In this document: positions 1-64,000 of the stretch, piece by piece
Numbering within the stretch: the first letter of the stretch is position 1
How the letters are laid out: each line of letters begins with the position of its first letter
From: a virus
Taxonomy: Duplodnaviria > Heunggongvirae > Uroviricota > Caudoviricetes
Virus record (IMG/VR): IMGVR_UViG_3300031994_000015
Span: 94,276-158,275 of that record
Length of the DNA: 64,000 nt
Direction: 5' to 3' (one strand)
Program-made: the position numbers and the translations under genes
Notes under the pieces: model-generated
Seen by the model: the letters and a program-made list of their open reading frames with translations, nothing else
What the model was told of the DNA's origin: nothing
Database searches by the model: none

Positions 1-3000
1 TAGCTATCCAATGTAATATCTCTTCTTTAGTTACAGATGGATTTTCTTTAGCCCATTTTTGTGCATCAACAATAAATTTATATACTGGGAAATCTATACG
101 CTTTTTACGTCTATTAACTTCTATTAATACAAATTTACGAATACGGTTTAATTTAGTATAATTTATCTTATTTTGTTTTTTATCTACACAATAATCAAAT
201 ATATCATGAATAGTATCACAATCATAAAATCTATAAAGACCAATGACAATAGGTAGATTTTTCTCTAATATTTCAATACTCTCTACATAAAGATTATTCT
301 CTTCACGAACTTCTCTAAATTCATCATCTTTGAATATAGCATAGTCACCTTTTAATAATTCTTTATATGTATCAATATTTCCATCATTAAGATGGTCTAA
401 GAAATTAAATGTTTGTTTAGTCCAATAATCAAATCTAAGATGACGACATGCTTTAAGATATTCTTCCAACCACTGTAATTTATCTTCTGGTACTCTTTCA
501 TCACTATCAACAGTTGTTGTATGATATCCATAATATTGCATACCTTTAATCATCATAGGTAATTGCTTTGAATAATCTGAATATCTTTCTTCAAATACTC
601 TAAGTTTATATGTGGTCTCATCAATATAATATCTACAATCATTCTCATCATATTTTAAATACTTGTTAGCACCTAATAATGATTGAATAAGTGGGTTATA
701 TTTTGACTCTTCTTGATTTCTATCAAGCATATCATTACAAGTTCTAATCAAGTCTCTTGCTATCAATAAATCTTTCTGAGATATTGATAAGTCTAATGGG
801 TGTGGATGATAATAATCTATTGGAAAACCAGTAGAATCTTCTTTCTCTAAGAACAATTTAACAAACAAATCATTATTACGAAGTCTATTTGCAAACTGTT
901 CAATATCTTGAGCTATCCATGGTTCATTAAAATATACACTAAATGTATATCTATCACAAATATCAACCCCAACAGAAAGATATGATGTACAGAACACTAT
1001 ATCATTATTTCCAATAGTCTTATCTACATTAATATTTTCCATTGTCTCTTCACCATAATTAGACTTCTTGTAATAGAATGCTCTAACTTTATTTGGATAT
1101 TTCATAATGTCAAGAAATTCTTGAATAAGACCTACAACTTGTTCAAAATAAAGATTACCACGATTGGTTGGGTACAATATCTTCTTTCCTTCTGTGATGT
1201 CTTTAGCCATTGACTTAGCCATCTCAATGAGTTTTTCATATTTAGTAGGAACTGTTCTGATTTCAAACTCTTTTTGTCTGAAATCTTCTTTGATTACTTT
1301 AATATGTTTAATTCCCGGAAAGAACAATAATTCACCTGTTGGTGTTCCTGTCATCATAATGATTTTTGCCTTACAATTAGCCAATCTTTGAATAGTTGGT
1401 GTCATAACATCTCTATATGAACTTGTAAACAATAAGTGGGACTCATCAATTACAATATATTCAAAATTTGCTTGGTCTAATTCCATTACATTCAATCTTG
1501 AAAATTTATCAATTGTCATTGACATATTCTTATTTCCAAGAATTTCATCTAAAGTTGGCCTCTTGTTTCCATAATAATATAACCAATCAGAAGTCTTCTC
1601 ATCAGCTTCAACTTTCGCTTTAATAGTTGATGTGAATGGTAATATAAGGATTGTCTTTGCTTTTAATGACTTAATCATTTCTGTTTTACCATATCCTGCA
1701 CCTGCTTCTAATAAGGTAATATGAGAAAGATTTTTCATAATATCATCCTTGATATCAGAAAGATATTGATTTGCTTTCAAATGAAGTTCAACATGTTCTG
1801 TATTGTCATTCAATACTTTAATTGGATCTTCACCTTGATTCTCATCTTTATTATTTATTGTCTCTTCAAGTTTTTCAATTTCTTTCTTATATAAATCATC
1901 TGACTTGATTTTAAGATTAAATCCATGTTGTGAATTTAATTCTTTTATAGCCCATGTCGAAATTGGCTTATTATGTATTGAAGCGGTCTTTACATCACCA
2001 GCAAGCTCTCTTTTTGTTGTACCTTTACAAATTTCCACCATCATCTTTAATGCATCATCATATCCATATATAGATGTTAATGTATTTGCCAATTGCCAAC
2101 GTTGAGCATGTTTGTAGTGTTTTCTACCTAAACTTTTTGACTCATCTCTATCATTAATACCAGTAATTGTACCAATATCAATATCATCTGTCTCTTTATC
2201 AGTATTAAACCATTCCAGTTTATGAAAAATATCTTTTAAATCAGGATGAGAAATCCAGTTAATTGACTCTACACCACTTACAAAAGCAGATTCAAAATTA
2301 ACATCAAGACGCAAATCTTTAAAATTCATATTCATTAAAGCTTTATCATCTGATGATATGAAAATACCTTGTTGTGGTTTAGCCATTGCCATATCCATAT
2401 ATTCAAATATCTTTTCTTTAGTATATTTGAATTCTTGCATATATTTAGTCAATACAATATATACATAAGAATATTTATGCCTAAAATTACAAAGATATTC
2501 AATTTTACGATTACTTGATTCTATAGATAAAGGAGTGATTTTAGTCCAAACATGTAAACCCTTTTTAGAAGCGGATTTACAAATACCTAAAAACCAATTA
2601 TATTTCTTAAGTTCATCAAAAATAACAGTTTTTAGTTTATCAGTAATTTCTGCATTTTTTATATCAAGGTCAATAATCTGCAAACCATTCCACATATTAA
2701 ATGACCCATTACCTATAGGACGAATATTAGCACTTGTAGAATATACAACTTTTCTATTTGCTTTTTCTACTTTTGAATAAGATGGATTTATCAATAATTT
2801 ATAAATATCTCCCCAGTTCCAAACCAAACCTTGTTTTTCATAAATACTGTTAATTACAAGACACTCTAATAATTGTAATTGATCATTATAGAAATTTAAT
2901 TGTTCTTCTTTTGTACACTCTAGAAAATTATAAGAAGAATAACTAAATTCTTCTTTTGTCTCATTAAAATCTTTATATTCTTCTGAAATCTGTCTAAAAT

Positions 3001-3094
3001 TATTAAGAGTCTCTGTTAATGACTGCTTATCATTTTTTGAATATATTTTATTAAGTTCTGTTAAATACTTTCCTAAATTTAATACATCTGCCAT
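1..3094 (-). CDS. DNA primase-helicase fusion, partial (C-terminus lies beyond the window start): N-terminal archaeo-eukaryotic-type primase domain plus DExH superfamily-2 helicase
   Basis: Manual reverse-strand translation gives one open frame from the ATG (complement of 3092-3094) to the window edge; it was absent from the ORF track because no stop falls inside the window. Motifs: IDLDI (AEP motif I), SKKGLHVWT (AEP motif II), AGAGYGKTE (Walker A), VIDESHLL (DExH motif II), MMTGTP (motif III). Divergent from the gene at 3232. Confidence 0.7.
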   Translation of the reverse strand, partial: MADVLNLGKYLTELNKIYSKNDKQSLTETLNNFRQISEEYKDFNETKEEFSYSSYNFLECTKEEQLNFYNDQLQLLECLVINSIYEKQGLVWNWGDIYKLLINPSYSKVEKANRKVVYSTSANIRPIGNGSFNMWNGLQIIDLDIKNAEITDKLKTVIFDELKKYNWFLGICKSASKKGLHVWTKITPLSIESSNRKIEYLCNFRHKYSYVYIVLTKYMQEFKYTKEKIFEYMDMAMAKPQQGIFISSDDKALMNMNFKDLRLDVNFESAFVSGVESINWISHPDLKDIFHKLEWFNTDKETDDIDIGTITGINDRDESKSLGRKHYKHAQRWQLANTLTSIYGYDDALKMMVEICKGTTKRELAGDVKTASIHNKPISTWAIKELNSQHGFNLKIKSDDLYKKEIEKLEETINNKDENQGEDPIKVLNDNTEHVELHLKANQYLSDIKDDIMKNLSHITLLEAGAGYGKTEMIKSLKAKTILILPFTSTIKAKVEADEKTSDWLYYYGNKRPTLDEILGNKNMSMTIDKFSRLNVMELDQANFEYIVIDESHLLFTSSYRDVMTPTIQRLANCKAKIIMMTGTPTGELLFFPGIKHIKVIKEDFRQKEFEIRTVPTKYEKLIEMAKSMAKDITEGKKILYPTNRGNLYFEQVVGLIQEFLDIMKYPNKVRAFYYKKSNYGEETMENINVDKTIGNNDIVFCTSYLSVGVDICDRYTFSVYFNEPWIAQDIEQFANRLRNNDLFVKLFLEKEDSTGFPIDYYHPHPLDLSISQKDLLIARDLIRTCNDMLDRNQEESKYNPLIQSLLGANKYLKYDENDCRYYIDETTYKLRVFEERYSDYSKQLPMMIKGMQYYGYHTTTVDSDERVPEDKLQWLEEYLKACRHLRFDYWTKQTFNFLDHLNDGNIDTYKELLKGDYAIFKDDEFREVREENNLYVESIEILEKNLPIVIGLYRFYDCDTIHDIFDYCVDKKQNKINYTKLNRIRKFVLIEVNRRKKRIDFPVYKFIVDAQKWAKENPSVTKEEILHWIA

Positions 3095-3231
3095 TAACTA
3101 ATGTATGTTAATTTGATTTAAAATAGTTATTTAGAAATTATAATTTTTTAACTATAAATACAGTTTCACGAATATAGTTTTGAATATTTTAATTATTTTT
3201 AATAAATGTATAATAATTATTAGAATAATAT

Positions 3232-4086
3232 ATGAATTGTATACAACAAAATACTCAACAAAATGGTGTAAAAAGCATATCAGCAGAGGAAGCATTGAAA
3301 CTTAAAGCACAATGGGAAGACCAAGTTGATTATCAATTTATACAAAGAATTGTTCAAGAATTAACCCAATCTTGTGCTTTACCATTGCCTGTTCCAGCCG
3401 CAGCTATTCCTCCACTTATTCTTCAAGCAGCTCAATATTTCTGGGAAAATTATGATGGTGCTATTGAAGAAAGATATTATTGCATTAGAAATTCTGATAT
3501 TAATAAATGTGGTCCAAACTTAATTATTAAATTACCACCAAGAATTATTTCTGTATTTGGGGTTTATAAGACAAGCGATAATTTCCAATATGCTGTAATG
3601 GGAGACTTTTCTCTTGAACGTATGATATTAAATAATTCAGCATTAGCTTTTGGTAGTGGTGGAACATTAAGTGATGTATTTGGTAGTGGTACTGGATATA
3701 ATTTGACTGATGTTATGGGAGCACTTTATGAAGTACAAACATATAAAGCTGTTTTTGAAAGCCCATTAACATTTAACTATAATGCTTATTCTAATGATTT
3801 AGTAGTACTTGGCGCATTAGGTTATTCAAATCTTATATTACAAACATTCTTAAGATGCAAAATACAAGATTTATATAAGCTTTATTATTTCTTTAGATAT
3901 TGTGTTTGTTTAGGTAAAAAATCTATGGCTACAATTCTTGGTACATTTGAGTATAAGATGCCTGGTAATGTTGCAATAAATTATGCAAGATTTGAAGATA
4001 GTGCAGATCAAGAAATGGATAAGATAGATGAATGGTGTAATAAACAACATTCCGCTGACTATTTCTTTAATTCAAATACAATTTAA
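3232..4086 (+). CDS. hypothetical protein (Gly-rich central region GSGGTLSDVFGSGTGYNLTD)
   Basis: 284-aa ORF, first gene after the divergent intergenic region; no recognisable motif. Confidence 0.5.
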   Translation: MNCIQQNTQQNGVKSISAEEALKLKAQWEDQVDYQFIQRIVQELTQSCALPLPVPAAAIPPLILQAAQYFWENYDGAIEERYYCIRNSDINKCGPNLIIKLPPRIISVFGVYKTSDNFQYAVMGDFSLERMILNNSALAFGSGGTLSDVFGSGTGYNLTDVMGALYEVQTYKAVFESPLTFNYNAYSNDLVVLGALGYSNLILQTFLRCKIQDLYKLYYFFRYCVCLGKKSMATILGTFEYKMPGNVAINYARFEDSADQEMDKIDEWCNKQHSADYFFNSNTI

Positions 4087-4091
4087 TAAAT

Positions 4092-4436
4092 ATGAAAAAT
4101 TTAAATATATATTTACAAGAAGGTAGAACTGATTATATAGAAACTGCCAAAGAAGTTACTGATAAATTAAAGGATATGAAATGTCCTAAGGGTGGAGAGA
4201 AAATTTATATTGATTTATCAGATGATAGAAAGATTTGTATATATAATGATGATAAATCAGTATATCAATCAATTAGAGCTCATCTTGAAAAGAATGGAGA
4301 AGTAGTTGATAGGACACAAGAAGGTTGTTGGTATGGTAAAGAGCATCTTTCAGGAAAGAATGTAACTGCCGAAGAAGCATTTGATAGATTAAAACAAAGA
4401 CTTTCTAAAAATAATATTGAAATGTATAATAAATGA
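4092..4436 (+). CDS. hypothetical protein; N-terminus MKNLNIYLQEG resembles the shared N-terminal tag
   Basis: 114-aa ORF, tightly packed after the previous gene. Confidence 0.5.
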   Translation: MKNLNIYLQEGRTDYIETAKEVTDKLKDMKCPKGGEKIYIDLSDDRKICIYNDDKSVYQSIRAHLEKNGEVVDRTQEGCWYGKEHLSGKNVTAEEAFDRLKQRLSKNNIEMYNK

Positions 4437-4684
4437 ATTTATTTAACCTAATTGGTCAATATAATAAGAACATGGGTTCAACTTATGGAGATATATTAGA
4501 AAATAATTTGAATCCTGAAAATAAGTTATCTAAGGCTGAAAAGGAAATTTATAATAAATATAAATTAGGTGACATTCAAAGATTTAAGATAAATGAAAAC
4601 CATGATTTGATTGATAATGGTTCAAAAATAAATCGTCAACCACAAGAAATTTCTGGTATTGGAATAGTAACACAAATTTGTTGA
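4433..4684 (+). CDS. hypothetical protein
   Basis: 83-aa ORF with ATGA overlap to the upstream gene. Confidence 0.4.
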   Translation: MNLFNLIGQYNKNMGSTYGDILENNLNPENKLSKAEKEIYNKYKLGDIQRFKINENHDLIDNGSKINRQPQEISGIGIVTQIC

Positions 4685-4685
4685 T

Positions 4686-4922
4686 ATGGATATAAAACAA
4701 TCTTTAGAATATAGAACAGAATCATTCAAGAAATATACCTTTAATGGTGATAATAGATATGATTATGCTAAAAATGGGTTATTAAATAAAGTATTGCCTA
4801 AAATTTTATTTAAAGGTAATTCAATATTTGTGACATTTTTGCAATTGATAGATTTACGTTTAATATTAATGTTCAAGTATATAGATAAGTTAAAAACATT
4901 CAAACATATTACAAAACAATAA
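4686..4922 (+). CDS. hypothetical protein
   Basis: 78-aa ORF followed by a terminator hairpin. Confidence 0.35.
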   Translation: MDIKQSLEYRTESFKKYTFNGDNRYDYAKNGLLNKVLPKILFKGNSIFVTFLQLIDLRLILMFKYIDKLKTFKHITKQ

Positions 4923-4924
4923 AC

Positions 4925-4952
4925 AAGAGCTTAAAATTAAGCTCTTTTTTTT
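4925..4952 (+). terminator. Rho-independent terminator (stem agagcttaa/ttaagctct followed by an 8-T run)
   Basis: Inverted repeat followed by a T-run, read directly. Confidence 0.6.
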
Positions 4953-4996
4953 ATTTTTATATAACTAAAATATTAAATAGATAATATAAATAATAG

Positions 4997-7900
4997 ATGG
5001 ATTTCTTAGATAATAGTGGACATGTTTTTTCTTTACCTTCATATTCTGAAGAGCCAATAGGTCATGAATTTGAAGAAAATGATTATATATTTTGGTTAGA
5101 CAATAATGTAACTTCTTCTTTATCGGTCAATAACTATTATAGTCGTGTTATAAACCTTGTAATACCTTATGATAGTTATGAGAATATGTCATTTGATGAA
5201 TTAGTAGATATAACTATTTCTATGGATTCACATAAATTCTGGTTATTAAAACCTACAGATATACAAAACTTAGTTAATGAGACAGATAATATTTCAAATA
5301 TTGTTCATAATATAAATGCTAAAGATAATTATAGATTCAATACATTAACTAATGATGATTTATATGTTCTAACTATTTCTAATAACTATGAGAATTCTAA
5401 TCAATGGGTTAGATCAAATATGGCTGTAGTTCCTTTATATATTTTAGGAAAAGCTAAAGAAGAAGGAACTTGGATTAGTAATATATTGATTCATATAAAA
5501 GATAAATCTGAAGATTATGAATCAGTTACAGAAGATTGGGTAAGTATTAGTGTTGGTGGAATATTTAAAGATGAAAATGAAATATTGACAATCAATGGCC
5601 AAAACATGGGTATTACATTACCTAAAGAAATGTTCAGAGCAGTATACCAACAAAGTTTCTTGAATGATGAGTTTAATGAAAATCTTTATAATTTGAAGCT
5701 TAAAGAATACCTTATTAACTTTATGAACATTAAAGGAGAACAAGGTAACTTTAGATCTGCAAATAATTCATTAAAGTGGTTTGGTTATAAAGACCATCTT
5801 GTTTTAACCAAACTTATGAAAACTGATAATGATATTAAAGAACAATATGTACATGATTGGTTTAATCTTAAGACTGATCTGATTAAATCATTTAAGTATT
5901 TTAGAAATAGTACATTTGTATCTATTAAGCTTAAAGAAAATCAAGAAATAGGAGAGAGATATTTATTTAACGAAGATAAAGAAAGCAGTTTCTTTGGTGA
6001 AGGTAAACCTATTTTAGAGAATCTTTTCAAAAAGGAAATTCCAGTTAAAGTTGGTTATGATGAAGACCAATGGACATATTGGAAGCCTTATTATGATTTT
6101 ACTTTTTATGAAATGGGTTTGAAATTATCATGTTTAAAATATTACTATGAAACATATTTCTTGCCTATTCACTTAAAAGTTCATTCGGCAACTATTGCAC
6201 ACCAAGTATTTACAAATGATATCAAGTTTGATAATAAAGTTTTCAATACAGTAAGAACTGAATCAATTATCAATACAGAAGAGACATTTGAAAATAATGG
6301 AAATAATATTGAATTTAAAAGAAATATAGTTGAGTTTGATAGCAATAATGTAAGATATTTTACTCACCAAATTCATTATGTAGATGAAAACTTTAATGAA
6401 TATAAATCTTATAATGATAAAGAAAATGGAAAAACTTTTTACAAGATAGATGATACATGTTTGAGTATACCTATTAGATTTAATAATGATGTAGATAGTA
6501 ATGGTTTAAATATACCTACATATTTTAATTGTGTATTATTGTTAGAACGTGAAGGTTTAGATAATGAAACAATCAATCAATATAGATTAAATATTCTTAA
6601 TCATCCAATTAATATTTGGTATTATGACATCAATATATTAAGTAAACAAACTAAAAAACCATTAGATTTATCTAATTATGAAATTGTATTTTCAGAAATG
6701 AATCAATTTAATAAATCTGACATCATATCTAATGGTTTAGAAGGATTGAAGACATACTTAAAAACATATTTTGCAATACCTGTTTTCTCTAAATATTATG
6801 ATTTAGATAATGAAAATTATAATTTAGAGTTTGTTTATACAGATGATGGTGAATATATTCAATTATATAGGGCTTCTTTAACTCAACAAATTTTGAATAA
6901 GTTTAAAAATTATGATTCTAATATTATAAATAATTTGTTTAATATATTAGATCAATTAAGTGTTACTAAAGAAGATGAAGCTCATAATAATTTCAAATAT
7001 TTGCATATTTCTGAAACACCTATAGAATATATTGATAAAGATTGGTACATTTATATTCCACCTATTAGTCAATTCAATTTTAATCCTATGAATACAAATG
7101 ATATTTATGGGGAAATATTTATTGTACCAAAAGTAAATATTCAATTAAAATTTGACCAAACAGAAATTCATGATTTTATAATTAAGCCAAAAACAGGTAA
7201 TTCAATATCTATTAAAGACAAAATTAGAATAAACTACATACCATTAAGTAAAGTTATGTATGAATCTCATTTTAATTTTGTACAAGATAAAACACATTTA
7301 GATAGTGTATACAATTCATTTATATTATATCCTAAATATATCAATAATCAAGATATTAATTATTTCATTAATAAGAAATTTACATTGAGATTATTAGTTA
7401 ACAATCATTGGTATAAATATGATTTTGAAACTAAAATGCCGGATGTAAACTTGAAATTTGGTACATTAAAATATAAATATTATAGCACTACAGATAATTA
7501 TTATTCAAGATTTTCTCAATTGTTAGATTTAACTTCAAATTCTGTTACATTCAATTCATTTATGTATCACCCAGAATTTGTTGAAGTTAATCATATCAAT
7601 TTTTTCAAAGACTTAGATAATTATATTAAATTGAATTCATTAAAATATTTAAGTAATGATGGAGAATTATTGAAACTTAGTAATTTTAATAGATATATAG
7701 ATTATGAATATTATGATGAAGATAATAAAGTCAAAAAAATAAAAATATATATTAGTAAATTCATTACTGATAAAAAATTCTTCATCTATTTTGATACTGA
7801 TTGGTTACAAGAAGATTATACATTGTTCAAACTTATTCCTGCTCAAATAGGTTACAATTTGTTAGCTAATCGAAATGATGATTTATGTATTTTAGGAGAA

Positions 7901-10900
7901 GAGAGATATTTTGATTTTAATAAAATGTTCTTTATAAGAAATTATGATGATAACACATTTTTAGGATCATATGTATATTTCAAAATAGATAACAATAAAT
8001 GTTATAGTAATAAAATTATAAATAAATACCATGAAATATACACAGAAGCAGGTTTAGAAACTATTGGAAATGCCGAAGATTGGTTAGAAATCATAGAAGA
8101 CTTAAGAAAATATAATATTGGATATATTAATCTAAATGGTATAAGTGGTATAAATAGAATTAAAAAGCATATATATTTACCTCTTAATTCAATTACAAAT
8201 AATGAACATATTGAAATCCAAAATATTTATGACCAAGAAATTAAATATAATATCATTCCTGAGATTAATAATTTTTATAACAGATATACTGAAAAGATAA
8301 ATATCAATAATGAAAATTATCTTAATAATATTTTAATATTCAATATATTCAAGAACAATCAAATTAATAAGAATATATTTAATAGCACAATATTTGGTAA
8401 TGTAAAATTAAGTGCAAACGGTATTATGTTTTCTCATAATGATTTAGATGAGAAAATTTATTTAAAGGGAAAAGCTTTATGGAGTGAAAATATTGATTCA
8501 AAATATTTAGATTTGTATGGTTTTTATATCAACCAAAAAGATTCTCATAGAAAATATCCTTGGAGTTGGGGTTCAAAAATAAAACCTATATTAGGAAATT
8601 TAGAAGCAATACAAATACCAGGACAATTTATATATTATCAAGATTCATTAGGAAATATAATTGGTAGTAATATTAAAATTAATTATAAAAAAGAAAATTT
8701 AGCTCAAATAATTTGTAATAATATTGAAGATTTTACCCATATTGAAGATAAGTTACCAAGTGATTATAAATGGATCAATAATAATGTTCAAAAAATTAAA
8801 TATGAAAAATTTGGAAATTCTGACAATATTACTGTAACTTATAAAACTGGTGAAATAGAAACAAATAAATTTATCTTAAATGTTAAATATATTAAGATTA
8901 ATCCATTAAATGGTCAATATTCAATATTAAATGAAATTACAAATTATGATTTATATAGAATCAATTCTTCAAACAATGATGGCAACTTAGATATTAAATT
9001 ATTATGTACTATAATTAAAATCTCTGTTGTTTATGAAGAAGTTGGTGAAGAAAAAGAAATAACATTAAATGTTTCTGATGCATATTTAAGTCGTTTAGAT
9101 ACGTCAAAAAATATAATTGATAAATTAGATATTATACCTTATGGTTTTGGAAAAATAGGTAATACCAATTATATAATTGGAAAACGATATGATGAATATT
9201 ATGCTATTGATCTAAATAAATTAAAAAATGGAAAATTTGAAGGTATAAAAATATTTTGTAAAGGAAATTCACAATATTTAGATAATAGAATTTCATCAAT
9301 AATAGAAGCTGAACAACCTGGATTATATGTATATAATTATGATTATTATAGAACAAGTACTGAAAATCTTAATTTAGATAGATTAGAATCTTCATTAGAT
9401 GTAAGTAATGATGCAGGAGAATTATTAGTAGATCGTGGTTTGGCAAGATTATACAGAGTTAATTATGATAATAATATTAAATATTTGATATTCTATGAAA
9501 GAGATATTAAATATGCATATGATTTAATGTCTCAATTCTCTGATTGTAATGCCGAAAATTGTATTATTTTAGAAGATATTTATCATGATTTTAAAACTAA
9601 ACAACATGTGAATGAAGGAAATAATAATACAAGAATATTAACAAAAATGTATGATAAATTCAATAATAAAAAATCATTATTACTTAATAAAATTATATAT
9701 AGCAAAACAAATACTGATTTAAATAAAATAGATTTCAATATTTTAGATTCTAAATTTATTAGTCTTAATGATGACGATATAGTTTATGTTATATATCAAT
9801 ATCAAAATCAAGAAGATTTAAATCCAATAATTTATAAATCATACACAAAAATTGAATTAGAAGATGGAGAAAATACAATTAAAGGTATAGTAAATAACTT
9901 AAATACAACACAAAATGGCATTTATAAATATGTTATAACTAATAAATTTAATTATATTAAAAATTACATTTATACATTAACTTGGGAGACTAATATTTAT
10001 GGAGCATCAATAAATTTATTTATTTTGAAAGAAAATTCTTATGAAATTCTTAAATATAAAGATAGTGAATTTTTGATGACTGATGATATAAAATCTATAC
10101 AAATGAGTTTTGTTGTCGAAAATAATGTACAAAATACTTTTATAGATGGATATATTATACCTAAAATATTCTCAAGTAAATTAACAAATAGTTATTCACA
10201 ATTAAAATATATTCCATCATCAGATTCTAATAAATTCATAGAAATCAATATTGATGGTAATAAATATGTTTATGATGATAATACCGATGATGATAAAGTA
10301 AAATTATATAATGATTTCTTTGAAATAGATTATCTTGCTACAAAAAGAGATGAAAATGGAAGAATAAGTGAAGAAAATACTGGTACTGTATATGAGATAG
10401 AAAAATTATTTAATATTGAAAAAAATTATTTGAAATGGTCAAATAACAATCAATTTACTTGTCGAAAAATTATATCTAATACAGATTTGCATAATAACAC
10501 TATTTTAATTACTAATGGTGATGTTTATTATGAATATACACAAGTTAATGATAAAGATATTTTAGCATATTTTGATAGTTTGTCAGAATTTAATAAATAT
10601 AATTTGGTTAATTTGATTAAGTATGATTTCAGTATTAAAACATACATAGATTTTTATGATTGTCATGTTTATAAATATATAATAGATAGTACTCCTATTA
10701 ATGAAGATAATGATTGTATAATTACTGAAAACTTAGAAGAGATTAAATTACCTGATTATTTTGTAGAAGAGAATTATGTAAAAGTAATCAAACAAAAAAT
10801 CAATTTAAAGAAATTCTTTGATTATGACTTCTATTTAATGCATGACTATGATTATTGGTATGGTGTATTTATATCTAAAGAAGTTATATCTAAGAACATT

Positions 10901-11344
10901 AATAATAGTAACTTAAAGATTTCTAAAGATTATAAAGTAATAGAATCTACAATATATCAAGAAAATGATTTCTACGAAAACAACACACCATATGTATTAA
11001 AATTAGTTGGATCTAGTAATGAATTCTTGATTAACCGTATGATGTTTGAAGAAACTAATGGAGTTAACCATTTTGATAATGATAAAATGATAGTGGCTAA
11101 ATTGGAAAACAATAATAAGCTACCTGTCGATATATTTAATTCACCTAAATGGGAAATAACTCCAAAATCAATAGGAATGGATAAAACATTAAAAATCAAT
11201 TCTAATCAAAATATGGCTTTAATATCATTCCCAGAAAATAATAATGTTTATCAAAAAGGTTATTATGATGTCAAAGTAAGATATTCATTAGATAAGAATA
11301 TTCAACACCAATTGCATAAAGATGGAATTATACGTATTGGATAA
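4997..11344 (+). CDS. giant 2115-aa protein, Asn/Ile/Lys/Tyr-rich; function unknown (possibly a large virion or tail-associated protein)
   Basis: Uninterrupted 6.3-kb ORF with no credible competing ORF; no catalytic motif recognised (no DxDGD). Confidence 0.85.
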   Translation: MDFLDNSGHVFSLPSYSEEPIGHEFEENDYIFWLDNNVTSSLSVNNYYSRVINLVIPYDSYENMSFDELVDITISMDSHKFWLLKPTDIQNLVNETDNISNIVHNINAKDNYRFNTLTNDDLYVLTISNNYENSNQWVRSNMAVVPLYILGKAKEEGTWISNILIHIKDKSEDYESVTEDWVSISVGGIFKDENEILTINGQNMGITLPKEMFRAVYQQSFLNDEFNENLYNLKLKEYLINFMNIKGEQGNFRSANNSLKWFGYKDHLVLTKLMKTDNDIKEQYVHDWFNLKTDLIKSFKYFRNSTFVSIKLKENQEIGERYLFNEDKESSFFGEGKPILENLFKKEIPVKVGYDEDQWTYWKPYYDFTFYEMGLKLSCLKYYYETYFLPIHLKVHSATIAHQVFTNDIKFDNKVFNTVRTESIINTEETFENNGNNIEFKRNIVEFDSNNVRYFTHQIHYVDENFNEYKSYNDKENGKTFYKIDDTCLSIPIRFNNDVDSNGLNIPTYFNCVLLLEREGLDNETINQYRLNILNHPINIWYYDINILSKQTKKPLDLSNYEIVFSEMNQFNKSDIISNGLEGLKTYLKTYFAIPVFSKYYDLDNENYNLEFVYTDDGEYIQLYRASLTQQILNKFKNYDSNIINNLFNILDQLSVTKEDEAHNNFKYLHISETPIEYIDKDWYIYIPPISQFNFNPMNTNDIYGEIFIVPKVNIQLKFDQTEIHDFIIKPKTGNSISIKDKIRINYIPLSKVMYESHFNFVQDKTHLDSVYNSFILYPKYINNQDINYFINKKFTLRLLVNNHWYKYDFETKMPDVNLKFGTLKYKYYSTTDNYYSRFSQLLDLTSNSVTFNSFMYHPEFVEVNHINFFKDLDNYIKLNSLKYLSNDGELLKLSNFNRYIDYEYYDEDNKVKKIKIYISKFITDKKFFIYFDTDWLQEDYTLFKLIPAQIGYNLLANRNDDLCILGEERYFDFNKMFFIRNYDDNTFLGSYVYFKIDNNKCYSNKIINKYHEIYTEAGLETIGNAEDWLEIIEDLRKYNIGYINLNGISGINRIKKHIYLPLNSITNNEHIEIQNIYDQEIKYNIIPEINNFYNRYTEKININNENYLNNILIFNIFKNNQINKNIFNSTIFGNVKLSANGIMFSHNDLDEKIYLKGKALWSENIDSKYLDLYGFYINQKDSHRKYPWSWGSKIKPILGNLEAIQIPGQFIYYQDSLGNIIGSNIKINYKKENLAQIICNNIEDFTHIEDKLPSDYKWINNNVQKIKYEKFGNSDNITVTYKTGEIETNKFILNVKYIKINPLNGQYSILNEITNYDLYRINSSNNDGNLDIKLLCTIIKISVVYEEVGEEKEITLNVSDAYLSRLDTSKNIIDKLDIIPYGFGKIGNTNYIIGKRYDEYYAIDLNKLKNGKFEGIKIFCKGNSQYLDNRISSIIEAEQPGLYVYNYDYYRTSTENLNLDRLESSLDVSNDAGELLVDRGLARLYRVNYDNNIKYLIFYERDIKYAYDLMSQFSDCNAENCIILEDIYHDFKTKQHVNEGNNNTRILTKMYDKFNNKKSLLLNKIIYSKTNTDLNKIDFNILDSKFISLNDDDIVYVIYQYQNQEDLNPIIYKSYTKIELEDGENTIKGIVNNLNTTQNGIYKYVITNKFNYIKNYIYTLTWETNIYGASINLFILKENSYEILKYKDSEFLMTDDIKSIQMSFVVENNVQNTFIDGYIIPKIFSSKLTNSYSQLKYIPSSDSNKFIEINIDGNKYVYDDNTDDDKVKLYNDFFEIDYLATKRDENGRISEENTGTVYEIEKLFNIEKNYLKWSNNNQFTCRKIISNTDLHNNTILITNGDVYYEYTQVNDKDILAYFDSLSEFNKYNLVNLIKYDFSIKTYIDFYDCHVYKYIIDSTPINEDNDCIITENLEEIKLPDYFVEENYVKVIKQKINLKKFFDYDFYLMHDYDYWYGVFISKEVISKNINNSNLKISKDYKVIESTIYQENDFYENNTPYVLKLVGSSNEFLINRMMFEETNGVNHFDNDKMIVAKLENNNKLPVDIFNSPKWEITPKSIGMDKTLKINSNQNMALISFPENNNVYQKGYYDVKVRYSLDKNIQHQLHKDGIIRIG

Positions 11345-11375
11345 ATTATTTTTAATTATAAATATTAAATGAATT

Positions 11376-11795
11376 ATGAAAGAAATATCTCAATGGTTAT
11401 TTGAACATATCAATACACCTAAAACTACTAAAGCCTTTGTAATAATCAAACCTGGATTTTTAGATTATACACAAGAAATTTATGATTACATTAAAGAAAA
11501 AGGTTTTGAAATGTATGATCATACTAACAAACAACAACTTAGTGATTGGCAAATAAAAGAACTTTATAAGATGCATAAAGATAAAGATTTCTATAAAGAT
11601 CTTTGTGAATATATGAAAGGATATATTGAAGCATCTATTTGGGGTTATGAAGGTTCAAAAGATCCAATTAAAGAGATGGATAAAATCAAAGATCATTTTA
11701 GGGATAAATATGGTAAAGATGATATGAGAAATGTTATGCATAGTTCAGATTCAAAAACAAATGTAATGAGAGAAGCAAAATTAATATTTAATTAA
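11376..11795 (+). CDS. ndk: nucleoside diphosphate kinase
   Basis: AFVIIKPGF (NDK IKPDG region) and NVMHSSDSKTNVMREAKLIF (NDK HGSDS...E..LWF C-terminal signature); spacing is consistent along the whole length. Confidence 0.75.
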   Translation: MKEISQWLFEHINTPKTTKAFVIIKPGFLDYTQEIYDYIKEKGFEMYDHTNKQQLSDWQIKELYKMHKDKDFYKDLCEYMKGYIEASIWGYEGSKDPIKEMDKIKDHFRDKYGKDDMRNVMHSSDSKTNVMREAKLIFN

Positions 11796-11820
11796 ATAAC
11801 AAATAATATTAAAAAAAATT

Positions 11821-11852
11821 AGCTAGGAATTTGAAATTCCTAGCTTTTTTTC
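11821..11852 (+). terminator. Rho-independent terminator (agctaggaatttgaaattcctagct + T7)
   Basis: Perfect 11-bp stem followed by a T-run immediately after ndk. Confidence 0.7.
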
Positions 11853-11880
11853 TATATTATATATGTAAAACAAATAAATA
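11852..11880 (+). promoter_or_regulatory. conserved promoter-like motif CTATATTATATATGTAAAACAAATAAATA
   Basis: Near-identical motif also at 30744 and 14689, with a variant at 40833; each lies 30-55 nt upstream of the start of a GC-rich gene. Confidence 0.5.
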
Positions 11881-11888
11881 TTAAAAAT

Positions 11889-12263
11889 ATGAATAAGATT
11901 ACAGAAGCCCTTTCAAAGATTTTTACAGAGAAGCAGATTCAGGTCCTCAAAGATGCTTGGAGATATGGAGCATGGGGAGACTCAGAAGTTAATTTCGGTA
12001 AAGATGAAGATGAGTGGGGACTCGGTGCTTGTACAAATGATGCTAAGAAGGGAGGTCACTTCACCGGTCGTCAGGTCTCCGGCATTATGTCAGGTATCTC
12101 TAAGAAGATCGATGCAACTGGTACTGATATGGTAGCAAGCTTTCCTGACTGGTGGGGAGATGGAACTGGAGATATGGTTTTCTTCAATCATCATGCCCTT
12201 GGTTTTGATAATTCCGACGAAGGATGGGATGCTTTGAATGAGTGGTCAAAGTCAAATGATTAA
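11889..12263 (+). CDS. hypothetical small protein, GC-rich, Gly/Trp/Asp-rich (124 aa)
   Basis: Codon usage is markedly GC-richer than neighbours; preceded by a terminator and the conserved motif. Confidence 0.6.
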   Translation: MNKITEALSKIFTEKQIQVLKDAWRYGAWGDSEVNFGKDEDEWGLGACTNDAKKGGHFTGRQVSGIMSGISKKIDATGTDMVASFPDWWGDGTGDMVFFNHHALGFDNSDEGWDALNEWSKSND

Positions 12264-12268
12264 ATAAT

Positions 12269-12439
12269 ATGTTAACAGAAAAAGACAAGAAGCTAATTGA
12301 AGAAGCTTATAAAGTACCTTACACCGAATGGTATCTTATAGATGAAAATAAAGCTGAAACTCCTGAAGGAAAAGAAGCACTCCATTCTATAGCAAGTAGT
12401 AAATATCATACAGACGAATATTACGCAGGTTTACTTTAA
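12269..12439 (+). CDS. hypothetical small protein (56 aa, MLTEKDKKLIEEAYKVPYTEWY...)
   Basis: Below the 60-aa track threshold; fills the gap between 12263 and 12441 with TAATATG-type junctions on both sides. Confidence 0.4.
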   Translation: MLTEKDKKLIEEAYKVPYTEWYLIDENKAETPEGKEALHSIASSKYHTDEYYAGLL

Positions 12440-12440
12440 T

Positions 12441-12707
12441 ATGGAAAAGAAGTCAGTTACTCCGAAGATTAAAAATGGTACAATTTGTACTTTAATCAAG
12501 AATGAGAATACAGTATTTCACCTTATTGGAAAAAACTATAAGCTTGGTTATCCTTATGCCGATATTGTAATGTTCAGAGGTGAATTTACATGCATGGGTG
12601 GAGCTCAAACAGTAGCTTATACAAATGAGTGGAAAGAAGCTTCTGACGAACAGAAAGAGCATTGGTATTCAGAATATAAGAAAGTAACAGGTAAAGATTG
12701 GAAGTAA
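12441..12707 (+). CDS. hypothetical protein
   Basis: 88-aa ORF in the packed operon. Confidence 0.45.
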   Translation: MEKKSVTPKIKNGTICTLIKNENTVFHLIGKNYKLGYPYADIVMFRGEFTCMGGAQTVAYTNEWKEASDEQKEHWYSEYKKVTGKDWK

Positions 12708-12949
12708 TGAATGTATTAGAAATTGGTAAAACTGCAGGAGTCAATCCTATGTTTCAGGCAATGTATGCCTTTGGAACAATTGATAGTTGGCTTGAAAAAA
12801 TGGATGAATATTTTGCAAATCCTATGCGATATAGTTCAATTATCAATAAGCTTGGACAATGTGGAATTGATAAAGAACTTATTGACTCCATGCATGTAGC
12901 TAAAGATTTTATGAACAAAATTGTTGAAGCCACTAAGACAAATAAATAA
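12698..12949 (+). CDS. hypothetical protein
   Basis: 83-aa ORF. Confidence 0.4.
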   Translation: MEVMNVLEIGKTAGVNPMFQAMYAFGTIDSWLEKMDEYFANPMRYSSIINKLGQCGIDKELIDSMHVAKDFMNKIVEATKTNK

Positions 12950-13461
12950 TGAGAAAATTGATTTTTACAATGCTCTTATTGAGCACATTTAATACATTTG
13001 CATATAATATTTCAACTTCTGGTAAACAGTTTATAAAAGATCAAGAGACTTGTGTTTTGACAGCATATTGGGATTCGAATGGGTATTCAATTGGTTGGGG
13101 ACATCATGGTTCAGATGTGAAAAAGAACATGAAAATCTCTAAAGCCCAAGCGAATAAGTATTTTAATAAAGATATTAAAGAGATTGAAGCGGCTGCAAAT
13201 CGTCTTATCAACAATCTTCCTTACAAGTATAAGTTTTCACAAGGATTTTTTGATGGTCTTTGTTCATTAGTATATAATACCGGTGAAGGTGGAGTACAAA
13301 AGTCTGAGTTCTATCAACGGTTGAAACGATGCCGAGTAAAGAATGGAAAAATGAATCAAAATGATTTGAACTATTCTATCGCTGGTGTAAAGACATCTCG
13401 AATTTCTTGTAAAGGACATATTTCTCGTAGATATGATGAACATAAGTTAATGCTTAACTAA
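12949..13461 (+). CDS. lysozyme (glycoside hydrolase family 24, T4 e-like) with N-terminal signal peptide
   Basis: Hydrophobic N-terminus MRKLIFTMLLLSTFNTFA, then QETCVLTAYWDSNGYSIGWGH matching the GH24 E...D...T(A/S)Y.D..G..TIG.GH signature. Confidence 0.7.
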   Translation: MRKLIFTMLLLSTFNTFAYNISTSGKQFIKDQETCVLTAYWDSNGYSIGWGHHGSDVKKNMKISKAQANKYFNKDIKEIEAAANRLINNLPYKYKFSQGFFDGLCSLVYNTGEGGVQKSEFYQRLKRCRVKNGKMNQNDLNYSIAGVKTSRISCKGHISRRYDEHKLMLN

Positions 13462-13462
13462 T

Positions 13463-13657
13463 ATGAAAGAATATATACCAAAAGAATCAGTTATCAAAGA
13501 ATTAAAGAGAAGATTCGGATTTGTTGAAAATAGAATGCTAAGAAATCGTTGTTATAATGATGAAGCTATAGCAGCATGGGATAGAGATGCAGCACTATAT
13601 AAAGTTTATCAAGATTTAATTTCTTTTACTATTGATTTACCTACAATTACAAAATAA
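13463..13657 (+). CDS. hypothetical protein
   Basis: 64-aa ORF. Confidence 0.4.
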   Translation: MKEYIPKESVIKELKRRFGFVENRMLRNRCYNDEAIAAWDRDAALYKVYQDLISFTIDLPTITK

Positions 13658-13658
13658 T

Positions 13659-14027
13659 ATGAAAAATTGGATTAGTAGACATTGGTTTGGTATTACAATG
13701 ACAATTGGGATTTCAATTATACCACTATTCATAATTAGTGAATTAATATACTATAATTGTGAGGAAGATAGTAAAGTATATGTTGAATGGACAGTATATG
13801 ATGGCTATACTCCAAGAAATTATTCTGGTACTTATGAAATGAAAGGCTCAGAATTTGAAGTACAAAACTATTGGCAATCGGCCGGCAAATATAGAGGTTC
13901 ATATAGAGTTGTACGTATTGTTGATAAGAATGCTGGTGGCTCTTATATTAATAGACAATCAGTATGTATTTATACAGGAATGAATGATGTTGAAGTAACT
14001 AAAATTAAAGTTTTAGAAACAAAGTAA
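13659..14027 (+). CDS. small membrane protein (one TM helix: WFGITMTIGISIIPLFIISELIYY); possible holin or lysis accessory protein
   Basis: Start moved to the internal ATG at 13659, immediately after the stop of the upstream gene; lies downstream of the lysozyme. Confidence 0.4.
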   Translation: MKNWISRHWFGITMTIGISIIPLFIISELIYYNCEEDSKVYVEWTVYDGYTPRNYSGTYEMKGSEFEVQNYWQSAGKYRGSYRVVRIVDKNAGGSYINRQSVCIYTGMNDVEVTKIKVLETK

Positions 14028-14028
14028 T

Positions 14029-14298
14029 ATGAAATACGAAGTATTATTTGACTTAGAATATTATAATGGCTCTAATGGTTCTGAATGTGTAACCTTTGAA
14101 ACTTTTGGAAAGAATAAGAAAGTTTTAAGAGCTAAACTTAAAGAATATATTGAAAGTTTTTATAAAGCCCCAGAAAAACTTCATAATGTAAGAATTGTAT
14201 ATATTAAGAGATTTGAGTCAATACGTCCTTACAGTGTATGGGGTAGAGAAGAATGGGATAAGTTTAACGATAAATTATATCATAAAAATTATGGATGA
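14029..14298 (+). CDS. hypothetical protein
   Basis: 89-aa ORF. Confidence 0.4.
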   Translation: MKYEVLFDLEYYNGSNGSECVTFETFGKNKKVLRAKLKEYIESFYKAPEKLHNVRIVYIKRFESIRPYSVWGREEWDKFNDKLYHKNYG

Positions 14299-14488
14299 GG
14301 AAAAACTTTATTCAATGTATGTAAAATGTATCAATCCTCCTAAGATGACATTTTTTTACATAAATTGTACATATTTCTTAAAGTATCATAGAATGAATGA
14401 TATTGTATGGTATACAGCTGAAGATGGAAATTATATAGAACATACTTTCCATGAAAATTCTTGGCAAAAATATTTTGAAAAAATTTAA
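14291..14488 (+). CDS. hypothetical protein (MDEEKLYSMYVKCINPPK...)
   Basis: Track ORF 14195 trimmed to the internal ATG overlapping the stop of the upstream gene (ATGGATGA). Confidence 0.35.
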   Translation: MDEEKLYSMYVKCINPPKMTFFYINCTYFLKYHRMNDIVWYTAEDGNYIEHTFHENSWQKYFEKI

Positions 14489-14493
14489 TTATA

Positions 14494-14665
14494 ATGATTA
14501 TGGGAATTAAGTGGTATTTACAGTATGCATGGGTTAAGTTAAATATTTGGGTATTAACTCCTATTGTTTGGATTGAACAGAAATGGGATGAATATAAAGA
14601 ATGGCGTCTCCGTACTTATATTCAATATCAAATTGCTATGAGTGAAATTAATAAAAACAAATAAT
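14494..14665 (+). CDS. hypothetical small Trp-rich protein (56 aa)
   Basis: Below the track threshold; fills an otherwise empty 240-bp gap. Confidence 0.3.
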
Positions 14666-14688
14666 ATTTGAAATTTATAATAGAATAT

Positions 14689-14705
14689 CTATATTATATA
14701 AGTAA
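14689..14705 (+). promoter_or_regulatory. conserved promoter-like motif CTATATTATATAAGTAA
   Basis: Same core as 11852 and 30744, located 24 nt upstream of the GC-rich gene 14729. Confidence 0.45.
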
Positions 14706-14728
14706 TTAACAATTTAAATAATATAATA

Positions 14729-15358
14729 ATGGATAAAGTATTTTATGTAATTGAGTCTCTTCTTGACCCTACAGAGGATAATTCATTTTCTCTTGTTGAT
14801 GAGACTTCTGGTGAGAACAAAGCAACTGTAGTTATCAAGGATGGTAAGGCCGGAATTTATTTTGAATCCGGTGACATTGAGGAGTTTGGTGAGGATTTTG
14901 GCCGAATGCTTGCCCGAGTTAAGGAGTTGGATTTGAAGTTTATCAAGCTTATGAATGGCAATCACCGTTGGCATAAGTATAACCCAAATCCTAAGTCACG
15001 TAATATTGGTGATTGCACTCTTCGTTCTTATTGTGCCGCTTTTGATATTACTTGGGAGAAGGCATTTGATATTGCATCTCGTGTAGCTAAGGCTAATTCA
15101 AGTATGGTTCAGTATGTTTCTGATAAGGTTCTTATTGAGGAGTTTGGTTGTACTGTTGATGAGAACTATAATAAGAAGAAGGTTAAGGGAAAGGATCGAA
15201 TTACTGTCAACAACTTTGCAATGACCCATCCTTATGGAACTTACATTCTTCATGTTCGTCAGCATCAGGTAACTGTTAAGAATGGTGAATATTGGGACTC
15301 TTGGGATAGTGGTGACAAGAAAGTTGATACAGTTTATCTTCCACCTAAGAAGAATTAA
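14729..15358 (+). CDS. hypothetical protein, GC-rich (209 aa)
   Basis: GC-rich codon usage; preceded by the motif and followed by a terminator. Confidence 0.6.
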   Translation: MDKVFYVIESLLDPTEDNSFSLVDETSGENKATVVIKDGKAGIYFESGDIEEFGEDFGRMLARVKELDLKFIKLMNGNHRWHKYNPNPKSRNIGDCTLRSYCAAFDITWEKAFDIASRVAKANSSMVQYVSDKVLIEEFGCTVDENYNKKKVKGKDRITVNNFAMTHPYGTYILHVRQHQVTVKNGEYWDSWDSGDKKVDTVYLPPKKN

Positions 15359-15376
15359 AATATATCATTATTAAAG

Positions 15377-15410
15377 AAAGGTAGCTAGAAATAGCTACCT
15401 TTTTTGTTTT
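15377..15410 (+). terminator. Rho-independent terminator (aaaggtagcta gaaa tagctaccttt + T-run)
   Basis: Inverted repeat plus TTTTTGTTTT. Confidence 0.65.
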
Positions 15411-15450
15411 AAATTTATTTTTATATATATCAAAATAATATATAGAAATA

Positions 15451-17670
15451 ATGGCTTTATCATTAGGATCTATTGCATCAAGTGCATTAAGTGGGGTTTC
15501 TGTACAAAGTACTTTATCTGGTTTAGGTGGCTTAGGAAGTACTATTAATAACCTTATTAGTGGTGATGTATATACAAATGTACCAACAAAAGATTTAACA
15601 TTAACACAAGCAACTAAAGTAAATATATTCAAAAAGGATAATACAATATCCGGTTTTAATGGATATATAGGGTTAAAACGATACAATCATTCAAATTCAG
15701 TTATTTTTGAAGACCCTTCTAAATTTGGGTTATCATTCTTAAGAGAAATGAATACCTATCAATTCACATATCAAAAGGGTATCAAAGCTTTTTATAATTC
15801 ATCATTAGAAGGAAAAAAAGTTCAAGTGGCTTATCTTAGTACTAATTCTTCAATGGCTTTATTTAATCCTTATTATGGTGTTGCAGCTGCCGGTATTGCT
15901 CCTAATGTTCCTTTGATAAATGGTTTATATACGACTGAAAATAATTTCACTTATATTAAAGATTGTACAATTCAAAATTTGATTAAAGATTCATTAACTA
16001 TGAATTCTCCATTAGGTCAAGCAAGATATAGATTGATTGACTTTATGTATTGTAAAGATTTAGGAAAAGTTCCAAATAACCATTTAATAACATTACGTAG
16101 ATTTCCATTTGCAATCGGTGATCATATTGGTAGATTAACAAATCCTAATATGTCTGATCCAAGTGCTCAAGATGCTAACTTTAGTACACCAGGTGATATC
16201 GGTAGATTGGTAACTTGGTTTGGCACTGAAGATAATAAACTTGAAGATATTTGCAAGTATGAAATGAAAATGTCTTGGAAGGAGTATAATTCAGAAATCC
16301 AAGAAGTTGATAATGGTAACCAAGACCAAGATAAAGCTGAGAGAGGTTTATTTGGTACATTAGCTAATACTATGAATCCGGCATATAATTCTTTTAATGT
16401 CAAATATGGTGGAGCTAACAATACTTTCTTTAATTATTTAGGTTCAAAAATTTTCAAGACTAATTTGGATTCTAGTTCTAACTATGATATATTTAGAATG
16501 GATTCTGATAAGAATAAAGTTTATACCCCAAAGAATACCGTTCAAGATACTCATATTTATGAAGGTAAATTAACATTAAATCAAGAAATAACAATTAACT
16601 TTTGTTATAAACTTAGAGCTTATGATAATATTAATCCTAAGTCAGCTATGCTTGATTTAATGGGTAATATTTTAGAGACAACATATAATAGAGGTAGATA
16701 TTGGGCAGGTGCAAGAAGAATGATTGGTCCACCTACTAATACTTCAGCATGGCAAACTTATGATGCTTTCTTAGAGAATGCTTGGCAAAAATTAGGTGGA
16801 GTGATTCATGCTATGGCTTCTGGTACAATTAATTTCAATGATATATTAGGTTCAATAGCTAATTTCATGAAAGGTGCTCTTGATAAAGGTACCAAAATGG
16901 TTGGAAATGTTGTAGAATCTGTTCAAGATAAAGGTGTTTTAGGGGCTGTAGCTAGTGGAGCAGAAGAATTAGAAAAATTAACAGGTGCTTCTAATGCTGT
17001 AAAAGCAATGTTAAAGAGTAAATTAGGTCGTCCAAAACTTTTTGCTTTGAATTCACTTATTGGTGGTCATGATGTTGGTTTTTGGCATTTAACTGTTGGT
17101 AATCCATATAACCCAATCATGTCAATAGGTAATCTTATTATGACTAATTCTTCAGTTCAACACATGGGACCTTTAGGAGTAGATGACTTCCCGTCAGAGG
17201 TTAAAGTAACAGTTACATTAAAACCTGGTAGATCTAGAGATGTTATAGAAATTGGCAGATATTATACCCAAGGTATTAGAGGTATTTATCAAGCTAAAGT
17301 TAGACAACCAATAGAGCAATTCCACCAAATGAATTTAGCTATTGGTGAAAATGCAAAAAATAATGTATATGTAGCCCCAGAAAATGAAGTAGAAGAAGAT
17401 AGATTGGTATCTTCAAAAAATCAACCAAATAAATCTTCACAACAAGCCCAACCAAATACTAATAATAATCCTAATAAAGGAGCTAAGGATGCACAACCAG
17501 ATACAGCGATGGAATTAGCTAATCGCCAAGTGATGGAGAAATATCAAGGATATAAAAATGCTTCAAATGATGGTTTAATTACTGATCCTACTAATGCAAT
17601 GTTATTCACTCATAATCAATATAACCCATTATTCTTGATGAGAGGATATGATGAAGTTGCTTCTGGTTAA
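15451..17670 (+). CDS. large hypothetical protein (739 aa), Ser/Gly-rich N-terminus and Asn/Gln/Pro-rich C-terminal tail; possibly a virion protein
   Basis: Long ORF with no catalytic motif recognised. Confidence 0.6.
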   Translation: MALSLGSIASSALSGVSVQSTLSGLGGLGSTINNLISGDVYTNVPTKDLTLTQATKVNIFKKDNTISGFNGYIGLKRYNHSNSVIFEDPSKFGLSFLREMNTYQFTYQKGIKAFYNSSLEGKKVQVAYLSTNSSMALFNPYYGVAAAGIAPNVPLINGLYTTENNFTYIKDCTIQNLIKDSLTMNSPLGQARYRLIDFMYCKDLGKVPNNHLITLRRFPFAIGDHIGRLTNPNMSDPSAQDANFSTPGDIGRLVTWFGTEDNKLEDICKYEMKMSWKEYNSEIQEVDNGNQDQDKAERGLFGTLANTMNPAYNSFNVKYGGANNTFFNYLGSKIFKTNLDSSSNYDIFRMDSDKNKVYTPKNTVQDTHIYEGKLTLNQEITINFCYKLRAYDNINPKSAMLDLMGNILETTYNRGRYWAGARRMIGPPTNTSAWQTYDAFLENAWQKLGGVIHAMASGTINFNDILGSIANFMKGALDKGTKMVGNVVESVQDKGVLGAVASGAEELEKLTGASNAVKAMLKSKLGRPKLFALNSLIGGHDVGFWHLTVGNPYNPIMSIGNLIMTNSSVQHMGPLGVDDFPSEVKVTVTLKPGRSRDVIEIGRYYTQGIRGIYQAKVRQPIEQFHQMNLAIGENAKNNVYVAPENEVEEDRLVSSKNQPNKSSQQAQPNTNNNPNKGAKDAQPDTAMELANRQVMEKYQGYKNASNDGLITDPTNAMLFTHNQYNPLFLMRGYDEVASG

Positions 17671-17726
17671 ATTGAATTAACATTTATTAATATCTATTTT
17701 AATATATAAAAACATATGTTTGTTTA

Positions 17727-18803
17727 ATGAATAAAATTTTATTTATTGGTCTTAATGGATATGCAGGAGCAGGAAAAGATACAGTAGCAAAAATGCTTAA
17801 AACAATATTATCTAAAGATTGGGAAACATTAGATGAATGCAAGAAATATTATTTTAGTAGATATACAAACCCTACACAATCAGCTACTTACCATATAACT
17901 AAATTTGATGAAGATGATGAAAAGGTTTTATGTATAGCTTATGCAGATCAATTAAAAGAAATTTGTGCAAAGATGTTTGGAATACCAAGGCAAAGATTCT
18001 ACCAAAATAAATCTACAGCTTGGATTTGTATTAATGATAAATTTCAATATACAGAGATAAAACCTGATGAAGACCATATAATAACTGCTGATGAATATTA
18101 TTACTCTACTTCTTCTATAGGTGAAAACCAACCTAAAATGTGGATGTCTTTAAGAGAAATTCTTGTATATGTTGGAACTTATGTATTACAACAATCTATA
18201 AATAAAAAAATATTTGTCAATATAGTACGTAATACAGTTAAAGAAGAACAACAAAGAAATCCTAAACTTGAATATGTTATTGTAACAGATAATAGATTTA
18301 ATCATGAACTTGAATATATCCATGAAACAAATGGTATAACTATTTCTATTCAACGTAATTCTGTAGAGCAATTGGATAATGTTGCAGAACATGATTTGGA
18401 TGATGTTGAAGATTATGATTACATTATAGATAATTCTGGATCTTATGATGAATTATTTGAGCAAATATGGAATATTGTGCATGATAATATAGAATTTAGA
18501 AATATAACTATTGATTTATATAATAGAGATAATGTAAATAATTATCTTAGATTAATAGAAGTTACAGAAGAAACACCCGAAGAAGATAGTTACAATATTT
18601 ATAAATTATGTTCTCCATTAAAGATTCAACAATTATATAAGAATGGTGATGAAATAACTGTGATAAATCCTACTGGTGGGCCAATGATTTGTATAAATGA
18701 AGAAATTGATGGAACAGAAGATTTGATTCCAATAAAAATCATCATGGATGAAAACACTAATCAATTTTTAATATATACACTCAGTAATGATATGGATAGC
18801 TAG
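17727..18803 (+). CDS. P-loop nucleotide kinase, T4 gp1 (dNMP kinase)-like
   Basis: FIGLNGYAGAGKDTVA matches the G..G.GKDT P-loop characteristic of phage dNMP kinases; 358 aa. Confidence 0.5.
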   Translation: MNKILFIGLNGYAGAGKDTVAKMLKTILSKDWETLDECKKYYFSRYTNPTQSATYHITKFDEDDEKVLCIAYADQLKEICAKMFGIPRQRFYQNKSTAWICINDKFQYTEIKPDEDHIITADEYYYSTSSIGENQPKMWMSLREILVYVGTYVLQQSINKKIFVNIVRNTVKEEQQRNPKLEYVIVTDNRFNHELEYIHETNGITISIQRNSVEQLDNVAEHDLDDVEDYDYIIDNSGSYDELFEQIWNIVHDNIEFRNITIDLYNRDNVNNYLRLIEVTEETPEEDSYNIYKLCSPLKIQQLYKNGDEITVINPTGGPMICINEEIDGTEDLIPIKIIMDENTNQFLIYTLSNDMDS

Positions 18804-18828
18804 TTAGCTATCCATTTTTAATTTTTAT
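18794..18828 (+). terminator. Rho-independent terminator (ggatagctagttagctatcc + atttttaattttt)
   Basis: Perfect 8-bp stem overlapping the stop codon. Confidence 0.55.
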
Positions 18829-18881
18829 TATTTTTATATAATAAAGATAATAAATATTTGAGTGATTATGATTAAATAAAA

Positions 18882-29365: not shown

Positions 29366-29626
29366 ATGAAAACTATTAAATCATTTATAAATGAAGCAAA
29401 TTCAGAAGAAATGATAAAAAATACTATTTGGTCAACTGATTCTAAAGGAATTAAAGATCCTGATATATTTATCATCAATATTGAAGATAAAATAATTGAA
29501 TTTGCAACAGTTGAAGAAGTTAAAAAGGATAAAGATTTCTTTGGTGAAGCTACTGATAAGGTATTACAATTAAAGCCAATGGAAAGTTTTGAAGATTCAG
29601 TAAATATATATGTTAAATTGAAATAA
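29366..29626 (+). CDS. small tagged protein (MKTIKSFINEAN)
   Basis: 86-aa ORF. Confidence 0.5.
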   Translation: MKTIKSFINEANSEEMIKNTIWSTDSKGIKDPDIFIINIEDKIIEFATVEEVKKDKDFFGEATDKVLQLKPMESFEDSVNIYVKLK

Positions 29627-29627
29627 C

Positions 29628-29954
29628 ATGAAATCATTAAATAATTATATAAATGAAGAAAAGAAAACAACTGGAGCTGGTTGTGTTGAAATGGTTAAGA
29701 CTATTCTTGACCAATTAACTAAAGAACATTCTGATTGCAAATACGATAAAGAAAAAGAAGAATGGACAGGTAAAGATGCTGATTTATGGAAAGGTGCAGG
29801 TCAATTCTTATTTGACTATATGCACGAATTAAATCAATCAGACTTTAAGAAAATTGTTGATGCCATGGGTTGGAAGAAATGGATTCCTGATGTAAATGAT
29901 ATTCATCCAGCCGAAATTTCAATGTGTATGTCAATGGAATTAACAGGATTGTAA
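29628..29954 (+). CDS. small tagged protein (MKSLNNYINEEK)
   Basis: 108-aa ORF. Confidence 0.5.
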   Translation: MKSLNNYINEEKKTTGAGCVEMVKTILDQLTKEHSDCKYDKEKEEWTGKDADLWKGAGQFLFDYMHELNQSDFKKIVDAMGWKKWIPDVNDIHPAEISMCMSMELTGL

Positions 29955-29956
29955 TT

Positions 29957-30463
29957 ATGAAATCAATAATAACATATTTATTTGAAAAACAAAATCCTTT
30001 TAATGCTTGGATTATGGTAGGACTTCCTGGTTCAGGTAAGTCAACATATATTAAAGAAGAACTTCCAAAAAGTATTAATATAATTTCACAAGATTATATT
30101 AGACAGGAATTAGGCATAATGAAAGATGATGATCATAAAGCAATTGGTAATCTAGAACAAGAAAAAGAAGTTACAAGAATTTGTTTAGAACGAATTGATA
30201 AAGCAATTAAAGAACGCAAAGATTTTGTCATAGATAATACAAATATAAAAGTAGGTAGAGTTCAAAATTTTTATGATAAGTTAAAGAAAGCTAATGCTAA
30301 TGTACAAATAATCATTATTGATACACCTAAAGAAATTTGTAAAGAACGTCGTAAAGAATACATCTCAGAAAAAGTTATTGATGATATGCAATTAGGTATT
30401 GATAAAGTCAAAGAAACTTTCAAAAATAATGAAGATACAAAAATAATTTCAGATAGATACTAA
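29957..30463 (+). CDS. P-loop polynucleotide kinase (T4 Pnk kinase-domain-like), tagged (MKSIITYLFEKQ)
   Basis: WIMVGLPGSGKST Walker A, QDYIRQ, VIDNTN; start moved to 29957 after the upstream stop. Confidence 0.6.
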   Translation: MKSIITYLFEKQNPFNAWIMVGLPGSGKSTYIKEELPKSINIISQDYIRQELGIMKDDDHKAIGNLEQEKEVTRICLERIDKAIKERKDFVIDNTNIKVGRVQNFYDKLKKANANVQIIIIDTPKEICKERRKEYISEKVIDDMQLGIDKVKETFKNNEDTKIISDRY

Positions 30464-30661
30464 TGTTAGAAGGAATAATTATATTTGGTATAGGTTTTTT
30501 ATTTGGTAAATATACTAATCAAATGATCGATATTTGTAAAGGATTATATTTAAGATATTTTGATAAAGAAAAAACTGATGCATAAACTGTTAGTGTGTTT
30601 TTCATAATATTAAACTTAAGGTTAACTATTTTTGTATATATTTTTTTAAGTTTATGCATTT

Positions 30662-30694
30662 GGGAGGTCATGAAGACCTCCCATTTTTATTTTA
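30662..30694 (+). terminator. Rho-independent terminator (gggaggtc atga gacctccc + atttttatttt)
   Basis: GC-rich 8-bp stem plus T-run. Confidence 0.7.
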
Positions 30695-30743
30695 AATTTT
30701 TTGAAATATTTTTGTATTATATTTGAATTTTTAGAATTATTTT

Positions 30744-30762
30744 CTATATTATATATGTAAAT
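30744..30762 (+). promoter_or_regulatory. conserved promoter-like motif CTATATTATATATGTAAA, with CAAATAATAAA downstream
   Basis: Identical 18-mer to 11852, located 35 nt upstream of GC-rich gene 30797. Confidence 0.5.
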
Positions 30763-30796
30763 AACAAATAATAAACAACAAATAAAATTTCAAATT

Positions 30797-31105
30797 ATGA
30801 TGACAAAGGAATTTAACCTCGAGATGGCAAAGAATGGTGCAGCAATTCAGACAAAGCTCGGTAATCCGGTAAAGTTCAATTGTATCACCAACGATAACAA
30901 GCTTTTCGTTACGGTTTTCAAGCGGAATCGAATTGTAGGAGGTGATCATAAGGCAATTGCTCCTTCTTTCGGTGGAACACAAGATAAGTATTGCCTGAAT
31001 GGCCGAAAGTATGCCGGAACTACTACAATGTTTGACCTCGAGATGGTAGAGCCCTACAACGTTGGTCAGCCTCGTGATGCTAAAGGTCGCTTTACCAAGA
31101 AGTAA
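30797..31105 (+). CDS. hypothetical small protein, GC-rich, basic C-terminus (RDAKGRFTKK)
   Basis: GC-rich codon usage; preceded by a terminator and the motif. Confidence 0.6.
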   Translation: MMTKEFNLEMAKNGAAIQTKLGNPVKFNCITNDNKLFVTVFKRNRIVGGDHKAIAPSFGGTQDKYCLNGRKYAGTTTMFDLEMVEPYNVGQPRDAKGRFTKK

Positions 31106-31172
31106 TTAGAAATTTATCTAACTGGCAAGAGGAATCTGAAAAGAATCTTCTTGCCAATATTTGTGATATATT

Positions 31173-31508
31173 ATGGATGTAAAAGATTATTTGATTGTAT
31201 ATGGTCATAATGTGAGGCGAGGTGGCTCATGTTATAAAGAGACAGAAATTAATTGTGATGATCTTGTAAGGTTCATGCCAATTATTAAAACAATTCATGA
31301 TAATATTGATCAAGCAATGAATTGGATTGGTGGAATTACTTTGGAAAGAACTAAGGATGGTCATTATATTGAACATAATCATCTTTATGAAATGTACCCA
31401 CAGTTTGATCCAAAGCTTCTTGATGAGCTTTCAGAATATCTACCTGATGGAATTACTCATATTGAGTCAATTAAAATTTTTAGTGGACAAAAAATCAAAA
31501 TTATTTAA
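31173..31508 (+). CDS. hypothetical protein
   Basis: 111-aa ORF. Confidence 0.5.
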   Translation: MDVKDYLIVYGHNVRRGGSCYKETEINCDDLVRFMPIIKTIHDNIDQAMNWIGGITLERTKDGHYIEHNHLYEMYPQFDPKLLDELSEYLPDGITHIESIKIFSGQKIKII

Positions 31509-31554
31509 ATTACATAAAAATTTGACTATATTTATAATGTAAAAAATAAACATT

Positions 31555-31755
31555 ATGAAGACAATTTTTACTTATAAAAGTTTTAAGCATAAAGTTTATA
31601 ATTTAGAAGATGAAGGTTTTCGAATTAGTGAAGATATGTCTTTTACACATTCAGCTTTTAATGGATTAGAGATGAAAGGTGGAAATAATGTTTTAGAGAC
31701 AGTAGAAAAGATTAATCAATATATAGATATAATGAATTCAACACCACTTTTTTAA
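31555..31755 (+). CDS. hypothetical protein
   Basis: 66-aa ORF. Confidence 0.4.
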   Translation: MKTIFTYKSFKHKVYNLEDEGFRISEDMSFTHSAFNGLEMKGGNNVLETVEKINQYIDIMNSTPLF

Positions 31756-31756
31756 T

Positions 31757-31984
31757 ATGAATAAATTTGATGATGTTAAACAGTTAGTACATGAACATGA
31801 TGAATTAGTAGCTTTTCATAAGATGTTGTCAGAAAATCCAATGAAGAAATTGGGTATTATACATGAGGGTAGCGATACACCAGGTGTTAATTATACTGAT
31901 TATTCTGATACAGTTAAAGAAGTAGTTCTAAAGAAAGTTCGTGAACGTATTGATGAAATTGAAAAGATTTTTAATAAAAAGTAA
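31757..31984 (+). CDS. hypothetical protein
   Basis: 75-aa ORF. Confidence 0.4.
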   Translation: MNKFDDVKQLVHEHDELVAFHKMLSENPMKKLGIIHEGSDTPGVNYTDYSDTVKEVVLKKVRERIDEIEKIFNKK

Positions 31985-31986
31985 AT

Positions 31987-32529
31987 ATGGCTTGGTATAC
32001 AATTTTATTTTTGACAGTTTTTTTATTGTTTGCTGTTAAATTGATTTTATCCTGGACAGCAGGAGATTTTGAAATGGATGTAGATTTAGATGGTATAGAT
32101 GATTTTGATGTATCTAGTGCATTTTCATTTAAAGGATTAATTCATTTCTTGTTAGGTTTTAGCTCATATCTATTTTTACGTGCTAATATGGCAGGAGTAG
32201 ATAAGATTAATGGAGTTGCACAATTTAGTACTTTAGATTATATGTGGGCAACCGTAATTGGAGTAATTTTATTTTTTGCTTTATGGTGGGGATATAAACT
32301 TGCAATGAAAGCTTCACAAACTCCAAAAAGACCACAAGATTGTATTAATAATTCTAAAGGAAAGATCTATCTTAATCTAGGAAATGGACAATATTCTGTA
32401 GAAGCACATACAGTTGCAGGAACAACTAATGTAACAGCATTTTATTCAGGTGATGAGTTAGAATCTGGAACAGAAGTTACATTAACAAAGGAAGGAAATA
32501 ATATTTTAATAAATACAATCGATGCTTAA
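31987..32529 (+). CDS. NfeD-like (YuaF-type) membrane protein, probable partner of the flotillin
   Basis: Several TM helices in the N-terminal two-thirds and a beta-rich C-terminal ~60 aa; located immediately upstream of an SPFH/flotillin gene, the canonical bacterial nfeD-flotillin arrangement. Confidence 0.45.
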   Translation: MAWYTILFLTVFLLFAVKLILSWTAGDFEMDVDLDGIDDFDVSSAFSFKGLIHFLLGFSSYLFLRANMAGVDKINGVAQFSTLDYMWATVIGVILFFALWWGYKLAMKASQTPKRPQDCINNSKGKIYLNLGNGQYSVEAHTVAGTTNVTAFYSGDELESGTEVTLTKEGNNILINTIDA

Positions 32530-32738
32530 TTTTTTAACCAATAAACAAAAAGGAGTATTAGGTACAATTGCTTTATTAGGAGTTGGAGCAATAATTGCTA
32601 AAGGTCTTTATGATTATTCAAATTATAAAACTTTAAAATGGGTAGAAAAAAGACTTAAACATAATACTTGGGAATATTACGAATAATTTATTGTAAACAT
32701 TTTATTAATTATATTTTTTAACTTTAATTTTATTTTTT

Positions 32739-34823
32739 ATGACTGGAACAATTTTAACATTGTGTTTGATTGGTGGAGGAATCCTATTCCTCGTTCTAAC
32801 AATTTGGGGAATTCTATCAAGGTATCGCCGTTCAGCACCTGATGAACTTTTGGTTGTTTTTGGTAAATCTGGAAAGATCCAAGTACAAGGTGAAGATGGT
32901 AAGACACAAACATTGGTAGTACCAAGTAAGATTATTCAAGGTGGTGGTGCATTTGTATGGCCTATCATTCAGGACTTCAAGAAGATGTCAATGAAGCCTA
33001 TTCAGATTAAGGCGACAGTTGACGGTATTGATTCACAAGCAATTCAATTGCACTTGCCTGTAGTATTAACAACTGCAATTTCTCGAGATAAAGAAATTCA
33101 ACAGAATGCAGCAACTCGTTTCTTGAGTGCTAATCCACAAGAAATTCAATCTCAGATTCAAGAAATTTTGATTGGTGAAACACGTGCTATCATGGCAACT
33201 ATGTTGATTGAGGAAATTAACGCCGACCGTGATAAGTTCTTAACTAAGGTACGTACTAACCTTGAGCAAGAGTTGACAAAGATTGGTTATGATGTTACTA
33301 ACATTAACATTTCAGAAATTACCGATGACGCCAACTATATCAAGAACATGGGTCAAAAAGCTACAACCCGTAAGCAAGCTGAAGCTGAGGCAGATATTGC
33401 TGAGCAGAGGAAGCAAGGTAATGTAAAGATTGCTAACACAAAGAAGGAAGAGGAAATTGCTGTTGCTGCAGCTGAGAAGGAGAAGCAAGTTACAGTTAAT
33501 CAAACTCGTCAGGAGCAAGAAGTTAAGGTAGCAGGTATTGAAAGAGACAAGCAAATTCAATTGGCTGAAGCTGAAAAGGAACGTGAATCTGGTATTGCCG
33601 ACCAGGAAGCTGAGAAGGCAGCACGTATTGCCGAAGCTCAAGCACTTGCTGAATCTAAGAAAGCTGAAGCTAAAGCAAAGCAGATTGCTAATGTATCTGC
33701 AGCTGATGCAGAAGCAGCATCTAAGCAAGCTGAAGCTGATGCTAAGAAGGTAGCTGCAGTTGCTGCTCGTAAGGCAGAAGCTGAATCTAATAAAGCTAAG
33801 TCAGAAGCTGAACAGACTAAGGCAATTGCTACTGCACAAGCTGATGCAGAAGCTACTGAGAATGAGCAGGAAGCTAAGAAGCAAACTCGTATTGCACAAG
33901 CTAACCAGGTTAAGGAAGCTGAAATTGTAAAAGCAACTCAGGAAAAGGAATCTAAAGCCGCTGAGTATGAATCTGAGAAACGTAAGCGTAAAGCAGAAGC
34001 TGATAAGAAGGCAGGTGTTGCCGAACAGATGGCAAAGATTGAAGTAGCACAAGCTACTGCTAAGGCTGGTCAAGCTGAAGCTGATGCTAAGAAGGTAAAG
34101 GAAACTGCTATGGTTGAAGCCGAGATGTCAGTTGCAAAAACTAAGCAGGAACGTCAGTTAGAAGTTAATAAGGCACAAGCTAAAGCCGCTGAGGAGCAAT
34201 TGAATGCTACCGAAATCGTACCAGCACAGAAAGCTAAGGAGAAGGCAGTTATTGAGGCCGAAGCTATTAAGCGTAAAGCCGAACTTGAGGCAGAAGCGTT
34301 GAAGGTAAAGATCCTTCGTGAAGCTGAAGCTGAAGCTCAGAAGACCCAAATGAAGTTGGAAGCTGAAGCTGAAGGTAATCGTAAGAAGTTGCTTGCCGAA
34401 GCTGAAGGTGCAGAAGCTATGGCACTTGCTAAAGCTAAAGGTATTCAACAGGAAGCACTTGCACCAGCTATGGCATTTGAAAGAATGATTCAAGCTGCTG
34501 GTTCACCAGAGATGGCAGTTCAGTGGAAGATGGTTGATCAGTACAAAGGTATCGCTGAAGCTCAAGCTCATGTTCTTGAACACGTACAACTTGGTAATGT
34601 TACTGTTTACGGTGATAAGAACACAGGTGCTGACTTCGCTAAGAGCTTTGTTCAGAACTTCGCTCCAGCTCTCGATATGATCAATGGTGGAGTAAAGGAT
34701 CAGTTTAAGAATCTTTTCGGATTGAAAGGTGAAAAGAAAGAACTCCCATCACCAGAAGGAACCGGAGATGACACCAAAACCAAAGGTAAGGACAAGGGAG
34801 GAGACTTTGATGATGTTAAGTAA
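32739..34823 (+). CDS. flotillin-like SPFH/Band-7 protein with a long Glu/Ala-rich coiled coil
   Basis: N-terminal TM, SPFH core (LLVVFGKSGKIQVQGEDGK...IQGGGAFVWPIIQDFKKMSMKPIQI), then ~400 aa of AEAEA-type flotillin repeats; GC-rich codons. Confidence 0.75.
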   Translation: MTGTILTLCLIGGGILFLVLTIWGILSRYRRSAPDELLVVFGKSGKIQVQGEDGKTQTLVVPSKIIQGGGAFVWPIIQDFKKMSMKPIQIKATVDGIDSQAIQLHLPVVLTTAISRDKEIQQNAATRFLSANPQEIQSQIQEILIGETRAIMATMLIEEINADRDKFLTKVRTNLEQELTKIGYDVTNINISEITDDANYIKNMGQKATTRKQAEAEADIAEQRKQGNVKIANTKKEEEIAVAAAEKEKQVTVNQTRQEQEVKVAGIERDKQIQLAEAEKERESGIADQEAEKAARIAEAQALAESKKAEAKAKQIANVSAADAEAASKQAEADAKKVAAVAARKAEAESNKAKSEAEQTKAIATAQADAEATENEQEAKKQTRIAQANQVKEAEIVKATQEKESKAAEYESEKRKRKAEADKKAGVAEQMAKIEVAQATAKAGQAEADAKKVKETAMVEAEMSVAKTKQERQLEVNKAQAKAAEEQLNATEIVPAQKAKEKAVIEAEAIKRKAELEAEALKVKILREAEAEAQKTQMKLEAEAEGNRKKLLAEAEGAEAMALAKAKGIQQEALAPAMAFERMIQAAGSPEMAVQWKMVDQYKGIAEAQAHVLEHVQLGNVTVYGDKNTGADFAKSFVQNFAPALDMINGGVKDQFKNLFGLKGEKKELPSPEGTGDDTKTKGKDKGGDFDDVK

Positions 34824-34847
34824 GAAATAATTCACAACTAATATTTA

Positions 34848-34886
34848 AGAGGAATTGATTTAAATCAATTCCTCTTTTTTATTTTT
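34848..34886 (+). terminator. Rho-independent terminator 1 (agaggaattgatttaaatcaattcctct + T6)
   Basis: Perfect stem plus T-run. Confidence 0.7.
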
Positions 34887-34894
34887 AAATTTAA

Positions 34895-34923
34895 GGACTG
34901 AATGCAAAATTCAGTCTTTTTTT
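34895..34923 (+). terminator. Rho-independent terminator 2 (ggactgaatgcaaaattcagtc + T7), in tandem with terminator 1
   Basis: Second hairpin 10 nt downstream. Confidence 0.65.
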
Positions 34924-34981
34924 GGCTTTAAATAGAATATAATTTTTATTTTTATATATAACAAAAAAAGTATGTAATAAT

Positions 34982-35617
34982 ATGAATTACGAAGGAAAAT
35001 ATGGAACTCAAGAACCAGAAGAGAATAATAAAGATATATTAGAAAATCTTTTTATTCAATCTGATACTCCAGATTTAGTTGATACTGATGATACTTTACA
35101 AACTCCTTTGTTAGTTATAAATCTTGAAGAAGTAGATAAGAAAACTAATGAAAGAGCTAAGAAGATTGTTGAAAGATTATCAGATTATTATTTTGACAAA
35201 AGATATGTAGAGCAACATCCTTATATACCTAATAAAATTGCTCAAGAAGTGGATAATATCAGACGTCTTTTAAAAATGCTTGCAGTCAATGAAAAAGCTC
35301 AAGATACATTAATTACTTCTATTACTATTAATGCAGGTAAAGGAACATTATATGGTTCATTAACTTCATTACAAAATTCTATGCTTCAAATGCAATCACA
35401 ATTAAACCAATTAACCGCAAATCTTGAAAATATATTTAAAGAAATGCAAGCTAATTGTGAAGAAACATTTGAAGAGAAGCAAAAAGATGATATTGAAAAT
35501 GAAGATGGATCTAAAGTTGTTATGGGTTCACGTGACTTTATTAAACAAATTGATGCTATGATAAATAGTGGAGAAACAAATAATAACGAAATAATAAAAA
35601 CAGGAACTGATCAATAA
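34982..35617 (+). CDS. hypothetical coiled-coil protein
   Basis: 211-aa ORF upstream of ugd. Confidence 0.5.
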   Translation: MNYEGKYGTQEPEENNKDILENLFIQSDTPDLVDTDDTLQTPLLVINLEEVDKKTNERAKKIVERLSDYYFDKRYVEQHPYIPNKIAQEVDNIRRLLKMLAVNEKAQDTLITSITINAGKGTLYGSLTSLQNSMLQMQSQLNQLTANLENIFKEMQANCEETFEEKQKDDIENEDGSKVVMGSRDFIKQIDAMINSGETNNNEIIKTGTDQ

Positions 35618-35618
35618 T

Positions 35619-36953
35619 ATGAATATATCTATTGTTGGTACTGGTTATGTTGGCTTAGTAACTGGTACTTGTTTTGCCGAAATGGGACATAATGTACATT
35701 GTATAGATATCAATAAAGAAAAGATTTATAAATTAAATAATGGTATTATACCTATTTATGAGCCAGGATTAGAAGAATTAGTAAAAAAGAATATACAAGC
35801 TGAAAAATTATTTTTTGATGATGATTATAAATCTATAGAATATGCAGATGCTGTATTTTCAGCTGTTGGTACTCCACCGGATGAAGATGGTTCAGCTGAT
35901 TTACAATATGTATTAGCTGTAGCAAAAGAGTTTGCTAAGTATATTAAGAAACATTCTTTAATTATTACTAAATCAACAGTACCAGTTGGAACAGCAGAAA
36001 AGGTTCGTAAAGTTGTACAAGATACATTGAAAGAATTGAATAAAGAAGTAGAGTTTGAAGTTGTTTCAAACCCAGAATTTTTGAAAGAAGGTTCAGCTAT
36101 TGAAGACTTTATGAATCCTGATAGAATAGTTATAGGTTGCGATATGGAATATTCTAAGATGATTATGCAATCTATTTATAAAAAATTCCCAGACGAAAAA
36201 TTAGTATTTACAACTATTCCATCAGCTGAAATGATAAAATATGCTGCTAATTCTATGTTAGCTGTTCGTATTTCATTTATGAATGATATCGCTAATCTTT
36301 GTGATAAAGTTGGTGCTAATGTAGAAGATGTAGCTAAAGGTATAGGTATGGATTCTCGTATAGGACCAAAATTCTTACAAGCTGGTTGTGGATATGGTGG
36401 TTCATGTTTTCCTAAAGATGTAAAAGCACTTATTAAAACTGGAGAGCAAAATAATATAGATATGAAAGTTATTAAAGCAGCTGAAGCTACTAATAATTCA
36501 CAAAAACATATCCTTTATGATAAATTATATAAAGCATCTTCAAGAGTTGATTATCAAATAAAGAATATTACAATATTGGGTACTGCATTTAAACCTAATA
36601 CCGATGATATGAGAGAAGCTACTTCAGTTGTATGTTTAAATGATTTATTGAATGATAATCAAAAATTAGGACCATTTGATAAGATTAAGATATATGATCC
36701 AATAGCATTAGGTGAAGCTAAAAGAATAATAGGTGAATCAAATGAGAAGATTGAATATTATAATGAATTAGATAAAGCTATTATAGATGCAGATGCAATA
36801 ATTATTGTTACTGAATGGAAACAAATTAAAGAAATGTCTTTAGAGGTTGCAAAAAAATTAATGAGAGGTAACATAATTATAGATGGAAGAAATATATTTA
36901 ATAGAAAAGAATTAGAGAAATTAGAATTTATATATGAAGCTATAGGAAAATAA
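35619..36953 (+). CDS. ugd: UDP-glucose 6-dehydrogenase family (UDP-glucose/GDP-mannose dehydrogenase)
   Basis: N-terminal GTGYVGLVTGTCFAEMGH Rossmann motif and catalytic GCGYGGSCFPKD motif. Confidence 0.85.
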   Translation: MNISIVGTGYVGLVTGTCFAEMGHNVHCIDINKEKIYKLNNGIIPIYEPGLEELVKKNIQAEKLFFDDDYKSIEYADAVFSAVGTPPDEDGSADLQYVLAVAKEFAKYIKKHSLIITKSTVPVGTAEKVRKVVQDTLKELNKEVEFEVVSNPEFLKEGSAIEDFMNPDRIVIGCDMEYSKMIMQSIYKKFPDEKLVFTTIPSAEMIKYAANSMLAVRISFMNDIANLCDKVGANVEDVAKGIGMDSRIGPKFLQAGCGYGGSCFPKDVKALIKTGEQNNIDMKVIKAAEATNNSQKHILYDKLYKASSRVDYQIKNITILGTAFKPNTDDMREATSVVCLNDLLNDNQKLGPFDKIKIYDPIALGEAKRIIGESNEKIEYYNELDKAIIDADAIIIVTEWKQIKEMSLEVAKKLMRGNIIIDGRNIFNRKELEKLEFIYEAIGK

Positions 36954-36954
36954 A

Positions 36955-36977
36955 GGAGCAATTATGCTCCTTTTTTC
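36955..36977 (+). terminator. Rho-independent terminator (ggagcaattatgctcc + T7)
   Basis: Hairpin immediately after the ugd stop. Confidence 0.65.
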
Positions 36978-37106
36978 ATTTTAAAATTTATATAATATTC
37001 TTTTCAATTAAAATAATATTATTTTTATTAAATAATCGTATCTATTTCTAGAGAAGAATTATTTTTAATAGAATATAAAATACCAAATATATGTTTCACA
37101 TAATTT

Positions 37107-38807
37107 ATGACAAACAAACGTTGCTTGGTTTATGAAACTTTGGGAAAGGTAACTAATCTTCAAGTATCTGAATCAGCTGCTCCTAAAGGCATGATGCGTT
37201 TAGAAGGTGTGTTTGGTGTATGTGGAGTTAAGAACCAAAATAACCGTATCTATGACAAAGAGAACTATGGAAAGATGGTTGAAGCTTTGCAAGAGGTTAT
37301 TAAGGAAGATAATGGTTGTCCTGGTGAATTGGAACATCCTAATTCAATGAATATTAATCTTGAGAATGTTTCTCACAAGATTGAAAAGATTCAAATGAAT
37401 GAAGACGGTACTATCACCGGTACAATTCTTTTATTAAATACTCCTAAAGGTCAGATTGCCCAAGCTATTGTAGAAGGTGGTCTTCCTTTATATATATCAT
37501 CACGTGGTGCTGGTACAATTACAAATGAAAGTGGTATATCTCATGTTACATTATCTACTATCAAGACTTATGACTTGGTAGGTACTCCAGGTTTTAGTCA
37601 AGCTAAATTAAATCTTAAAGAAAATCAAACTCTTGAATGTCTTAATGAATCAGTAGATGATGGTAACGTTATATATGCTATTGTCGAAGGAGATGATGAT
37701 CAACCATCAGACGATAAAGATAAAGACACTGATAAGGGTGAAGGTGACGCAGATAATAAAGATAATAAAACTGACGACACAAAAGATAACAAAGACGATA
37801 ACAAAAATAACGATAATGAAAAAGTTGATATGAAAGATTTGAAAGAAGCTATTGAAAAGCTTACTGATAAAGTAACTTCACTTGAAGCTGAACTTCATGT
37901 AGCTAAAGAATCTTTAGATAACCAAAAACCTGTCAACTATGCTGCTATTGAAAAATGGGTAAATGAAGAATTTGCTCCTGAATTCAAGAAGACAATTGAA
38001 ACAGCATTACAAGAAAAGCTTGATGGTATGGATGTAATGGAATCTGTAGAAGAAATTATCGATAACAAGATTAATGAATCTATTGAAACTATTTCTGAAG
38101 GCATCCAAAATTGGGTAGTTGAAGAATTTGCTCCAGAAGTTCAAAACTGGGTAGTTGAAGAATTTGCTCCAGAAGTTCAAAACTGGGTATGTGAAGAATT
38201 TGCTCCAGAAGTTCAAAACTGGGTATGTGAAGAATTTGCTCCAGAAGTTCAAAACTGGGTTGTTGAAGAATTCGCTCCTGAAGTACAAAACTGGATTACT
38301 GAAGAATATTCACCAGAAGTACAAAATTGGATTACAGAAGAATTTGCTCCAGTTATTGATAAGTGGGTAAATGAAGAATTTGCTCCAGAACATATGGAAA
38401 ATGTTGAAAAGAAAGTTAATGAAAATGTTTCTGCTTTCTTAGCTGAAAATAAGGCTGGTCGTCTTGAAGAAATAGATTCATTACTTGAAACTATTGGTTC
38501 TAACAATACTCCATTAGAGAATATTGTTAAAGAAAATCAAGAACAAACTAAGTGGAAAGGTGTTTATGTAGTTGAAAGCATGCCTGCTCAATACAAACCA
38601 TCTTGGGAATTACTTGATGAAGCTCGTCAAGAAGAAATCGTTAGAAGTTCTAAGCTTTATGATTTCACAAAAGCTGGTGTTCTTGAATCATTCTGGGCTA
38701 ATGTAGAATTTAACAAGAAGGAAGAAAAGATTGAAGAAAATCTTAACCCAATTCAAAAGTATCATAATACAATAGCTGAACAAATGAGACGTATTGGTAA
38801 ATGGTAA
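37107..38807 (+). CDS. putative prohead protease and scaffold fusion (T4 gp21/gp22-like position): N-terminal globular domain, poly-acidic linker, coiled coil and 12-aa tandem repeats
   Basis: Immediately upstream of the major capsid gene; Asp/Lys/Asn-rich linker; eight copies of QNWVVEEFAPEV; N-terminal domain contains GELEHP and a Gly-rich core. The protease assignment is inference. Confidence 0.5.
   Translation: MTNKRCLVYETLGKVTNLQVSESAAPKGMMRLEGVFGVCGVKNQNNRIYDKENYGKMVEALQEVIKEDNGCPGELEHPNSMNINLENVSHKIEKIQMNEDGTITGTILLLNTPKGQIAQAIVEGGLPLYISSRGAGTITNESGISHVTLSTIKTYDLVGTPGFSQAKLNLKENQTLECLNESVDDGNVIYAIVEGDDDQPSDDKDKDTDKGEGDADNKDNKTDDTKDNKDDNKNNDNEKVDMKDLKEAIEKLTDKVTSLEAELHVAKESLDNQKPVNYAAIEKWVNEEFAPEFKKTIETALQEKLDGMDVMESVEEIIDNKINESIETISEGIQNWVVEEFAPEVQNWVVEEFAPEVQNWVCEEFAPEVQNWVCEEFAPEVQNWVVEEFAPEVQNWITEEYSPEVQNWITEEFAPVIDKWVNEEFAPEHMENVEKKVNENVSAFLAENKAGRLEEIDSLLETIGSNNTPLENIVKENQEQTKWKGVYVVESMPAQYKPSWELLDEARQEEIVRSSKLYDFTKAGVLESFWANVEFNKKEEKIEENLNPIQKYHNTIAEQMRRIGKW
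38105..38392 (+). repeat. eight in-frame tandem copies of a 36-nt unit (caaaactgggtagttgaagaatttgctccagaagtt), plus one degenerate copy at 37950-37985
   Basis: Read directly; copies diverge towards the 3' end. Confidence 0.9.
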
Positions 38808-38928
38808 TCTTTTACCATTTCCTTTGAAATAAATTATTTTTATTAAATAATATTTATATAATATTGTTTTAATTTAGAAATTAAAATTTCATTGAAATAT
38901 AACAAATAAATTATAGAATTAAAAACGT

Positions 38929-40674
38929 ATGTTTATTAATGAAAATGGTTCAAATCAATGGAAGCAAATGTTGACAGAGAACTTTAATGTTACTGATAAA
39001 GAAAAACTTGAATGGGTTTCTCAATATGCTGCTATCCACGAAATTCACGAATCTCAATTAGGTATTAACAGTTTCGCTGGTACTCCAGGTGTAGTTCCAG
39101 GTCAAGGTGTAGGTCCTATCTATGCTACTCCTCTTAACACAATGGGTATGGGTAACATGACAGTTCCTCAACAATTACCAACTCAAAATATGGGTGTTCT
39201 TGGTGCTGATTTCCATAACCAACTCCCTGGTTCAGGTGATCTCCCAGTATCAACTCTTCCAATGGCTCTTAACGTTGCATTGTTAACTATTGGTCTTGAA
39301 TTGGTTCCAGTTATTCCAACTAAAGGTCCTTTCACTGTACTTACTTATATGGACTTCCCATATGCCGGTGGTAAGATGAATGTTACTGGTAACTTAACAA
39401 ACTTTGATGGTAAAGGTGAAGGTAAAGAAAATAAGCCAATCTATGTTAAGATTCTTGGTGATCTTGAAGATTTAGCTGCTGCTGCAGCTGCTGCTAAAGC
39501 TGCTGGTGTTGGTGCTACAATCGTTGTTAAAGGTGCTGATGGTACTGCATTTACTGGTAAGTTCAAGGGTATCGGTCGTAACGATGGTGGTATCTTACTT
39601 GAAACTGTTTCATGTGTAAAAGGTGACCAACCTGCTGCTATTACAGAAGTATTTAATGGTAATGTTACTATTAAGATCGGTGAAGCTGAAGCTGCTGCTC
39701 TTGCTGGTGCAAAAGCTGACTTCGTTCAAACTTCTGCTGACTTCATTGATGGTTTCGCTAACTTTATCGATGGTGGTCGTCGTCCAATGACACGTGCTGA
39801 AAACGAAACTGGTACAGGTAACTCACTTGGTCTTCGTTTGTTCAACAAATGGGTACAAGTTGGTTCTTATGAAGTTACTGGTGCTGTAACACGTCAACAA
39901 CTTCAAGACCTTCCATTATTTGGTGTTGATGCAGTTGGTAAGATCATGGAAGCTATGCAAAATGAAATTACTCAAACTATTAACCAAAGAATTCTTGAAA
40001 GAGTATTCGCACTTGGTGTAACTAACGCTGTTCAACAAAAGATGTTCCAAGGTGTTGATCTTAACTTGTTTATGGGTCGTTCAGCTACTTCTAAAGCACT
40101 TGCTGATTTCGAAGGAATTGGTGAATTCATCGATAACCGCGGTATTGATCGTAAGAATATCTTCAATGCAGTTCCTAATGTTGAAACATTAACTTCTGCT
40201 GAAAATACTCATACACGTCAACGTCGTATTTCTTCACGTATCTTAGCTGCTGCTAACCTTATCCAAACTGTTGGTCGTCGTGGTCGTGCTACATGGGTTG
40301 TTACTAACGCACAAGTAGCTACAGCTCTTCAAGATGTATCTCAATATGTTGTTGCTCCTATGGCTAACAATATGGCTCAAGATGGTTCTCAAAACTTATT
40401 CTTAGCTGGTACTCTTGCCGGTCTTAAGGTATATGTTGATCCATATATGACATGGGGTGATACACGTGTTTGTGTTGGACGTAAAGGTGATGGTAACTCT
40501 CCTGGTGTTATCTTTATGCCTTATATCCTTGCTGATACTGTATCTATTACAGCTGAAGGTACAATGGCTCCTAAGATGCTTGTTAATAGCCGTTATGCTA
40601 TTGTTGAAGCTGGTTTCTATCCAGAACTCCAATACATCACATTCGCTATCAACAACGAATTTGGACTTGTTTAA
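38929..40674 (+). CDS. major capsid protein, T4 gp23-like, with N-terminal propeptide
   Basis: VGPIYATPLNTMGMGN and ALLTIGLELVPVIPTKGPFTVL align with T4 gp23 IGPAVMGMV and IAFDICGVQPMNSPTGQVFAL; AAIHEIHE provides I-x-E cleavage sites; GC-rich codons. Confidence 0.65.
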   Translation: MFINENGSNQWKQMLTENFNVTDKEKLEWVSQYAAIHEIHESQLGINSFAGTPGVVPGQGVGPIYATPLNTMGMGNMTVPQQLPTQNMGVLGADFHNQLPGSGDLPVSTLPMALNVALLTIGLELVPVIPTKGPFTVLTYMDFPYAGGKMNVTGNLTNFDGKGEGKENKPIYVKILGDLEDLAAAAAAAKAAGVGATIVVKGADGTAFTGKFKGIGRNDGGILLETVSCVKGDQPAAITEVFNGNVTIKIGEAEAAALAGAKADFVQTSADFIDGFANFIDGGRRPMTRAENETGTGNSLGLRLFNKWVQVGSYEVTGAVTRQQLQDLPLFGVDAVGKIMEAMQNEITQTINQRILERVFALGVTNAVQQKMFQGVDLNLFMGRSATSKALADFEGIGEFIDNRGIDRKNIFNAVPNVETLTSAENTHTRQRRISSRILAAANLIQTVGRRGRATWVVTNAQVATALQDVSQYVVAPMANNMAQDGSQNLFLAGTLAGLKVYVDPYMTWGDTRVCVGRKGDGNSPGVIFMPYILADTVSITAEGTMAPKMLVNSRYAIVEAGFYPELQYITFAINNEFGLV

Positions 40675-40735
40675 TCTTTGTAGAGACAATTCTCGCCTCT
40701 ATATATTATCTAGTGAGTTTCAAACTCACAAACTT

Positions 40736-40767
40736 GGGAGTTCAAACGAACTCCCTTTTTTATTTTT
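40736..40767 (+). terminator. Rho-independent terminator (gggagttcaaacgaactccc + T6AT5), preceded by a second hairpin gtgagtttcaaactcac at 40714-40730
   Basis: Two consecutive hairpins after the capsid gene. Confidence 0.7.
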
Positions 40768-40832
40768 CTAATAATATAAAAACGTAATAATATTAAATTC
40801 CAACCCGATTAAAAAATATTATTTTTAATAAA

Positions 40833-40866
40833 TTACATATAATATGTAAGCAAATAATAAATATAT
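40833..40866 (+). promoter_or_regulatory. variant of the conserved motif (TTACATATAATATGTAAGCAAATAATAAATAT) upstream of the sheath gene
   Basis: Shares ATATGTAA + CAAATAATAAA with 11852 and 30744. Confidence 0.4.
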
Positions 40867-40885
40867 AAAAATAGAAGTATATAAT

Positions 40886-43800
40886 ATGGCAATTCCTGTT
40901 TATTTACAACAATTTAAAGCTGCTGGTATATACCGTGTTGTTTTTGATAAATCAACTGTTTTAAATCAAGATACCCAAATGCTTAGATTGGTTGTCGGTT
41001 ATTCAGAAAAGGGTCCTTTCAATGTACCTGTTTATATTAAGGATTCTGGTGAATTTAGACAAATTTTCGGTGAGCCAAGTAGAAAATTAGAAAAGCGTGG
41101 TATTTTCTTCCACCGTCTTGCTCTTCAAATGCTTCAAGTAAGTCCTATTCTTTGCTTGAACTTGAAGAAATTCGATGGTGAAACTGTATCAGGTGCAACT
41201 ATCTCTACCGACTTCAACCCTAAATTTAATCCAATTGACACAGTTAAGCTTAAGGTCGAAGATATCTATGACACTACTCGTTTCTGGGATCTCGATGAAA
41301 ACCAATTGAATGGTGCTCGTTCAGTTGAAGGTACAGTTCTTGACCAATATATCAACATTTGTGTTAAAGATACAAAAGCAAATTCTGGTACATACTTTAT
41401 CCGTAAAGCAAGCGGACAAAAGGTAGCTGGATATAATTTAACAGTACATGATTGGTATAGTGACAGAGCTGAAGAAATTCCTGAATACCTTGAAGGTAAA
41501 GAAAATAACTTGATGTCTGACTATTTTGCTGAAATCTATGTATTCAAAGGAAAGTTCACTGCTAAGCAAGTTCTTGCATCTGAAACTCTTAAGAATTACT
41601 TCATGATTACAGATGAATTAGACGAAAATGATGAACCAGTTCTTGTTCTTCGTAACCAAGTATTTGATGGTTTTGGTGATCCAGTTGATCCACTTGATGC
41701 TCTTTACAATGACGAAACATCTGGAGCTATTGGTCACTGGGTAGGTTCTCTTATTCCTGACTTTAAGAATAAGCAAGGTGCTTATGCAGCTCTTAATGTA
41801 TTATTCAATTCAGATGCTGATATTCACAATATGATGATGTCATTCAACACTGATCTTCTTGAAGAAGGTGATGGTGCTAATATTGATCTTTCTGGTCGTT
41901 TATTCATTCCTACAAATACTGCTGTAGCTCAAAAGAAAGTTTACAATAAATCTCTTTCTCTTGAAAAGATTTATGATGGTACTGCAACTACAACTGTTTT
42001 AGGTAACGTTAATGCACCTGTTATCGCTGATGAAATCAAGTTTGGTGTTAATGTTTATGATCTTTCTGCTCCAGAAGGTGAAGGTGCACTTGTTCCACTT
42101 GAAACTAATGGTAAGACAAAGATCTATGGTACATTATATGTATCTGAAATCAATCATGAAATTCCTAAGACTGTTCAAGAATTAGGTGAAAAAGGTGAAA
42201 ACGATGAATACCCATCAGAAACAGTTGAAAAGAAATATGTAATCTCTACTATTACTCTTAATCAAGTAGGTAATACTGATGAAGATAAGAAGATTACTAT
42301 CACTGTTGATAATAAATACCAAGCTATGAAGATAGCTGCTAAATTAGGTGTTCTTGTTAAATCATACTACACCGAAGAAGATGTAGCTGCTGCTGAAGCA
42401 GAATTATTAGAAGGTGAAACACTTCCATTTAAAGCTGGTGATCCAAAAGAACTTAAGCTTGAAGATGGTTATGGTACATACTATGCAGGAGATGCATTTA
42501 TGGACGAAGAAGAACCACTTGATGGTCCTGAAAAAGTTATTACTTCTATCTCTCGTCTTGAAGGTGGATATTCAGAAGATTATGATATCTTTACTGATGT
42601 TGATAATAACCTTAAAGTTAACTTCTTAAATGTTGATATTATAACTAACACAAGATTTGTTAATGAAGGTAAAATTGGTGAAAACTCAGTATATGGTACT
42701 TCTGTTTCATTCATTGATTTTAATGATAACAACTGGGATTTTGTTGATGACCAAATCATTGATGGAGTATATGGTACACCTGCTCTTATTTCTAAGAATT
42801 ACTGCGATAAGTCATTACTTGCAGTTCTTCAAAATGGTGATACTATCTTAGCTGATGATGGTACTAATGATATGAACCTTGATGGTGAAATCGATGATAA
42901 AGATAAAGATTTGTACTACGATAACGTTTATGTTACAGGTTTTGGTACTGAATACTATAAAGCAGATGATGATGAAGTTAAAGCTGGTACAAAAGAAGTT
43001 GGTGAATTCAAATTCTACTATGTAACTTTCTCAGCTGAACCACTTCTTCTTATTGCTAAACCAACTGAAAATGCTAAGTTATCTCAAAATAACTACATCA
43101 TTCGTGTTGATGGTGCTCTTAACAGAGAAGTAGGTACAATGGTTCCTCAATATCTTGAAGGTTATACTTACAAGAATGATAAACCAGAAGGAACAGGTAT
43201 GTGGGCAAAAGTTCAATGGCAAAACTTTATCCTTTCAGCTTTAACAGATTACAAAGGTCTTCGTACTGGTCTTCTTAATAAGTCTGAAATTGATTATCGT
43301 TATGTAATTGATACATTTGAATCATTCCCACAAGCTAGCCTTAAGAATGTTCTTTCATTCTTATGTAAAGAAAAGCAATCTGCTTTCTGTATCGCTAACT
43401 TCCCATCAGTTAAATCATTTGTTAAATGTCCTTATGCATCATTTACTGATAGAAGAGGTTTATTCGATGTACAATATGTTGTAGATGGATTCAATAAGAA
43501 AAAAGCTGCTTCAATTAAGTTTGCTTTACCATCAGATGCAGATGGTGCTTCATTTATTGCATTCTACACACCTCTTAAGTTCTCTGATGGTTATATTGAC
43601 AGTATTATTCCATCTGCAGGTCTTGTTTCTAACTTATTCGTTGACAAGTACATTTCTCGTCAACCATACTACATAGTTGCAGGTCCTAACTACGGTAATA
43701 TTACTGCATCTGGTCTTGTTGGTCCTGACCATAAGTACTCACAAGATGAACTTCAAATTATTGAACCATTTGGTGTTAACTGTATGGTTTACCGTCCAAA

Positions 43801-44188
43801 CTTCGGTACATTCATCAATGCTAACCAAACAGCTAAACAAACACCTGTTTCAGCTCTTTCTAAAGTTCATGTTCGTGAATTGGTTATCTACTTACAAGAT
43901 GAAATTGAAAAGGTTCTTCAACGTTATCAATGGGAATTCAACAACCAACGTACTCGTAATGCTATCCTTGATAAAGCTAATAACATCTGTGAACTTGTAA
44001 AAGCTAACGGTGGTCTTCAAGACTATAAGAATATCATGGATGAATCTAACAACACACCAGAAATTATCGATAATGAAATGGCTGTATTGTCTACACATAT
44101 CGAACCTGGTCGTGGTATGGGTAAGATGGTTCACGAATTACATATCTACAGAACTGGAGAAATGCAAGCTTCTATAAGCGCTCAATAA
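40886..44188 (+). CDS. tail sheath protein, T4 gp18-like (1100 aa)
   Basis: C-terminal region VHVRELVIYL...QWEFNNQRTRNAI...GGLQDYKNIMDESNNTPEIIDNEMAVLSTHIEPGRG aligns with T4 gp18 INVRRLFNML...LFELNNAFTRSSF...GGIYEYRVVCDTTNNTPSVIDRNEFVATFYIQPARS. Confidence 0.75.
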   Translation: MAIPVYLQQFKAAGIYRVVFDKSTVLNQDTQMLRLVVGYSEKGPFNVPVYIKDSGEFRQIFGEPSRKLEKRGIFFHRLALQMLQVSPILCLNLKKFDGETVSGATISTDFNPKFNPIDTVKLKVEDIYDTTRFWDLDENQLNGARSVEGTVLDQYINICVKDTKANSGTYFIRKASGQKVAGYNLTVHDWYSDRAEEIPEYLEGKENNLMSDYFAEIYVFKGKFTAKQVLASETLKNYFMITDELDENDEPVLVLRNQVFDGFGDPVDPLDALYNDETSGAIGHWVGSLIPDFKNKQGAYAALNVLFNSDADIHNMMMSFNTDLLEEGDGANIDLSGRLFIPTNTAVAQKKVYNKSLSLEKIYDGTATTTVLGNVNAPVIADEIKFGVNVYDLSAPEGEGALVPLETNGKTKIYGTLYVSEINHEIPKTVQELGEKGENDEYPSETVEKKYVISTITLNQVGNTDEDKKITITVDNKYQAMKIAAKLGVLVKSYYTEEDVAAAEAELLEGETLPFKAGDPKELKLEDGYGTYYAGDAFMDEEEPLDGPEKVITSISRLEGGYSEDYDIFTDVDNNLKVNFLNVDIITNTRFVNEGKIGENSVYGTSVSFIDFNDNNWDFVDDQIIDGVYGTPALISKNYCDKSLLAVLQNGDTILADDGTNDMNLDGEIDDKDKDLYYDNVYVTGFGTEYYKADDDEVKAGTKEVGEFKFYYVTFSAEPLLLIAKPTENAKLSQNNYIIRVDGALNREVGTMVPQYLEGYTYKNDKPEGTGMWAKVQWQNFILSALTDYKGLRTGLLNKSEIDYRYVIDTFESFPQASLKNVLSFLCKEKQSAFCIANFPSVKSFVKCPYASFTDRRGLFDVQYVVDGFNKKKAASIKFALPSDADGASFIAFYTPLKFSDGYIDSIIPSAGLVSNLFVDKYISRQPYYIVAGPNYGNITASGLVGPDHKYSQDELQIIEPFGVNCMVYRPNFGTFINANQTAKQTPVSALSKVHVRELVIYLQDEIEKVLQRYQWEFNNQRTRNAILDKANNICELVKANGGLQDYKNIMDESNNTPEIIDNEMAVLSTHIEPGRGMGKMVHELHIYRTGEMQASISAQ

Positions 44189-44197
44189 ACATAATAA

Positions 44198-44226
44198 AAG
44201 TAGAGGAAGAAATTCCTCTACTTTAT
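44198..44226 (+). terminator. terminator-like hairpin (aagtagaggaagaaattcctctactt), weak T-tail
   Basis: 10-bp stem after the sheath gene. Confidence 0.4.
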
Positions 44227-44282
44227 AAAAGTTTATTATTTTTATAAAAGAAATACTAAATATATAATATTATATAGACAAT

Positions 44283-44876
44283 ATGGCACAAGAGTTAAAT
44301 CACTTACCTCATATTAGAAATATGGAAGCTGGTATTAACAAATGGGATCCAGTTCACAAGCAAATATATGAAGTATATTTTGAATTGCCACCTGCATTAC
44401 AAGAAATTGCACAATTACAATCAGACTCTGGTCTTATTTTAACTCACCAAGTTACTAATGTATCAGGTCTTGATGCACTTCAAAAGACTACAACTGCTGG
44501 TGAACAAAAGTTCTATGGTACTACAGTTTCATTCTTGAACCCAACACTTGATACTACTGCTGCTGATATTACAATTACTTACAACATGAACTTACGTAAC
44601 GTAACAGATAACTACGTTCTTAAGATATTCCGTGCTTGGGAAGATTTGTCATATGATCAACAAACTGGTGCTCGTGGTATTAAGACAGACTATATTTCTG
44701 ATAAGATTCGTATTGCTGAAGCTAACCGTAACGGTCAAATTTGGAGATCTTATATCTTCCACCACGTAATGCTTACTGCTGTTACTGGTCTTGAAGATTT
44801 GGATTATTCTTCAAATGATGCTCGTCAATTGACTACAACATTCCGTTGCGACTTCTGGGATGATGAAATTGCTTAA
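44283..44876 (+). CDS. putative tail tube protein (gp19-like by position and size)
   Basis: 197-aa ORF directly downstream of the sheath gene; GC-rich codons; no direct motif. Confidence 0.45.
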   Translation: MAQELNHLPHIRNMEAGINKWDPVHKQIYEVYFELPPALQEIAQLQSDSGLILTHQVTNVSGLDALQKTTTAGEQKFYGTTVSFLNPTLDTTAADITITYNMNLRNVTDNYVLKIFRAWEDLSYDQQTGARGIKTDYISDKIRIAEANRNGQIWRSYIFHHVMLTAVTGLEDLDYSSNDARQLTTTFRCDFWDDEIA

Positions 44877-44972
44877 ACTTTTCGATGTAAATTATTTATT
44901 TTTACTAAAATATATAGGAGGTACATTATTTGTACTTCCTATTGTTTTTAAATAAAATTATACATAAATCAC

Positions 44973-45314
44973 ATGAATCTAATAGATAAAAAATTATATA
45001 GTTCTAAAACATTATTTGGTAAGAGAATCTTAATAGAGAGAAATACTAATACAGATAAAATATATTATATAATGAAGTTGGTAAATTCTCAAGAAGAAAA
45101 CCATAATGTACAATTCTTTGGAGAGAGAAAATACTATTTCTGTATTCCAACTGACAATAGAACTAAATGCTATTGTTATAATAATATATCAGTAATAGAT
45201 ATAGAATGGAATGATAAAGTATATGCGATTTCTGAAGATGAATATCTTGACATATTCAAGAAATTTGTCAAATATGATGGAATGGATAAGAACAATATAG
45301 ATTTTAATTTTTAA
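44973..45314 (+). CDS. hypothetical protein
   Basis: 113-aa ORF, last plus-strand gene before the convergent block. Confidence 0.45.
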   Translation: MNLIDKKLYSSKTLFGKRILIERNTNTDKIYYIMKLVNSQEENHNVQFFGERKYYFCIPTDNRTKCYCYNNISVIDIEWNDKVYAISEDEYLDIFKKFVKYDGMDKNNIDFNF

Positions 45315-45320
45315 AAGAAA

Positions 45321-45387
45321 CACACAGGTTAACTTTTATTAACTTATTTGAAAGATATTTATAATTGTTAATAAAAGTTAACCTGTG
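45321..45387. terminator. bidirectional terminator: perfect 21-bp inverted repeat (cacaggttaacttttattaac / gttaataaaagttaacctgtg) with a 23-nt loop
   Basis: Sits between the convergent genes 44973(+) and 45397(-). Confidence 0.6.
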
Positions 45388-45396
45388 GGCATTCTG

Positions 45397-46191
45397 TTAT
45401 TCTTCTCCTTTATCTTGTGATATTTCCCAAGAGTGTTCTACATAATTTGGTTCTTTTGTAGTAATATCTAAACCGAATTCATATTTTAAATCATGTGTCT
45501 CTTGGGTATATCCATATTTGTTCATCAAACGATAAGAATCATTAAATGTTTGGAATATTTTCCAAATCTTAGATGGAGAGTCTTCTTTAGGTATTCCACC
45601 ATTTTTATAATATTCAAAGTCTGCTAATTTCTTGAAATCTTTGAATTGAAGTTCACCATCAGTAATATATTCTGCAGCTTTACCTAATTGTTTAATTCTT
45701 CTATTTAATACTAAATTAATATATTCTCGTTTGGTAGCAGAATCATTCATTATTTGTTCAAATTCTGCTGATTTATAATCAGTAAATGGCTTATATTCTT
45801 GATTATCTTCATCTGTAATCTTTAATTCATCACCATTCATATAAGATTCTAAGAAAGAATGTCTGATATTTGTAGTAAATAATCTTTGTTCAAAATCTTC
45901 TGAGAATTTTTCAATTGCTTTATCATGCAATTTATCATTATTCTTTAATGAACAAATTCTTACAAATTCAAGATATGTAGGCTTATCAATTGGTGTCAAT
46001 TCTAATGCCTTTACATAATCTACTTCTTTAATTTCTTTTAATTGTTCATCAACTAATTTATGAGTATCATTAGCGGCATCAATAAGCTTATGTATTTGCT
46101 CATTAATAGTTAAACCTTCTAATTTTAACTCTTCATTAAACTTCTCATAAAATTTCTTCAATTTTTGTTGTGGATCTACTTTTCTTGCCAT
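45397..46191 (-). CDS. hypothetical protein (264 aa)
   Basis: Last gene of the minus-strand block. Confidence 0.55.
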   Translation of the reverse strand: MARKVDPQQKLKKFYEKFNEELKLEGLTINEQIHKLIDAANDTHKLVDEQLKEIKEVDYVKALELTPIDKPTYLEFVRICSLKNNDKLHDKAIEKFSEDFEQRLFTTNIRHSFLESYMNGDELKITDEDNQEYKPFTDYKSAEFEQIMNDSATKREYINLVLNRRIKQLGKAAEYITDGELQFKDFKKLADFEYYKNGGIPKEDSPSKIWKIFQTFNDSYRLMNKYGYTQETHDLKYEFGLDITTKEPNYVEHSWEISQDKGEE

Positions 46192-46469
46192 ATTATCATT
46201 TTTCTATTTTTATACAACAATCTCTTGAACATTGATCTTTGTAATAGTCATAAAATTTACACATATTAAATTTACACATATTACTTTCTTCTCTATCAAG
46301 ATTTTCCATGTTTCAAACCTAATTTATAAAATTCTTCTGCAAATTCTCTATAAACACCAGAATCTAATGTTGAACTACTATCTATATGATAATTCCAACA
46401 CATTTTTCTAAATTCATTTTCAAATTCTTCTCCCATATAAGTCACTTAACATAGTAAGAAACAAATTTT

Positions 46470-46706
46470 TTAATTTTCATTTCTATACTTTTTTAACCAA
46501 TTAGCAATTTTTTTATTATATGATTGAACTAATATTAAAATAGTAAATACAAGTATAAAAAATAAATTTGTAATTGTAACATCACCAAATACTTTCATAG
46601 TGATAATATTACTTACAAGCCATGATGACCATATAGTCCAAAATACTAAATCTTTATTGGTTCTTATTAGTTTACCAGGTTTTATTATATTCATATTACT
46701 TTTCAT
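46470..46706 (-). CDS. small membrane protein (two predicted TM helices)
   Basis: 78-aa hydrophobic ORF. Confidence 0.4.
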   Translation of the reverse strand: MKSNMNIIKPGKLIRTNKDLVFWTIWSSWLVSNIITMKVFGDVTITNLFFILVFTILILVQSYNKKIANWLKKYRNEN

Positions 46707-46965
46707 CTAAAAGAGCATCTAAATATCTCCATCTTACAATTCCATCCTTGTCACAGAAATAATCATCTGCTTCTTCATCATCCGAACATTCTTCTGTTAC
46801 GTTCCAATATCTAATTCCAAAGAATCCAACATCTTCAACTAAACAAGGAATTTGTGGATAGTGTTTATTTTCATATTGTCCAAATATTTGAGGATATTCT
46901 CCCTTTTCTGTATAATGCCATTTATTATCCATATTAATAATTATATTTATATTTTCATAATACAT
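46696..46965 (-). CDS. hypothetical protein
   Basis: 89-aa ORF. Confidence 0.4.
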   Translation of the reverse strand: MYYENINIIINMDNKWHYTEKGEYPQIFGQYENKHYPQIPCLVEDVGFFGIRYWNVTEECSDDEEADDYFCDKDGIVRWRYLDALLDEK

Positions 46966-47156
46966 TTTCCTTTACATCCCCATGTTGCAAAATCCCAATC
47001 TTTATCTTTTGGTTGAATATATGCATTACCTGCATGGAACATTTTAATTATACCTTCACAAAGTTGTATTTTTCCTTTACTACCATCTTGTTTAAATACA
47101 AATATTACTTCATCTCCTTCTTTTAATTCTTTTCCTTTAAAATCTTTCATAATCAA
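46947..47156 (-). CDS. hypothetical protein
   Basis: 69-aa ORF. Confidence 0.35.
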   Translation of the reverse strand: MIMKDFKGKELKEGDEVIFVFKQDGSKGKIQLCEGIIKMFHAGNAYIQPKDKDWDFATWGCKGKCIMKI

Positions 47157-47184
47157 TTAGAATTTAGATTGTAAATATGTTGCT

Positions 47185-47679
47185 TCATAATCCAAGTTCC
47201 ATTTGTGTTGGTTGCTTTGGTTCATCGTATTCTGGAAGTTCTCCTCTGTCTCGTAAATAAGTAAGTCTAGAGCAGAACTCTTGTCTTGTAAGTACTGTCT
47301 CGGAACTTTTGTTTTTTCCAATAGAATGTTCCAAAGCCGCTCCATTTGTAGCTTGTAAAGCTTTATAGAAGCTTCCATTTTTATAAAGTCTATTGTAGGC
47401 TCTATTGAGGAGATTTTGGTATGCTTCTGAATCTCGTTTATATGTTCTTCCATTCCAATATAGTTCTTGTTTTTGATACCACTTCTTTTTCTTTCCTTTA
47501 AATTTTGCGGCCTTACCAACTAATGTACATACATATCTTTGCATTTCTATAGATTCAAATTTCAATGCTTGTAAAAATCCTTCCATAGATGCACATTCAA
47601 CACCATCTATTTCAAACGGATGTGGAGAAAAATTTGATAATGCCGCACTTGGATAACCATTTCCGCTTCCTATATCCAT
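47185..47679 (-). CDS. NADAR-domain protein (YbiA-like, DUF1768)
   Basis: LSNFSPHPFEIDGVECASMEGFLQALKF aligns with E. coli YbiA FSNFAAWPIKVDGKTWPTSEHYFQAQKF; conserved C-terminal region continues with ALEH. Confidence 0.65.
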   Translation of the reverse strand: MDIGSGNGYPSAALSNFSPHPFEIDGVECASMEGFLQALKFESIEMQRYVCTLVGKAAKFKGKKKKWYQKQELYWNGRTYKRDSEAYQNLLNRAYNRLYKNGSFYKALQATNGAALEHSIGKNKSSETVLTRQEFCSRLTYLRDRGELPEYDEPKQPTQMELGL

Positions 47680-47681
47680 AT

Positions 47682-48578
47682 CTATGAATTATATTTATTT
47701 AATTGTATTTCTTTAAATTCTTTAATCTGAGTATAATATTCTTTGAATAACTTAATTTTTTCTGGTGTTTTATTATTATACACAAAATAATGTTGACCGG
47801 TATATCTTGGTTCATAATTATTTACTTTTCTATCACATCTACCTCTTAAAGATTTATATTTAATATATTCTTCGGTAGATTTAGTTACATAATGACTTAA
47901 ATATGCTGTTTGATAATATTCTTTATTTATAAAAATTTGAGTATAATAACTATCACCTTTACCTTCCCTTATCTTTTTTGTAAAATTAAAATTACCTAAT
48001 ACATCACATACTTTAATTTTATATCCTTCTTGAAAATTTCCTAATTCTGGTTCATGTATACTATATAATTGAATAACTTCATTTAAATGCCCACGAATAA
48101 AGTATTTAATCCCATTAAAATAACTGAATTTAGTTGGTTTAGTAAATCTTTCTTTTACTGGTTTAGGTTCATAATGTATTTTTCCAGAATCTCCATAATT
48201 TTTCCAACAAAACAAAATAGAATCTGTATTTTGAAATATAGATTGATTTAGAAAATCTTTGATATTTGTTTGTTTCTTTATTTCTACAAACTCATCTATA
48301 TCTATAAAACCTATCCAATCAAATTCTTCTTTTCTATTTTGATATATTTCTGCATAAAAAGTTTGTTGATATCCTAATTTATCATTTAAATTAACAAGTT
48401 CTACATATCCACTATCTATATAACTTTGAATAATTGGTTGTAATGGTATTTCATAATTACTATCATTATTATCTCCAATAATTATATGATCTACTCCAAT
48501 TTTTTTATGCCATTCAATCCATTCTTGAATATATAGTTCTTCCATTTTAGCAATGGCACAAATCCATATTTTATTCAT
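47682..48578 (-). CDS. glycosyltransferase, GT92-like (paralog B)
   Basis: CAIAKMEELYIQEWIEWHKKIGVDHIIIGDNNDS...FIDIDEF pattern; paralogous to 54864..55760. Confidence 0.5.
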   Translation of the reverse strand: MNKIWICAIAKMEELYIQEWIEWHKKIGVDHIIIGDNNDSNYEIPLQPIIQSYIDSGYVELVNLNDKLGYQQTFYAEIYQNRKEEFDWIGFIDIDEFVEIKKQTNIKDFLNQSIFQNTDSILFCWKNYGDSGKIHYEPKPVKERFTKPTKFSYFNGIKYFIRGHLNEVIQLYSIHEPELGNFQEGYKIKVCDVLGNFNFTKKIREGKGDSYYTQIFINKEYYQTAYLSHYVTKSTEEYIKYKSLRGRCDRKVNNYEPRYTGQHYFVYNNKTPEKIKLFKEYYTQIKEFKEIQLNKYNS

Positions 48579-49420
48579 TGAATATTAACATCTAAAAATT
48601 TATTTATTATATCATCATTCCAATTTAAATGGTTATATAATCTATTTCCTTCATTATTTGAAAAAAAAGTAAAAAATCCATTCATTTTTTTATTTATAAA
48701 TGCACCAGGAATTTTCCTTGTTCCATATACAATATTAATCTTATTGTTTTTTAATTTTAATCCATTTGGTAAATTTGTAGATTTAATAATTTTTCCTTCT
48801 GATGGGTGTTCTTCAAAATATTTTACTAAAAATGGATTAGTAAGTTTAGTATTTTTATAAACAGATTTATTATATATTCTAACTAATTGTATTTTTATCC
48901 CTTTATTAACAATTTCATTATATTTTTCTTCTCCAATAAAATTATTGTCATCTACTGTAAAATGAATAAAAATACCAAAAACATTTTTTTGTATCTCTAA
49001 AACTTTATTTATAAAATCATCTAAAGTTCCAAATGGTGCATGATATGCGGCATCAATAACTAATCTATTATTAAAAATTTTATTTAATTCAGTATAATAT
49101 TCAACTGATCCTGATAAATTAGTTTGTATCTTAATATCATTTATCAAATCGAAATCTATATATTTTACTAAATTCTTATAATATTTTAAATCTACTAATG
49201 CCGGTTCACCACCTTGGATATTTAAAAATATTGGTACTTCATATTTAGTTTTAATAGCATTAAATAACATCCCTATATTTTTATTAACAACATCTTGATT
49301 TTTATATAAATGTTTTAATCTATCTTTTTTGGTGAATCTCCAACCATTAGGGTTACAATATACACAAGGGAAATTACAATATTCAGCAGCTACTCTATAA
49401 TTTATAACTATTTTATTCAT
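48575..49420 (-). CDS. radical SAM enzyme
   Basis: CNFPCVYC (CxxxCxxC) near the N-terminus and IQGGEPAL SAM-binding motif. Confidence 0.65.
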   Translation of the reverse strand: MNKIVINYRVAAEYCNFPCVYCNPNGWRFTKKDRLKHLYKNQDVVNKNIGMLFNAIKTKYEVPIFLNIQGGEPALVDLKYYKNLVKYIDFDLINDIKIQTNLSGSVEYYTELNKIFNNRLVIDAAYHAPFGTLDDFINKVLEIQKNVFGIFIHFTVDDNNFIGEEKYNEIVNKGIKIQLVRIYNKSVYKNTKLTNPFLVKYFEEHPSEGKIIKSTNLPNGLKLKNNKINIVYGTRKIPGAFINKKMNGFFTFFSNNEGNRLYNHLNWNDDIINKFLDVNIQ

Positions 49421-49428
49421 TATTAATA

Positions 49429-49803
49429 TTATTCCATTATTTTATTATCCAAATATATTAAATTCTCTTTAATAGAATGTTCTTTAAAATATTCTTTAAC
49501 TTCTTTTAATATATTGTTTCTTTCATCTTTATTCCATTTCTTTGTTACTTTGCATGGCTTATCAATATCATATACACAAGTAATAAACTTTAATTTCTTT
49601 TCTTTATTATTTATGCATACCCAATAATAGTCATATCTATCTTCTGATAATCCTATTACATACCAAAATGTACCATCAAGATATTCTTTCCATTGTGATT
49701 CATCTTCAAAGAAAAACTTATAACAATTATCTATAATATGATTTGGTACTGGTGAAGCCCATGCTTTAGTATTTATTCTTTCAATAAATTGCTCTTTATT
49801 CAT
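49429..49803 (-). CDS. hypothetical protein
   Basis: 124-aa ORF. Confidence 0.45.
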   Translation of the reverse strand: MNKEQFIERINTKAWASPVPNHIIDNCYKFFFEDESQWKEYLDGTFWYVIGLSEDRYDYYWVCINNKEKKLKFITCVYDIDKPCKVTKKWNKDERNNILKEVKEYFKEHSIKENLIYLDNKIME

Positions 49804-50761
49804 AATTTAAATATAATGAATCTTTAACTTGATCTTTATTTTTGAATTCTTTATTAGACTTTGATCTAAGTTTCTTAAATGAACTATGACCCGCATCTAC
49901 ATATTCATGTCTTGTATAAAAATGTGGAATATTAGCTGTTCTATCTTCATCACCAGTTAATCCATCATAAGACAATAACCATTTAACATTTCTATCATTC
50001 ATATCCATAATGGTTTTCCAAAATAAATCCGTATCAAAACCATTACAAAAATATAAACCACCTGTATTTTCATAAGGTGGATCCATATATACTAAATCAC
50101 CAGATTTAGCATTACAAATCACTTCATTATAAGATTTATTTATAAATTCTATAGTTCCTCCATTATCTATAAATGAATCAATAACTAATGCCCACGAATC
50201 AAATACTGATCTTAATTCTTCAGGTGTTATACCAAATCTACCAGCCACATGAAACGATGCATTAAAATGATTATTCTTTGGGTTATATCTTATAAGTCCA
50301 TTAAAACAAGTACGAGTAATCCAATAGAAAATCATTGAACGTTCTTGACTATGGTCATTTTTATCTATCAAATCATTATATTTCTGACGCATCTCATAAT
50401 ATAATGTTTGTATTTTTTGAACATCTTCTCTTGTAATATCAGTTCCTTCTATATAATTACATCTTTCTTTTAATTGTTTATGTAAATTACAATAAAAATT
50501 ATAAAGTTCTTCTCTTGTATCTTTTCCTTTTAAAAGATTCCAAATAGCAATCAAATCATAATTAATATCACTGCATATGATATGATTGCATTTAATTTCT
50601 TCTTCATAAATTTTATTTAACAATTCATGTAATACTGATGCTCCTCCTAAGAAACATTCATAATATGTATCAATTTCTCTTGGAAACTGACTTACTATAT
50701 ATGGTGCTTGTTTACGCTTACTACCTGACCATTTGATAAAAGGTGTCTTACTTGTTTTCAT
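49796..50761 (-). CDS. dam: DNA N6-adenine methyltransferase, Dam (D12 class) family
   Basis: FIKWSGSKR (Dam motif FxKWAGGK region) and VYMDPPYENTGG (DPPY catalytic motif). Confidence 0.7.
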   Translation of the reverse strand: MKTSKTPFIKWSGSKRKQAPYIVSQFPREIDTYYECFLGGASVLHELLNKIYEEEIKCNHIICSDINYDLIAIWNLLKGKDTREELYNFYCNLHKQLKERCNYIEGTDITREDVQKIQTLYYEMRQKYNDLIDKNDHSQERSMIFYWITRTCFNGLIRYNPKNNHFNASFHVAGRFGITPEELRSVFDSWALVIDSFIDNGGTIEFINKSYNEVICNAKSGDLVYMDPPYENTGGLYFCNGFDTDLFWKTIMDMNDRNVKWLLSYDGLTGDEDRTANIPHFYTRHEYVDAGHSSFKKLRSKSNKEFKNKDQVKDSLYLNYE

Positions 50762-51095
50762 CTAATTTTGTAACTTTTTGATTTTCTTCTTTTGTTTTCT
50801 TTTCTAATGCCATATTTTGTTTACGAATATTCAATAAACAAATTTCTTCCATGGTTACTCCAAAATCAGTAGCCATATTAGTAATATAATATAAAATATC
50901 ACCTAAAGAAATAGCCACTTTCATAGAATCTTGCTTATCTATTTGGTGAGTTGGATCATCTAACAATTCTCTTATTTTTTGATTTAATTTTCCAAACTCT
51001 TCACCGATACCAAAAGTACAATAAAATGGCCCTATTTCCATAGGGTATTTAGCAAAATTTCTTACTTGAGCTTGATAATCATTAATCTCTAACAT
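50748..51095 (-). CDS. MazG-like nucleoside triphosphate pyrophosphohydrolase
   Basis: FGIGEEFGKLNQKIRE (EExGE) and LGDILYYITNMATDFGVTMEE resemble the MazG all-alpha NTP-PPase helices. Confidence 0.5.
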   Translation of the reverse strand: MLEINDYQAQVRNFAKYPMEIGPFYCTFGIGEEFGKLNQKIRELLDDPTHQIDKQDSMKVAISLGDILYYITNMATDFGVTMEEICLLNIRKQNMALEKKTKEENQKVTKLDENK

Positions 51096-51113
51096 ATATT
51101 AAATATAGTTAAT

Positions 51114-52913
51114 TTATATTTGCACATTTATAATTTTATAAGGGTAATGGTTATCCTCATAAATTTCAATCTTTTTATTACCTTGTAAAAATATTTTATT
51201 TGTTAAATATTTGTTATCAAAACAATCTATCATATCAAATAAAGTATATTCTTCTTTAAGATCTGATAATCCTAATCCTCTACCTATAGATTGCATATTG
51301 ATTACATTAGATTTGAATGATTCTAATAATACACCAAAACATAAATTTGAAAGTGTAATACCGGTTGACATTACTCCATAAGAAGCAATTAATATACAAT
51401 CATTATTATCTTTAAGTAATTGTTTTATCTCATCTCTTTTCTTAGTGCTAATTGCACCTGTTATAATAACAACATGTCTTTGTGGAAATCTTTTTGTGAC
51501 TATATCTGTTAAATAATTCAAATATGTAGTATGATGCCCTAATATCAAAGTATTGTTGGTACATATTGGTAAGATTTTATCACAAAGATAATTTATACGG
51601 GCTTCCATAAAATGAGTAACATATCTTTCAACAACTAAAGCATTTGAATTTTTAGAATCAGCTATAAATGACTTAAGTTCTTTCAAATATGCATTTAGTT
51701 TTTCTTCATACATTAAATCCTTTCTATCAATCGGCCCATTGAATATTTTAGCTTTTATTTCTAATAAACCTTGTGGAATTGTTTTAGCATATTTCAATTG
51801 GTGAATAGGATTCTCCAATTCTACTCTTTTTGTCTTGCCTGGTTTTTTTGGATCTGGTTCAGTAACAAAATCAGATACGGCATATTCAGCACAAGTCATA
51901 TAACATTCTTTAACAAATAACTTGTCTTTATAATGCATCCTAATTTGATTGATACGAACTTTAGAAATATAACCTTGTTCCATCAATTTATAAGGTTTAA
52001 TAATTTGAATTGTAGCGCCAATCAGTGATTTGAGACAAAAATAATCAATAGTATTTCTTTCTGGAATTGTACCTGTCATACCATAAGCTATCTTTACTTC
52101 TTTCATAAATGGTTGACTAATAATAGTCTTCATTTGATCAGCTGTAGCTCTATGTGTTTCATCAACAAATACAATATCATATCCATTAAAGAACTTCGGG
52201 TTATATTTTTTGTCTTTTTTATCTAAGAATTTAATAAGAGATTGAAATGTACCAATAGTTAGGTTAGCTGATTCTACTAATTTACCACCAGACCATATAC
52301 ATTCTGTTTTGAAAAATTCTTTATAGTCATTAAAGTCATTGTAACCTTGTTTTACTAAGTCAATAGAAGGAACAATCATAAGCATACGTTTAGCACCTAA
52401 ATATTCAACACAATATCTAAATACCATGTATGCTATAAGTGTTTTACCGGCACGAGTTGCTAATTCGGAAACTGATTGCCTCCAACAAAGGATTTTATAA
52501 GCTGAATCATATTGATAAGGTCTTGGAACTCTTGACATACCCCAACTATCAACAATTGCTTTAAACTCTTCAAATGAATGTTTGATTTTACGTTTAAAAA
52601 ATTGTTGATGATCCATTAACCCATCAAATTCTACTTTATTATCTCTAAAGAAAAGATATATTTCTTGCCAAAGTCCTATAGAACAATAATATATCTTTTG
52701 TCCTGTAGGTTGTACATAAGAAAATAAAAAATCTTGTGTAAATGGCTCTCTATTTCCATATGAAGCCAAATAACACATTGGATCAACTAAATTTAAATAA
52801 TCAGTTAAATTTACATGATCTTTATTTGAAGCTAACCAAAGGTCATCTTCTTGTGTATCAAATTTCAAAAATAAATATCTTTGATCTTCTTCTGAAAATA
52901 TAAAATGTATCAT
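51114..52913 (-). CDS. superfamily-2 DNA/RNA helicase (UvsW or ResIII-like)
   Basis: RPYQ, ATRAGKT (motif I), VFVDETH (motif II), MTGT (motif III), STGITL (motif V), QSIGRGLG (motif VI). Confidence 0.7.
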   Translation of the reverse strand: MIHFIFSEEDQRYLFLKFDTQEDDLWLASNKDHVNLTDYLNLVDPMCYLASYGNREPFTQDFLFSYVQPTGQKIYYCSIGLWQEIYLFFRDNKVEFDGLMDHQQFFKRKIKHSFEEFKAIVDSWGMSRVPRPYQYDSAYKILCWRQSVSELATRAGKTLIAYMVFRYCVEYLGAKRMLMIVPSIDLVKQGYNDFNDYKEFFKTECIWSGGKLVESANLTIGTFQSLIKFLDKKDKKYNPKFFNGYDIVFVDETHRATADQMKTIISQPFMKEVKIAYGMTGTIPERNTIDYFCLKSLIGATIQIIKPYKLMEQGYISKVRINQIRMHYKDKLFVKECYMTCAEYAVSDFVTEPDPKKPGKTKRVELENPIHQLKYAKTIPQGLLEIKAKIFNGPIDRKDLMYEEKLNAYLKELKSFIADSKNSNALVVERYVTHFMEARINYLCDKILPICTNNTLILGHHTTYLNYLTDIVTKRFPQRHVVIITGAISTKKRDEIKQLLKDNNDCILIASYGVMSTGITLSNLCFGVLLESFKSNVINMQSIGRGLGLSDLKEEYTLFDMIDCFDNKYLTNKIFLQGNKKIEIYEDNHYPYKIINVQI

Positions 52914-52915
52914 AA

Positions 52916-53533
52916 TTAAATTCTACCATTACTCCATAATTTAAACAATCCCCAAGGAGTAAATCTTTCCCAACTATTCTGTATTTCGTCTAATTCTTGT
53001 TCTTCTCTTTTTATTTCTGATTCCCTTATACTTCTTTTAACATTATGTAGTATATTATGATCCATTAGAAAGTTTTGTCTTATCCTTTCTTCATTTAACC
53101 AATGATTATGTTCTTGCTGATATAAGTTTTGCTCTTCATATAAATGAACACATAATTTAGAATCGGATTCTATAATAAAATAATCAAAATTAACAGTACA
53201 AAAAGATTCATCACTATCATAAGAAGTAAGCATTCCTACTTTTAATTCTAATGATTTTTTCTTTCTATATGTATTTTTATTTTCTTTAACTAATTCATAT
53301 AATATATAATTAGCCAAATTTCTTTTACAAAAACATTGTCTACCATCTATAGAATTATATAAAGCATCTTTATAAAACATTTCATTCAATTCATATTCAT
53401 TATTATTATTTTGCCCTATATAAAAATCTATTATACATGTTTGTCCAAATTCAGTACGAATATTTAATTTATCAATTTCAAAATAATGCCCATTTTTTTC
53501 ATTTAACAATAAGAATGGCCCTTGAAAATACAT
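52916..53533 (-). CDS. hypothetical protein
   Basis: 205-aa ORF. Confidence 0.5.
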   Translation of the reverse strand: MYFQGPFLLLNEKNGHYFEIDKLNIRTEFGQTCIIDFYIGQNNNNEYELNEMFYKDALYNSIDGRQCFCKRNLANYILYELVKENKNTYRKKKSLELKVGMLTSYDSDESFCTVNFDYFIIESDSKLCVHLYEEQNLYQQEHNHWLNEERIRQNFLMDHNILHNVKRSIRESEIKREEQELDEIQNSWERFTPWGLFKLWSNGRI

Positions 53534-53589
53534 ACTATTTTAACATATTTTTATATAAAATAGAAAAGAGTTGAATTTGTATTCAACTC

Positions 53590-54000
53590 TTAAAATAACT
53601 CTAATTGAGTATTTTCATATTTATATGTGTATAATTGTTTATGTCCTGGTGAATTATTCCAAACATAAAGTCTTTTAAAATATGCTTTACATAAATCCAT
53701 TGAATGTTTAGTTCCTTGTGATTTACCATCCCATATTGCAATACAAATATCACAATTTTTTATTATATCTTCATTACGTTTGAATCCAGCACTTTTACCA
53801 TATCTTGCCCAATTAGGTTTAAAAACTATAATTGGTATTCCATATTTATCTGCAAAATCAGCCCCATTACTATCTACTCCTATCGCACCACCAGAAACTA
53901 TTGTCACATCTTTATATGGAAGCTCTAATTGTTTCCATATATCTTCTAATAATTCTAAATCATTAATATTTCTTGATCCAACTATTGCAATCCTTTGCAT
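53590..54000 (-). CDS. SLOG-family (DprA/LOG-like Rossmann, DUF2493-type) protein
   Basis: IAIVGSRN...VSGGAIGVDSNGADFA...RNEDII...DICIAIWDGKSQGTKH matches the SLOG GG..G.D...A...RN...AfWDG.S.GT pattern. Confidence 0.5.
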   Translation of the reverse strand: MQRIAIVGSRNINDLELLEDIWKQLELPYKDVTIVSGGAIGVDSNGADFADKYGIPIIVFKPNWARYGKSAGFKRNEDIIKNCDICIAIWDGKSQGTKHSMDLCKAYFKRLYVWNNSPGHKQLYTYKYENTQLELF

Positions 54001-54275
54001 TCCTTTAATTCTCTTTCTATTTCATTATAAAACACATCTATAAATTCACCATAAGTGATATCAGACTTAATTAATAATTCATCATTAACTAATATTTTAC
54101 ATTTTCTTTCTATTTCTGATAACACTTCATACCAATCTAGTGGATCATGTAATAATTCTTTAACCATTATAAGATTTTCACCATTATTAACTTTAGAACT
54201 AAAAAATGTCTTTTCTAAACCAGATTGTTCTATAATTATATCATCAATTACTTTTTTTAATGTTTCCCTTTTCAT
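53982..54275 (-). CDS. hypothetical acidic protein
   Basis: 97-aa ORF. Confidence 0.4.
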   Translation of the reverse strand: MKRETLKKVIDDIIIEQSGLEKTFFSSKVNNGENLIMVKELLHDPLDWYEVLSEIERKCKILVNDELLIKSDITYGEFIDVFYNEIERELKECKGLQ

Positions 54276-54879
54276 ATAATTCGATAGCTTTATTAAAAGA
54301 TATTTTTTGTTTTAATTTATCTTCTACTCTAACATAACCGGAGTTGTCGTTGTAGAACAATAATGAGTAGATGCATTTCTTTGTTTTAAGGTTGTATACC
54401 AATTTGAAACAATTTCTTGGAATAAGATGATTATTAAGATCATAATCACAACCACCACAAATGATAAGTAAAGAGTCTTGTCGACTAAATTTCCTAATTT
54501 CCCCTTCATATTTTTTCCAAATTCCTCTATTAAGTTTTATAGTTTGAGGTATACAATTTATATAGTAAAATGTTGATTTCAATTTTTGTTTATTATTAGC
54601 AAAATCTTCAGCAGGAACTAAATGACCTCTATCATATCCAGATCTTATATAATTAAAATGTGGTAAATTGTTAAATGATTTGAATTGTAAATTAGTTCTC
54701 GATTCATTTCCACCACCTTGATATAACTTATAAATTACAAATGAAGAAGTTTGTATAGAAGAAGCATAATAACATTTATAATATTGCATGTCAATTATTT
54801 TATCATATTTCTCTATATTTTGAGAAAAACATAATATACAAACAAAAAATAATATTATAGTTATTATTTTCTTTCCCAT
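54244..54879 (-). CDS. secreted non-specific DNA/RNA endonuclease (NucA or Serratia nuclease family) with signal peptide
   Basis: N-terminal MGKKIITIILFFVCILCFSQN signal peptide, and YDRGHLVPAEDF matching the DRGH His-Me finger active-site motif. Confidence 0.65.
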   Translation of the reverse strand: MGKKIITIILFFVCILCFSQNIEKYDKIIDMQYYKCYYASSIQTSSFVIYKLYQGGGNESRTNLQFKSFNNLPHFNYIRSGYDRGHLVPAEDFANNKQKLKSTFYYINCIPQTIKLNRGIWKKYEGEIRKFSRQDSLLIICGGCDYDLNNHLIPRNCFKLVYNLKTKKCIYSLLFYNDNSGYVRVEDKLKQKISFNKAIELYEKGNIKKSN

Positions 54880-55760
54880 AATTTTTTTAATACTTGATTT
54901 TTTAAATATGTTTTAATTTGTTTCTTTTCATCTACTGATAAATTTATATTATTAGTAGGATTTTTAATTATTTTGTCATAACAACATATAATCTTGTTGA
55001 CAGATTGTATCTTATAAAAATATTTTTCTTTAGGTCCAGTAGCTCTACCTCTAAATATTTTTTCAACATATTCATCAAACGATTTATAAAAATAATGTAC
55101 TAATGTCACAGCACCAGGATCTATAATTCTCTCAGAACCGTGGATAACTGATGTTTGAACATTAATAATTTGGTAATTATCTCCTAATTTAATAATTGGT
55201 TTATATAATTCTTTATAAATTGGATAATGTAAAGATACTCTTTCAATATTATTTGAATATCTAAATATTGATTTTACCCCTGTAGAATAAGCACCATTAT
55301 GAATTTTATGAACAGTTTTAGTATAAAGTTCTTTATATGGAAGATTTACTTTATGATATAATGGAAAATTTTCAGAAATTCTATATTCCCATTTAACAAA
55401 AATATTATCAGTATCTTTAAATTCTTTTTGATTTAAGAATTCTTCAATATTTGAAAACTTATTTTTCAAATCTAAAAATTCATCACAATCAAAAACACAA
55501 TACCAATCATAATTATCTTTTTCTTGAAAATAAATGTTAGTATAAAATTTATGTTGAATATCTTCTATACCTTGATAATTGTAATATTGTACTTTACCAC
55601 TATCAATATATGGTTTTAATACTTTATATTGAACATTATTACCTACATCATTATTATCTCCAAAAAAGATTGTAGTTATTCCTAAATCTATATAATGATC
55701 TATAAATTCTAATAAATGTTCTTCTTCATTTTTTCCTACACATAATAATGCTATTTTCAT
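54864..55760 (-). CDS. glycosyltransferase, GT92-like (paralog A)
   Basis: CVGKNEEEHLLEFIDHYIDLGITTIFFGDNND...VFDCDEF; paralogous to 47682..48578. Confidence 0.5.
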   Translation of the reverse strand: MKIALLCVGKNEEEHLLEFIDHYIDLGITTIFFGDNNDVGNNVQYKVLKPYIDSGKVQYYNYQGIEDIQHKFYTNIYFQEKDNYDWYCVFDCDEFLDLKNKFSNIEEFLNQKEFKDTDNIFVKWEYRISENFPLYHKVNLPYKELYTKTVHKIHNGAYSTGVKSIFRYSNNIERVSLHYPIYKELYKPIIKLGDNYQIINVQTSVIHGSERIIDPGAVTLVHYFYKSFDEYVEKIFRGRATGPKEKYFYKIQSVNKIICCYDKIIKNPTNNINLSVDEKKQIKTYLKNQVLKKLWERK

Positions 55761-55975
55761 ATATGTAAATTTCTATAACCTAAATCCATCAATTCGAAAT
55801 TATAACGAAATATTTTACGCGTAGGACACATGTGATTGTAATCATAATATTCCATATACATTGGGCAGTAACCAGTATCTTTATGCCTCCACATACAATT
55901 ATAACACATAGGAAGCTCTCTATTAAGTCCTATGTCGGATTTAGGTTTTAATATTATTTTTTTCTTTTTTGCCAT
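55757..55975 (-). CDS. small Cys/His-rich protein (possible zinc-binding)
   Basis: CYNC...H...YC...HMC within 72 aa. Confidence 0.4.
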   Translation of the reverse strand: MAKKKKIILKPKSDIGLNRELPMCYNCMWRHKDTGYCPMYMEYYDYNHMCPTRKIFRYNFELMDLGYRNLHI

Positions 55976-56036
55976 TTTTTAAAAATAAAAATGCATAAAC
56001 AAATGTTTATGCATTTTCATCAAAAATAATAAATCT

Positions 56037-56558
56037 TTAAGCTTTTTCTGTATCTTCTACTTTACCAATTGGTGTATTCTTTTGAATTTTATCAATCAAA
56101 ACATTATGTTTTGAAGCTACATCATAAACTTTTTCAGTAGTCTTTACATAAGCTTCACGAATTGGTTCAAAATACTTATTGATAGCAACTACAGCTGCCC
56201 ATTCATCATAACCACTAAATGTAGCTTCTCCTAAAGCACGAAGAGTTCCATCAAGCATTGGGTAGGTAACCTTACCAGGATTTTTCTTTTCATCCCAAAA
56301 ATCATACATTGATACCATTCCAAGAGTAAATTGCCATTGAACTGTTTTCTTATCAAGAATTGTATGAATAGCTTTAGCTACAACAGCATAATTTTCTTTA
56401 GGTAAATCAAATTCAGTTTCACTTACTTCTTTATCAATTCCTTCTGCCTCTTTAATTACTTCTTGTTCAAGCGCTTGTAATTCTTCTAATGTTTTTCCTT
56501 CAAGTGAAGCTTCAAATTCTTTTAATTGTTTTTGCTTTTCTTGTGGATCTATTACCAT
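56037..56558 (-). CDS. hypothetical acidic coiled-coil protein
   Basis: 173-aa ORF. Confidence 0.5.
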   Translation of the reverse strand: MVIDPQEKQKQLKEFEASLEGKTLEELQALEQEVIKEAEGIDKEVSETEFDLPKENYAVVAKAIHTILDKKTVQWQFTLGMVSMYDFWDEKKNPGKVTYPMLDGTLRALGEATFSGYDEWAAVVAINKYFEPIREAYVKTTEKVYDVASKHNVLIDKIQKNTPIGKVEDTEKA

Positions 56559-56591
56559 AATAAATTAAAAATATATTTTTAACTTTGTCCA

Positions 56592-57113
56592 TTAAAGAAC
56601 AAATATAAATAAACATAGAACTATTAATGCATAAAATACAATATGTCCTAAAACTTTTTTCCAATATTTAGCAAATAATTTTCTTGAAACAATATCAAAA
56701 ATCAATAAATAATTATCTGCATTTGCAGGACCAACATGCTTAAATTCTAAATCAATATAATCATAAAGTTTTTCGATTTTAAATAATTCAGCAATCAACA
56801 TTAATTGTTTATGGGCCCAATATTGTACTTGGTCATTATTATTTGTATTTTCACCATCTAATACAATAACCATGTTATTTATATTGATTTTTCCATTTAT
56901 ATCTATTAAAGGATTAATAACTCCATATAATCTTCCTAACCAATCTGAATCTACATCTATATTCAAATATTTCTTCAAGACTTTTTTAAAAGCATCTGAA
57001 TAAAAAGTATCACTAACATAATGATAGTCTTTTATATATCGATATGTGTAATAAATTGCTTGGGATAATTTATATGTTAATGTTTGTTCAAATATTTTCT
57101 TGAATATGTTCAT
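56592..57113 (-). CDS. hypothetical protein with C-terminal TM helix
   Basis: 173-aa ORF; first gene of the minus-strand block. Confidence 0.5.
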   Translation of the reverse strand: MNIFKKIFEQTLTYKLSQAIYYTYRYIKDYHYVSDTFYSDAFKKVLKKYLNIDVDSDWLGRLYGVINPLIDINGKININNMVIVLDGENTNNNDQVQYWAHKQLMLIAELFKIEKLYDYIDLEFKHVGPANADNYLLIFDIVSRKLFAKYWKKVLGHIVFYALIVLCLFIFVL

Positions 57114-57258
57114 AGAAAAAATTAAATATTATTTTTAATAAATGCTTAAATATTTTTTAAAAAATAGTTCATTAAAATTGAATTTTTTCAATTATATACT
57201 ATATTTTTATTGAATAATATATAAAAAATAGAAGGCATAGATAATAAATATTAAAAAA

Positions 57259-57266
57259 TTAAATTT
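57259..57266 (+). promoter_or_regulatory. TAAATTTG element (Bacteroidota-type -7 TAnnTTTG) just upstream of the sigma-factor gene
   Basis: Read directly; a similar TAGTTTTG lies at 3168-3175 in the other divergent region. Confidence 0.25.
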
Positions 57267-57268
57267 GT

Positions 57269-58426
57269 ATGAAAAAAATTACATCTATTTTAGAATCAAA
57301 GGCAAAAAAGATTGATGTGAAGGATAGTGTGTGTTTTCTTAAGAAAGCAGATCTTGAGAAATATCTTGACGTAGCTAAGAATTGTTTGTCTGTTGAATCT
57401 AAAGCTATTATTGATTATTTGATTAAGAACAATGATTCTTATATGTCTTTGTCAGAAGATGATGAGAATCCTATTGTTGGATTCTATAATGCTGGTTTAG
57501 CAAATGCTTCAGATAAAGATCTTTGGAAGCTCATTGATGCCGTTGTAAAGAGTGGTCGTATTCTTGAAATTCCTACTCTTCAAAATGAAAAAGAATTTAA
57601 AGATATAATCAATGGTAATTTACCTGCTGATTATGTTATTCTCCAACTTAATACAGAAAAGGGACGTAATGCTGTTCCTAAGCAATATGATAATCTTATT
57701 TATAAAATCATCGGTCAATGGCAAGGTAAGTCTACCTTTGGACAAGATGATTTGAAGAGTATGGCTTATGAAGGTATTGTCTATGCTATGCAAACTTATG
57801 GAAAACGTTCTAAGAAAACTAAAGGTGAAGATGTAACAAAACTTACTTTTGGCCAATATGCTGCTTGGTGTATTCGTAACACTATTCTTGAAAATATCAA
57901 GCAACTTTCACATGTAGTTCGTATTCCAATTTCACAACAACAAAAAGAAAAGGAATCTACTGGTAAGAACACTAAATCAAATGCTGTATCAGGTGACAAA
58001 GTAGTTGGTCATGGTGAAGATGGAAGCAAGACATTATTTGACTTCATGGGAATGACTGATGATACTGGTCGTGGAGTAGATGATGCAGATGTTCGTAAGC
58101 TTTGGGATGAAATCTACAAACTTCTTGATGATGAGTTTGATAAGAAGACTATGGATATTTTCTATGCTTTCAATGGTCTTCGTGATTATGAAGGTAAACC
58201 AGTTCCTAATAAAGAGCTTGCACAAAAATATGGTTGCAAACCATCACAAATCACTTACTATTGCTATCGTGTAAAAGACTTTATGGCAAAAGATAAGCGT
58301 GTTAAAGATCGCCTTATTGAAGTACGTGAATTGATGAATGAATGTCAAGCTGAACGTGATAGAGATGACAATAATGGTCCTATTTATGTTCATGTAACTG
58401 AGAAAAATACATTAGACGAAGATTAA
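57269..58426 (+). CDS. sigma-70-family RNA polymerase sigma factor, tagged (MKKITSILES)
   Basis: DDLKSMAYEGIVYAMQTYG...TFGQYAAWCIRNTILENIKQLSHVVRIPI matches sigma-70 regions 2.1-2.4 (DLIQEG..GL..AV..FD...FSTYA.WWIR..I.R......IR.P). Confidence 0.7.
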   Translation: MKKITSILESKAKKIDVKDSVCFLKKADLEKYLDVAKNCLSVESKAIIDYLIKNNDSYMSLSEDDENPIVGFYNAGLANASDKDLWKLIDAVVKSGRILEIPTLQNEKEFKDIINGNLPADYVILQLNTEKGRNAVPKQYDNLIYKIIGQWQGKSTFGQDDLKSMAYEGIVYAMQTYGKRSKKTKGEDVTKLTFGQYAAWCIRNTILENIKQLSHVVRIPISQQQKEKESTGKNTKSNAVSGDKVVGHGEDGSKTLFDFMGMTDDTGRGVDDADVRKLWDEIYKLLDDEFDKKTMDIFYAFNGLRDYEGKPVPNKELAQKYGCKPSQITYYCYRVKDFMAKDKRVKDRLIEVRELMNECQAERDRDDNNGPIYVHVTEKNTLDED

Positions 58427-58947
58427 TGAAAAGATTAAGAAACTATATAGTTGAGTCGGTAGAGAACTACCGACTTAACTCCGTTATAGCAACATATAAT
58501 GTTCAACCAGAAGAAATAATACTTCAAGCTCCAGAAACTTTCCAAGAATCAGATATTCAACAATATATTGATGATATGTGGTTGAATGCACTTCCATCAG
58601 GACAAGATTATTCAGAAAAATTCTTTGGCAAAAACTTTGAAAACATTAATGATGTACATTTTGAATATGATACATTTGAACATATTGATGTAGAACCAAA
58701 AGACTATATAGAATGGAATTCTAAATATGATGTCAAGAAAACTAAAGATGATGTCAAATTAGATTATTTCAAAATTAAAAATCTTAAATACATTATTGAA
58801 TTTGATAGATTTGATATGGTTGGAGTAACTGATGATAATGTTGAAGAACAACTTATTAAGATTTTCAAAGCCACTGAATCAAATGATGAAAATGAATATC
58901 CTATTGAAATTGTATTTGATGAAAAAAATATAGAATATAGAAAATGA
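58426..58947 (+). CDS. tagged small protein (MKRLRNYIVES), acidic
   Basis: 173-aa ORF; ATGA overlap with the sigma gene. Confidence 0.55.
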   Translation: MKRLRNYIVESVENYRLNSVIATYNVQPEEIILQAPETFQESDIQQYIDDMWLNALPSGQDYSEKFFGKNFENINDVHFEYDTFEHIDVEPKDYIEWNSKYDVKKTKDDVKLDYFKIKNLKYIIEFDRFDMVGVTDDNVEEQLIKIFKATESNDENEYPIEIVFDEKNIEYRK

Positions 58948-59324
58948 AAGATATAGTAACATACATTACCGAATCTAATGCAAATCATACAATATTCAAT
59001 GCTTGTATGGAATTAGATAATAATGAAGATATTTATAAAACCCACTATTGGCCATTGGTCCAAAATCTTGTAAAGAAACATAAATCTGGTGATTTTAATA
59101 TTGAAAAACTTGAAAAATCTCAAGTTGTATCTAAATTAGCTACTGCCACATTAAAATCTGCCAAAGCTGGAAATTTATCTAGAGAAGATAGAAAACGTCT
59201 TTATAAGTTTATCGTTGGTAATCTTCTTAAGTCGATAAGTAATGAAGGTGAAGATTTAACAAAAGAAGAAGAGGATTATATGATTGAATGGGATTATAAT
59301 AACTCTGATAAATGTGGATGGTAA
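58944..59324 (+). CDS. tagged small protein (MKDIVTYITES)
   Basis: 126-aa ORF. Confidence 0.55.
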   Translation: MKDIVTYITESNANHTIFNACMELDNNEDIYKTHYWPLVQNLVKKHKSGDFNIEKLEKSQVVSKLATATLKSAKAGNLSREDRKRLYKFIVGNLLKSISNEGEDLTKEEEDYMIEWDYNNSDKCGW

Positions 59325-59341
59325 AAATATAAGTATAATAT

Positions 59342-59695
59342 ATGAAAGATATAAAGAATTATATTCTTGAAGCAAAAGGTATTCATTCTAAATGGAAAGA
59401 TGTTGCTAAGAAACTTTCTAAAGAAGATAAAGAATGGATTAAGAAATATGCAATTGATGAAAAGAATAATCAAATCTACTCTATGGAAGAGCTTGAGCAA
59501 CGTATGTGGAAAGGAGATTTGAAAGATGAATGGGATTTAATGAATAATTATCTTATTGATCATATTCTTACAAGACAAAATGGTATAACACAAAGAGATG
59601 TAATAAATGAATATAGTCTTGCAAAATCAGGCAAGCAATCTATGATCGAAGTTCTTGCTCAAACTATTTATATGATAAATATGCAATTAGATTGA
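59342..59695 (+). CDS. tagged small protein (MKDIKNYILEA)
   Basis: 117-aa ORF. Confidence 0.55.
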   Translation: MKDIKNYILEAKGIHSKWKDVAKKLSKEDKEWIKKYAIDEKNNQIYSMEELEQRMWKGDLKDEWDLMNNYLIDHILTRQNGITQRDVINEYSLAKSGKQSMIEVLAQTIYMINMQLD

Positions 59696-59699
59696 TAAT

Positions 59700-59987
59700 A
59701 TGAAAGATATAGTATCTAAAATCAATGAAGTTAATAAAGATGGATGGATGGGTTCTGCTTTTTCTAACCATGTAAAATTTTCAAATAATGATTATCTTAA
59801 ATGGAAGAAAGAAATAAAAAATAATAAAAGCATAGTATTTGGAGAACTTAATGGTCATCCTGAACTTGAATTGATTTATTATCTTCCATTTGATAATAAG
59901 AAAATAGAGCATATAGGTACATATAATTCTAAAAAAGAAGAATTATTTACTGATGACACAAAAACATTTGGAAATTTTATAAAATGA
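59700..59987 (+). CDS. tagged small protein (MKDIVSKINEV)
   Basis: 95-aa ORF. Confidence 0.5.
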   Translation: MKDIVSKINEVNKDGWMGSAFSNHVKFSNNDYLKWKKEIKNNKSIVFGELNGHPELELIYYLPFDNKKIEHIGTYNSKKEELFTDDTKTFGNFIK

Positions 59988-60202
59988 AAGATATAACAAA
60001 TTTTATTAATGAAGGGCAATACTCTGAATGGTGGTCAGTAAAATGTAAATCAGAACATCCTACAAAACACCAAACATTTAAGCCAGGTGAAGAATATGAA
60101 GCATCAAAGATTAATGATAACTGGTGGTTAATTGATACAGTTGGAGTTAGTAAAGAAGATTTTAGTAAATGCTTCGATAAAATTAAAAAATTGGAAAAAT
60201 AA
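59984..60202 (+). CDS. tagged small protein (MKDITNFINEG)
   Basis: 72-aa ORF. Confidence 0.5.
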   Translation: MKDITNFINEGQYSEWWSVKCKSEHPTKHQTFKPGEEYEASKINDNWWLIDTVGVSKEDFSKCFDKIKKLEK

Positions 60203-60699
60203 TGAAAAATATTGATAATTTTATATTAGAAAGATTCCAAAGTAATGGAACAAATAAAGATGCATTTTTCTTGCATGCCGGTGGAACTAGACAATCTGAA
60301 GAATTTAAATTTAATGTTGGTGAAAAGGCATTATTGATGGGATATGATACTGATGGTTATCGTATTCAAATTCGTGGTATTGTTGAAATAGCTAAAGTTC
60401 TTAAAAATAGTGTTAAAATTAAAGCAGAAGATGATGATTCTACAGAATTTTATAATAGTTTAAAATTTGATAAGACAGGTATTGCTATGGTAAAGACAAA
60501 TAGTAAATATCGTGGCAAATCAACAAAATATTATGTACTTTATAATAAAGAACTTATTAACGCCCCTAAAGATGGTAAAGATATTCAAGAAATATTAGAT
60601 AAGGGTAATAGTTCTTGGGGATTCCATTTATCTAGTAATGATGAATGGAAGAAAAAAGACATCAAAAATCTTAAAGAATATCTTAAGGAATTAAAATAA
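60202..60699 (+). CDS. tagged small protein (MKNIDNFILER)
   Basis: 165-aa ORF. Confidence 0.55.
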   Translation: MKNIDNFILERFQSNGTNKDAFFLHAGGTRQSEEFKFNVGEKALLMGYDTDGYRIQIRGIVEIAKVLKNSVKIKAEDDDSTEFYNSLKFDKTGIAMVKTNSKYRGKSTKYYVLYNKELINAPKDGKDIQEILDKGNSSWGFHLSSNDEWKKKDIKNLKEYLKELK

Positions 60700-60711
60700 A
60701 ACAAATAATAT

Positions 60712-61065
60712 ATGAAAGATATTACAAAATTTATAAATGAATCAGCCGGTGTAAGAGTTGTAATGCCACCATTTGAATATGCCGTAGTTCTTCAATCATT
60801 AAGAGCATATGCAGAAAATGATGCTTCACAAAAAGAGCAAGCTGATTCTGCTATTGAATTTTTAGAAGATTTTAAAAATATCAAATGGGTAGGTAGAAGG
60901 AAAATTGACCAAGAGTTTAGACTATTATCTGATAAAGTATCTGTAATTTCTCAAGCATTAGAAGCTTATATGGATGATGAAGATCGTAAAAAGAATCAGA
61001 AGAATGGTAGACCAACTGATGACCAATTGAATCAAGTCATAAAGTGGTTTAATGGTTTTTGTTAA
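60712..61065 (+). CDS. tagged small protein (MKDITKFINES)
   Basis: 117-aa ORF. Confidence 0.55.
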   Translation: MKDITKFINESAGVRVVMPPFEYAVVLQSLRAYAENDASQKEQADSAIEFLEDFKNIKWVGRRKIDQEFRLLSDKVSVISQALEAYMDDEDRKKNQKNGRPTDDQLNQVIKWFNGFC

Positions 61066-61081
61066 ATAAACAAATTTAAAA

Positions 61082-61969
61082 ATGTTATCTCTCAATAATT
61101 ATATATTTGAGTCACGAGAAGTTTCAACCACTTCTAATAAGCAACGTCGTAAAGAGCTTGAGAAGTGGTTGAAACATAAAAACTACGAAGATTATGTAGA
61201 TACACTTAATAAAATGTTGGAAGATCCAAAATCAGCAGCTTTATTAGAAGATGGTTTTGGTGGAGATTTAGGAGATACACAACTTAGATTTAGTGTACAA
61301 AAAATTCCAGTATCTCAATTAATGCCAACACAAAAAGAAATAGATTTGGATAAGTCTCTTAAACATGCTTTAACAAATGAAGAATCACTTAAGAAGACTT
61401 TTTCAAATCCTATTGAGATTAATAAACCAATAGTTACTTTTAGAAAGAACTATGTTATAGATGGTCATCACACTTGGTTACAAGCAATAGCTTTGAATCC
61501 AAATGGTAAAATATTAGCATTTAATTATGATGGTGATATTTCTCCAATTCAAATGTTAAAAGCTGTTCAAGGAACAATTGCTGCTGTAAAGGCAGATGAC
61601 AATAATAATAATGGTAAGCTTCCATCAAATAAAGTGGAAGGACCTAATTTCTTTGATGATGACTTTGATAGAAAGAAAATACGCAAATATCTTGAAGATA
61701 CTTTTGATGATAGTTTAATTGATATATATTGTGAATATATTCCTGAATGTAAAGATAGAAATGACATTATGAAGTATCTTGAAGAAAGACTATTAGATAT
61801 AAAGGCAAATAATTATCCATTTGAAGCAGCACCTTCAAGAGATGATATGCCACAAGTTTTTAAGGGAGGTACAGATGCTGATGATAAATCTTCAGCACTT
61901 CCAGATAAAGAAGGTTCAGCAATGAATAAACTTAAAGATGACAAATTTATGAAGTCAGTTACAAAATGA
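61082..61969 (+). CDS. tagged protein (MLSLNNYIFES), 295 aa
   Basis: ORF with the tag variant. Confidence 0.55.
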   Translation: MLSLNNYIFESREVSTTSNKQRRKELEKWLKHKNYEDYVDTLNKMLEDPKSAALLEDGFGGDLGDTQLRFSVQKIPVSQLMPTQKEIDLDKSLKHALTNEESLKKTFSNPIEINKPIVTFRKNYVIDGHHTWLQAIALNPNGKILAFNYDGDISPIQMLKAVQGTIAAVKADDNNNNGKLPSNKVEGPNFFDDDFDRKKIRKYLEDTFDDSLIDIYCEYIPECKDRNDIMKYLEERLLDIKANNYPFEAAPSRDDMPQVFKGGTDADDKSSALPDKEGSAMNKLKDDKFMKSVTK

Positions 61970-62352
61970 AAGACATTAAAGAATATATAATAGAAGCAGT
62001 TGGTGGGGAAATTGAGTTTCAAGGTCAGAAATTCCAATTAAACCAAATTATAAAAGCTAATGTGCATAATGATATATATCAAGCAACTCGTGTAAAAGAG
62101 TTCACTGAAGATATGTGGAAAGACCTTAAGAAACAAGGCTGTACACATTTTATTTGCTTCCCACCTCATTACACAAAACCAGGAAATGAAAAGGTTGATG
62201 AGTTTCAAATAAAGATGTTTATTAAAGGAAAGACATCAGGCTTATTTATGCATAATGAAAGATATGCTTTATATGATGTAAAGACTCATGAATGCATTAA
62301 TAAAGAAATCATGGAAAAGGGTAAAGCTTATAAAGTTATTAGATTTGAATAA
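61966..62352 (+). CDS. tagged small protein (MKDIKEYIIEA)
   Basis: 128-aa ORF. Confidence 0.55.
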   Translation: MKDIKEYIIEAVGGEIEFQGQKFQLNQIIKANVHNDIYQATRVKEFTEDMWKDLKKQGCTHFICFPPHYTKPGNEKVDEFQIKMFIKGKTSGLFMHNERYALYDVKTHECINKEIMEKGKAYKVIRFE

Positions 62353-62353
62353 T

Positions 62354-62602
62354 ATGAAAGACTTAATTAGAACTATAACAGAATCAAAATCTTGTCCTTA
62401 TTGTAACATAAAAGACAAAGAGATTAATTCACTTGATGGCAAATTGTTGCCTAATTGTAGTGGTGATGATGATTTTAGTGTCATATATAAGGATTATGGC
62501 GATCCAAATAGCAAATATCACTTATTAATAAGTACTGGACGTAAAGGTGGAGTATATAGACCTAAATATTGTCCTGAATGTGGTAGAAAATTAGAAGAAT
62601 AA
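62354..62602 (+). CDS. tagged small protein (MKDLIRTITES) with a CxxC...CxxC zinc-ribbon-like arrangement (CPYC...CPEC)
   Basis: Track ORF 62288 trimmed to ATG 62354, right after the upstream stop. Confidence 0.5.
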   Translation: MKDLIRTITESKSCPYCNIKDKEINSLDGKLLPNCSGDDDFSVIYKDYGDPNSKYHLLISTGRKGGVYRPKYCPECGRKLEE

Positions 62603-62625
62603 TTTATAAAAACAATAAGAATTTT

Positions 62626-62871
62626 ATGAAAGATATAATAACAACTATAACTGAAGCAAATAAAGACTTTTCAGATTATAAACCAGAAGTAGCTGATCAA
62701 TTATATGATATTTATTATAATCAAAGATTGAAAAGATTTGTAAATGCTATGATTCATTTTATTGAAGATGGTCATTATGAAAAGACTGGATGGGAATCTG
62801 ATGAATTGAAGAAACTTCTTCCAAAACTTAAGTCATTAAGGCAAGAACCAAAGGGATTTAAATCAAAATAA
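62626..62871 (+). CDS. tagged small protein (MKDIITTITEA)
   Basis: 81-aa ORF. Confidence 0.5.
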   Translation: MKDIITTITEANKDFSDYKPEVADQLYDIYYNQRLKRFVNAMIHFIEDGHYEKTGWESDELKKLLPKLKSLRQEPKGFKSK

Positions 62872-62884
62872 ATTGTATAAGTAT

Positions 62885-63424
62885 ATGAAAGATATTAAAA
62901 CATACATAAATGAAGCAAAGAAACCAGCACCTAAAAAAGAATATCCTATGAAAAAGAAAGAAACTTATGGAGAATTAGGTGAGAAATGGTTTGATAAATG
63001 TAGAAACTTTGCTACAGCTGGAAGTACACAATGGACCAAATATGGCATTAACGACTTTAAAGGATTCTTAGAAGATATGGAAAAGGAATTTGATCCACCT
63101 AAAGATAGTACAATTGCAACAAATCGTTGGGAAATGTGTAAAGCGCTTAAGGATGGAAATTTGAAAGAATTTGTCAAAATCGCTGAAGATAAACATATTG
63201 ATAAGTTTACTTATGGTGCATTTATGTCTGAACATGTGTATGGTTCATATTTCTTAGATACTTATATGCTTCTTAGAACTTATGAATATGTTCTTGATGG
63301 CAATTTAATTATTCGTAATGGTATATTAAATGCAATTTGGAGAATTGATGATACTGATAATTGGTATGATAAATTTATTCCTGAAATACATAAATTAGAA
63401 AAACAAGTTCCTGGACATAAATAA
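62885..63424 (+). CDS. tagged protein (MKDIKTYINEA)
   Basis: Track ORF 62873 trimmed to the ATG that begins the tag. Confidence 0.5.
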   Translation: MKDIKTYINEAKKPAPKKEYPMKKKETYGELGEKWFDKCRNFATAGSTQWTKYGINDFKGFLEDMEKEFDPPKDSTIATNRWEMCKALKDGNLKEFVKIAEDKHIDKFTYGAFMSEHVYGSYFLDTYMLLRTYEYVLDGNLIIRNGILNAIWRIDDTDNWYDKFIPEIHKLEKQVPGHK

Positions 63425-63445
63425 TAAAAATATATTGATAATAAA

Positions 63446-63802
63446 ATGAAAGACATTAAAGAATATATATTAGAATCTCAAGATACTAGTTTTTCTTGCA
63501 ATATTTCACAAGTAGAAAGTGGCAAACGCAATGATGCTTTCTTATTTAAGAAAATTCAAAAATCATTAGAATCTAAAAAAGATACACATATTTCAGTTGA
63601 TTGTGGAAAAGCTGGTGTATGCGAAATTGAATTTACTAATTTCAACAATAATGTCTGCGACATAAGTATGAGATTAAAAGATCTTGGAAAATATATGAAA
63701 TTTTCTAAAGAAGTAGATTCTGAATGGACAGATAATGGTTCTTCGAAAGATTTGTATAATACAATGTTGATAGTATTAAGAAATATACAAAGTAAATTAT
63801 AA
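63446..63802 (+). CDS. tagged small protein (MKDIKEYILES)
   Basis: 118-aa ORF. Confidence 0.55.
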   Translation: MKDIKEYILESQDTSFSCNISQVESGKRNDAFLFKKIQKSLESKKDTHISVDCGKAGVCEIEFTNFNNNVCDISMRLKDLGKYMKFSKEVDSEWTDNGSSKDLYNTMLIVLRNIQSKL

Positions 63803-64000
63803 TGAAAGATATAGTTAGATTTATAAATGAAGCTAAGCAATCAACACCATCTGTAAATTTCGAAGAATTTAAGGATGAAATTGATGCTTTGAATGAAAAG
63901 TTAAAATCTTACACATTTGCAGTATTTGATGATGAAGGTGAACATTTATATGTTCGCGATAAAGATTCAAAGAAATGGTATACAGCATTGCCAGATAAGT
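63802..64000 (+). CDS. tagged small protein (MKDIVRFINEA), partial at the window end
   Basis: ORF starts at the ATGA overlap and runs off the window. Confidence 0.45.
   Translation, partial: MKDIVRFINEAKQSTPSVNFEEFKDEIDALNEKLKSYTFAVFDDEGEHLYVRDKDSKKWYTALPDK

What the first reader, a model, noticed from the sequence alone, without database searches (positions are those of the whole stretch)
11821..15410. Recurrent motif CTATATTATATA[TA]GTAA + CAAATAA upstream of short GC-rich genes, each also preceded by a terminator
Near-identical 17-29-nt motifs sit at 11852, 14689 and 30744, with a variant at 40833 upstream of the sheath gene. Each lies 25-55 nt before the ATG of a gene whose GC content is far above the local background. 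These are 11889 (124 aa), 14729 (209 aa) and 30797 (102 aa). Two of them (11852 and 30744) are immediately preceded by Rho-independent terminators, so they are insulated single-gene transcription units. This looks like a phage-specific strong promoter class, possibly read by the phage sigma factor at 57269, driving abundant small proteins of unknown function. Alternatively, the GC-rich genes could be recently acquired cassettes that moved together with their promoter.
Basis: seen in the sequence. Interest (0 to 1): 0.6.

Follow-up and report, generated by a model that had tools for sequence, protein, structure and literature searches.

The report
Conserved promoter class of huge phages
The repeated AT-rich motif is the strongest form of a two-part promoter that an uncultivated clade of huge rumen phages uses for its non-structural genes, including three conserved small genes with unusual codon usage and, in relatives, tRNA arrays. 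This is a real but fairly ordinary kind of feature.

Summary
CTATATTATATAWGTAA occurs exactly three times (0.01 expected), always intergenic and 37-53 nt before a co-oriented ATG. The motif is half of a bipartite element, TTGAA-N16-CTATATTATATAWGTAA. A looser form, TTGAA-N16-19-CTATWTT, occurs 7 times in the window (0.77 expected). All 7 are intergenic and co-oriented, and they lie upstream of non-structural genes, including the phage sigma gene. Related huge-phage contigs yield 38 non-redundant sites in 340 kb (window included), 37 of them intergenic. Some lie upstream of orthologues and some directly upstream of tRNA arrays. I read it as a sigma-70-type promoter class for the non-late regulon. 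Whether the phage's RpoD-like sigma (slightly favoured) or host sigma-A reads it is unresolved.

- The 40833 "variant" lacks the TTGAA element and follows a different recurrent motif, TTATTTTTA, found before structural genes.
- Only two of the three sites have an upstream terminator.
- 11889 heads a ten-gene operon, not a single-gene unit.

The three genes rank first to third of 80 for GC3 and strongly prefer AAG/GAG/CAG. Orthologues in divergent phages keep this bias and their synteny, so recent acquisition is unlikely.

The parts
11821..11845 (+). Intrinsic terminator hairpin (11-bp stem, T-run on both sides). Its apex carries the TTGAA -35-like element of the next promoter.
   Evidence: -15.2 kcal/mol, z -4.35. 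The orthologous site in L122 has a different stem sequence but keeps TTGAA in the loop.
11831..11868 (+). Consensus class A promoter, TTGAA-N16-CTATATTATATATGTAA. Predicted start near G 11865.
11889..12263 (+). 124-aa gene (p124). Acidic (pI 4.6) with a weak winged-helix-like fold. GC3 0.38 and NAG codon fraction 0.70. First gene of an operon that runs to 14664.
14668..14705 (+). Consensus class A promoter, TTGAA-N16-CTATATTATATAAGTAA. No upstream terminator.
14729..15358 (+). 209-aa gene (p209). Acidic N-terminal domain plus a C-terminal domain with invariant D95-C96, H179 and D190. The family (phrog_3754) is annotated 'putative peptidase' in some Bacillus phages. NAG fraction 0.87.
15374..15405 (+). 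Intrinsic terminator that closes the single-gene unit 14729-15358.
   Evidence: -18.6 kcal/mol, z -5.7.
17672..17700 (+). Weaker class A promoter (TTGAA-N17-CTATTTT) upstream of the DNMK (deoxynucleotide monophosphate kinase) gene at 17727.
30661..30683 (+). Intrinsic terminator upstream of the third consensus promoter.
   Evidence: -17.2 kcal/mol, z -4.8.
30723..30760 (+). Consensus class A promoter, TTGAA-N16-CTATATTATATATGTAA.
30797..31105 (+). 102-aa gene (p102). Basic (pI 9.7), small beta-barrel (SH3/Tudor-like, weak match). GC3 0.45, NAG fraction 0.84.
31123..31156 (+). Strong hairpin after p102 with a poor T tail. Probably a partial terminator.
   Evidence: -20.4 kcal/mol, z -5.7.
53557..53586 (-). 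Weaker class A promoter (TTGAA-N18-CTATTTT), with TTGAA again inside a hairpin. It lies upstream of the 205-aa gene and the helicase operon.
57161..57205 (.). Two divergent class A-type promoters, 57191..57161 on the - strand and 57178..57205 on the + strand. The palindrome TTGAATTTTTTCAA (57178-57191) supplies both of their TTGAA elements.
   Evidence: Conservation upstream of sigma orthologues is shown.
57269..58426 (+). Divergent sigma-70-family sigma factor (385 aa). First gene of a long + strand operon that reaches DNA polymerase B beyond the window.
   Evidence: phrog_351, E 5e-13. TIGR02937, E 4e-8, below the curated cut-off; family profile against RpoS/SigA/RpoD region 2 at E 1e-9, plus region 3/4. 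Operon extent.

Best explanation
The motif is the consensus, presumably strongest, form of a sigma-70-type two-part promoter: a -35-like TTGAA(T)TTTT, a 16-nt A/T-rich spacer, then CTATATTATATATGTAA. The 17-mer contains a -10-like TATATT. Transcription would then start at or just after the conserved G at position 14. A/C-rich, G-poor leaders of 24-40 nt follow, containing a Bacteroidota-type TAAAA box and no Shine-Dalgarno sequence.

The class drives the phage's non-late genes. Degenerate copies (TTGAA-N16-19-CTATWTT) precede the sigma/replication operon, the helicase operon and the DNMK (deoxynucleotide monophosphate kinase) gene. Consensus copies precede a few conserved small genes that appear codon-tuned for high output and, in related phages, tRNA arrays. 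Structural genes carry a different motif, TTATTTTTA.

Shown: the motif, its geometry, its placement, its conservation and the codon bias.

Inferred: promoter activity, the start site, the timing, and the holoenzyme. I slightly favour host core RNA polymerase carrying the phage's own RpoD-like sigma (57269) over host sigma-A.
For: - Three exact copies against 0.01 expected.
- The composite TTGAA-N16-17-mer gives 27 non-redundant sites in the window plus IMG/VR (public viral-contig collection) huge-phage contigs. Most are 10-36 nt before a co-oriented ATG.
- TTGAA-N16-19-CTATWTT occurs 7 times in the window against 0.77 expected, with 0 of 100 shuffles reaching 7. All 7 are intergenic and co-oriented.
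- The window plus related loci hold 38 relaxed sites in 340 kb, 37 of them intergenic although only 13.5% of that sequence is intergenic.
- Orthologues of p124 (L122), p209 (L132) and p102 (L135) keep TTGAA-N16/17-CTATWTTAT while the flanks and hairpin stems differ.
- Sigma orthologues in L146-L149 keep TTGAATTTT-N-CTATATT upstream.
- Consensus sites lie 69-450 nt upstream of tRNA arrays in L021, L121 and L118.
- Similarity between copies is confined to the promoter elements.
- For the phage sigma: it has regions 2 and 3/4. Canonical TTG-N18-20-TAnnTTTG is almost absent from window intergenic regions. By contrast, Lak-C1 has no detectable homologue of this sigma. Its 40-kb sample shows seven TGTATCTTTGTAT (TAnnTTTG) sites, and its two loose TTGAA-N-TATWTTWT hits lack the CTATWTT core.
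- The exact composite occurs in only 7 stretches among 185,579 species genomes. Two contigs carry several sites; RUG343's 410,106-bp scaffold matches an IMG/VR viral contig in length. I read these contigs as phage.
- For codon tuning: the NAG fraction is 0.70-0.87 against about 0.15 elsewhere, and ATA is used 0 times in 21 Ile codons against 40% elsewhere.
Against: - There are no transcript data, so promoter activity, start site and timing are all inferred.
- The sigma gene itself sits behind the same promoter type. Either host sigma-A must read that type at least weakly, or another promoter primes sigma expression.
- TTG-N19-TATATT matches the Bacteroidota -33/-7 spacing. Independent variants often carry TG at positions 13-14 (TATATTTG is a perfect TAnnTTTG), which hints at host sigma-A.
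- The co-occurrence of sigma and motif rests on few genomes and on single-sequence tblastn.
- The link between consensus copies and codon bias is not universal. The fourth exact copy (L144) drives a gene with ordinary codons, and only 15 of 20 related sites have a positive GC3 z-score.
- Loci fetched by the motif itself bias the apparent invariance of the 17-mer.
Confidence: 0.55

Rival explanations
1. The element is the same promoter class, but host RNA polymerase with host sigma-A reads it. These would be the phage's early promoters, analogous to the strong sigma-70 early promoters of T4. The phage sigma at 57269 is one of their products and directs a later class.
For: - TTG-N19-TA..TT reproduces the Bacteroidota -33 TTG / -7 TAnnTTTG spacing. 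The consensus is quoted in PMC2483708.
- Variants CTATATTATATTTGTAA in L045, L109, L122 and L133 contain a perfect TAnnTTTG at positions 7-14.
- The sigma gene and its orthologues lie behind this promoter type. This is the arrangement expected for an early gene in a sigma cascade. SPO1 gene 28 is the precedent, cited from my own knowledge.
- The downstream genes are small proteins of unknown function, replication genes and tRNA arrays.
- The consensus-driven genes prefer G-ending Lys/Glu/Gln codons, unlike the rest of the phage. That would suit translation from host tRNAs before phage tRNAs accumulate. This last step is an inference.
Against: - In the register with correct spacing the -7 box is TATATTAT, which lacks the TTTG tail of the Bacteroidota consensus.
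- In the register with TATATATG or TATATTTG, the distance to TTG is 24 nt rather than about 19-21.
- The weaker copies keep CTATWTT but lose the TG.
- A Prevotella phage without this sigma (Lak-C1) uses clear TAnnTTTG sites instead.
- The host itself is only inferred. The supporting points are SD-like motifs at 3 of 80 genes, the relatives of the major capsid protein, and TAAAA leaders.
Confidence: 0.3
2. The GC-rich genes are recently acquired, moron-like cassettes that arrived together with their own promoter and terminator.
For: - Two of the three are promoter-gene-terminator units set among late or virion genes.
- Their composition deviates strongly from that of their neighbours.
- A roughly 100-nt terminator-promoter-leader block resembles blocks in front of unrelated genes in a 410-kb phage (L029, 77% identity).
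Against: - All three families are conserved. They have 51, 326 and 23 homologue clusters, all on metagenomic contigs of 474 kb or less, and none is named as bacterial.
- Orthologues occupy the same neighbourhood (NDK ... lysozyme ... 720-740-aa protein, DNMK) in phages of 50-72% identity.
- The codon bias persists in those orthologues, even where the gene has no promoter of its own (L133, L130). This points to selection, not to unameliorated foreign DNA.
- The same promoter type also serves core genes such as sigma, the helicase operon and DNMK.
- Flanks outside the promoter elements do not align.
Confidence: 0.05
3. The motif is not a promoter but another kind of cis element. It could be an operator for a phage DNA-binding protein (TATAT-T-ATATA is palindromic), an RNA-level leader signal, or a hairpin-type promoter for a virion polymerase as in phage N4.
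For: - The 17-mer is far more invariant than a -10 region needs to be, and it contains an 11-nt palindrome.
- At 7 of 31 sites TTGAA sits in the loop of a stable hairpin.
- A 2115-aa protein of unknown function is encoded nearby.
Against: - The fixed 16-nt spacing to TTGAA, the strict co-orientation and the short distance to start codons or tRNA arrays fit a promoter.
- Most sites have no hairpin.
- The 2115-aa protein has no DxDxD motif and no PDB or Pfam match, so nothing suggests it is a polymerase.
- An operator function could coexist with promoter function.
Confidence: 0.1

Closest known systems
Temporal promoter classes of T4-like and 'group 2' jumbo phages (sigma-70-dependent early/middle promoters; the late TATAAATA class read by gp55/gp33)
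   Same: - The phage is a myovirus with a gp23-type capsid protein, a gp13-like neck protein and gp30.3.
- It has no sign of its own RNA polymerase but does encode a sigma. Iyer et al. 2021 (PMC7824862) describe exactly this for group 2, which includes Lak and Tenacibaculum phages.
- It shows two separate upstream motifs, one for non-structural and one for structural genes.
- Strong, extended-consensus promoters sit in front of small genes and tRNA genes.
   Different: - The sequences differ: TTGAA-N16-CTATATTATATATGTAA, and TTATTTTTA instead of TATAAATA.
- The host is probably a Bacteroidota member, whose own consensus is TTTG/TAnnTTTG.
- No MotA/AsiA-type factors were looked for.
- The timing is inferred from gene content only.
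Phage-encoded sigma cascades (for example Bacillus phage SPO1 gp28; cited from my own knowledge)
   Same: A phage sigma with promoter-recognition domains is encoded at the head of a replication-gene operon. A phage-specific bipartite motif that differs from the host consensus is spread over the genome.
   Different: In SPO1 the sigma gene is read from host-type early promoters, which are distinct from the class that the sigma itself recognises. Here the sigma gene lies behind the same motif type as the candidate regulon, so either autoregulation or a host-read class must be assumed. No biochemistry exists for this phage.
Bacteroidota sigma-A promoters (-33 TTTG / -7 TAnnTTTG)
   Same: TTG is followed 19 nt later by TA..TT. 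Leaders are A-rich and lack a Shine-Dalgarno sequence, with a TAAAA box near the ATG (PMC2483708).
   Different: At the correct spacing the -7 box lacks the TTTG tail. Lak-C1, a Prevotella phage, shows the canonical box in seven sites, whereas this clade does not.
Morons of lambdoid phages (promoter-gene-terminator units of deviant composition inside late operons; cited from my own knowledge)
   Same: The architecture of the 14729 and 30797 units matches. Their GC and GC3 are far from those of the neighbouring genes.
   Different: The genes are conserved, syntenic core genes of the clade. They share one promoter type with core operons. The composition difference is a maintained codon bias rather than a sign of foreign origin, and no lysogeny is indicated.

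Membership tests
Sigma-70-type bipartite promoter | -35-like and -10-like hexamers separated by 16-18 nt | tested here: met
   TTGAAn, 16 nt, TATATT at all consensus sites. The spacing is fixed at 16 (rarely 17) in 27 sites. The relaxed form is 9-fold above chance.
Sigma-70-type bipartite promoter | Located upstream of, and co-oriented with, transcription units | tested here: met
   7 of 7 sites in the window and 37 of 38 across the window and related loci are intergenic and co-oriented. Three related sites lie upstream of tRNA arrays.
Sigma-70-type bipartite promoter | Transcript 5' ends 5-9 nt downstream of the -10 element; activity depends on a sigma factor | not testable with these tools
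   No transcript or biochemical data are available. The start at G14 (11865, 14702, 30757) is a prediction.
Bacteroidota sigma-A promoter (TTTG / TAnnTTTG) | -33 TT(T)G about 19-21 nt upstream of the -7 box | tested here: met
   TTG-N19-TATATTAT. Many sites have TTTGAA, others ATTGAA.
Bacteroidota sigma-A promoter (TTTG / TAnnTTTG) | -7 box TAnnTTTG, including the TTTG tail | tested here: not met
   At the correct spacing the box is TATATTAT. TATATATG or TATATTTG lies 5 nt further downstream, 24 nt from TTG. The weak copies lack TG. The canonical pattern is almost absent from window intergenic regions.
Moron | Own promoter and own terminator flanking a single gene inside a late operon | tested here: inconclusive
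   Met for 14729 and largely for 30797. Not met for 11889, which heads a 10-gene operon.
Moron | Sporadic distribution or recent acquisition among related phages | tested here: not met
   Orthologues are syntenic at 50-72% identity and the codon bias is retained.
T4-type late promoter (TATAAATA) | Single -10 element TATAAATA without a -35 element, upstream of late genes | tested here: not met
   Class A has a -35-like element and lies before non-structural genes. TATAAATA is not enriched in intergenic DNA (7 intergenic against 27 coding).
Intrinsic terminator (the hairpins flanking the units) | Stable GC-containing stem-loop followed by a T run | tested here: met
   11821-11845, 30661-30683 and 15374-15405. 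31123-31156 has a poor T tail.
Sigma-70 family (protein encoded at 57269) | Homology to region 2 (-10 recognition, core binding) and region 4 (-35 recognition) | tested here: met
   TIGR02937 at E 4e-8 over residues 138-337, below the curated cut-off of 42.9 bits. phrog_351 at E 5e-13. A 26-sequence family profile hits RpoS/SigA/RpoD region 2 at E 1e-9 and region 3/4. Pfam alone found nothing.

The most novel reading that the evidence does not exclude
The clade runs an orthogonal transcription system in a Bacteroidota host. Its own RpoD-like sigma reads TTGAA-N16-CTATATT promoters, which host sigma-A ignores.

The consensus copies mark a small set of conserved takeover proteins (p124, p209, p102) and tRNA arrays. 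The distinct G-ending codon regime of these proteins (AAG/GAG/CAG) contrasts with the C-ending regime of capsid, sheath and tube genes. That contrast would reflect a switch in the usable tRNA pool between early and late infection.

A subsidiary oddity is that the -35 element is repeatedly built into the loop of the preceding terminator, and one palindrome serves two divergent promoters.
Probability: 0.25. Interest if true: 0.6.

Novelty: new member of a known kind. Interest (0 to 1): 0.42.

Why it matters
- It gives a first promoter map for an uncultivated clade of 140-470-kb rumen phages. The map separates a non-late class (TTGAA/CTATWTT) from a structural-gene class (TTATTTTTA), which allows operon and timing predictions from sequence alone.
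- It singles out three conserved, codon-tuned small proteins as likely abundant products worth characterising.
- If the phage sigma reads the motif, the pair would be a compact, strong expression system for Bacteroidota that is orthogonal to the host. Few such tools exist for this phylum.
- The promoter-linked difference in synonymous codon choice offers a testable handle on how huge phages with their own tRNAs partition translation between stages of infection.

Tried and rejected
- **blastn against GenBank phages:** window 11400-19000 found nothing. The clade has no sequenced isolate.
- **Function of the three proteins:** Pfam, PHROGs and NCBIfam gave no function, apart from a family of unknown function for the p209 C-terminal domain.
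- **Known RNA families:** Rfam and a tRNA scan found nothing in the window.
- **Stop-codon recoding in window 1-3231:** rejected. The region is the end of a 1203-aa DEAD-box helicase gene on the minus strand that runs off the window.
- **The 2115-aa protein as a virion RNA polymerase:** rejected. It has no DxDxD motif and no PDB match.
- **Mobile repeat or MITE:** rejected, because the flanks do not align.
- **Firmicutes host** (from the MAG labels RUG343, RGIG2387 and Romboutsia): rejected. Only 3 of 80 genes have an SD-like motif, and the capsid relatives infect Bacteroidota.
- **Literature searches** for the motif string and for Bacteroidota phage promoters: nothing relevant.
- **Single-protein scan of IMG/VR for the sigma:** nothing found. 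A six-sequence alignment found six orthologous loci.

Full report
**Context.** The window is 28.3% GC and comes from a huge tailed phage.
- It encodes a gp23-type major capsid protein (38929-40674), a tail sheath (40886-44188), a head protease, a tube protein, a gp13-like neck protein, lysozymes, NDK (nucleoside diphosphate kinase), DNMK (deoxynucleotide monophosphate kinase) and an SPFH/Band-7 protein.
- A minus-strand block at 45397-57113 holds DNA-metabolism genes: helicase, Dam methylase, glycosyltransferases, an endonuclease and gp30.3.
- The capsid protein is closest to an uncultured 462-kb phage, to Sphingomonas phage PAU, to Tenacibaculum and Chryseobacterium phages, and to the Prevotella Lak megaphages, at 32-40% identity.
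- There is no nucleotide match in GenBank phages.
- The window is part of a 140.9-kb ENA contig, and near-identical pieces occur in other metagenome assemblies (JGI, ENA, Logan). I take these samples to be rumen metagenomes from my recollection of the JGI sample numbers; no tool output named the sample type.
- Only 3 of 80 genes have an SD-like motif upstream. Leaders carry TAAAA close to the ATG, as described for Flavobacterium (PMC2483708).
- From these points I infer a Bacteroidota host, probably Prevotella-like. This is an inference, not a demonstration.

**The observation.** CTATATTATATAWGTAA is exact at 11852, 14689 and 30744, against 0.01 expected by chance.
- All three copies are intergenic and on the coding strand. 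They start 37, 40 and 53 nt before the ATGs of a 124-aa, a 209-aa and a 102-aa gene.
- Terminator hairpins precede the first and third copies (11821-11845 and 30661-30683). Nothing comparable precedes the second.
- The 14729 gene is closed by a terminator at 15374-15405. The 30797 gene is followed by a strong hairpin with a weak T tail.
- The 11889 gene is followed, without any hairpin, by nine tightly packed genes up to 14664.

**What the motif is part of.** A scan of IMG/VR (a public viral-contig collection) for the 17-mer returned many unrelated hits that look like TTGACA-N17-TATATT sigma-70 promoters from other phage groups. It also returned a coherent group of huge-phage contigs of up to 410 kb.
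- In that group, and at all three window sites, TTGAA lies exactly 16 nt upstream of the 17-mer.
- The composite TTGAA-N16-17-mer gave 24 IMG/VR stretches and 27 non-redundant sites in all.
- The consensus is tatTTGAATTTTtta.attattttCTATATTATATATGTAA.
- Most sites lie 10-36 nt before a co-oriented ATG of a small, varied ORF of 80-306 aa.
- Four exact sites had no ORF behind them. Three of these (L021, L121, L118) lie 69-450 nt upstream of arrays of 3 to 15 tRNA genes on the same strand.

**A broader class.** When the 3' half is relaxed, TTGAA-N16-19-CTATWTT occurs 7 times in the window against 0.77 expected, and 0 of 100 shuffles reach 7. All seven are intergenic and point at the next gene:
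- the three original sites;
- 17672, upstream of DNMK;
- 53586 (minus strand), upstream of a 205-aa gene and the helicase operon;
- a back-to-back pair at 57161-57205.

The pair shares the palindrome TTGAATTTTTTCAA. One member faces the minus-strand operon. The other faces the sigma gene at 57269, which heads about 30 genes running to DNA polymerase B beyond the window. That extension also contains a fourth exact consensus copy, behind its own terminator (L144 14866).

Across 340 kb (the window plus related loci), 38 relaxed sites were found and 37 are intergenic, although only 13.5% of that sequence is intergenic. Loci that were fetched through proteins rather than through the motif (L130, L132, L133, L135) contribute eight of these sites.

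**Conservation at orthologous positions.**
- The p124 orthologue in a 376-kb phage (64% identity, L122) has CTATATTATATTTGTAA. It is preceded by a hairpin with a different stem sequence that again holds TTGAA in its loop.
- The p209 orthologue in L132 (72%) and the p102 orthologue in L135 (51%) keep TTGAA-N17-CTATWTTAT but diverge downstream.
- Four of six sigma orthologues keep TTGAATTTT-N-CTATATT.
- In L133 the p124 orthologue is the second gene behind such a site. In L130 the p209 orthologue sits inside an operon.
- An alignment of the window copies shows that similarity is confined to the promoter elements and the A/C-rich leader, so this is not a mobile repeat.

**The 40833 'variant'.** It lacks TTGAA and CTATWTT. 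It lies just downstream of TTATTTTTA (40819), a second motif with 16 of its 19 window copies in intergenic DNA.
- That motif sits 30-100 nt before the starts of gp13-like, the 2115-aa protein, NDK, the 739-aa protein, the protease, the capsid protein, the sheath, the tube protein and others.
- It also abounds in the structural region of the distant 462-kb phage.
- I take it to be the structural (late) promoter class. I did not pursue it further.

**The GC-rich genes.** The three genes rank 1-3 of 80 for GC3.
- The cause is synonymous codon choice:

| Codon choice | Three genes | Rest of window |
|---|---|---|
| AAG (Lys) | 86% | 22% |
| GAG (Glu) | 72% | 12% |
| CAG (Gln) | 89% | 3% |
| CTN (Leu) | 86% | 28% |
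| CGN (Arg) | 93% | 26% |
| ATA (Ile) | 0 of 21 | 40% |

- Capsid, sheath and tube genes are biased in a different way. They prefer C-ending Phe, Asn and Tyr codons and avoid ATA, but still use GAA and CAA.
- Orthologues in L122, L132, L133 and L135 keep the NAG preference (0.46-0.76 against 0.12-0.29 in their neighbours). The bias is weakest in L130, where the gene is buried in an operon.
- The families are conserved, with 51, 326 and 23 homologue clusters, all on metagenomic contigs of 474 kb or less. They are also syntenic. This argues for maintained selection, most simply for high expression, and against recent acquisition.
- The link to the promoter is a tendency rather than a rule. 15 of 20 related sites have a positive GC3 z-score, and the fourth exact copy drives a gene with ordinary codons.
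- Function remains unknown. p124 is acidic with a confident model and only weak winged-helix similarity. p102 is a basic small beta-barrel. p209 has an acidic N-terminal domain and a widespread phage C-terminal domain with invariant Asp-Cys, His and Asp, annotated 'putative peptidase' in some Bacillus phages.

**Mechanism.** The geometry TTGAAn-16-TATATT is that of a sigma-70-family promoter. With TATATT as the -10 element, the start falls on the conserved G at position 14. The 17-mer then spans the -10 element, the discriminator and the start site.

The protein encoded at 57269 is a divergent but genuine sigma-70-family member with region 2 and region 3/4. This fits the statement of Iyer et al. 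2021 that gp23-type jumbo phages lack their own polymerase but encode sigma factors (PMC7824862).

Points in favour of this sigma reading the class:
- The class is not the host consensus. TTG-N18-20-TAnnTTTG is almost absent from the window's intergenic regions.
- Lak-C1, a Prevotella phage without a detectable homologue of this sigma, shows seven TGTATCTTTGTAT sites in 40 kb, and its two loose TTGAA-N-TATWTTWT hits lack the CTATWTT core.
- The exact composite occurs in only seven stretches among 185,579 species genomes. Two contigs carry several sites; RUG343's 410,106-bp scaffold matches an IMG/VR viral contig in length. I read these contigs as phage.

Points in favour of host sigma-A:
- The spacing equals the Bacteroidota -33/-7 spacing.
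- Several independent variants carry a perfect TAnnTTTG five nt further downstream.
- The sigma gene itself depends on this promoter type.

I put the promoter reading at about 0.85 overall. Within that, it divides roughly 55:30 between the phage sigma and host sigma-A.

**Assessment.** The finding is real and extends well beyond the window. In kind it is a phage-specific promoter class, so it is a new member of a known kind. The more unusual aspects are:
- the promoter-associated codon regime;
- the repeated placement of the -35 element in the loop of the preceding terminator (7 of 31 sites);
- the use of the same consensus promoter for tRNA arrays.

Noticed in passing
window 3193, 4951, 11346, 15415, 18828, 23434, 34946, 37059, 38834, 40819, 44236, 44896 (+ strand): A second recurrent motif, TTATTTTTA(W)TA, lies 30-100 nt upstream of structural or virion genes. 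16 of its 19 copies are intergenic, and the count is 19 against 11.4 expected. It is also frequent in the structural region of the distant 462-kb phage LR756500 (L153). It is probably the late promoter class, although some copies may simply be terminator T-tails.
   Followed up: partly
window 57178-57191: The palindrome TTGAATTTTTTCAA provides the TTGAA element of two divergent promoters, one facing the sigma operon and one facing the minus-strand operon.
   Followed up: partly
window 11821-11845 and 53560-53590; L001, L029, L071, L115, L122, L130, L132 18612, L144 15892: The -35-like TTGAA repeatedly sits in the loop of the preceding intrinsic terminator, and the terminator's T-run forms the promoter spacer. 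Stem sequences differ between orthologous sites while TTGAA is kept.
   Followed up: partly
L021 3829-5317; L121 13215-13670; L118 107-4791: In related huge phages, consensus class A sites lie directly upstream of tRNA gene arrays of 3 to 15 tRNAs.
   Followed up: partly
L041 612-683 (376-kb contig IMGVR_UViG_3300031994_002305): A tRNA with anticodon CUA (amber suppressor type) sits next to tRNA-Trp, which suggests TAG recoding in that relative. The window itself shows no sign of recoding. Its stop codons are TAA 62, TGA 14 and TAG 4, and its long ORFs are intact.
   Followed up: no
L152 (Prevotella phage Lak-C1, MK250029 138014-178412): Seven copies of (A/G)TGTATCTTTGTAT occur upstream of genes. 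This contains a canonical Bacteroidota TAnnTTTG box. The sites are followed by leaders such as AATAATAAACAATTAAAAAT, and that leader string also occurs in the rumen clade (L135).
   Followed up: partly
window 32739-34823: The 694-aa SPFH/Band-7 gene is the fourth most GC3-rich gene (GC3 0.30, NAG 0.48, no ATA). Neither motif class lies in its 52-nt upstream gap.
   Followed up: no
window 37107-44876 compared with 11889-12263, 14729-15358 and 30797-31105: There are two different codon-optimisation regimes. Capsid, sheath and tube genes prefer C-ending Phe, Asn and Tyr codons but keep GAA and CAA. The three small genes prefer AAG, GAG and CAG.
   Followed up: partly
window 4997-11344: A 2115-aa Asn/Ile/Lys/Tyr-rich protein has no Pfam, PHROG or PDB match and no DxDxD motif. 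It is conserved in relatives at 1822-1993 aa and lies behind the structural-gene motif. It is probably a virion protein.
   Followed up: partly
L139, L141, L142 (ONIZ01000001.1); L140, L143; L137, L138: Contigs filed in genome collections as 'uncultured Firmicutes bacterium RUG343' (410 kb), 'Clostridia bacterium RGIG2387' and 'uncultured Romboutsia' carry the phage promoter. RUG343's 410,106-bp scaffold has the same length as an IMG/VR viral contig, so I read them as huge-phage contigs with misleading taxon labels.
   Followed up: no
window 11862-11868 and 30754-30760: The consensus 17-mer ends in ATGTAA, a start codon followed directly by a stop codon, inside the predicted leader. The 14689 copy has AAGTAA instead, so this is probably incidental.
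   Followed up: no
window 46314-46342 (- strand): This is the only intergenic, co-oriented match to the canonical Bacteroidota pattern TTG-N18-20-TAnnTTTG. It lies about 120 nt upstream of the 264-aa gene at 45397-46191 and could be a host-type promoter.
   Followed up: no

What the first reader, a model, noticed from the sequence alone, without database searches (positions are those of the whole stretch)
31987..34923. Phage-encoded NfeD-like and flotillin (SPFH) gene pair
Gene 31987 encodes a multi-TM protein with a beta-rich C-terminal domain, like the short NfeD/YuaF proteins. It is followed by a 694-aa flotillin with a TM anchor, an SPFH core and ~400 aa of Glu/Ala flotillin repeats. This is the canonical bacterial nfeD-floT operon layout. 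Flotillins organise membrane microdomains, and a virus-encoded copy is unusual. It is GC-rich, so highly expressed, and is bracketed by two tandem terminators. Possible roles include scaffolding a membrane assembly or lysis platform, remodelling host membrane signalling, or superinfection exclusion.
Basis: partly seen in the sequence, partly recalled or inferred. Interest (0 to 1): 0.68.

Follow-up and report, generated by a model that had tools for sequence, protein, structure and literature searches.

The report
Huge-phage NfeD–flotillin membrane operon
A very large gut phage carries a two-gene membrane-scaffold unit, a flotillin plus its small NfeD-like partner, that matches a gene pair native to Bacteroidales bacteria and that the phage lineage has kept and lengthened; this suggests the phage reorganises its host's membrane during infection, but nothing about function has been tested.

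Summary
ORF 31987-32529 (180 aa) has three predicted TM helices and a C-terminal five-stranded OB-fold. ORF 32739-34823 (694 aa) has a TM anchor, an SPFH/Band_7 domain (E 2.6e-21) and about 350 aa of Ala/Glu/Lys-rich helix, and its closest solved relatives are flotillin-1 and -2.

The same pair is chromosomal in Bacteroidales (Leyella, Prevotella, Xylanibacter, Tannerella), so the module most likely came from that host lineage. Phage csAssE-Sib acquired its copy separately. The phage flotillin is under purifying selection, is about 100-160 aa longer than the Bacteroidales ones, and has host-like codon bias exceeding that of the capsid genes.

Verdict: a correctly identified nfeD-flotillin operon and a new member of a known kind. 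Its role in infection is inferred only.

The parts
30661..30683 (+). Terminator-like hairpin (9 bp stem, 6 GC pairs, T tail) marking the likely 5' boundary of the transcription unit that holds the module
30797..31105 (+). 102-aa ORF, first gene after the upstream terminator. No family match. A homolog is a conserved upstream neighbour of the pair in the huge-phage clade, and it shares the elevated GC3 (0.45 here, 0.23-0.45 in relatives). Possible third module member; function unknown.
31173..31984 (+). Three small ORFs (31173-31508, 31555-31755, 31757-31984) in the same terminator-bounded unit. No family match; only patchily conserved in relatives.
31987..32529 (+). NfeD-like membrane protein, 180 aa. 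TM1 at nt 31993-32058. Invariant acidic loop GDxDxDxDxDG, then SFKGxxHF, at nt 32059-32127 (8 D/E, 0 K/R). TM2 at 32128-32184. TM3 at 32230-32313. C-terminal five-stranded OB-fold at 32347-32517.
32522..32686 (+). 54-aa single-TM ORF between the two genes, overlapping the NfeD-like stop by 8 nt. Conserved as a 51-aa ORF (55% identity) in the 460-kb relative. Absent from more distant phage versions and from bacterial versions of the module.
32739..34823 (+). Flotillin-family SPFH protein, 694 aa. TM anchor at nt 32748-32816. SPFH/Band_7 at 32841-33410. Ala/Glu/Lys-rich helical region at 33411-34448. Conserved C-terminal domain at 34449-34718. Lys/Gly/Asp-rich tail at 34719-34820.
34847..34919 (+). 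Two tandem terminator-like hairpins (34847-34876, 13 bp stem; 34893-34919, 11 bp stem), each followed by a T run. Likely 3' end of the unit.

Best explanation
This is an nfeD-flotillin membrane-scaffold operon homologous to one native to Bacteroidales chromosomes. It was most likely captured from that host lineage and is carried as a stably conserved module by a clade of AT-rich huge phages (related contigs up to 460 kb).

Shown:
- The 694-aa protein is a flotillin-type SPFH protein.
- The 180-aa protein is a 3-TM protein with a C-terminal OB-fold. It belongs to a family whose divergent members reach the NfeD profile.
- The two genes are adjacent in every phage and bacterial locus examined.
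- The flotillin is under purifying selection.

Inferred mechanism:
- The flotillin inserts into the host cytoplasmic membrane through its N-terminal helix, with the SRYRR flank and SPFH domain on the cytoplasmic side.
- It oligomerises through its long Ala/Glu helices and conserved C-terminal domain into a closed SPFH cage, of the kind solved for flotillin-1/2 and HflK/C.
- The NfeD-like protein is the membrane-embedded partner held at that cage through its OB domain.
- The phage makes its own abundant supply of this scaffold to keep the host membrane organised, fluid and intact through a long huge-phage infection, when host gene expression is probably compromised.
- The helical region is about 100-130 aa longer than in the bacterial homologs, which would give a taller or larger cage.

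The confidence of 0.55 is for the whole statement. The identity and evolutionary parts alone would rate about 0.9, and the proposed role in infection about 0.4.
For: Identity of the flotillin:
- Band_7 E 2.6e-21.
- Flotillin-2 and -1 are the best solved relatives.
- 25% identity to E. coli YqiK, E 4e-21.
- 34% identity, E 1e-84, to the Leyella stercorea chromosomal flotillin.

Identity of the partner:
- Model pLDDT 81, with 3 TM helices and 5 strands.
- The best viral structure hit is a full-length 'NfeD-like C-terminal domain-containing protein', E 8.7e-13.
- 3 of 52 divergent members hit Pfam NfeD, best E 2.7e-6.
- The family profile's top PDB hit is YuaF across the whole OB domain, E 0.047. 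hhalign gives 59% probability, E 9e-5.

Pairing:
- The NfeD-like gene lies directly upstream on the same strand in 47 of 47 phage or viral loci, with gaps of 2-681 nt.
- The same holds in every Bacteroidales locus that extended past the NfeD-like gene.

Host-lineage homology:
- All 12 cellular relatives are Bacteroidales.
- In the two loci whose flanks were scanned, the neighbours are ordinary genes: beta-galactosidase and an ISL3 transposase in L013, a permease and a sulfatase in L009.
- The phage clade is sister to the Bacteroidales flotillins in a neighbour-joining tree.

Selection and likely expression:
- Flotillin dN/dS is 0.10-0.19.
- GC3 is 0.30 against about 0.12 for neighbours and 0.20 for capsid and sheath genes. 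AAG is 75% and CAG 40%. The bias is reproduced in relatives L005 and L007 and is present in the SPFH part as well as the coil.

Cage precedent:
- Flotillin-1/2 form a 44-subunit closed barrel whose wall helices span 186 aa of A/G-E repeats. HflK/C form a 24-mer cage enclosing FtsH (PMC11260169).
- B. subtilis flotillins regulate membrane fluidity and interact with NfeD proteins (PMC8581546 and references cited there).
Against: - No expression, localisation or phenotype data exist, so the function is entirely inferred.
- The window NfeD-like protein itself has no Pfam NfeD hit at E < 0.1, and neither do its 29 closest relatives.
- The flotillin monomer model is unreliable (pLDDT 51), so cage formation and cage size rest on analogy.
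- The flotillin scores 122 bits against the 700-bit FloT equivalog cutoff, and it lacks a Pfam Flot (PF15975) hit.
- The direction of transfer (host to phage) is inferred from a crude neighbour-joining tree and from the chromosomal context of the bacterial copies. It is not proven.
- Codon bias could reflect constraints other than expression level.
Confidence: 0.55

Rival explanations
1. The same proteins are used offensively. The phage cage encloses and sequesters specific host membrane proteins, or co-assembles with the host's own flotillin as a poison subunit. Candidate targets would be an FtsH-type protease, membrane-acting abortive-infection effectors, or receptors and transporters used by competing phages. 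The result would be anti-defence or superinfection exclusion.
For: - HflK/C cages enclose FtsH (PMC11260169).
- The likely host lineage has its own homologous pair, so hetero-assembly is conceivable.
- The NfeD-like partner evolves 2-5 times faster than the flotillin: dN 0.16-0.71 against 0.08-0.22, and 32% against 68% identity in the csAssE-Sib/Leyella comparison. That pattern fits an interface under conflict.
Against: - No match to any known defence or anti-defence model (PADLOC).
- Phage and host flotillins are only 34-42% identical, so co-assembly is uncertain.
- Fast evolution of a small membrane protein can equally reflect relaxed constraint.
- dS is near saturation, so the ratios are rough.
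Confidence: 0.2
2. The module is a platform for a late membrane-linked step of the phage's own cycle, such as timing or localising lysis, or anchoring virion assembly.
For: - The unit lies immediately upstream of the UDP-glucose dehydrogenase, prohead protease, major capsid, sheath and tube genes.
- A 54-aa single-TM ORF sits inside the module, with a very weak resemblance to the TM end of an Rz-like spanin (phrog_9841, E 0.018).
Against: - The motif TTATTTTTAWTAAAT precedes the protease, capsid and sheath genes (8 hits against 1.3 expected) but is absent upstream of the NfeD-like and flotillin genes.
- The module is separated from the structural genes by tandem terminators.
- In csAssE-Sib the pair sits among replication genes.
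- The spanin hit is not significant, and the small ORF is missing from distant versions of the module.
Confidence: 0.12
3. The upstream protein is not an NfeD relative. It would be an unrelated 3-TM membrane protein with a generic OB-fold that independently became a flotillin partner in Bacteroidales.
For: - No Pfam NfeD or YqiJ hit for the window protein or its close relatives.
- hhalign against E. coli YqiJ gives nothing.
- Foldseek against the PDB prefers ribosomal and proteasomal OB-folds.
- The acidic DxDxDxD loop and the SFKGxxHF motif are conserved family features. From memory, they are not features of classical NfeD descriptions.
Against: - 3 of 52 family members do hit PF01957, best E 2.7e-6.
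- YuaF is the single best PDB sequence hit of the family profile, aligned across the whole domain.
- The architecture and gene order are the same as yuaF-floT and yqiJ-yqiK.
Confidence: 0.1
4. The pair is a recently acquired passenger with no role in the phage.
For: The flotillin has atypical, host-like codon usage for this genome.
Against: - The pair is present, in the same order, across a deep clade (flotillin 67-88% identical, partner 36-78%) and in further phage groups at 46-49% and about 36% identity.
- dN/dS is 0.10-0.19.
- The co-located NfeD-like gene has fully phage-like codon usage (GC3 0.13). The flotillin's bias is therefore maintained rather than residual.
Confidence: 0.03

Closest known systems
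Native Bacteroidales nfeD-like/flotillin gene pair (e.g. Leyella stercorea NZ_JAHQUY010000020, Xylanibacter muris NZ_JABKKF010000001); uncharacterised
   Same: - Same two families in the same order and orientation.
- The NfeD-like protein (170-173 aa) shares the acidic loop, the SFKGxxHF motif, three hydrophobic segments and the C-terminal domain (27-36% identity).
- The flotillin shares the N-terminal anchor with SRYR(K/R), the SPFH domain and the C-terminal domain (34% identity, E 1e-84).
   Different: - The bacterial flotillins are 517-547 aa. The window's is 694 aa, with about 100 extra residues in the Ala/Glu helices (window residues 262-395), a 13-residue insertion in the SPFH domain (residues 50-62) and a charged tail.
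- The huge-phage NfeD-like protein has an extra 10-15-residue segment between TM2 and TM3.
- The phage version has one to three small ORFs inserted between the genes.
Bacillus subtilis yuaF (nfeD2)-floT (yuaG) operon
   Same: - Short NfeD type: N-terminal TM helices plus a C-terminal OB-fold, with no protease domain, encoded directly upstream of a flotillin that has an Ala/Glu-rich helical region.
   Different: - Sequence similarity is marginal (E 0.047).
- The flotillin scores 122 bits against the 700-bit FloT equivalog cutoff.
- FloT is 509 aa (from memory) against 694 aa here.
- The B. subtilis operon is cellular and, from memory, belongs to the sigma-W stress regulon.
Escherichia coli yqiJ-yqiK
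   Same: Same operon layout: a membrane protein with a C-terminal OB-type domain upstream of a 553-aa flotillin-family inner-membrane protein. YqiK aligns with the phage flotillin at 25% identity, E 4e-21.
   Different: YqiJ (DUF1449) shows no detectable sequence relationship to the phage NfeD-like family (hhalign probability < 1%).
Flotillin genes annotated in deposited phage genomes (phage csAssE-Sib OR575929; Vibrio phage KIT04 LC487410)
   Same: - Phage-borne flotillin-family genes.
- csAssE-Sib also has the NfeD-like gene directly upstream, annotated only as 'transmembrane protein'.
   Different: - The csAssE-Sib flotillin is 68-69% identical to Prevotellaceae flotillins and nests among them, so it is a separate and more recent capture. 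It sits among replication genes.
- KIT04's 473-aa flotillin is a distinct lineage (28% identity), and no NfeD-family partner was identified next to it. The gene directly upstream is an 82-aa hypothetical protein.
- No publication on any of them was found.
Eukaryotic flotillin-1/flotillin-2 complex (PDB 9bq2, 9l3g) and bacterial HflK/C cage
   Same: The flotillins are the best solved sequence relatives (E 9e-21), with an SPFH domain followed by A/G-E repeat helices. They provide the structural model of a closed, membrane-attached cage (PMC11260169).
   Different: - The eukaryotic proteins attach by hairpin and acylation rather than a TM helix, and they have no NfeD partner.
- Their wall helices span 186 aa. 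Here the helical region is about 350-390 aa.
- Oligomeric state was not testable here.

Membership tests
SPFH / Band 7 superfamily (Pfam PF01145) | SPFH domain matching the family profile above the curated threshold | tested here: met
   76.9 bits against a cutoff of 23.6, E 2.6e-21, residues 35-224, covering profile positions 6-175 of 176
Flotillin subfamily (FloT / YqiK / flotillin-1,2) | Closer to flotillins than to stomatin, prohibitin or HflK/C | tested here: met
   All PDB sequence hits at E <= 1e-3 are flotillin-1 or -2. The only NCBIfam hit is the FloT model. YqiK aligns at E 4e-21.
Flotillin subfamily (FloT / YqiK / flotillin-1,2) | N-terminal membrane anchor followed by SPFH, then a long Ala/Glu-rich helical 'flotillin' region | tested here: met
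   Hydrophobic residues 4-26 then SRYRR. Residues 225-570 are 43% Ala+Glu. Predicted helical from 198 to 659, but from a low-confidence model.
Flotillin subfamily (FloT / YqiK / flotillin-1,2) | FloT equivalog score (NCBIfam NF058507) and Pfam Flot domain (PF15975) | tested here: not met
   122 bits against a cutoff of 700. No PF15975 hit in the window protein, although the Xylanibacter homolog just passes (29.1 against 27). It is therefore a flotillin-family protein but not a FloT orthologue.
Flotillin subfamily (FloT / YqiK / flotillin-1,2) | Assembly into a closed, membrane-attached oligomeric cage | not testable with these tools
   Only a monomer could be modelled, and that model has pLDDT 51.
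NfeD family (Pfam PF01957, short YuaF/PH0471 type) | Match to the NfeD C-terminal domain profile | tested here: inconclusive
   The window protein and its 29 close relatives have no hit at E < 0.1. Of 52 divergent family members, 3 hit PF01957 (best E 2.7e-6). The family profile against the PDB puts YuaF on top at E 0.047. hhalign gives 59% probability.
NfeD family (Pfam PF01957, short YuaF/PH0471 type) | C-terminal five-stranded OB-fold beta-barrel | tested here: met
NfeD family (Pfam PF01957, short YuaF/PH0471 type) | N-terminal transmembrane helices; no ClpP-type protease domain in the short form | tested here: met
   Three helices at 3-24, 48-66 and 82-109. At 180 aa there is no room for a protease domain, and none was hit.
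NfeD family (Pfam PF01957, short YuaF/PH0471 type) | Encoded in an operon with an SPFH-family gene | tested here: met
   Adjacent on the same strand in 47 of 47 phage or viral loci and in the Bacteroidales loci.
NfeD family (Pfam PF01957, short YuaF/PH0471 type) | Physical interaction of the OB domain with the SPFH partner | not testable with these tools
   No complex prediction or experiment was available.
YqiJ / DUF1449 | Sequence similarity to E. coli YqiJ | tested here: not met
   hhalign probability 0.2% and 0.4%. No Pfam YqiJ hit.
Known anti-phage defence systems (PADLOC-DB) | Match to any defence-system protein model | tested here: not met
   No hit for the NfeD-like protein, the 54-aa ORF, the flotillin or the downstream 211-aa ORF.

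The most novel reading that the evidence does not exclude
The huge-phage flotillin, with roughly twice the wall-helix length of solved flotillins, builds an enlarged virus-specific SPFH cage on the host inner membrane, together with a fast-evolving NfeD-like adaptor. That cage would act as a dedicated viral membrane compartment. It could enclose host membrane proteins to disarm them, or anchor the phage's own replication, assembly or lysis machinery. If so, this would be the first virus-built SPFH microdomain, and a natural experiment on what bacterial flotillin cages actually do.
Probability: 0.2. Interest if true: 0.75.

Novelty: new member of a known kind. Interest (0 to 1): 0.5.

Why it matters
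The function of bacterial flotillins and their NfeD partners is still debated. A virus that keeps this pair is strong indirect evidence that the scaffold does something that matters within the time frame of a single infection. The evidence here is conservation across a deep and abundant clade of gut huge phages, purifying selection, codon bias exceeding that of the capsid genes, and independent capture of related copies by other phages.

The analysis also defines an unmodelled NfeD-like subfamily, marked by an acidic DxDxDxD loop and an SFKGxxHF motif and comprising about 431 clusters at 50% identity. That subfamily is shared by Bacteroidales and their phages. Its distribution supports a Bacteroidales (probably Prevotellaceae-like) host for this uncultivated phage lineage.

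Tried and rejected
- Megablast of 31000-36000 against 50,697 phage records gave no match. The phage is not a deposited one.
- PADLOC gave no hits.
- Single-sequence and close-family profile searches of the 180-aa protein against Pfam, NCBIfam, PHROGs and PDB found nothing meaningful. The recurrent weak Big_3_5 hit (E 0.006, below threshold) was dismissed as beta-strand noise.
- hhalign against E. coli YqiJ gave nothing.
- The AFDB50 Foldseek library was not available.
- Foldseek against the PDB did not separate NfeD from other OB-folds.
It was re-run without that row.
- The search for related loci with the very divergent alignment A3 failed for lack of a conserved stretch. It was re-run with A2.
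- The flotillin monomer model was too poor (pLDDT 51) for fold comparison or helix-length measurement.
- GenBank hit MT836799 for the NfeD-like protein is a contig-end fragment next to bacterial genes such as a MurA-like ORF, and gave no useful context.
- Sigma-70 promoter scanning was no better than shuffles (38 against 33.9). A Bacteroidetes-type TTTG...TAnnTTTG search gave only two hits, neither near the module.
- I considered that the high GC simply reflects Ala/Glu content. I rejected that as a complete explanation because GC3 is also raised, in the SPFH part too.
- I considered residual host codon signature. I rejected it because the adjacent NfeD-like gene is fully phage-like, and the bias persists across relatives whose synonymous sites are near saturation (dS about 0.7-1.9).
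- Literature searches found no study of a phage flotillin or NfeD.
Full report
**1. What is in the sequence**

Three + strand ORFs occupy the finding:
- 31987-32529 (180 aa)
- 32739-34823 (694 aa)

They lie in a window that is 28% GC. The window also encodes a prohead protease (37107), major capsid protein (38929), tail sheath (40886) and tail tube (44283).

The capsid protein is 33-40% identical to those of a 462-kb uncultured phage, Sphingomonas phage PAU, Tenacibaculum jumbo phages and the Prevotella Lak megaphages. Exact or near relatives of the 180-aa protein sit on contigs of 362, 457 and 461 kb. The window is therefore part of an uncultivated huge phage. Megablast finds no deposited phage like it.

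**2. The 694-aa protein is a flotillin**

- Pfam Band_7 covers residues 35-224 at 76.9 bits against a cutoff of 23.6 (E 2.6e-21).
- The only NCBIfam hit is the FloT model, but at 122 bits against a 700-bit equivalog cutoff.
- All solved-structure sequence hits at E <= 1e-3 are flotillin-2 or flotillin-1.
- E. coli YqiK aligns at 25% identity, E 4e-21.
- The N-terminus is a 23-residue hydrophobic segment followed by SRYRR.
- Residues 225-570 are 43% Ala+Glu plus 54 Lys.
- A conserved C-terminal domain (about residues 571-660) aligns well with the bacterial homologs.

The AlphaFold monomer model is poor (pLDDT 51). I use only its secondary structure, which is helical from 198 to 659.

**3. The 180-aa protein is NfeD-like, by converging but individually modest evidence**

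Direct sequence tests fail. There is no Pfam, NCBIfam or PHROG match for it or its 29 close relatives, and no PDB sequence hit.

A model built on 29 homologs is good (pLDDT 81). It has three TM helices and a five-stranded beta domain at residues 123-177.

Structure comparisons give mixed resolution:
- Foldseek against the PDB does not separate NfeD from other OB-folds (3cp0 at rank 26).
- Foldseek against viral models gives a single strong full-length hit. It is a protein UniProt names 'NfeD-like C-terminal domain-containing protein' (E 8.7e-13).

An exhaustive profile search found 431 clusters of the family. Among 52 divergent full-length members:
- Three hit Pfam NfeD (best E 2.7e-6).
- Their joint profile puts YuaF as the top PDB hit across the whole domain (E 0.047).
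- hhalign gives 59% probability, E 9e-5.

E. coli YqiJ shows no similarity.

The fold is certainly OB. The short-NfeD architecture is met. Family membership is probable through transitive homology, but it is not established for this sequence alone.

The family has its own hallmarks: an invariant acidic loop (GDxDxDxDxDG; 8 acidic and no basic residues here) and an SFKGxxHF motif at the start of TM2. The positive-inside rule (4 K/R just after TM3) puts the OB domain, and probably the acidic loop, in the cytoplasm. This is inference.

**4. The pairing is invariant and shared with the likely host lineage**

The NfeD-like gene is directly upstream of the flotillin on the same strand in 47 of 47 phage or viral loci. 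These loci are:
- the window
- 42 IMG/VR contigs of 9-435 kb
- phage csAssE-Sib
- three metagenomic contigs

A scan of one genome per prokaryotic species found 12 relatives of the NfeD-like protein. All are in Bacteroidales: Leyella stercorea, Prevotella, Xylanibacter muris, Tannerella, Dysgonomonadaceae, Symbiothrix and Porphyromonadaceae. Wherever the locus extends far enough, a 517-547-aa Band_7 flotillin follows. In the two loci whose flanks were scanned, the neighbours are ordinary genes: beta-galactosidase and an ISL3 transposase in L013, a permease and a sulfatase in L009. The Leyella flotillin is 34% identical to the window's (E 1e-84).

In a neighbour-joining tree:
- The huge-phage flotillins form a clade sister to the Bacteroidales ones.
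- The csAssE-Sib flotillin nests within Prevotellaceae (68-69% identity), which indicates an independent and more recent capture.
- The flotillin of Vibrio phage KIT04 is a separate lineage.

The tree is crude and the direction of transfer is inferred.

**5. How the phage version differs from the bacterial one**

- It is 100-160 aa longer. Most of the extra length lies in the Ala/Glu helices (window residues 262-395), with a 13-residue insertion in the SPFH domain and a charged tail.
- One to three small ORFs have been inserted between the genes in the huge-phage clade. The 54-aa single-TM ORF is conserved in the 460-kb relative.
- The two genes evolve at very different rates. Flotillin dN/dS is 0.10-0.19, with 72-88% amino-acid identity among clade members. 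The NfeD-like partner has dN/dS 0.13-1.05, with 36-78% identity in the same genome pairs (dS is near saturation, so the ratios are rough).

**6. Composition and transcription signals**

The flotillin gene is 42% GC. Much of this is Ala/Glu coding (GC1 0.60). GC3 is also raised, at 0.30, against about 0.12 in neighbouring genes and 0.20 in the capsid and sheath genes. The gene uses AAG 75%, CAG 40% and no ATA codons.

The bias has these properties:
- It is present in the SPFH domain as well as the coil.
- It recurs in relatives L005 and L007, and more weakly in L008.
- It points toward Bacteroidales codon usage.
- It is absent from the adjacent NfeD-like gene (GC3 0.13).

It therefore looks like a maintained property of the flotillin. 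That is compatible with selection for efficient translation, but expression itself is not shown.

Terminator-like hairpins bound a unit of about 4.2 kb:
- 30661-30683 upstream
- a tandem pair at 34847-34876 and 34893-34919 downstream

The motif TTATTTTTAWTAAAT precedes the protease, capsid and sheath genes (8 matches against 1.3 expected). It is not found before the NfeD-like or flotillin genes. This suggests, weakly, a regulatory class different from that of the structural genes.

**7. Most likely mechanism**

Solved SPFH assemblies provide the analogy (PMC11260169):
- Flotillin-1/2 form a 44-subunit closed barrel with 186-residue A/G-E wall helices.
- HflK/C form a 24-mer cage around FtsH.

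B. subtilis flotillins have a reported role in membrane fluidity and interplay with NfeD proteins (PMC8581546 and references therein).

On that basis I propose the following. The phage flotillin anchors in the host inner membrane and assembles into a cage, with the NfeD-like protein as its membrane-embedded partner. The phage supplies this scaffold in quantity to keep the membrane functional through a long infection.

The identity and evolutionary claims are shown. Cage formation, partner binding, expression level and the benefit to the phage are inferred.

The rivals cannot be excluded:
- sequestration of host proteins or poisoning of the host flotillin
- a lysis or assembly platform
- a non-NfeD OB-fold partner

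The 'useless passenger' reading is contradicted by the conservation data.

**8. Novelty**

Flotillin-family genes are already annotated in a few deposited phages: 6 of 50,697 records match, including csAssE-Sib and KIT04. I found no paper that discusses them, and huge-phage surveys and reviews do not mention SPFH, flotillin or NfeD.

The proteins belong to known families and the operon layout is canonical, so this is a new member of a known kind. The following appear to be undescribed:
- its setting in a huge phage
- its prevalence in gut phage metagenomes
- the enlarged helical region
- the fast-evolving partner
- the Bacteroidales-specific NfeD-like subfamily

Noticed in passing
window 30797-31105 (+): 102-aa ORFan at the head of the terminator-bounded unit. 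It is the strongest compositional outlier in the region (GC 0.43, GC3 0.45, AAG 92%, CAG 67%). Homologs (36-62% identity) sit upstream of the NfeD-like/flotillin pair in eight relatives, directly adjacent in L052 and L007, and also show raised GC3 (0.23-0.45). There is no family or annotation match, and only 23 homolog clusters exist, all metagenomic.
   Followed up: partly
window 3193, 37019, 38834, 40819, 57129 (+); also 10588, 21387, 55974 (-) with 1 mismatch: The 15-nt motif TTATTTTTAWTAAAT occurs 8 times against 1.3 expected by chance. Exact copies lie 40-95 nt upstream of the prohead protease, major capsid, tail sheath and two other genes, often followed by a TATAAT-like element. It is a candidate late or structural-gene promoter of this phage lineage.
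   Followed up: partly
window 38106-38357 (+), within the prohead protease gene 37107-38807: Seven to eight tandem 12-residue repeats (QNWVxEEFAPEV) in the C-terminal half of the prohead protease/scaffold-like protein. They produce a spurious Pfam 'Trp_leader1' hit.
   Followed up: no
window 35619-36953 (+): A complete UDP-glucose/GDP-mannose dehydrogenase (all three Pfam domains, E 1e-67 to 1e-26) sits between the flotillin unit and the prohead protease. It has its own terminator at 36952-36973 and is probably an auxiliary gene acting on host surface-sugar metabolism. It is absent at this position in the 460-kb relative (L005/L006).
   Followed up: no
window 32522-32686 (+): The 54-aa single-TM ORF inside the module gives a weak, non-significant hit to the N-terminal end of an Rz-like spanin family (phrog_9841, E 0.018). 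The 460-kb relative has this ORF plus two further small ORFs (54 and 45 aa) at the same place.
   Followed up: partly
window 4997-11344 (+): A 2115-aa ORF with very low GC (0.22; GC3 0.13), the largest gene in the window. Not examined.
   Followed up: no
window 27914-29146 and 29924-30463 (+): A nucleotidyltransferase-fold protein (NTP_transf_2 / Pol-beta-like) and an AAA_33 / polynucleotide-kinase-like P-loop kinase lie upstream of the module. The kinase is a conserved upstream neighbour in relatives (72-87% identity in L005, L023, L026 and L028). A PNKP-like gene directly precedes the pair in L008.
   Followed up: no
L009 4517-4648 (Leyella stercorea, between the nfeD-like and flotillin genes): The bacterial intergenic spacer contains three tandem copies of GATGGTGTGGTGTTGAG-like sequence. 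The phage versions have AT-rich spacers or inserted small ORFs instead.
   Followed up: no
L030-L059 (IMG/VR, mostly sample 3300045988): About 30 viral contigs of 9-270 kb and 37-40% GC carry a nearly identical 653-686-aa flotillin (46-49% identical to the window's), with a 172-173-aa NfeD-like gene 12-15 nt upstream. This is a second abundant phage group with the same module. Its phage identity and host were not checked.
   Followed up: no

What the first reader, a model, noticed from the sequence alone, without database searches (positions are those of the whole stretch)
45397..57113. Minus-strand accessory island enriched in candidate anti-defence and nucleic-acid-modification functions
A single co-directional block encodes the following genes.
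- A secreted NucA-type nuclease.
- A SLOG-family protein.
- An SF2 helicase.
- A MazG-like NTP pyrophosphatase.
- A Dam methylase.
- A radical SAM enzyme.
- Two paralogous GT92-like glycosyltransferases.
- A NADAR-domain protein.
- Several Cys-rich or uncharacterised small proteins.

Dam methylation, a MazG-type activity that could clear canonical dNTPs, glycosyltransferases, a radical SAM enzyme and a separately encoded UDP-glucose dehydrogenase at 35619 fit a DNA or virion glycosylation/hypermodification scheme. NADAR and SLOG domains are linked to ADP-ribose and nucleotide-signal conflict systems. Taken together, the block reads like a counter-defence island rather than core replication machinery.
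Basis: inference. Interest (0 to 1): 0.7.

Follow-up and report, generated by a model that had tools for sequence, protein, structure and literature searches.

The report
Mosaic accessory-gene block in jumbo phage
This stretch of a large T4-like phage is a conserved set of DNA-handling genes into which swappable extra genes have been inserted, one of which belongs to a proven anti-defence family, but it is not a coordinated DNA-hypermodification system.

Summary
The 20 co-directional minus-strand ORFs at 45397-57113 are real, and all nine domain calls were recovered, with corrections.
- The SF2 helicase is a UvsW homologue, a core T4-type recombination gene.
- The NADAR protein is a full-length member of the T4 gp30.3/AdfN family, a proven anti-DarTG1 DNA ADP-ribosylglycohydrolase, with both catalytic residues kept.
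- The radical SAM enzyme has the right fold and motifs but fits no named subfamily and lacks auxiliary-cluster cysteines.
- The MazG-like protein has the fold but an incomplete, poorly conserved metal-binding tetrad.

Four related metagenomic phages show a mosaic. 173a, 173b, the 72-aa Cys protein, the 97-aa ACP-like protein, UvsW, the MazG-like protein, Dam and the 264-aa protein occur in all four. NucA and SLOG occur in three. Both glycosyltransferases, the radical SAM, AdfN and the small ORFs come and go independently as gene-precise cassettes. Other relatives carry an NDP-sugar dehydratase, GT4 or GT25 in these slots.

AdfN is 95% identical to the copy in a 473-kb megaphage whose Dam is only 42% identical, which indicates recent transfer.

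The integrated DNA-hypermodification scheme is not supported. I read this as a T4-type plastic region: one homology-validated anti-defence gene, an orphan Dam, and a variable glycan toolkit that most likely acts on non-DNA targets.

The parts
56592..57113 (-). 173-aa conserved unknown protein ('173a') with a hydrophobic C-terminus; backbone gene
   Evidence: No Pfam or PHROG hit. Orthologues in L001, L014, L016 and L017 at 45-92% identity.
56037..56558 (-). 173-aa conserved unknown protein ('173b'); backbone gene, followed by a hairpin
   Evidence: No family hit. Orthologues in all four relatives at 54-93% identity. Hairpin seen in the upstream sequence of the next gene.
55757..55975 (-). 72-aa four-Cys small protein; backbone gene at the left edge of cassette slot A
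   Evidence: Sequence. Orthologues in all four relatives.
54864..55760 (-). GT2: GT92-like GT-A glycosyltransferase; cargo in slot A
   Evidence: PF13704 4.8e-9 and PF01697 1.4e-6. Paralogue of GT1. Replaced by 52 bp in L001 and by an NDP-sugar dehydratase-like SDR in L014. GC 0.214.
54244..54879 (-). NucA-type non-specific nuclease with signal peptide; semi-conserved (3 of 4 relatives)
   Evidence: Endonuclease_NS 2.2e-26. DRGH motif present. Signal peptides in four orthologues. Absent from L016.
53982..54275 (-). 97-aa backbone protein, weakly ACP-like, with DPLD where carrier proteins have DSLD
   Evidence: phrog_5934, 1.3e-3. Orthologues in all four relatives. Motif read from the sequence.
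53590..54000 (-). SLOG-superfamily protein (YAcAr family), followed by a terminator-like hairpin at 53591-53566
   Evidence: PF10686 1.1e-12. Orthologue profile hits DprA at 4e-5 over residues 2-55. PADLOC ShosA 6.8e-7 and PsyrA 2.5e-5. Hairpin.
52916..53533 (-). 205-aa unknown protein; cargo in slot B
   Evidence: No family hit. Present only in L014; precisely absent from L001.
51114..52913 (-). UvsW-type SF2 helicase; core backbone gene
   Evidence: PDB 2oca (T4 UvsW) 6.4e-30. Pfam ResIII/DEAD/Helicase_C. Phage hits annotated UvsW. 63-87% identity in all four relatives.
50748..51095 (-). 115-aa MazG-fold protein with an incomplete catalytic tetrad; always immediately upstream of Dam
   Evidence: PHROG 229 2.6e-8. 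hhalign 92.9% against a true MazG. Acidic motif not conserved among orthologues.
49796..50761 (-). Dam-family N6-adenine DNA methyltransferase, with no cognate nuclease among the annotated genes of the block
   Evidence: PF02086 1.2e-27. TIGR00571 119.3 bits, above its cutoff. PADLOC type II and orphan MTase models. 639 homologues with E<1e-40.
49429..49803 (-). 124-aa unknown protein at the left edge of slot D
   Evidence: Orthologues in L001, L014, L016 and L013.
48575..49420 (-). Orphan radical SAM enzyme (core cluster only); cargo in slot D
47682..48578 (-). GT1: GT92-like GT-A glycosyltransferase; cargo in slot D
   Evidence: PF01697 1.4e-10. AF2 pLDDT 95.3. Best PDB hit is GalS1. D93/D95 DxD invariant. 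Present in L014 (62%) and L013 (52%), absent from L001, L016 and L017.
47185..47679 (-). AdfN (T4 gp30.3) family NADAR DNA ADP-ribosylglycohydrolase; mobile cargo
   Evidence: PF08010 1.5e-54. E33 and K40 align with T4 catalytic E36/K43. 95% aa and 91% nt identity to the megaphage L013 copy. About 70% identity to Vibrio and Klebsiella phage copies. Highest GC in the block, 0.349.
46296..47156 (-). Four small ORFs (69 aa DUF7205-like, 89 aa, 78 aa with hydrophobic segments, 49 aa); cargo
   Evidence: PF23835 on the L002 copy. All precisely absent from L001. The 49-aa ORF travels next to AdfN in L013.
45397..46191 (-). 264-aa conserved unknown protein; last gene of the block (backbone)
   Evidence: No hit in Pfam, PHROG, NCBIfam, PADLOC or by PDB profile search. 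56-89% identity in all four relatives.
45323..45387 (.). Perfect 21-nt inverted repeat between convergent genes; likely a bidirectional terminator
   Evidence: the repeat finder I12, 100% complementary. Sequence.
35619..36953 (+). UDP-glucose 6-dehydrogenase in the head-gene module, conserved at this position in relatives
   Evidence: Pfam three-domain match. NCBIfam NDP-sugDHase 430.8 bits. Same position in L015 and L016.

Best explanation
The block is a T4-type plastic region in a low-GC, T4-like jumbo phage. Its nearest phage relatives by capsid protein infect Bacteroidota.

Backbone. A conserved, operon-like set of genes is interrupted at about four fixed junctions by gene-precise, independently exchangeable cassettes. 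Eight backbone genes occur in all four close relatives: 173a, 173b, the 72-aa Cys protein, the ACP-like 97-aa protein, the UvsW helicase, the MazG-fold protein, Dam and the 264-aa protein. NucA and SLOG occur in three of the four.

Cargo in this phage. The inserted genes are two GT92-like glycosyltransferases, an orphan radical SAM enzyme, a 205-aa ORF, an AdfN (gp30.3) NADAR enzyme and four small ORFs.

Inferred mechanism, gene by gene, with no single pathway linking them:
- AdfN removes ADP-ribose that a DarT1-type toxin places on guanine in phage DNA. This rests on family membership and conserved catalytic residues; the activity itself was not tested.
- Dam methylates phage DNA at adenine. 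Its target sequence and its role are inferred.
- UvsW acts in recombination and fork remodelling.
- The secreted NucA degrades DNA outside the cytoplasm. Its role is inferred.
- The glycosyltransferases most likely build or decorate a non-DNA glycan, either host envelope polysaccharide or virion protein. They would draw on the conserved phage UDP-glucose dehydrogenase, and in relatives on an NDP-sugar dehydratase, GT4 or GT25. This fits a diversifying trait rather than a fixed DNA chemistry.
For: Backbone and cargo split: blastp table of the 20 proteins against five related loci, loci.

Gene-precise indels against L001:
- 55758-54864 (GT2) is absent from L001.
- 53555-52914 (the 205-aa ORF) is absent from L001.
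- 48564-46310 (GT1 through the small ORFs) is absent from L001.
- L001 instead has a 317-aa insert between UvsW and the MazG-like gene.

The same slot holds different sugar genes. Between the 72-aa Cys protein and NucA there is GT2 in the window, a dTDP-glucose dehydratase/UDP-xylose-synthase-like SDR in L014, and nothing in L001. L017 carries GT4-like and GT25 genes in other slots.

AdfN:
- PF08010 1.5e-54.
- The catalytic Glu and Lys are conserved.
- Family function comes from PMC11257639.
- 95% aa and 91% nt identity to the L013 copy, against 42% aa for Dam.
- GC of 0.349 stands out in the block.

UvsW. Dam.

GT fold neighbours all act on polysaccharide, teichoic acid or protein. Ugd is conserved in the head module of relatives.

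Iyer et al. 2021 (PMC7824862) describe the same sporadic, polymorphic glycosyltransferase pattern in jumbo phages. They interpret it as outer-polysaccharide modification.
Against: - No expression data. The promoter scan was uninformative (104 sites against 113.8 expected), so the timing and the operon structure are inferred only from gene spacing and three hairpins.
- The glycosyltransferase acceptor is unknown, and GT-A enzymes can act on DNA bases (trypanosome JGT; my own knowledge).
- T-even phages also vary their DNA glucosyltransferases between close relatives, so cassette variability alone does not exclude a DNA target.
- Only 64 kb of a phage of at least 158 kb was examined, so base-modifying enzymes could lie elsewhere.
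- Only four close relatives were compared.
- No repeats were found at the cassette junctions that would explain how the exchange happens.
Confidence: 0.65

Rival explanations
1. The block is a dedicated counter-defence island. Dam, a dNTP-clearing MazG, the two glycosyltransferases, the radical SAM enzyme and the distant Ugd cooperate to hypermodify or glycosylate phage DNA. NADAR and SLOG counter ADP-ribose and nucleotide-signal defences.
For: - All the named domains are present.
- AdfN is a genuine anti-defence family.
- A T4 gp1-like dNMP kinase and an NDK lie elsewhere in the window. These are compatible with modified-nucleotide metabolism, though not specific to it.
- Iyer et al. 2021 suggest that MazG-like enzymes could clear unmodified NTPs in jumbo phages.
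Against: - The GTs and the radical SAM are gained and lost independently in close relatives.
- The MazG-like protein lacks a complete ExxE...ExxD tetrad, and its acidic residues vary among orthologues.
- The Pfam scans of the window's ORFs returned no hydroxymethylase, TET/JBP, DpdA or Que enzymes.
- The GT's structural neighbours are not DNA enzymes.
- GATC, CATG and CTAG are strongly avoided in the window and in relatives.
- UvsW, Dam and the MazG-like gene are conserved backbone rather than island cargo.
- Ugd lies in the head-gene module, which by T4 analogy should be late.
Confidence: 0.1
2. Sub-hypothesis for the sugar genes. GT1 and GT2, with Ugd, remodel a host envelope glycan (LPS, capsule or a surface glycoprotein glycan) during infection. 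This would mask receptors and exclude superinfecting phages. The secreted NucA would add a second exclusion layer by degrading incoming DNA.
For: - Different GT families and an NDP-sugar SDR occupy the same slots in relatives. This polymorphism is typical of surface-glycan diversification.
- Structural neighbours include TarP/TarS, chondroitin and heparosan synthases, and GalS1.
- The GT4-like protein of L017 resembles an LPS GlcNAc transferase.
- The interpretation of Iyer et al. 2021.
- The NucA signal peptide is conserved.
Against: - No flippase, polymerase or Und-P-linked initiating transferase was seen.
- Seroconversion-type modification is mostly a trait of temperate phages (my own knowledge), and this looks like a lytic T4-like phage.
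- The host is unknown.
Confidence: 0.35
3. Sub-hypothesis for the sugar genes. The GTs glycosylate virion proteins (capsid, sheath or fibres) using UDP-glucuronate-derived sugars, as mycobacteriophages and chloroviruses do.
For: - Ugd is conserved inside the head-morphogenesis module, next to the gp21 protease and gp23, in the window, L015 and L016.
- Structural neighbours include protein and peptide glycosyltransferases (COLGALT1, LH3, SunS).
- The GTs have no signal peptide or membrane segment in the sequence.
Against: - The GTs lie on the opposite strand to the structural genes, among replication-type genes.
- L001 and L016 keep the same structural genes but have no GT in this region.
- There is no direct evidence of glycoprotein.
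Confidence: 0.25
4. There is no island. The block is simply the conserved replication, recombination and nucleotide-metabolism module of this phage lineage.
For: Eight genes are conserved, seven of them in the same relative order, in four relatives down to 66% Dam identity; the 264-aa gene lies elsewhere in L016. The helicase is a UvsW homologue.
Against: About 4.7 kb of the 11.7 kb is cargo that is absent from at least one close relative at gene-precise junctions. AdfN shows clear horizontal transfer.
Confidence: 0.05

Closest known systems
Hyperplastic (plastic) regions of T4-type phage genomes (core genome plus plastic periphery; my own knowledge of the T4 superfamily literature)
   Same: Conserved T4-like core genes are interspersed with small, lineage-variable ORFs and accessory genes that differ between close relatives. 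The region is transcribed opposite to the structural genes. It carries gp30.3, which in T4 sits in the 30.x accessory cluster.
   Different: No repeated promoter-stem-loop or other boundary repeats were found at the junctions. The cargo here is dominated by sugar-metabolism genes. The phage lineage is far from the Straboviridae (MCP at most 39% identical to any deposited phage).
T4 AdfN (gp30.3), an orphan NADAR antitoxin that counters DarTG1 (PMC11257639)
   Same: Full-length Pfam Phage_30_3 match at 1.5e-54. The catalytic Glu and Lys and the C-terminal helix region are conserved. It is a stand-alone gene in an accessory region.
   Different: Only 39% identical to the T4-type copy. It belongs to the subclade found in Klebsiella and Vibrio phages (67-70% identity) and has a 20-residue C-terminal extension. 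Activity, substrate specificity and the presence of DarTG in the host are untested.
Jumbo-phage and cyanophage glycosyltransferase clusters interpreted as outer-polysaccharide modification (Iyer et al. 2021, PMC7824862), and chlorovirus PBCV-1 UDP-glucose dehydrogenase with hyaluronan synthase (my own knowledge)
   Same: A virus-encoded UDP-glucose dehydrogenase together with paralogous, sporadically distributed glycosyltransferases that differ between related viruses.
   Different: The GTs here are scattered as single-gene cassettes among replication-type genes, not gathered in a sugar operon. They are GT92-like. No synthase or polymerase is present. The target is unknown.
T-even DNA glucosylation (alpha- and beta-glucosyltransferases acting on hydroxymethylcytosine; my own knowledge)
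   Same: A T4-like phage with variable glycosyltransferases, a Dam methylase and a gp1-like dNMP kinase.
   Different: The T4 enzymes have the GT-B fold, whereas these are GT-A and GT92-like. No dCMP hydroxymethylase or dCTPase was found among the scanned ORFs of the window. The MazG-like protein is catalytically doubtful. Restriction-site avoidance is present.

Membership tests
AdfN / T4 gp30.3 (NADAR superfamily) | Full-length match to Pfam Phage_30_3 above the gathering score | tested here: met
   184 bits against a cutoff of 36, E 1.5e-54, profile positions 1-138 of 138.
AdfN / T4 gp30.3 (NADAR superfamily) | Catalytic Glu and Lys (T4 E36 and K43), plus the C-terminal helix that is lost in inactive RB69 | tested here: met
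   E33 and K40 are invariant, seven residues apart, in an alignment with a T4-type copy and a Vibrio-phage copy. The C-terminal region aligns. Residue identities come from PMC11257639.
AdfN / T4 gp30.3 (NADAR superfamily) | DNA ADP-ribosylglycohydrolase activity and rescue from DarTG1 | not testable with these tools
   Requires biochemistry or plaque assays.
UvsW helicase (T4-type SF2) | Sequence homology to T4 UvsW across the helicase core | tested here: met
   The only PDB hits are 2oca (6.4e-30) and 1rif (1e-10). tblastn hits are annotated UvsW. Pfam gives ResIII plus Helicase_C.
Dam family N6-adenine DNA methyltransferase | Score above the curated family cutoff, with the DPPY catalytic motif | tested here: met
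   TIGR00571 119.3 bits against 114.85. PF02086 97.7 bits against 22. 'MDPPYE' is read in the sequence.
Dam family N6-adenine DNA methyltransferase | GATC target specificity | not testable with these tools
   GATC is depleted to 0.57 of expectation (z -6.1). This neither proves nor disproves GATC methylation.
Radical SAM superfamily | CX3CX2C cluster motif, GGE SAM-binding motif and a partial TIM-barrel fold | tested here: met
Named radical SAM subfamilies (STM4011, viperin, MoaA, QueE, SPASM/twitch maturases) | Score above the curated subfamily cutoff; auxiliary-cluster cysteines for SPASM/twitch | tested here: not met
   The best hit is STM4011 at 47 bits against a cutoff of 200; viperin scores 25 against 180. 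The protein has only three Cys, whereas its relatives have C-terminal Cys motifs. The C-terminal 210-264 is modelled with low confidence.
GT92-like GT-A glycosyltransferase | Pfam PF01697 above cutoff, a DxD motif and a GT-A fold closest to a GT92 structure | tested here: met
   GT1 scores 41.6 bits and GT2 28.5 bits against a cutoff of 23. D93 and D95 are invariant. The model has pLDDT 95.3 and its top PDB hits are GalS1 chains.
MazG NTP pyrophosphohydrolase | Family-level sequence match and a complete ExxE...ExxD metal-binding tetrad | tested here: inconclusive
   No Pfam hit at E 0.01. PHROG 229 2.6e-8. hhalign 92.9% against a true MazG. The motifs read EEFGK and SLGD, and the first acidic pair is lost in the L015 and L016 orthologues, with one of the two residues kept in L017.
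SLOG superfamily, YAcAr family | Pfam PF10686 above the gathering score | tested here: met
   48 bits against 28.2, profile positions 2-66 of 66. The orthologue profile hits DprA at 4e-5 over the N-terminal half.
ShosA / PsyrA-type antitoxin mimic | Full-length similarity to the DprA-like antitoxin | tested here: not met
   The PADLOC hits cover only residues 2-55. The PDB ShosA entry 9vzo scores E 0.41.
Serratia/Anabaena NucA-type non-specific endonuclease | Endonuclease_NS match and the DRGH active-site motif | tested here: met
   93.4 bits against 23. 'YDRGHLVP' and the downstream 'NCIPQ...NRGIW' are read in the sequence.
Phage DNA hypermodification pathway | A base-activating enzyme (hydroxymethylase, TET/JBP, DpdA or a Que enzyme) co-inherited with the transferases | tested here: not met
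   No such hit came from the Pfam scans, which covered most but not all ORFs of 90 aa or more in the 64-kb window. The transferases are not co-inherited. The rest of the genome was not available.

The most novel reading that the evidence does not exclude
The orphan radical SAM enzyme has only the core cluster. Its nearest solved folds include the sugar-nucleotide enzyme BlsE as well as MoaA and viperin. Together with the GT92-like transferases and the lineage-conserved phage UDP-glucose dehydrogenase, it could build a new UDP-glucuronate-derived sugar. That sugar would be attached to phage DNA or to virion proteins. On DNA, this would be a GT-A-based glycosylation chemistry not yet described for phages of Bacteroidota-type hosts.
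Probability: 0.1. Interest if true: 0.75.

Novelty: new member of a known kind. Interest (0 to 1): 0.35.

Why it matters
- The block places the experimentally validated anti-DarTG1 enzyme AdfN outside the enterobacterial T-even phages. It now appears in an uncultured low-GC jumbo-phage lineage.
- AdfN is moving as a cassette between very different large phages: 95% identity against a backbone that is only 42% identical.
- The block gives a clean natural experiment, with fixed junctions and swappable single genes. This could be used to find new accessory or counter-defence genes by looking at what occupies these slots in other phages.
- It cautions against reading a co-located list of suggestive domains as one pathway. 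Comparative presence and absence separates the parts.

Tried and rejected
- Megablast of the whole block against deposited phages found only a 59-bp match inside gp30.3. There is no close sequenced relative.
- tblastn of the radical SAM enzyme against phages found no match. PDB sequence search gave only noise.
- The word-indexed protein search found two homologues. The exhaustive HMMER search found 68. Their contigs were too short for context.
- Scanning IMG/VR viral contigs with Dam confirmed no relative.
- The afdb50 fold library was unavailable.
- The sigma-70 promoter scan was no better than shuffled sequence (104 against 113.8). It was rejected as evidence of timing.
- A search for repeats at the cassette junctions gave only AT-rich chance matches.
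- The idea that the SLOG protein mimics the ShosA or PsyrA antitoxins was considered after the PADLOC hits. It was set aside because only the N-terminal 55 residues match and the ShosA structure scores E 0.41.
- No tRNAs were found in the window.
- A profile of the 264-aa backbone protein found nothing in the PDB.
- A link between the radical SAM enzyme and the adjacent GT1 was rejected. L001 has the enzyme without GT1, and L014 has GT1 without the enzyme.

Full report
**What the window is.** The 64-kb window has 28% GC and encodes T4-type structural genes on the plus strand.
- These include a gp21-like prohead protease, a gp23 major capsid protein, a 1100-aa sheath and a tube protein.
- The capsid protein is at most 33-39% identical to any deposited phage. 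The best hits are an uncultured 462-kb phage, Sphingomonas phage PAU, Tenacibaculum and Chryseobacterium jumbo phages, and the Prevotella Lak megaphages.
- The whole block has no nucleotide-level relative among 50,697 deposited phages, apart from 59 bp inside one gene.
- The same sequence occurs on metagenomic contigs of up to 158 kb.
- The signal peptides end in FSQ, YSQ, YPQ or LGQ. Together with the capsid affinities this suggests a Bacteroidota host, which is an inference.

**Checking the observation.** Twenty tightly packed, often overlapping minus-strand ORFs fill exactly 45397-57113.
- On one side a perfect 21-nt inverted repeat at 45323-45387 separates them from the convergent plus-strand genes.
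- On the other side a 155-bp divergent intergenic region lies before a conserved 385-aa plus-strand gene.
- Hairpins after 56037 and after 53590 suggest three transcription units. This is inferred.

- NucA: Endonuclease_NS 2.2e-26 with the DRGH motif.
- SLOG: YAcAr family, 1.1e-12.
- SF2 helicase: ResIII, DEAD and Helicase_C domains.
- Dam: D12 class 1.2e-27, above the TIGR00571 cutoff.
- Two GT92-like glycosyltransferases: both above the Pfam cutoff, and paralogous at 32% identity, E 2e-24.
- NADAR: Phage_30_3, 1.5e-54.
- UDP-glucose dehydrogenase at 35619.
- Several small ORFs, some of them Cys-rich.

Two labels needed extra work.
- The radical SAM candidate has no Pfam, PHROG or PDB sequence hit.
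  - It does carry CX3CX2C and GGE motifs that are invariant in 48 distant homologues.
  - It hits several NCBIfam radical SAM models below their cutoffs.
  - It has only three cysteines, so it lacks the auxiliary-cluster cysteines of its relatives. It belongs to no named subfamily.
- The MazG-like protein has the fold. PHROG 229 gives 2.6e-8, and hhalign gives 92.9% against a true MazG in a relative.
  - Its metal-binding tetrad is incomplete, and the first acidic pair is not conserved among orthologues.

**Corrections to the labels.**
- The helicase is a UvsW homologue. T4 UvsW structures are its only PDB hits (6.4e-30), and phage hits are annotated UvsW. UvsW is core T4-type recombination machinery.
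- The NADAR protein is a member of the T4 gp30.3 family, renamed AdfN.
  - AdfN was shown to be necessary and sufficient to overcome DarTG1, by removing ADP-ribose from DNA. E36 and K43 are essential (PMC11257639).
  - In the window protein the equivalent E33 and K40 and the C-terminal helix region are conserved.

**Comparative anatomy.** Looking up homologues of the radical SAM, GT1 and Dam proteins gave related loci. A blastp table and a DNA comparison show a mosaic.
- Eight genes are present in all four close relatives (L001, L014, L016, L017; Dam 87%, 84%, 71% and 66% identical). They are 173a, 173b, the 72-aa Cys protein, the 97-aa ACP-like protein, UvsW, the MazG-like protein (always just upstream of Dam), Dam and the 264-aa protein.
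- NucA and SLOG are present in three of the four.

- GT2 occurs only in the window. At the same junction L014 has a dTDP-glucose-dehydratase/UDP-xylose-synthase-like SDR, and L001 has 52 bp.
- The 205-aa ORF occurs only in the window and L014.
- The radical SAM occurs only in the window and L001.
- GT1 occurs in the window and L014, and at 52% identity in the megaphage L013.
- AdfN occurs in the window, L017 and L013.
- L001 instead has a 317-aa ORF between UvsW and the MazG-like gene.
- L017 carries GT4-like and GT25 transferases, a true MazG and a DenV-like gene. Most of its block lies on the same strand as the structural genes.

The indels are gene-precise. No boundary repeats were found.

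**Horizontal transfer of AdfN.**
- The AdfN gene is 95% identical in protein, and 91% identical over 536 nt, to the copy in a 473-kb megaphage whose Dam is only 42% identical. An adjacent small ORF travels with it.
- AdfN is 67-70% identical to copies in Vibrio and Klebsiella phages, although the capsid protein is under 40% identical to any phage.
- It has the highest GC of the block, 0.349 against 0.20-0.31 for the other genes.

**The DNA-hypermodification idea.** Several lines of evidence count against it.
- The supposed partners are inherited independently.
- The MazG-like protein is catalytically doubtful.
- The Pfam scans covered most ORFs of 90 aa or more in the window and returned no base-activating enzyme. 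They found only a gp1-like dNMP kinase and an NDK, which are not specific.
- The high-confidence GT1 model (pLDDT 95.3) is closest to the GT92 galactan synthase GalS1. Next come COLGALT1, SpsA, SunS, TarP/TarS and the chondroitin and heparosan synthases. All of these act on polysaccharide, teichoic acid or protein.
- GATC (0.57, z -6.1), CATG (0.58, z -6.3) and CTAG (0.26) are strongly avoided in the window and in relatives. That suggests the DNA is still exposed to sequence-specific attack.

None of this excludes DNA glycosylation, because only part of the genome was seen and the acceptor is unknown.

**Most likely workings.** I read the region as a T4-type plastic region, meaning a conserved DNA-handling backbone with hot spots that collect single-gene cassettes.
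- Shown by family membership: AdfN, Dam, UvsW, the NucA nuclease fold and motif, the GT-A/GT92-like fold, and the radical SAM fold.
- Inferred: AdfN reverses DarT1-type guanine ADP-ribosylation. Dam protects or marks phage DNA. NucA acts outside the cytoplasm.
- Also inferred: the glycosyltransferases use sugars downstream of the conserved phage Ugd to decorate a non-DNA glycan. My estimates for the target are host envelope about 0.35, virion proteins about 0.25 and DNA about 0.1.
- The roles of the SLOG protein and the radical SAM enzyme remain open. The SLOG protein sits next to UvsW. It is predicted in the literature either to generate NAD-derived signals or, for the related DprA, to bind single-stranded DNA (PMC7824862).

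**Verdict.** The region is a new member of a known kind of phage genome feature. It contains one homology-validated anti-defence gene with clear evidence of recent exchange between large phages, and an unclassified orphan radical SAM enzyme. Interest is moderate to low (0.35).

Noticed in passing
window 24255-29146: A HAD-family hydrolase (24255-24899) is followed by a 665-aa protein whose N-terminal 180 residues resemble NadM-type NMN adenylyltransferase (NCBIfam 4e-8; Pfam CTP_transf_like). Its C-terminal ~480 residues are unassigned. Next come a 324-aa unknown and a 410-aa pol-beta-type nucleotidyltransferase. This could be an NAD+ salvage or reconstitution module, which would be an anti-defence theme outside the flagged block.
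   Followed up: partly
window, whole (also L001, L014, L016, L017, L013): GATC (obs/exp 0.57, z -6.1), CATG (0.58, z -6.3) and CTAG (0.26, z -7.3) are strongly under-represented, while other 4-mer palindromes are not. The pattern recurs in related phages. GATC avoidance is odd for a phage that carries a Dam-family methylase.
   Followed up: partly
window 57269-58426: A 385-aa plus-strand protein diverges from the block. It is conserved at this boundary in all relatives at 384-393 aa. By eye it has a sigma-70 region-2-like stretch (TFGQYAAWCIRNTILENIKQLSHVVRIP), but no Pfam hit.
   Followed up: no
window 17727-18803 and 11376-11795: A T4 gp1-like deoxynucleotide monophosphate kinase (DNMK, 3e-11) and a nucleoside diphosphate kinase (2e-17) lie among plus-strand genes upstream of the structural module.
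   Followed up: no
window 53982-54275: The conserved 97-aa protein is weakly similar to phage acyl carrier proteins (phrog_5934, 1.3e-3). It has DPLD where carriers have the DSLD phosphopantetheine-attachment motif, so it may be a non-carrier ACP-fold protein.
   Followed up: no
window 32739-34823 and 35619-36953: A 694-aa SPFH/Band-7 domain protein and the UDP-glucose dehydrogenase sit inside the head-morphogenesis module. Ugd keeps this position, just upstream of the gp21-like protease, in L015 and L016.
   Followed up: partly
L017 2715-15371; L016 10001-17011: The block is rearranged in relatives. In L017 most of it lies on the same strand as the structural genes. In L016 the Dam side is inverted relative to the UvsW side, and NucA and SLOG are missing.
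   Followed up: partly
L001 16454-18277: A 607-aa DUF7487 protein on the opposite strand lies next to the sheath gene, on the side where the window has the major capsid gene.
   Followed up: no
L013 10108-12435: The 473-kb megaphage that shares AdfN and a GT1 homologue has a family-B DNA polymerase carrying an intein (Pfam Intein_splicing) and a ClpP protease close by.
   Followed up: no
protein P0284: A Dam homologue at 55% identity lies on a 408-kb contig. NCBI labels it 'uncultured Methanobrevibacter sp.'. It is probably a low-GC megaphage contig binned into an archaeal MAG, and less likely a hint about host range.
   Followed up: no
L009-L011: A distant homologue of the radical SAM enzyme (41% identity) is followed directly by a class I SAM-dependent methyltransferase on three short contigs. 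The contigs are too short to judge the context.
   Followed up: no

Follow-up and report, generated by a model that had tools for sequence, protein, structure and literature searches.

The 64-kb window analysed here, a stretch of 64,000 nucleotides, carries within a minus-strand block of non-structural genes a complete gene for a 164-residue NADAR protein (Table 1). The reading frame put forward in the earlier note holds to the nucleotide, on the minus strand and from an ATG to a stop codon, and the integrity of the gene is established. Read directly from the sequence, this ATG lies 2 nt past the stop of the upstream glycosyltransferase gene, which makes the NADAR gene part of a tightly packed block. 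Residues 14-41 of the protein, the N-terminal NADAR motif, read LSNFSPHPFEIDGVECASMEGFLQALKF. The two GT92/GT2-like glycosyltransferases of the block are paralogs (32% identical, E 2e-24), and one of them is the gene directly upstream of NADAR.

Table 1. Features of the window, numbered from its first nucleotide; the parts of the NADAR gene follow the gene itself
Feature	Coordinates	Strand	Basis or remark
Head closure protein	21714-23354		
Head maturation protease	37107-38807		
Major head protein	38929-40674		
Tail sheath	40886-44188		
Phage NADAR gene (gp30.3/AdfN family), complete, 164 aa	47185..47679	minus	ORF list, ATG to stop
N-terminal NADAR motif, residues 14-41, LSNF..F..DG......EGFLQ..KF	47557..47640	minus	YbiA and T4 alignments
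Catalytic E33 codon	47581-47583	minus	codon read directly from sequence
Catalytic K40 codon	47560-47562	minus	codon read directly from sequence
H118, subfamily-defining histidine of the last strand	47326..47328	minus	alignments
C-terminal alpha-helix, residues 132-145, begins QEFCSRLTYLRD	47245..47286	minus	predicted helix, T4 alignment
Variable C-terminal tail, residues 146-164, GELPEYDEPKQPTQMELGL, probably disordered	47188..47244	minus	pLDDT, alignments
GT92/GT2-like glycosyltransferases, 298 aa, two paralogs	47682..48578 and 54864..55760	minus	
281-aa CxxxCxxC protein (N-terminal CNFPCVYC)	48575..49420	minus	weak viperin-like N-terminal match
Dam-type methyltransferase	49796-50761	minus	
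MazG-like protein	50748-51095	minus	
SF2 helicase	51114-52913	minus	
SLOG/YAcAr (DprA-like) protein, 136 aa	53590..54000	minus	
Non-specific endonuclease	54244-54879	minus	

The major head protein, head maturation protease and tail sheath establish that the window is phage DNA, and the phage is a myovirus; lysozymes and an M15 peptidase are also encoded. Its GC content varies between about 22 and 35%, and no tRNA gene was found in the 64 kb. The closest major head protein is that of the uncultured 462-kb phage LR756500.1 (37% identity), followed by those of Sphingomonas phage PAU, of Tenacibaculum and Chryseobacterium jumbo phages and of the Prevotella Lak megaphages. Homologs of the NADAR protein with 87-89% identity lie mid-scaffold, among phage genes, on metagenomic scaffolds of 454 kb and 468 kb. 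Taken together, the kinship of the head protein and the size of these scaffolds make a huge phage of the PAU/Lak lineage the very probable source of the window, rather than a member of the Straboviridae. A DNA-level search of isolated phages returned a single 59-bp match, located inside the NADAR gene, so the phage has no close sequenced relative among them. A 2115-aa open reading frame with no Pfam or PHROG match (4997..11344, plus strand) lies where the window is richest in AT (GC ~22%).

Profile comparison points to the phage gp30.3 subfamily, and not to the YbiA family, as the decisive match for the NADAR protein. The Pfam model PF08010 (Phage_30_3, 'Bacteriophage protein GP30.3') is matched over its full length (profile 1-138/138) with E 1.5e-54 and 184 bits, where the gathering cut-off is 36 bits; phrog_652 is matched with E 1.6e-48, and BLASTP aligns T4 gp30.3 itself at 39% identity over 147 residues (E 2e-30). 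PADLOC returned only sub-threshold noise for this protein. Membership of the NADAR family, as read from the sequence in the earlier note, is established, and it can be stated more precisely as membership of the gp30.3 subfamily (PF08010) rather than of the YbiA subfamily. That note had also described a clear alignment to E. coli YbiA across the conserved core. The description is apt for the N-terminal motif, where YbiA residues 29-56, FSNFAAWPIKVDGKTWPTSEHYFQAQKF, align with residues 14-41 at 11 of 28 identical positions (pairwise E 4e-5, BLASTP), and too broad beyond it, since pairwise similarity is confined to these 28 residues.

The remote relationship to YbiA emerges from family profiles. 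With hhalign, a profile of 13 diverse family members aligns to YbiA over 102 columns (probability 86%, E 4.8e-6); in a search of a family profile against all PDB sequences YbiA is the best hit at E 1.2, reaching E 0.05 with a more diverse profile, and phmmer with the single window protein found no match among PDB sequences. Because the sequence-only link to solved structures is marginal, a comparison of folds was needed. The AlphaFold2 model of the protein (pLDDT 84) finds strong fold matches only among NADAR structures, which establishes the fold; as modelled, the protein has the helical core and small flanking beta-hairpins of the NADAR (YbiA) fold, with no extension of it.

The active site is conserved. 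BLASTP places E36, K43 and H123 of the T4 protein opposite E33, K40 and H118. Across 13 diverse family members S15, N16, D25, E33 and Q37 never vary, K40 reaches at least 90% conservation, and H118 is invariant in both family alignments, including that of the 13 diverse members. The hhalign block ends at residue 117 of the window protein and V124 of YbiA, which sets H118 opposite YbiA E125. The concern that catalytic residues might be missing is thereby answered, as E33, K40 and H118 are present by the T4 alignment, the 13-member alignment and hhalign alike. Phage NADARs are described as carrying a histidine in the last strand at the position where YbiA-type proteins have a catalytic glutamate and DarG1-type proteins an aspartate (PMC11543638, PMC11125620, PMC12945103), and substitution of either E36 or K43 by alanine impairs rescue by the T4 protein (PMC11825919).

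These features bear on the possibility that the gene serves metabolism as an auxiliary gene, its product being an N-glycosidase of the YbiA type that renders intermediates of riboflavin biosynthesis harmless, a role that would fit the NADAR fold and N-terminal motif common to E. coli YbiA and the window protein. The corresponding NCBIfam model, TIGR02464, gives a weak match (E 1e-3) of 19.4 bits, below its cut-off of 73.7 bits and restricted to residues 12-49; a histidine, H118, replaces the last-strand glutamate that defines YbiA; and riboflavin genes are absent nearby. Similarity to E. coli YbiA (PDB 2b3w) extends over about 30 residues only, and YbiA is found in a chromosomal LexA operon whereas the window protein is found in a phage. 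With the model score below its cut-off and the glutamate replaced, the protein appears from its sequence to lie outside the YbiA subfamily, and we give a riboflavin-related role almost no weight.

The DarT1-associated DarG1 proteins, represented by the G. lovleyi NADAR (PDB 8bat) and the E. coli C7 NADAR, differ in other ways. DarG1 carries an aspartate in the last strand and an N-terminal extension that forms a DNA channel; the window protein has its histidine there, is shorter (164 aa against 219 aa for 8bat) and lacks the extension, and its NADAR motif starts at residue 14, leaving no room for one of the DarG1 type. Nor does a DarT1 gene adjoin it, so that none of the three hallmarks of DarG1 (adjacent DarT1, aspartate, N-terminal extension) is found. 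Phage NADARs are described as consisting of the core domain only (PMC12945103).

The C-terminus also follows the T4 protein. The helix at residues 132-145, which is predicted and aligns to the C-terminal end of T4 gp30.3, is intact; in phage RB69 the protein is truncated 15 residues early, and loss of the C-terminal helix correlates with sensitivity to DarTG1 (PMC11825919). Beyond the helix the AlphaFold2 pLDDT drops to 60 in the penultimate block of ten residues and to 41 in the final one. The sequence of these last ~19 residues is not conserved among close homologs, and the tail (residues 146-164) is missing in the T4, Klebsiella and Vibrio phage homologs.

Chance falls far short of explaining this gene. 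Homologous proteins form 3572 clusters at 90% identity (E<=0.001), tblastn finds homologs in 1507 phage genome records, and dN/dS is 0.12-0.19 against four relatives with 80-89% amino-acid identity, which establishes that the frame is under purifying selection. An overlapping open frame of 120 codons (47157..47519, minus strand) lies in the +1 frame inside the NADAR gene, the same relative frame as the internal gene 30.3' annotated in T4, and is longer than codon-shuffled sequences lead one to expect (p 0.003). The frame stays open in two relatives but is interrupted in those of 89% and 80% identity, its conservation is 61-73% against 82-89% for the main frame, and its product shows no similarity to T4 30.3'. 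We therefore rejected it; it is probably not a gene.

Within the gp30.3 branch the protein belongs to a distinct subclade marked by the motif 'MDIGSGNGYP'. It is 66-70% identical to homologs in T4-like phages of Klebsiella and Enterobacter and in a Vibrio siphophage, so that, judged by sequence, the subclade appears unusually well conserved between a low-GC huge phage and phages of Klebsiella, Enterobacter and Vibrio, with the variable tail in the huge phages. Vibrio phage 51E28.4 (83 kb, siphovirus-style locus tags) carries its gp30.3-type NADAR at 4001..4447 of locus L009 (70% identity), and Desulfovibrio phage 7757 (143 kb) carries one at 56% identity, also counted in the subclade. The gp30.3 branch is said to occur mainly in T4-like phages; the Vibrio and Desulfovibrio homologs indicate that it is not limited to them, and it has probably moved horizontally. 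Gene neighbourhoods differ widely among the homologs. Across the homolog loci compared, no conserved partner that could account for the T4 protein's dependence on context was found, the small downstream frames at six homolog loci share no Pfam family, and the gene for a DUF7205-type 69-aa protein downstream of NADAR is kept only in the closest huge-phage relatives. The NADAR gene behaves as a mobile, stand-alone module.

What is known of the function comes from T4. Bioinformatics identified phage NADARs years ago, and in 2025 gp30.3 was published as AdfN (anti-DarT factor NADAR), a DNA guanine ADP-ribosylglycohydrolase that acts against DarTG1: it strips ADP-ribose from DarT1-modified DNA in vitro, deletion of the gene renders T4 sensitive to DarTG1, and the protein neither binds DarT1 nor counters the thymine-specific DarTG2 (Johannesman et al. 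2025, PMC11825919). In agreement, T4 gp30.3 cleaves guanine-ADP-ribose and not thymine-ADP-ribose (PMC11125620), and cytidine-ADP-ribose is listed as not hydrolysed by it (table in PMC12945103). Every feature of the gp30.3/AdfN subfamily that sequence or structure can reveal is present in the window protein, which shares with T4 AdfN the full-length PF08010 match, the core-only NADAR fold, the Glu/Lys/His residues and the intact C-terminal helix; both are encoded by stand-alone genes in contractile-tailed phages.

We consider it probable that the product of the window gene is an 'orphan' ADP-ribosylglycohydrolase with the NADAR fold, encoded on its own and belonging to the gp30.3/AdfN subfamily, and that it most likely repairs guanine-ADP-ribosylated phage DNA and so counters a DarT1-type defence. 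By analogy with T4, the substrate would be guanine-ADP-ribose on DNA and the role anti-defence. A host DarT1-type ADP-ribosyltransferase would modify guanine in the phage DNA, and the NADAR enzyme would hydrolyse the N-glycosidic bond between ADP-ribose and guanine, with the E33-K40 pair of the N-terminal motif holding the distal ribose and H118 acting alongside in catalysis; removal of ADP-ribose would then allow phage replication to proceed in hosts with such toxin-antitoxin defences. A counter-measure against ADP-ribosylating defences had been suggested from the sequence alone, and it gains support as the published function of the T4 member of the subfamily (PMC11825919, PMC11125620); the companion suggestion of a counter to NAD-consuming defences finds no support here. 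The idea itself is already published for the family.

The differences from T4 AdfN limit how far this function can be carried over. The two proteins share only 39% identity, which would count against transferring the T4 function to the window subclade. The window protein ends in a variable tail of ~20 residues without counterpart in T4 AdfN, its locus shows no synteny with the T4 30.x cluster, and it is carried by a PAU/Lak-like huge phage (~28% GC), whereas AdfN belongs to a phage of the Straboviridae. T4 AdfN is fully effective only during T-even infection (PMC11825919), so that an unrelated huge phage need not share its function. Anti-DarTG1 activity has been demonstrated for two other orphan phage NADARs, AdfN-Bas32 and AdfN-Bas60, from T5-like and Vequintavirinae phages (PMC11825919). 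Both come from NADAR branches other than the gp30.3 branch of the window protein, and they neutralise DarT1 even when no phage is infecting; the T4 member of the gp30.3 branch, by contrast, depends on the setting of a T-even infection.

The neighbourhood of the gene fits an orphan antitoxin-like enzyme: no ADP-ribosyltransferase adjoins it, and its neighbours are a GT92-like glycosyltransferase and the DUF7205-type protein. This arrangement also speaks to a different role, in which the NADAR protein regulates or reverses an ADP-ribosyl modification made by the phage itself, or serves as the antitoxin in an ART-NADAR pair that the phage carries. There are precedents for such coupling: a few kb separate gene 30.3 from alt, an ADP-ribosyltransferase gene, in T4 and in Aeromonas phage phiAS5, NADARs are co-expressed with ADP-ribosyltransferases as early genes in T4-like phages (Iyer et al., PMC9503650), and DarT1-DarG1 and YarT-YbiA are known ART-NADAR pairs (PMC11125620). 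However, no ART, Macro or Nudix gene was found by Pfam, PHROGs or PADLOC among the ~50 window ORFs scanned, a scan that covers the 64 kb of a genome of probably ~450 kb; the immediate neighbours are of other kinds; and T4 Alt targets protein arginine, which is not a known NADAR substrate. We regard such a role as very improbable.

More weight is due to the possibility that the fold and chemistry are the same and the substrate is another one, either RNA guanine-ADP-ribose or soluble ADP-ribose-derived signals or RNA-repair by-products that arise from other host immunity. Removal of guanine-ADP-ribose from RNA is reported for all four NADAR families (PMC12945103), and Iyer et al., arguing from gene context, proposed that soluble ADP-ribose derivatives may be the main targets of many phage NADARs (PMC9503650). 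The SLOG/YAcAr gene, whose product has PADLOC similarity to ShosA and PsyrA, shares the minus-strand block and lies ~6 kb upstream on the same strand, which is compatible with a soluble derivative; a co-occurrence of SLOG with NADAR and Macro domains has been reported for phages (PMC9503650). A 72%-identical relative has a Nudix gene two genes downstream and an Rnl1-type RNA ligase gene upstream, and a PRPP synthetase gene adjoins the homolog of an Aeromonas phage. Since homolog neighbourhoods are not conserved, the proximity of SLOG and Nudix genes may be incidental, and the sole genetic evidence for the subfamily, that from T4, indicates DNA and DarTG1 (PMC11825919). We find a different substrate unlikely, if less so than the roles weighed above, and favour repair of guanine-modified DNA.

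A bolder variant concerns the 'MDIGSGNGYP' subclade as a whole, which might differ from T4 AdfN in substrate or deployment, acting for example on ADP-ribosylated RNA, on a soluble ADP-ribose-derived immune signal or against a non-DarT1 ART toxin of Bacteroidota-type hosts; a literature search for DarT or NADAR in Bacteroidota gave nothing relevant. If true, the subclade would counter ADP-ribosylation more broadly than the T-even enzyme does, the latter being tied to its own infection context; we think this rather doubtful. On the favoured reading as an AdfN-type enzyme, the window adds an apparently functional member from a huge phage with ~450 kb metagenomic relatives, and suggests that nucleic-acid ADP-ribosylation defences also exert selection outside the enterobacterial T4-like phages. 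Mildly new are the carrier, a PAU/Lak-like huge phage, and the spread of the subclade beyond T4-like phages.

Several other genes of the window deserve mention in their own right. The 281-aa CxxxCxxC protein belongs to no Pfam or PHROG family. Over residues 5-87 PADLOC weakly matches it to the prokaryotic viperins (pVip; E 1.3e-5), and it could be a radical-SAM enzyme of a divergent kind; its gene is flanked by the Dam-type methyltransferase and glycosyltransferase genes. GT92-like genes recur near NADAR homologs on two other contigs. Amid the structural genes lie sugar-nucleotide genes (24255..26898 and 35619..36953, plus strand) for a HAD hydrolase, for a 665-aa protein whose N-terminal part matches cytidylyltransferases, and for a UDP-glucose dehydrogenase (PHROG E 1e-97); these genes may reflect modification of glycans or of the virion. 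A 179-aa protein with an AAA_33/Zeta-toxin-like P-loop kinase domain (29924..30463, plus strand; Pfam E 1.4e-20) is also encoded, and a Zeta_toxin-like gene is likewise found near the NADAR homolog on the 454-kb scaffold.

What the first reader, a model, noticed from the sequence alone, without database searches (positions are those of the whole stretch)
54244..54879. Sec-exported DRGH-motif non-specific nuclease encoded by the phage
The DRGH-motif nuclease carries a clear cleavable signal peptide, so it is targeted outside the cytoplasm. Possible roles are degrading extracellular or biofilm DNA, producing nucleotides for salvage, or attacking competitor DNA, rather than host-chromosome degradation. 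An exported nuclease is an uncommon thing for a phage to carry.
Basis: partly seen in the sequence, partly recalled or inferred. Interest (0 to 1): 0.5.

Follow-up and report, generated by a model that had tools for sequence, protein, structure and literature searches.

The report
Phage-encoded exported non-specific nuclease
A very large phage that probably infects Bacteroidota carries an intact Serratia/NucA/EndoG-type DNA/RNA nuclease with a cleavable export signal, so the enzyme should work outside the cytoplasm; this is a well-supported annotation of a kind already known in phages, not a new system.

Summary
The ORF at 54244..54879 (minus strand, 211 aa) is real. It is a full-length Endonuclease_NS protein (Pfam E=2e-26). 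DRGH is at residues 83-86. His86, Asn117 and Glu125 are invariant in 113 homologues. The AlphaFold model is confident (pLDDT 93) and matches EXOG, NucA, EndoG and Serratia nuclease.

The first 19 residues behave as a cleavable Sec/signal-peptidase-I signal. In 111 homologues the presequence drifts in sequence (28% identity, against 58% for the mature part) but keeps its properties:
- positive charge at the start
- a hydrophobic core
- A/S/G/C at -1 in 109 of 111
- Gln at +1 in 111 of 111, the Bacteroidetes "Q-rule"

There is no lipobox and no T9SS C-terminal domain, so the periplasm is the inferred destination.

The window is from a low-GC jumbo myovirus related to Bacteroidota jumbo phages. 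Close homologues sit on phage contigs of up to 425 kb.

The nuclease is not unusual in kind. Seven of eight other phage NS nucleases I sampled also carry signal peptides, and a Campylobacter prophage homologue is an experimentally shown extracellular DNase.

The biological role is inferred, not shown. The candidates are destroying foreign DNA in the periplasm, clearing DNA at lysis, or salvaging nucleotides.

The parts
54244..54879 (-). Gene for the nuclease precursor (211 aa; predicted mature form 192 aa, 22.7 kDa, pI 9.4)
   Evidence: ORF; Pfam PF01223 E=2.2e-26; AF2 pLDDT 93; Foldseek hits to EXOG/NucA/EndoG/Serratia nuclease, TM about 0.67; mass and pI
54823..54879 (-). Signal peptide, residues 1-19 (MGKKIITIILFFVCILCFS); predicted SPI cleavage between S19 and Q20
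   Evidence: Heuristic. Family statistics: -1 is A/S/G/C in 109/111, +1 is Q in 111/111, presequence identity 28% against 58% for the mature part. The model shows a separate N-terminal helix (residues 2-16) of lower confidence
54505..54633 (-). Catalytic beta-beta-alpha-metal core: D83-R84-G85-H86 (54622-54633), N108, N117 (54529-54531), R118, W121, E125 (54505-54507)
   Evidence: H86, N108, N117, R118, W121, E125, D83 and R61 are invariant in 113 sequences. They align to the DRGH...N...E of Drosophila EndoG and EXOG. The N-to-E spacing of 8 equals that of Serratia N119/E127 (established knowledge)
54864..55760 (-). Upstream GT2/GT92-like glycosyltransferase gene; overlaps the nuclease start by 16 nt (same transcription unit)
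53982..54275 (-). Downstream 97-aa acidic (pI 4.7) helical ORF overlapping the nuclease stop by 32 nt. Weakly ACP-like. It is a possible but unsupported cytoplasmic partner or inhibitor
   Evidence: It is conserved near the nuclease only in the two closest relatives that have it (L124, L126) and is absent from the other nuclease loci. The single-sequence model was unreliable
53590..54000 (-). SLOG/YAcAr (DprA-like) gene, last gene of the apparent unit; also adjacent to the nuclease in relatives L126 and L100
53566..53591 (-). Terminator-like hairpin (11-bp stem followed by a T-run) closing the GT-nuclease-orf97-SLOG unit
   Evidence: 3 found in the region against 0.8 expected

Best explanation
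The gene encodes a Mg2+-dependent, sugar-non-specific His-Me-finger endonuclease of the Serratia/NucA/EndoG family. It is made as a precursor with a Sec signal peptide. The host Sec translocon exports it. Signal peptidase I cleaves it after Ser19, exposing Gln20, which in Bacteroidota would be cyclised to pyroglutamate. The 22.7 kDa basic enzyme then accumulates in the periplasm of the infected cell. Export is itself the self-protection device: it keeps a promiscuous nuclease away from the replicating phage genome without a dedicated inhibitor. In the periplasm the enzyme would destroy any unprotected nucleic acid that gets there, such as DNA from excluded superinfecting phages or transforming DNA. 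When the cell lyses, the enzyme is released with the virions and digests host DNA/RNA and matrix eDNA, while packaged phage DNA is protected. Shown here: family membership, an intact active site, the fold, conservation of the signal peptide, and phage origin. Inferred: actual export and cleavage, and periplasmic residence. Speculative: which substrate matters to the phage.
For: Family, active site and fold. Signal peptide: the N-terminus is the only SP-like one among 73 ORFs. Across 111 homologues the presequence diverges in sequence but keeps charge, hydrophobicity, a small residue at -1 and an invariant Gln at +1. The same pattern appears in every jumbo-phage and Bacteroidota homologue for which one search returned a correctly started ORF. 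NS nucleases from phages of Proteobacteria and Campylobacter have signal peptides but no Gln. So the Gln tracks the host phylum, as the Q-rule predicts (PMC5837995), and phages of P. gingivalis show the same rule (PMC10367356). No lipobox. No extra C-terminal domain: the model ends in two short helices. No conserved inhibitor gene: orf97 is absent from the 35 viral loci. Cys141, Cys144 and Cys157 are at least 96% conserved, which fits an oxidising compartment. Functional precedent: the CJIE4 prophage homologue Cje1441 (27% identity) has a signal peptide, degrades exogenous DNA and biofilm eDNA, and blocks transformation (PMC4372405; PMC12378983). The nearest solved relative, Anabaena NucA, is an exported nuclease (its export is established knowledge).
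Against: No dedicated signal-peptide predictor was available and there is no experiment, so cleavage and localisation are inferred. Gln20 could in principle be conserved for enzyme structure rather than processing. How substrate DNA reaches the periplasm is unclear, because phage DNA normally crosses the envelope inside a channel. The gene sits with helicase, methyltransferase and SLOG genes, not with the lysis genes; that placement is neutral to slightly against a lysis-linked role. In relatives the nuclease recurs next to nucleotide-metabolism genes, which hints at salvage instead.
Confidence: 0.6

Rival explanations
1. Nucleotide/phosphate-scavenging auxiliary gene. The exported nuclease breaks down extracellular or periplasmic nucleic acid to feed the very large dNTP demand of a jumbo phage, together with host nucleotidases and transporters.
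For: Homologues are concentrated in very large phages: RaK2 346 kb, XaC1 349 kb, Phosso 469 kb, LR756504 636 kb, and IMG/VR contigs up to 425 kb. In relatives the gene lies beside thymidylate synthase and a HAD hydrolase or ribonucleotide reductase. The window also encodes a dNMP kinase. Secreted nucleases reclaiming eDNA are known in bacteria (PMC11458576).
Against: A periplasmic enzyme cannot reach polymeric eDNA outside the outer membrane. No exported nucleotidase or phosphatase, and no transporter, was seen in the window. Jumbo phages carry many accessory genes anyway, so the enrichment is weak evidence.
Confidence: 0.17
2. The N-terminus is an uncleaved signal anchor, or is not used, and the nuclease acts on the cytoplasmic side to degrade the host chromosome.
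For: Phages commonly degrade host DNA. No signal-peptide predictor or experiment was available here.
Against: The hydrophobic core is only 14 residues. Positions -3 and -1 obey the cleavage rule in 109/111 homologues and +1 is Gln in 111/111. A typical positively charged start followed by a hydrophobic core would place the catalytic domain outside the cytoplasm even if it were not cleaved. No immunity gene is conserved that would protect phage DNA.
Confidence: 0.05
3. It travels beyond the periplasm during infection, as a lipoprotein, a T9SS cargo or an outer-membrane-vesicle passenger, and acts as a truly secreted DNase.
For: Bacteroidota shed many vesicles. The Campylobacter homologue's activity is found in spent medium (PMC4372405).
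Against: A classical lipobox is present in only 2 of 111 presequences, and the two Cys in this presequence are not conserved (17 and 19 of 113). There is no C-terminal domain: the protein ends about 30 residues after the nuclease core in two short helices, and Pfam finds nothing else.
Confidence: 0.08
4. Nuclease plus cytoplasmic antidote pair. The acidic 97-aa ORF that overlaps the 3' end of the nuclease gene neutralises any enzyme that folds before export, as NuiA does for NucA.
For: A 32-nt overlap suggests translational coupling. The ORF is acidic, pI 4.7, against pI 9.4 for the nuclease. It has homologues next to or near the nuclease in L124 and L126. The NucA/NuiA precedent exists (PDB 2o3b).
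Against: It is absent within 6 kb of the nuclease in the 35 IMG/VR loci and in L082, L122 and L125, even with a profile search. It shows no similarity to NuiA or any solved inhibitor. Its only signals are weak ACP-like hits, far below the NCBIfam cut-offs where a cut-off exists. The model is unreliable, pLDDT 48.
Confidence: 0.08

Closest known systems
Anabaena sp. PCC 7120 NucA (PDB 1zm8, 2o3b), Serratia marcescens nuclease (1smn/1qae) and mitochondrial EndoG/EXOG: the Endonuclease_NS (PF01223) His-Me finger family
   Same: Same Pfam family, DRGH motif, catalytic His, Mg-binding Asn and conserved Glu. Same fold: Foldseek probability 1.0, TM about 0.65-0.68. The profile E-value to NucA is 1.2e-16. 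NucA and Serratia nuclease are likewise made with signal peptides (established knowledge).
   Different: Only 16-22% identity to the solved structures. It is shorter: 192 aa mature, against about 240. No NuiA-like inhibitor gene was found. It is encoded by a phage, and its signal peptide follows the Bacteroidota Q-rule.
Campylobacter jejuni prophage CJIE4 NucA/Cje1441 (and CJIE2 Cje0566): prophage-encoded exported DNA/RNA non-specific endonucleases
   Same: Homologous: 27% identity over 60% of the query. Phage-borne, similar size (220 aa), with an N-terminal signal peptide. Experimentally it degrades exogenous DNA and eDNA and blocks natural transformation (PMC4372405; PMC12378983).
   Different: That phage is temperate and expresses the nuclease from a lysogen in a naturally competent Campylobacterota host. 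Here the carrier is a jumbo myovirus of a probable Bacteroidota host, whose lifestyle and competence are unknown.
Signal-peptide-bearing NS nucleases of cultured jumbo phages: Klebsiella RaK2/K64-1/Muenster ('periplasmic DNA/RNA non-specific endonuclease'), Xanthomonas XaC1, Yersinia GN1/YerA41, Sinorhizobium Phosso, Flavobacterium immuto
   Same: Same family, about 190-250 aa, carried by jumbo or large myoviruses, and each with an N-terminal signal peptide. The Flavobacterium phage version also has Gln at +1.
   Different: 27-36% identity. None has a published function that I could find (one search found no paper). Genomic neighbours differ.
Streptococcus pyogenes prophage DNases (Spd1, Sda1)
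   Same: Prophage-encoded, secreted beta-beta-alpha-metal non-specific nucleases (PMC3258162).
   Different: They belong to a different branch. This protein scores below threshold on Endonuclea_NS_2 (PF13930): 20 bits against a cut-off of 27. They come from a Gram-positive host and act as virulence factors against neutrophil traps.

Membership tests
Endonuclease_NS (PF01223; Serratia/NucA/EndoG non-specific nucleases) | Profile match above the curated threshold | tested here: met
   93.4 bits against a cut-off of 23, E=2.2e-26, residues 25-168
Endonuclease_NS (PF01223; Serratia/NucA/EndoG non-specific nucleases) | DRGH motif with the general-base His | tested here: met
   D83-R84-G85-H86, read directly at 54622-54633. 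D83 and H86 are invariant in 113 homologues. The motif aligns to the DRGH of Drosophila EndoG
Endonuclease_NS (PF01223; Serratia/NucA/EndoG non-specific nucleases) | Mg2+-ligand Asn and the conserved Glu eight residues later (Serratia N119/E127), plus the upstream Arg (R57) | tested here: met
   N117, E125 and R61 are invariant; the N-to-E spacing of 8 is as in Serratia (numbering from established knowledge)
Endonuclease_NS (PF01223; Serratia/NucA/EndoG non-specific nucleases) | Beta-beta-alpha-metal finger on a central sheet | tested here: met
   AF2 pLDDT 93, pTM 0.86. Foldseek top 50 hits are all EXOG, NucA, EndoG, CPS-6 or Serratia nuclease, E down to 5e-11
Endonuclease_NS (PF01223; Serratia/NucA/EndoG non-specific nucleases) | Mg2+-dependent cleavage of DNA and RNA | not testable with these tools
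   Needs an enzyme assay
Sec / signal peptidase I substrate (Bacteroidota Q-rule type) | Positively charged n-region, h-region of about 7-15 hydrophobic residues, small residues at -3/-1 | tested here: met
   MGKK + IITIILFFVCILCF + C(-3)F S(-1). In the family, -1 is A/S/G/C in 109/111, the net charge of the first 8 residues is at least +1 in 110/111, and the median length is 19
Sec / signal peptidase I substrate (Bacteroidota Q-rule type) | Gln immediately after the cleavage site | tested here: met
   Q20 in 111/111 homologues. It is absent from homologues in phages of non-Bacteroidota hosts. The rule is described in PMC5837995
Sec / signal peptidase I substrate (Bacteroidota Q-rule type) | Call by a dedicated predictor (SignalP/LipoP) | not tested
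   No such tool was available; my own heuristic was used instead
Sec / signal peptidase I substrate (Bacteroidota Q-rule type) | Actual translocation, cleavage and pyroglutamate formation | not testable with these tools
   Needs fractionation and N-terminal mass spectrometry
Bacterial lipoprotein (signal peptidase II substrate) | Lipobox [LVI][ASTVI][GAS]C at the end of the h-region | tested here: not met
   FFVC and CILC do not fit the lipobox. These Cys are conserved in only 17 and 19 of 113 sequences, and only 2 of 111 presequences have a lipobox
Type IX secretion cargo | C-terminal beta-sandwich sorting domain of about 80-100 aa | tested here: not met
   The protein ends about 30 residues after the nuclease core in two short helices, and there is no further Pfam hit
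NucA/NuiA-type nuclease-inhibitor pair | Linked gene for a specific intracellular inhibitor | tested here: inconclusive
   No neighbour matches NuiA or any solved inhibitor. The overlapping acidic orf97 is conserved only in the closest relatives. Binding could not be tested

The most novel reading that the evidence does not exclude
Signal-peptide-bearing non-specific nucleases may be a recurrent and so far unstudied trait of jumbo phages of Gram-negative hosts from several phyla. They might act as a phage-installed periplasmic guard that destroys DNA of superinfecting phages, taking the role that host endonuclease I plays in T-even superinfection breakdown, or as a nucleotide-harvesting device. 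In this lineage the enzyme might be paired with a serine-less ACP-like acidic protein as a cytoplasmic antidote.
Probability: 0.12. Interest if true: 0.55.

Novelty: new member of a known kind. Interest (0 to 1): 0.3.

Why it matters
As an annotation it is ordinary. It does give three small, useful things.

1. The invariant Gln after the cleavage site is an independent marker that this uncultured jumbo phage, and a large family of related huge phages, infect Bacteroidota and are adapted to that phylum's Sec/SPI/glutaminyl-cyclase pathway.

2. Exported NS nucleases turn out to be the rule rather than the exception among phage members of this family. They are concentrated in very large phages, yet no function has been tested for any lytic phage.

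3. The enzyme is compact (192 aa mature), probably disulfide-stabilised, and a broad nuclease, so it may be of biotechnological interest.

Tried and rejected
- **DNA search of the region.** Megablast of 50000-58000 against cultured phages found no match, so the phage has no close sequenced relative.
- **Lipoprotein reading.** Rejected: no lipobox.
- **T9SS cargo.** Rejected: no C-terminal domain.
- **Defence-system models (PADLOC).** No hit for the nuclease.
- **NCBIfam.** No hit for the nuclease.
- **orf97 as a conserved inhibitor.**
  - tblastn and a local HMM over 3,517 ORFs from all fetched loci found it only in the same phage and in L124 and L126.
  - The PDB sequence search gave only noise.
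  - The single-sequence AlphaFold model had pLDDT 48, too poor for a fold search.
  - I ran no further search on it.
- **Sigma-70 promoter scan.** Uninformative: 63 sites found against 60 expected. It is also inappropriate for Bacteroidota.
- **Disulfide pairing.** Could not be checked, because model coordinates are not exposed to scripts.
- **Literature.** Searches for jumbo-phage periplasmic nucleases and for T4 superinfection breakdown by endonuclease I found nothing directly usable. The T4 precedent is cited from my own knowledge only.

Full report
**1. The observation**

The minus strand of 54244..54879 carries a 211-aa ORF that starts at the first possible start codon and ends in TGA.

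- It overlaps the upstream glycosyltransferase gene by 16 nt.
- It overlaps a downstream 97-aa ORF by 32 nt.
- That ORF overlaps a SLOG/YAcAr gene, which is followed by a terminator-like hairpin at 53591..53566.
- The nuclease therefore sits inside a tightly packed unit.

The motif D83-R84-G85-H86 can be read directly at 54622-54633.

**2. What the protein is**

Sequence evidence places it in the non-specific endonuclease family.

- Pfam assigns it to Endonuclease_NS: 93 bits against a cut-off of 23, E=2e-26.
- PHROGs assigns it to a 'nuclease' family.
- PDB sequence searches retrieve EndoG, EXOG, Anabaena NucA and Serratia nuclease. A family profile puts NucA first, at E=1.2e-16.

The active site is intact.

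- In an alignment of 113 homologues the invariant residues include R61, D83, H86, N108, N117, R118, W121 and E125.
- These correspond to the Arg, general-base His, Mg-ligand Asn and Glu of Serratia nuclease. The Asn-to-Glu spacing is the same. The Serratia numbering is from established knowledge.

The fold agrees. An AlphaFold2 model built on that alignment is confident (pLDDT 93, pTM 0.86). Its 50 best Foldseek matches in the PDB are all members of this family, with TM about 0.65-0.68.

**3. The signal peptide**

No dedicated predictor was available, so I used a heuristic and comparative analysis.

- The N-terminus MGKK-IITIILFFVCILCF-S|QN has charge +2, a 14-residue hydrophobic core, Cys at -3 and Ser at -1.
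- It was the only N-terminus among 73 ATG ORFs of at least 80 aa in the window to pass a simple signal-peptide filter. The phage lysozyme at 12949..13461 was a near miss.

The family statistics are more persuasive.

| Feature in 111 full-length homologues | Value |
|---|---|
| Median presequence length | 19 aa |
| Net charge at least +1 in the first 8 residues | 110 of 111 |
| Acidic residues in the presequence | 3 of 111 |
| A/S/G/C at -1 | 109 of 111 |
| Residue at -3 | always S/I/C/L/V/A/T/G |
| Gln at +1 | 111 of 111 |
| Pairwise identity, presequence vs mature part | 28% vs 58% |
| Classical lipobox | 2 of 111 |

Conserved properties with drifting sequence are what a cleaved targeting peptide looks like.

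The invariant Gln matches the Bacteroidetes Q-rule.

- The Q-value, the fraction of SPI substrates with Gln at +1, averaged 71% across Bacteroidetes species.
- It was above 48% in 332 of 334 Bacteroidetes species. It was typically below 20% in Chlamydiae and Spirochaetes and below 9% in most Chlorobi; a few other non-Bacteroidetes species also have high values (PMC5837995).
- Phage proteins of P. gingivalis follow the rule too (PMC10367356).
- As an internal control, homologues from phages of Klebsiella, Xanthomonas, Yersinia, Campylobacter and Sinorhizobium have signal peptides but no Gln at +1. The Flavobacterium phage homologue and the homologue in the 636-kb uncultured phage LR756504 do have it.

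The cysteines in this presequence are not conserved. The protein has no C-terminal sorting domain. The periplasm is therefore the default destination. This is an inference.

Cys141, Cys144 and Cys157 are at least 96% conserved, which fits an oxidising compartment. I could not test disulfide pairing.

**4. Whose gene it is**

The window is a phage.

- GC content is about 27%.
- It encodes a major capsid protein, prohead protease, tail sheath, head-closure protein, helicase and Dam-like methyltransferase.
- The capsid protein is closest to an uncultured 462-kb phage, Sphingomonas PAU, Tenacibaculum and Chryseobacterium jumbo phages, and Prevotella Lak megaphages.

The nuclease family is mostly phage-borne.

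- The identical nuclease is on 12 contigs of up to 158 kb.
- A 54%-identical homologue lies on a 392-kb contig, about 3 kb from a terminase gene and about 7.5 kb from a portal gene.
- IMG/VR holds 35 loci at 35-56% identity, on contigs up to 425 kb.
- In species-representative bacterial genomes the best matches are at most 43% identical, and nearly all are Bacteroidota.
- At least some of those are truly chromosomal. One example is a Ferruginibacter copy in an island with a serine recombinase and an integrase. They have the same signal-peptide-plus-Gln architecture.

**5. How unusual it is**

By frequency it is rare: 32 of 50,697 cultured phage records match. By kind it is not.

- Seven of the eight phage NS nucleases I extracted carry N-terminal signal peptides.
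- Some are already annotated 'periplasmic DNA/RNA non-specific endonuclease'.
- The Campylobacter CJIE4 prophage homologue Cje1441 has a signal peptide, degrades exogenous and biofilm DNA, and with its paralogues abolishes natural transformation (PMC4372405; PMC12378983).
- Streptococcal prophage DNases are a further precedent (PMC3258162).

**6. Mechanism**

Shown:
- an intact non-specific nuclease
- a conserved SPI-type signal
- phage origin

Inferred:
- export to the periplasm and cleavage at 19|20
- compartmentalisation as the means of sparing the replicating phage genome

The compartmentalisation inference rests on the lack of a conserved inhibitor gene next to the nuclease across phage loci.

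Speculative: the substrate that matters to the phage. My preferred reading has two parts.
- During infection the enzyme clears unprotected nucleic acid in the envelope compartment. That would include DNA of excluded superinfecting phages. The analogy is degradation of excluded T-even DNA by host periplasmic endonuclease I, which I cite from my own knowledge, not from a tool.
- After lysis it clears nucleic acid in the surroundings.

A salvage role is the main rival. It is favoured by the concentration of the family in very large phages and by neighbouring nucleotide-metabolism genes in relatives. It is weakened by the outer-membrane barrier to polymeric DNA.

**7. The downstream 97-aa ORF**

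- It is acidic (pI 4.7) and predicted to be four-helical.
- It is weakly ACP-like, lacks the pantetheine-attachment Ser, and overlaps the nuclease gene.
- An antidote role like that of NuiA is conceivable.
- However, it co-occurs with the nuclease only in the nearest relatives, and nothing else supports the idea.

**8. Verdict**

The feature is a new member of a known kind, an exported phage-encoded NS nuclease. It also serves as a clean marker of Bacteroidota host adaptation. Interest is modest.

Noticed in passing
window 12949..13461 (+): A 170-aa phage lysozyme (PF00959, E=4e-21) with an N-terminal signal-like segment, MRKLIFTMLLLSTFNTFA|YN. It is probably a Sec-dependent (signal-peptide or SAR) endolysin. 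The next ORF (13659..14027) has a transmembrane segment and could be a holin or spanin.
   Followed up: partly
window 53982..54275 (-): A 97-aa acidic ORF overlapping the nuclease stop by 32 nt. It gives weak ACP-like hits (PHROG 5934 E=1e-3; NCBIfam ACP models E about 0.02-0.08), but Pro replaces the phosphopantetheine-attachment Ser (HDPLDW). Homologues are in L124 (72% identity, same position) and L126 (58% identity, upstream of the SLOG gene and the nuclease).
   Followed up: partly
window 24901..26898, 35619..36953, 47682..48578, 54864..55760: A set of sugar-nucleotide and glycosylation genes in a jumbo phage: a cytidylyltransferase-domain protein, UDP-glucose dehydrogenase, and two GT2/GT92-like glycosyltransferases. 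They might modify DNA or the cell surface.
   Followed up: no
window 53590..54000 (-): A SLOG/YAcAr (DprA-like) protein with weak similarity to the defence proteins ShosA and PsyrA (PADLOC E=7e-7 and 2.5e-5). It recurs next to the nuclease in relatives L126 and L100.
   Followed up: partly
window 32739..34823 (+): A 694-aa protein with an N-terminal transmembrane segment and an SPFH/Band-7 domain (PF01145, E=3e-21). This is unusual membrane-scaffold cargo for a phage.
   Followed up: no
L003 5971..6609 (Ferruginibacter MAG, 936-kb contig): The chromosomal bacterial homologue of the nuclease sits in an apparent mobile or defence island. It is directly followed by a serine recombinase gene. A tyrosine integrase and large helicase/PLD-like genes lie nearby.
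   Followed up: partly
L107 (IMGVR_UViG_GVMAG-S-ERX555913-37_000001, 8.2 kb): One homologue (40% identity) with a Bacteroidota-type signal peptide and Gln at +1 lies on a contig labelled as a giant-virus MAG. The contig is probably a misbinned phage fragment.
   Followed up: no
window 4997..11344 (+): A 2,115-aa ORF in the lowest-GC part of the window (20-25% GC). It was not characterised.
   Followed up: no
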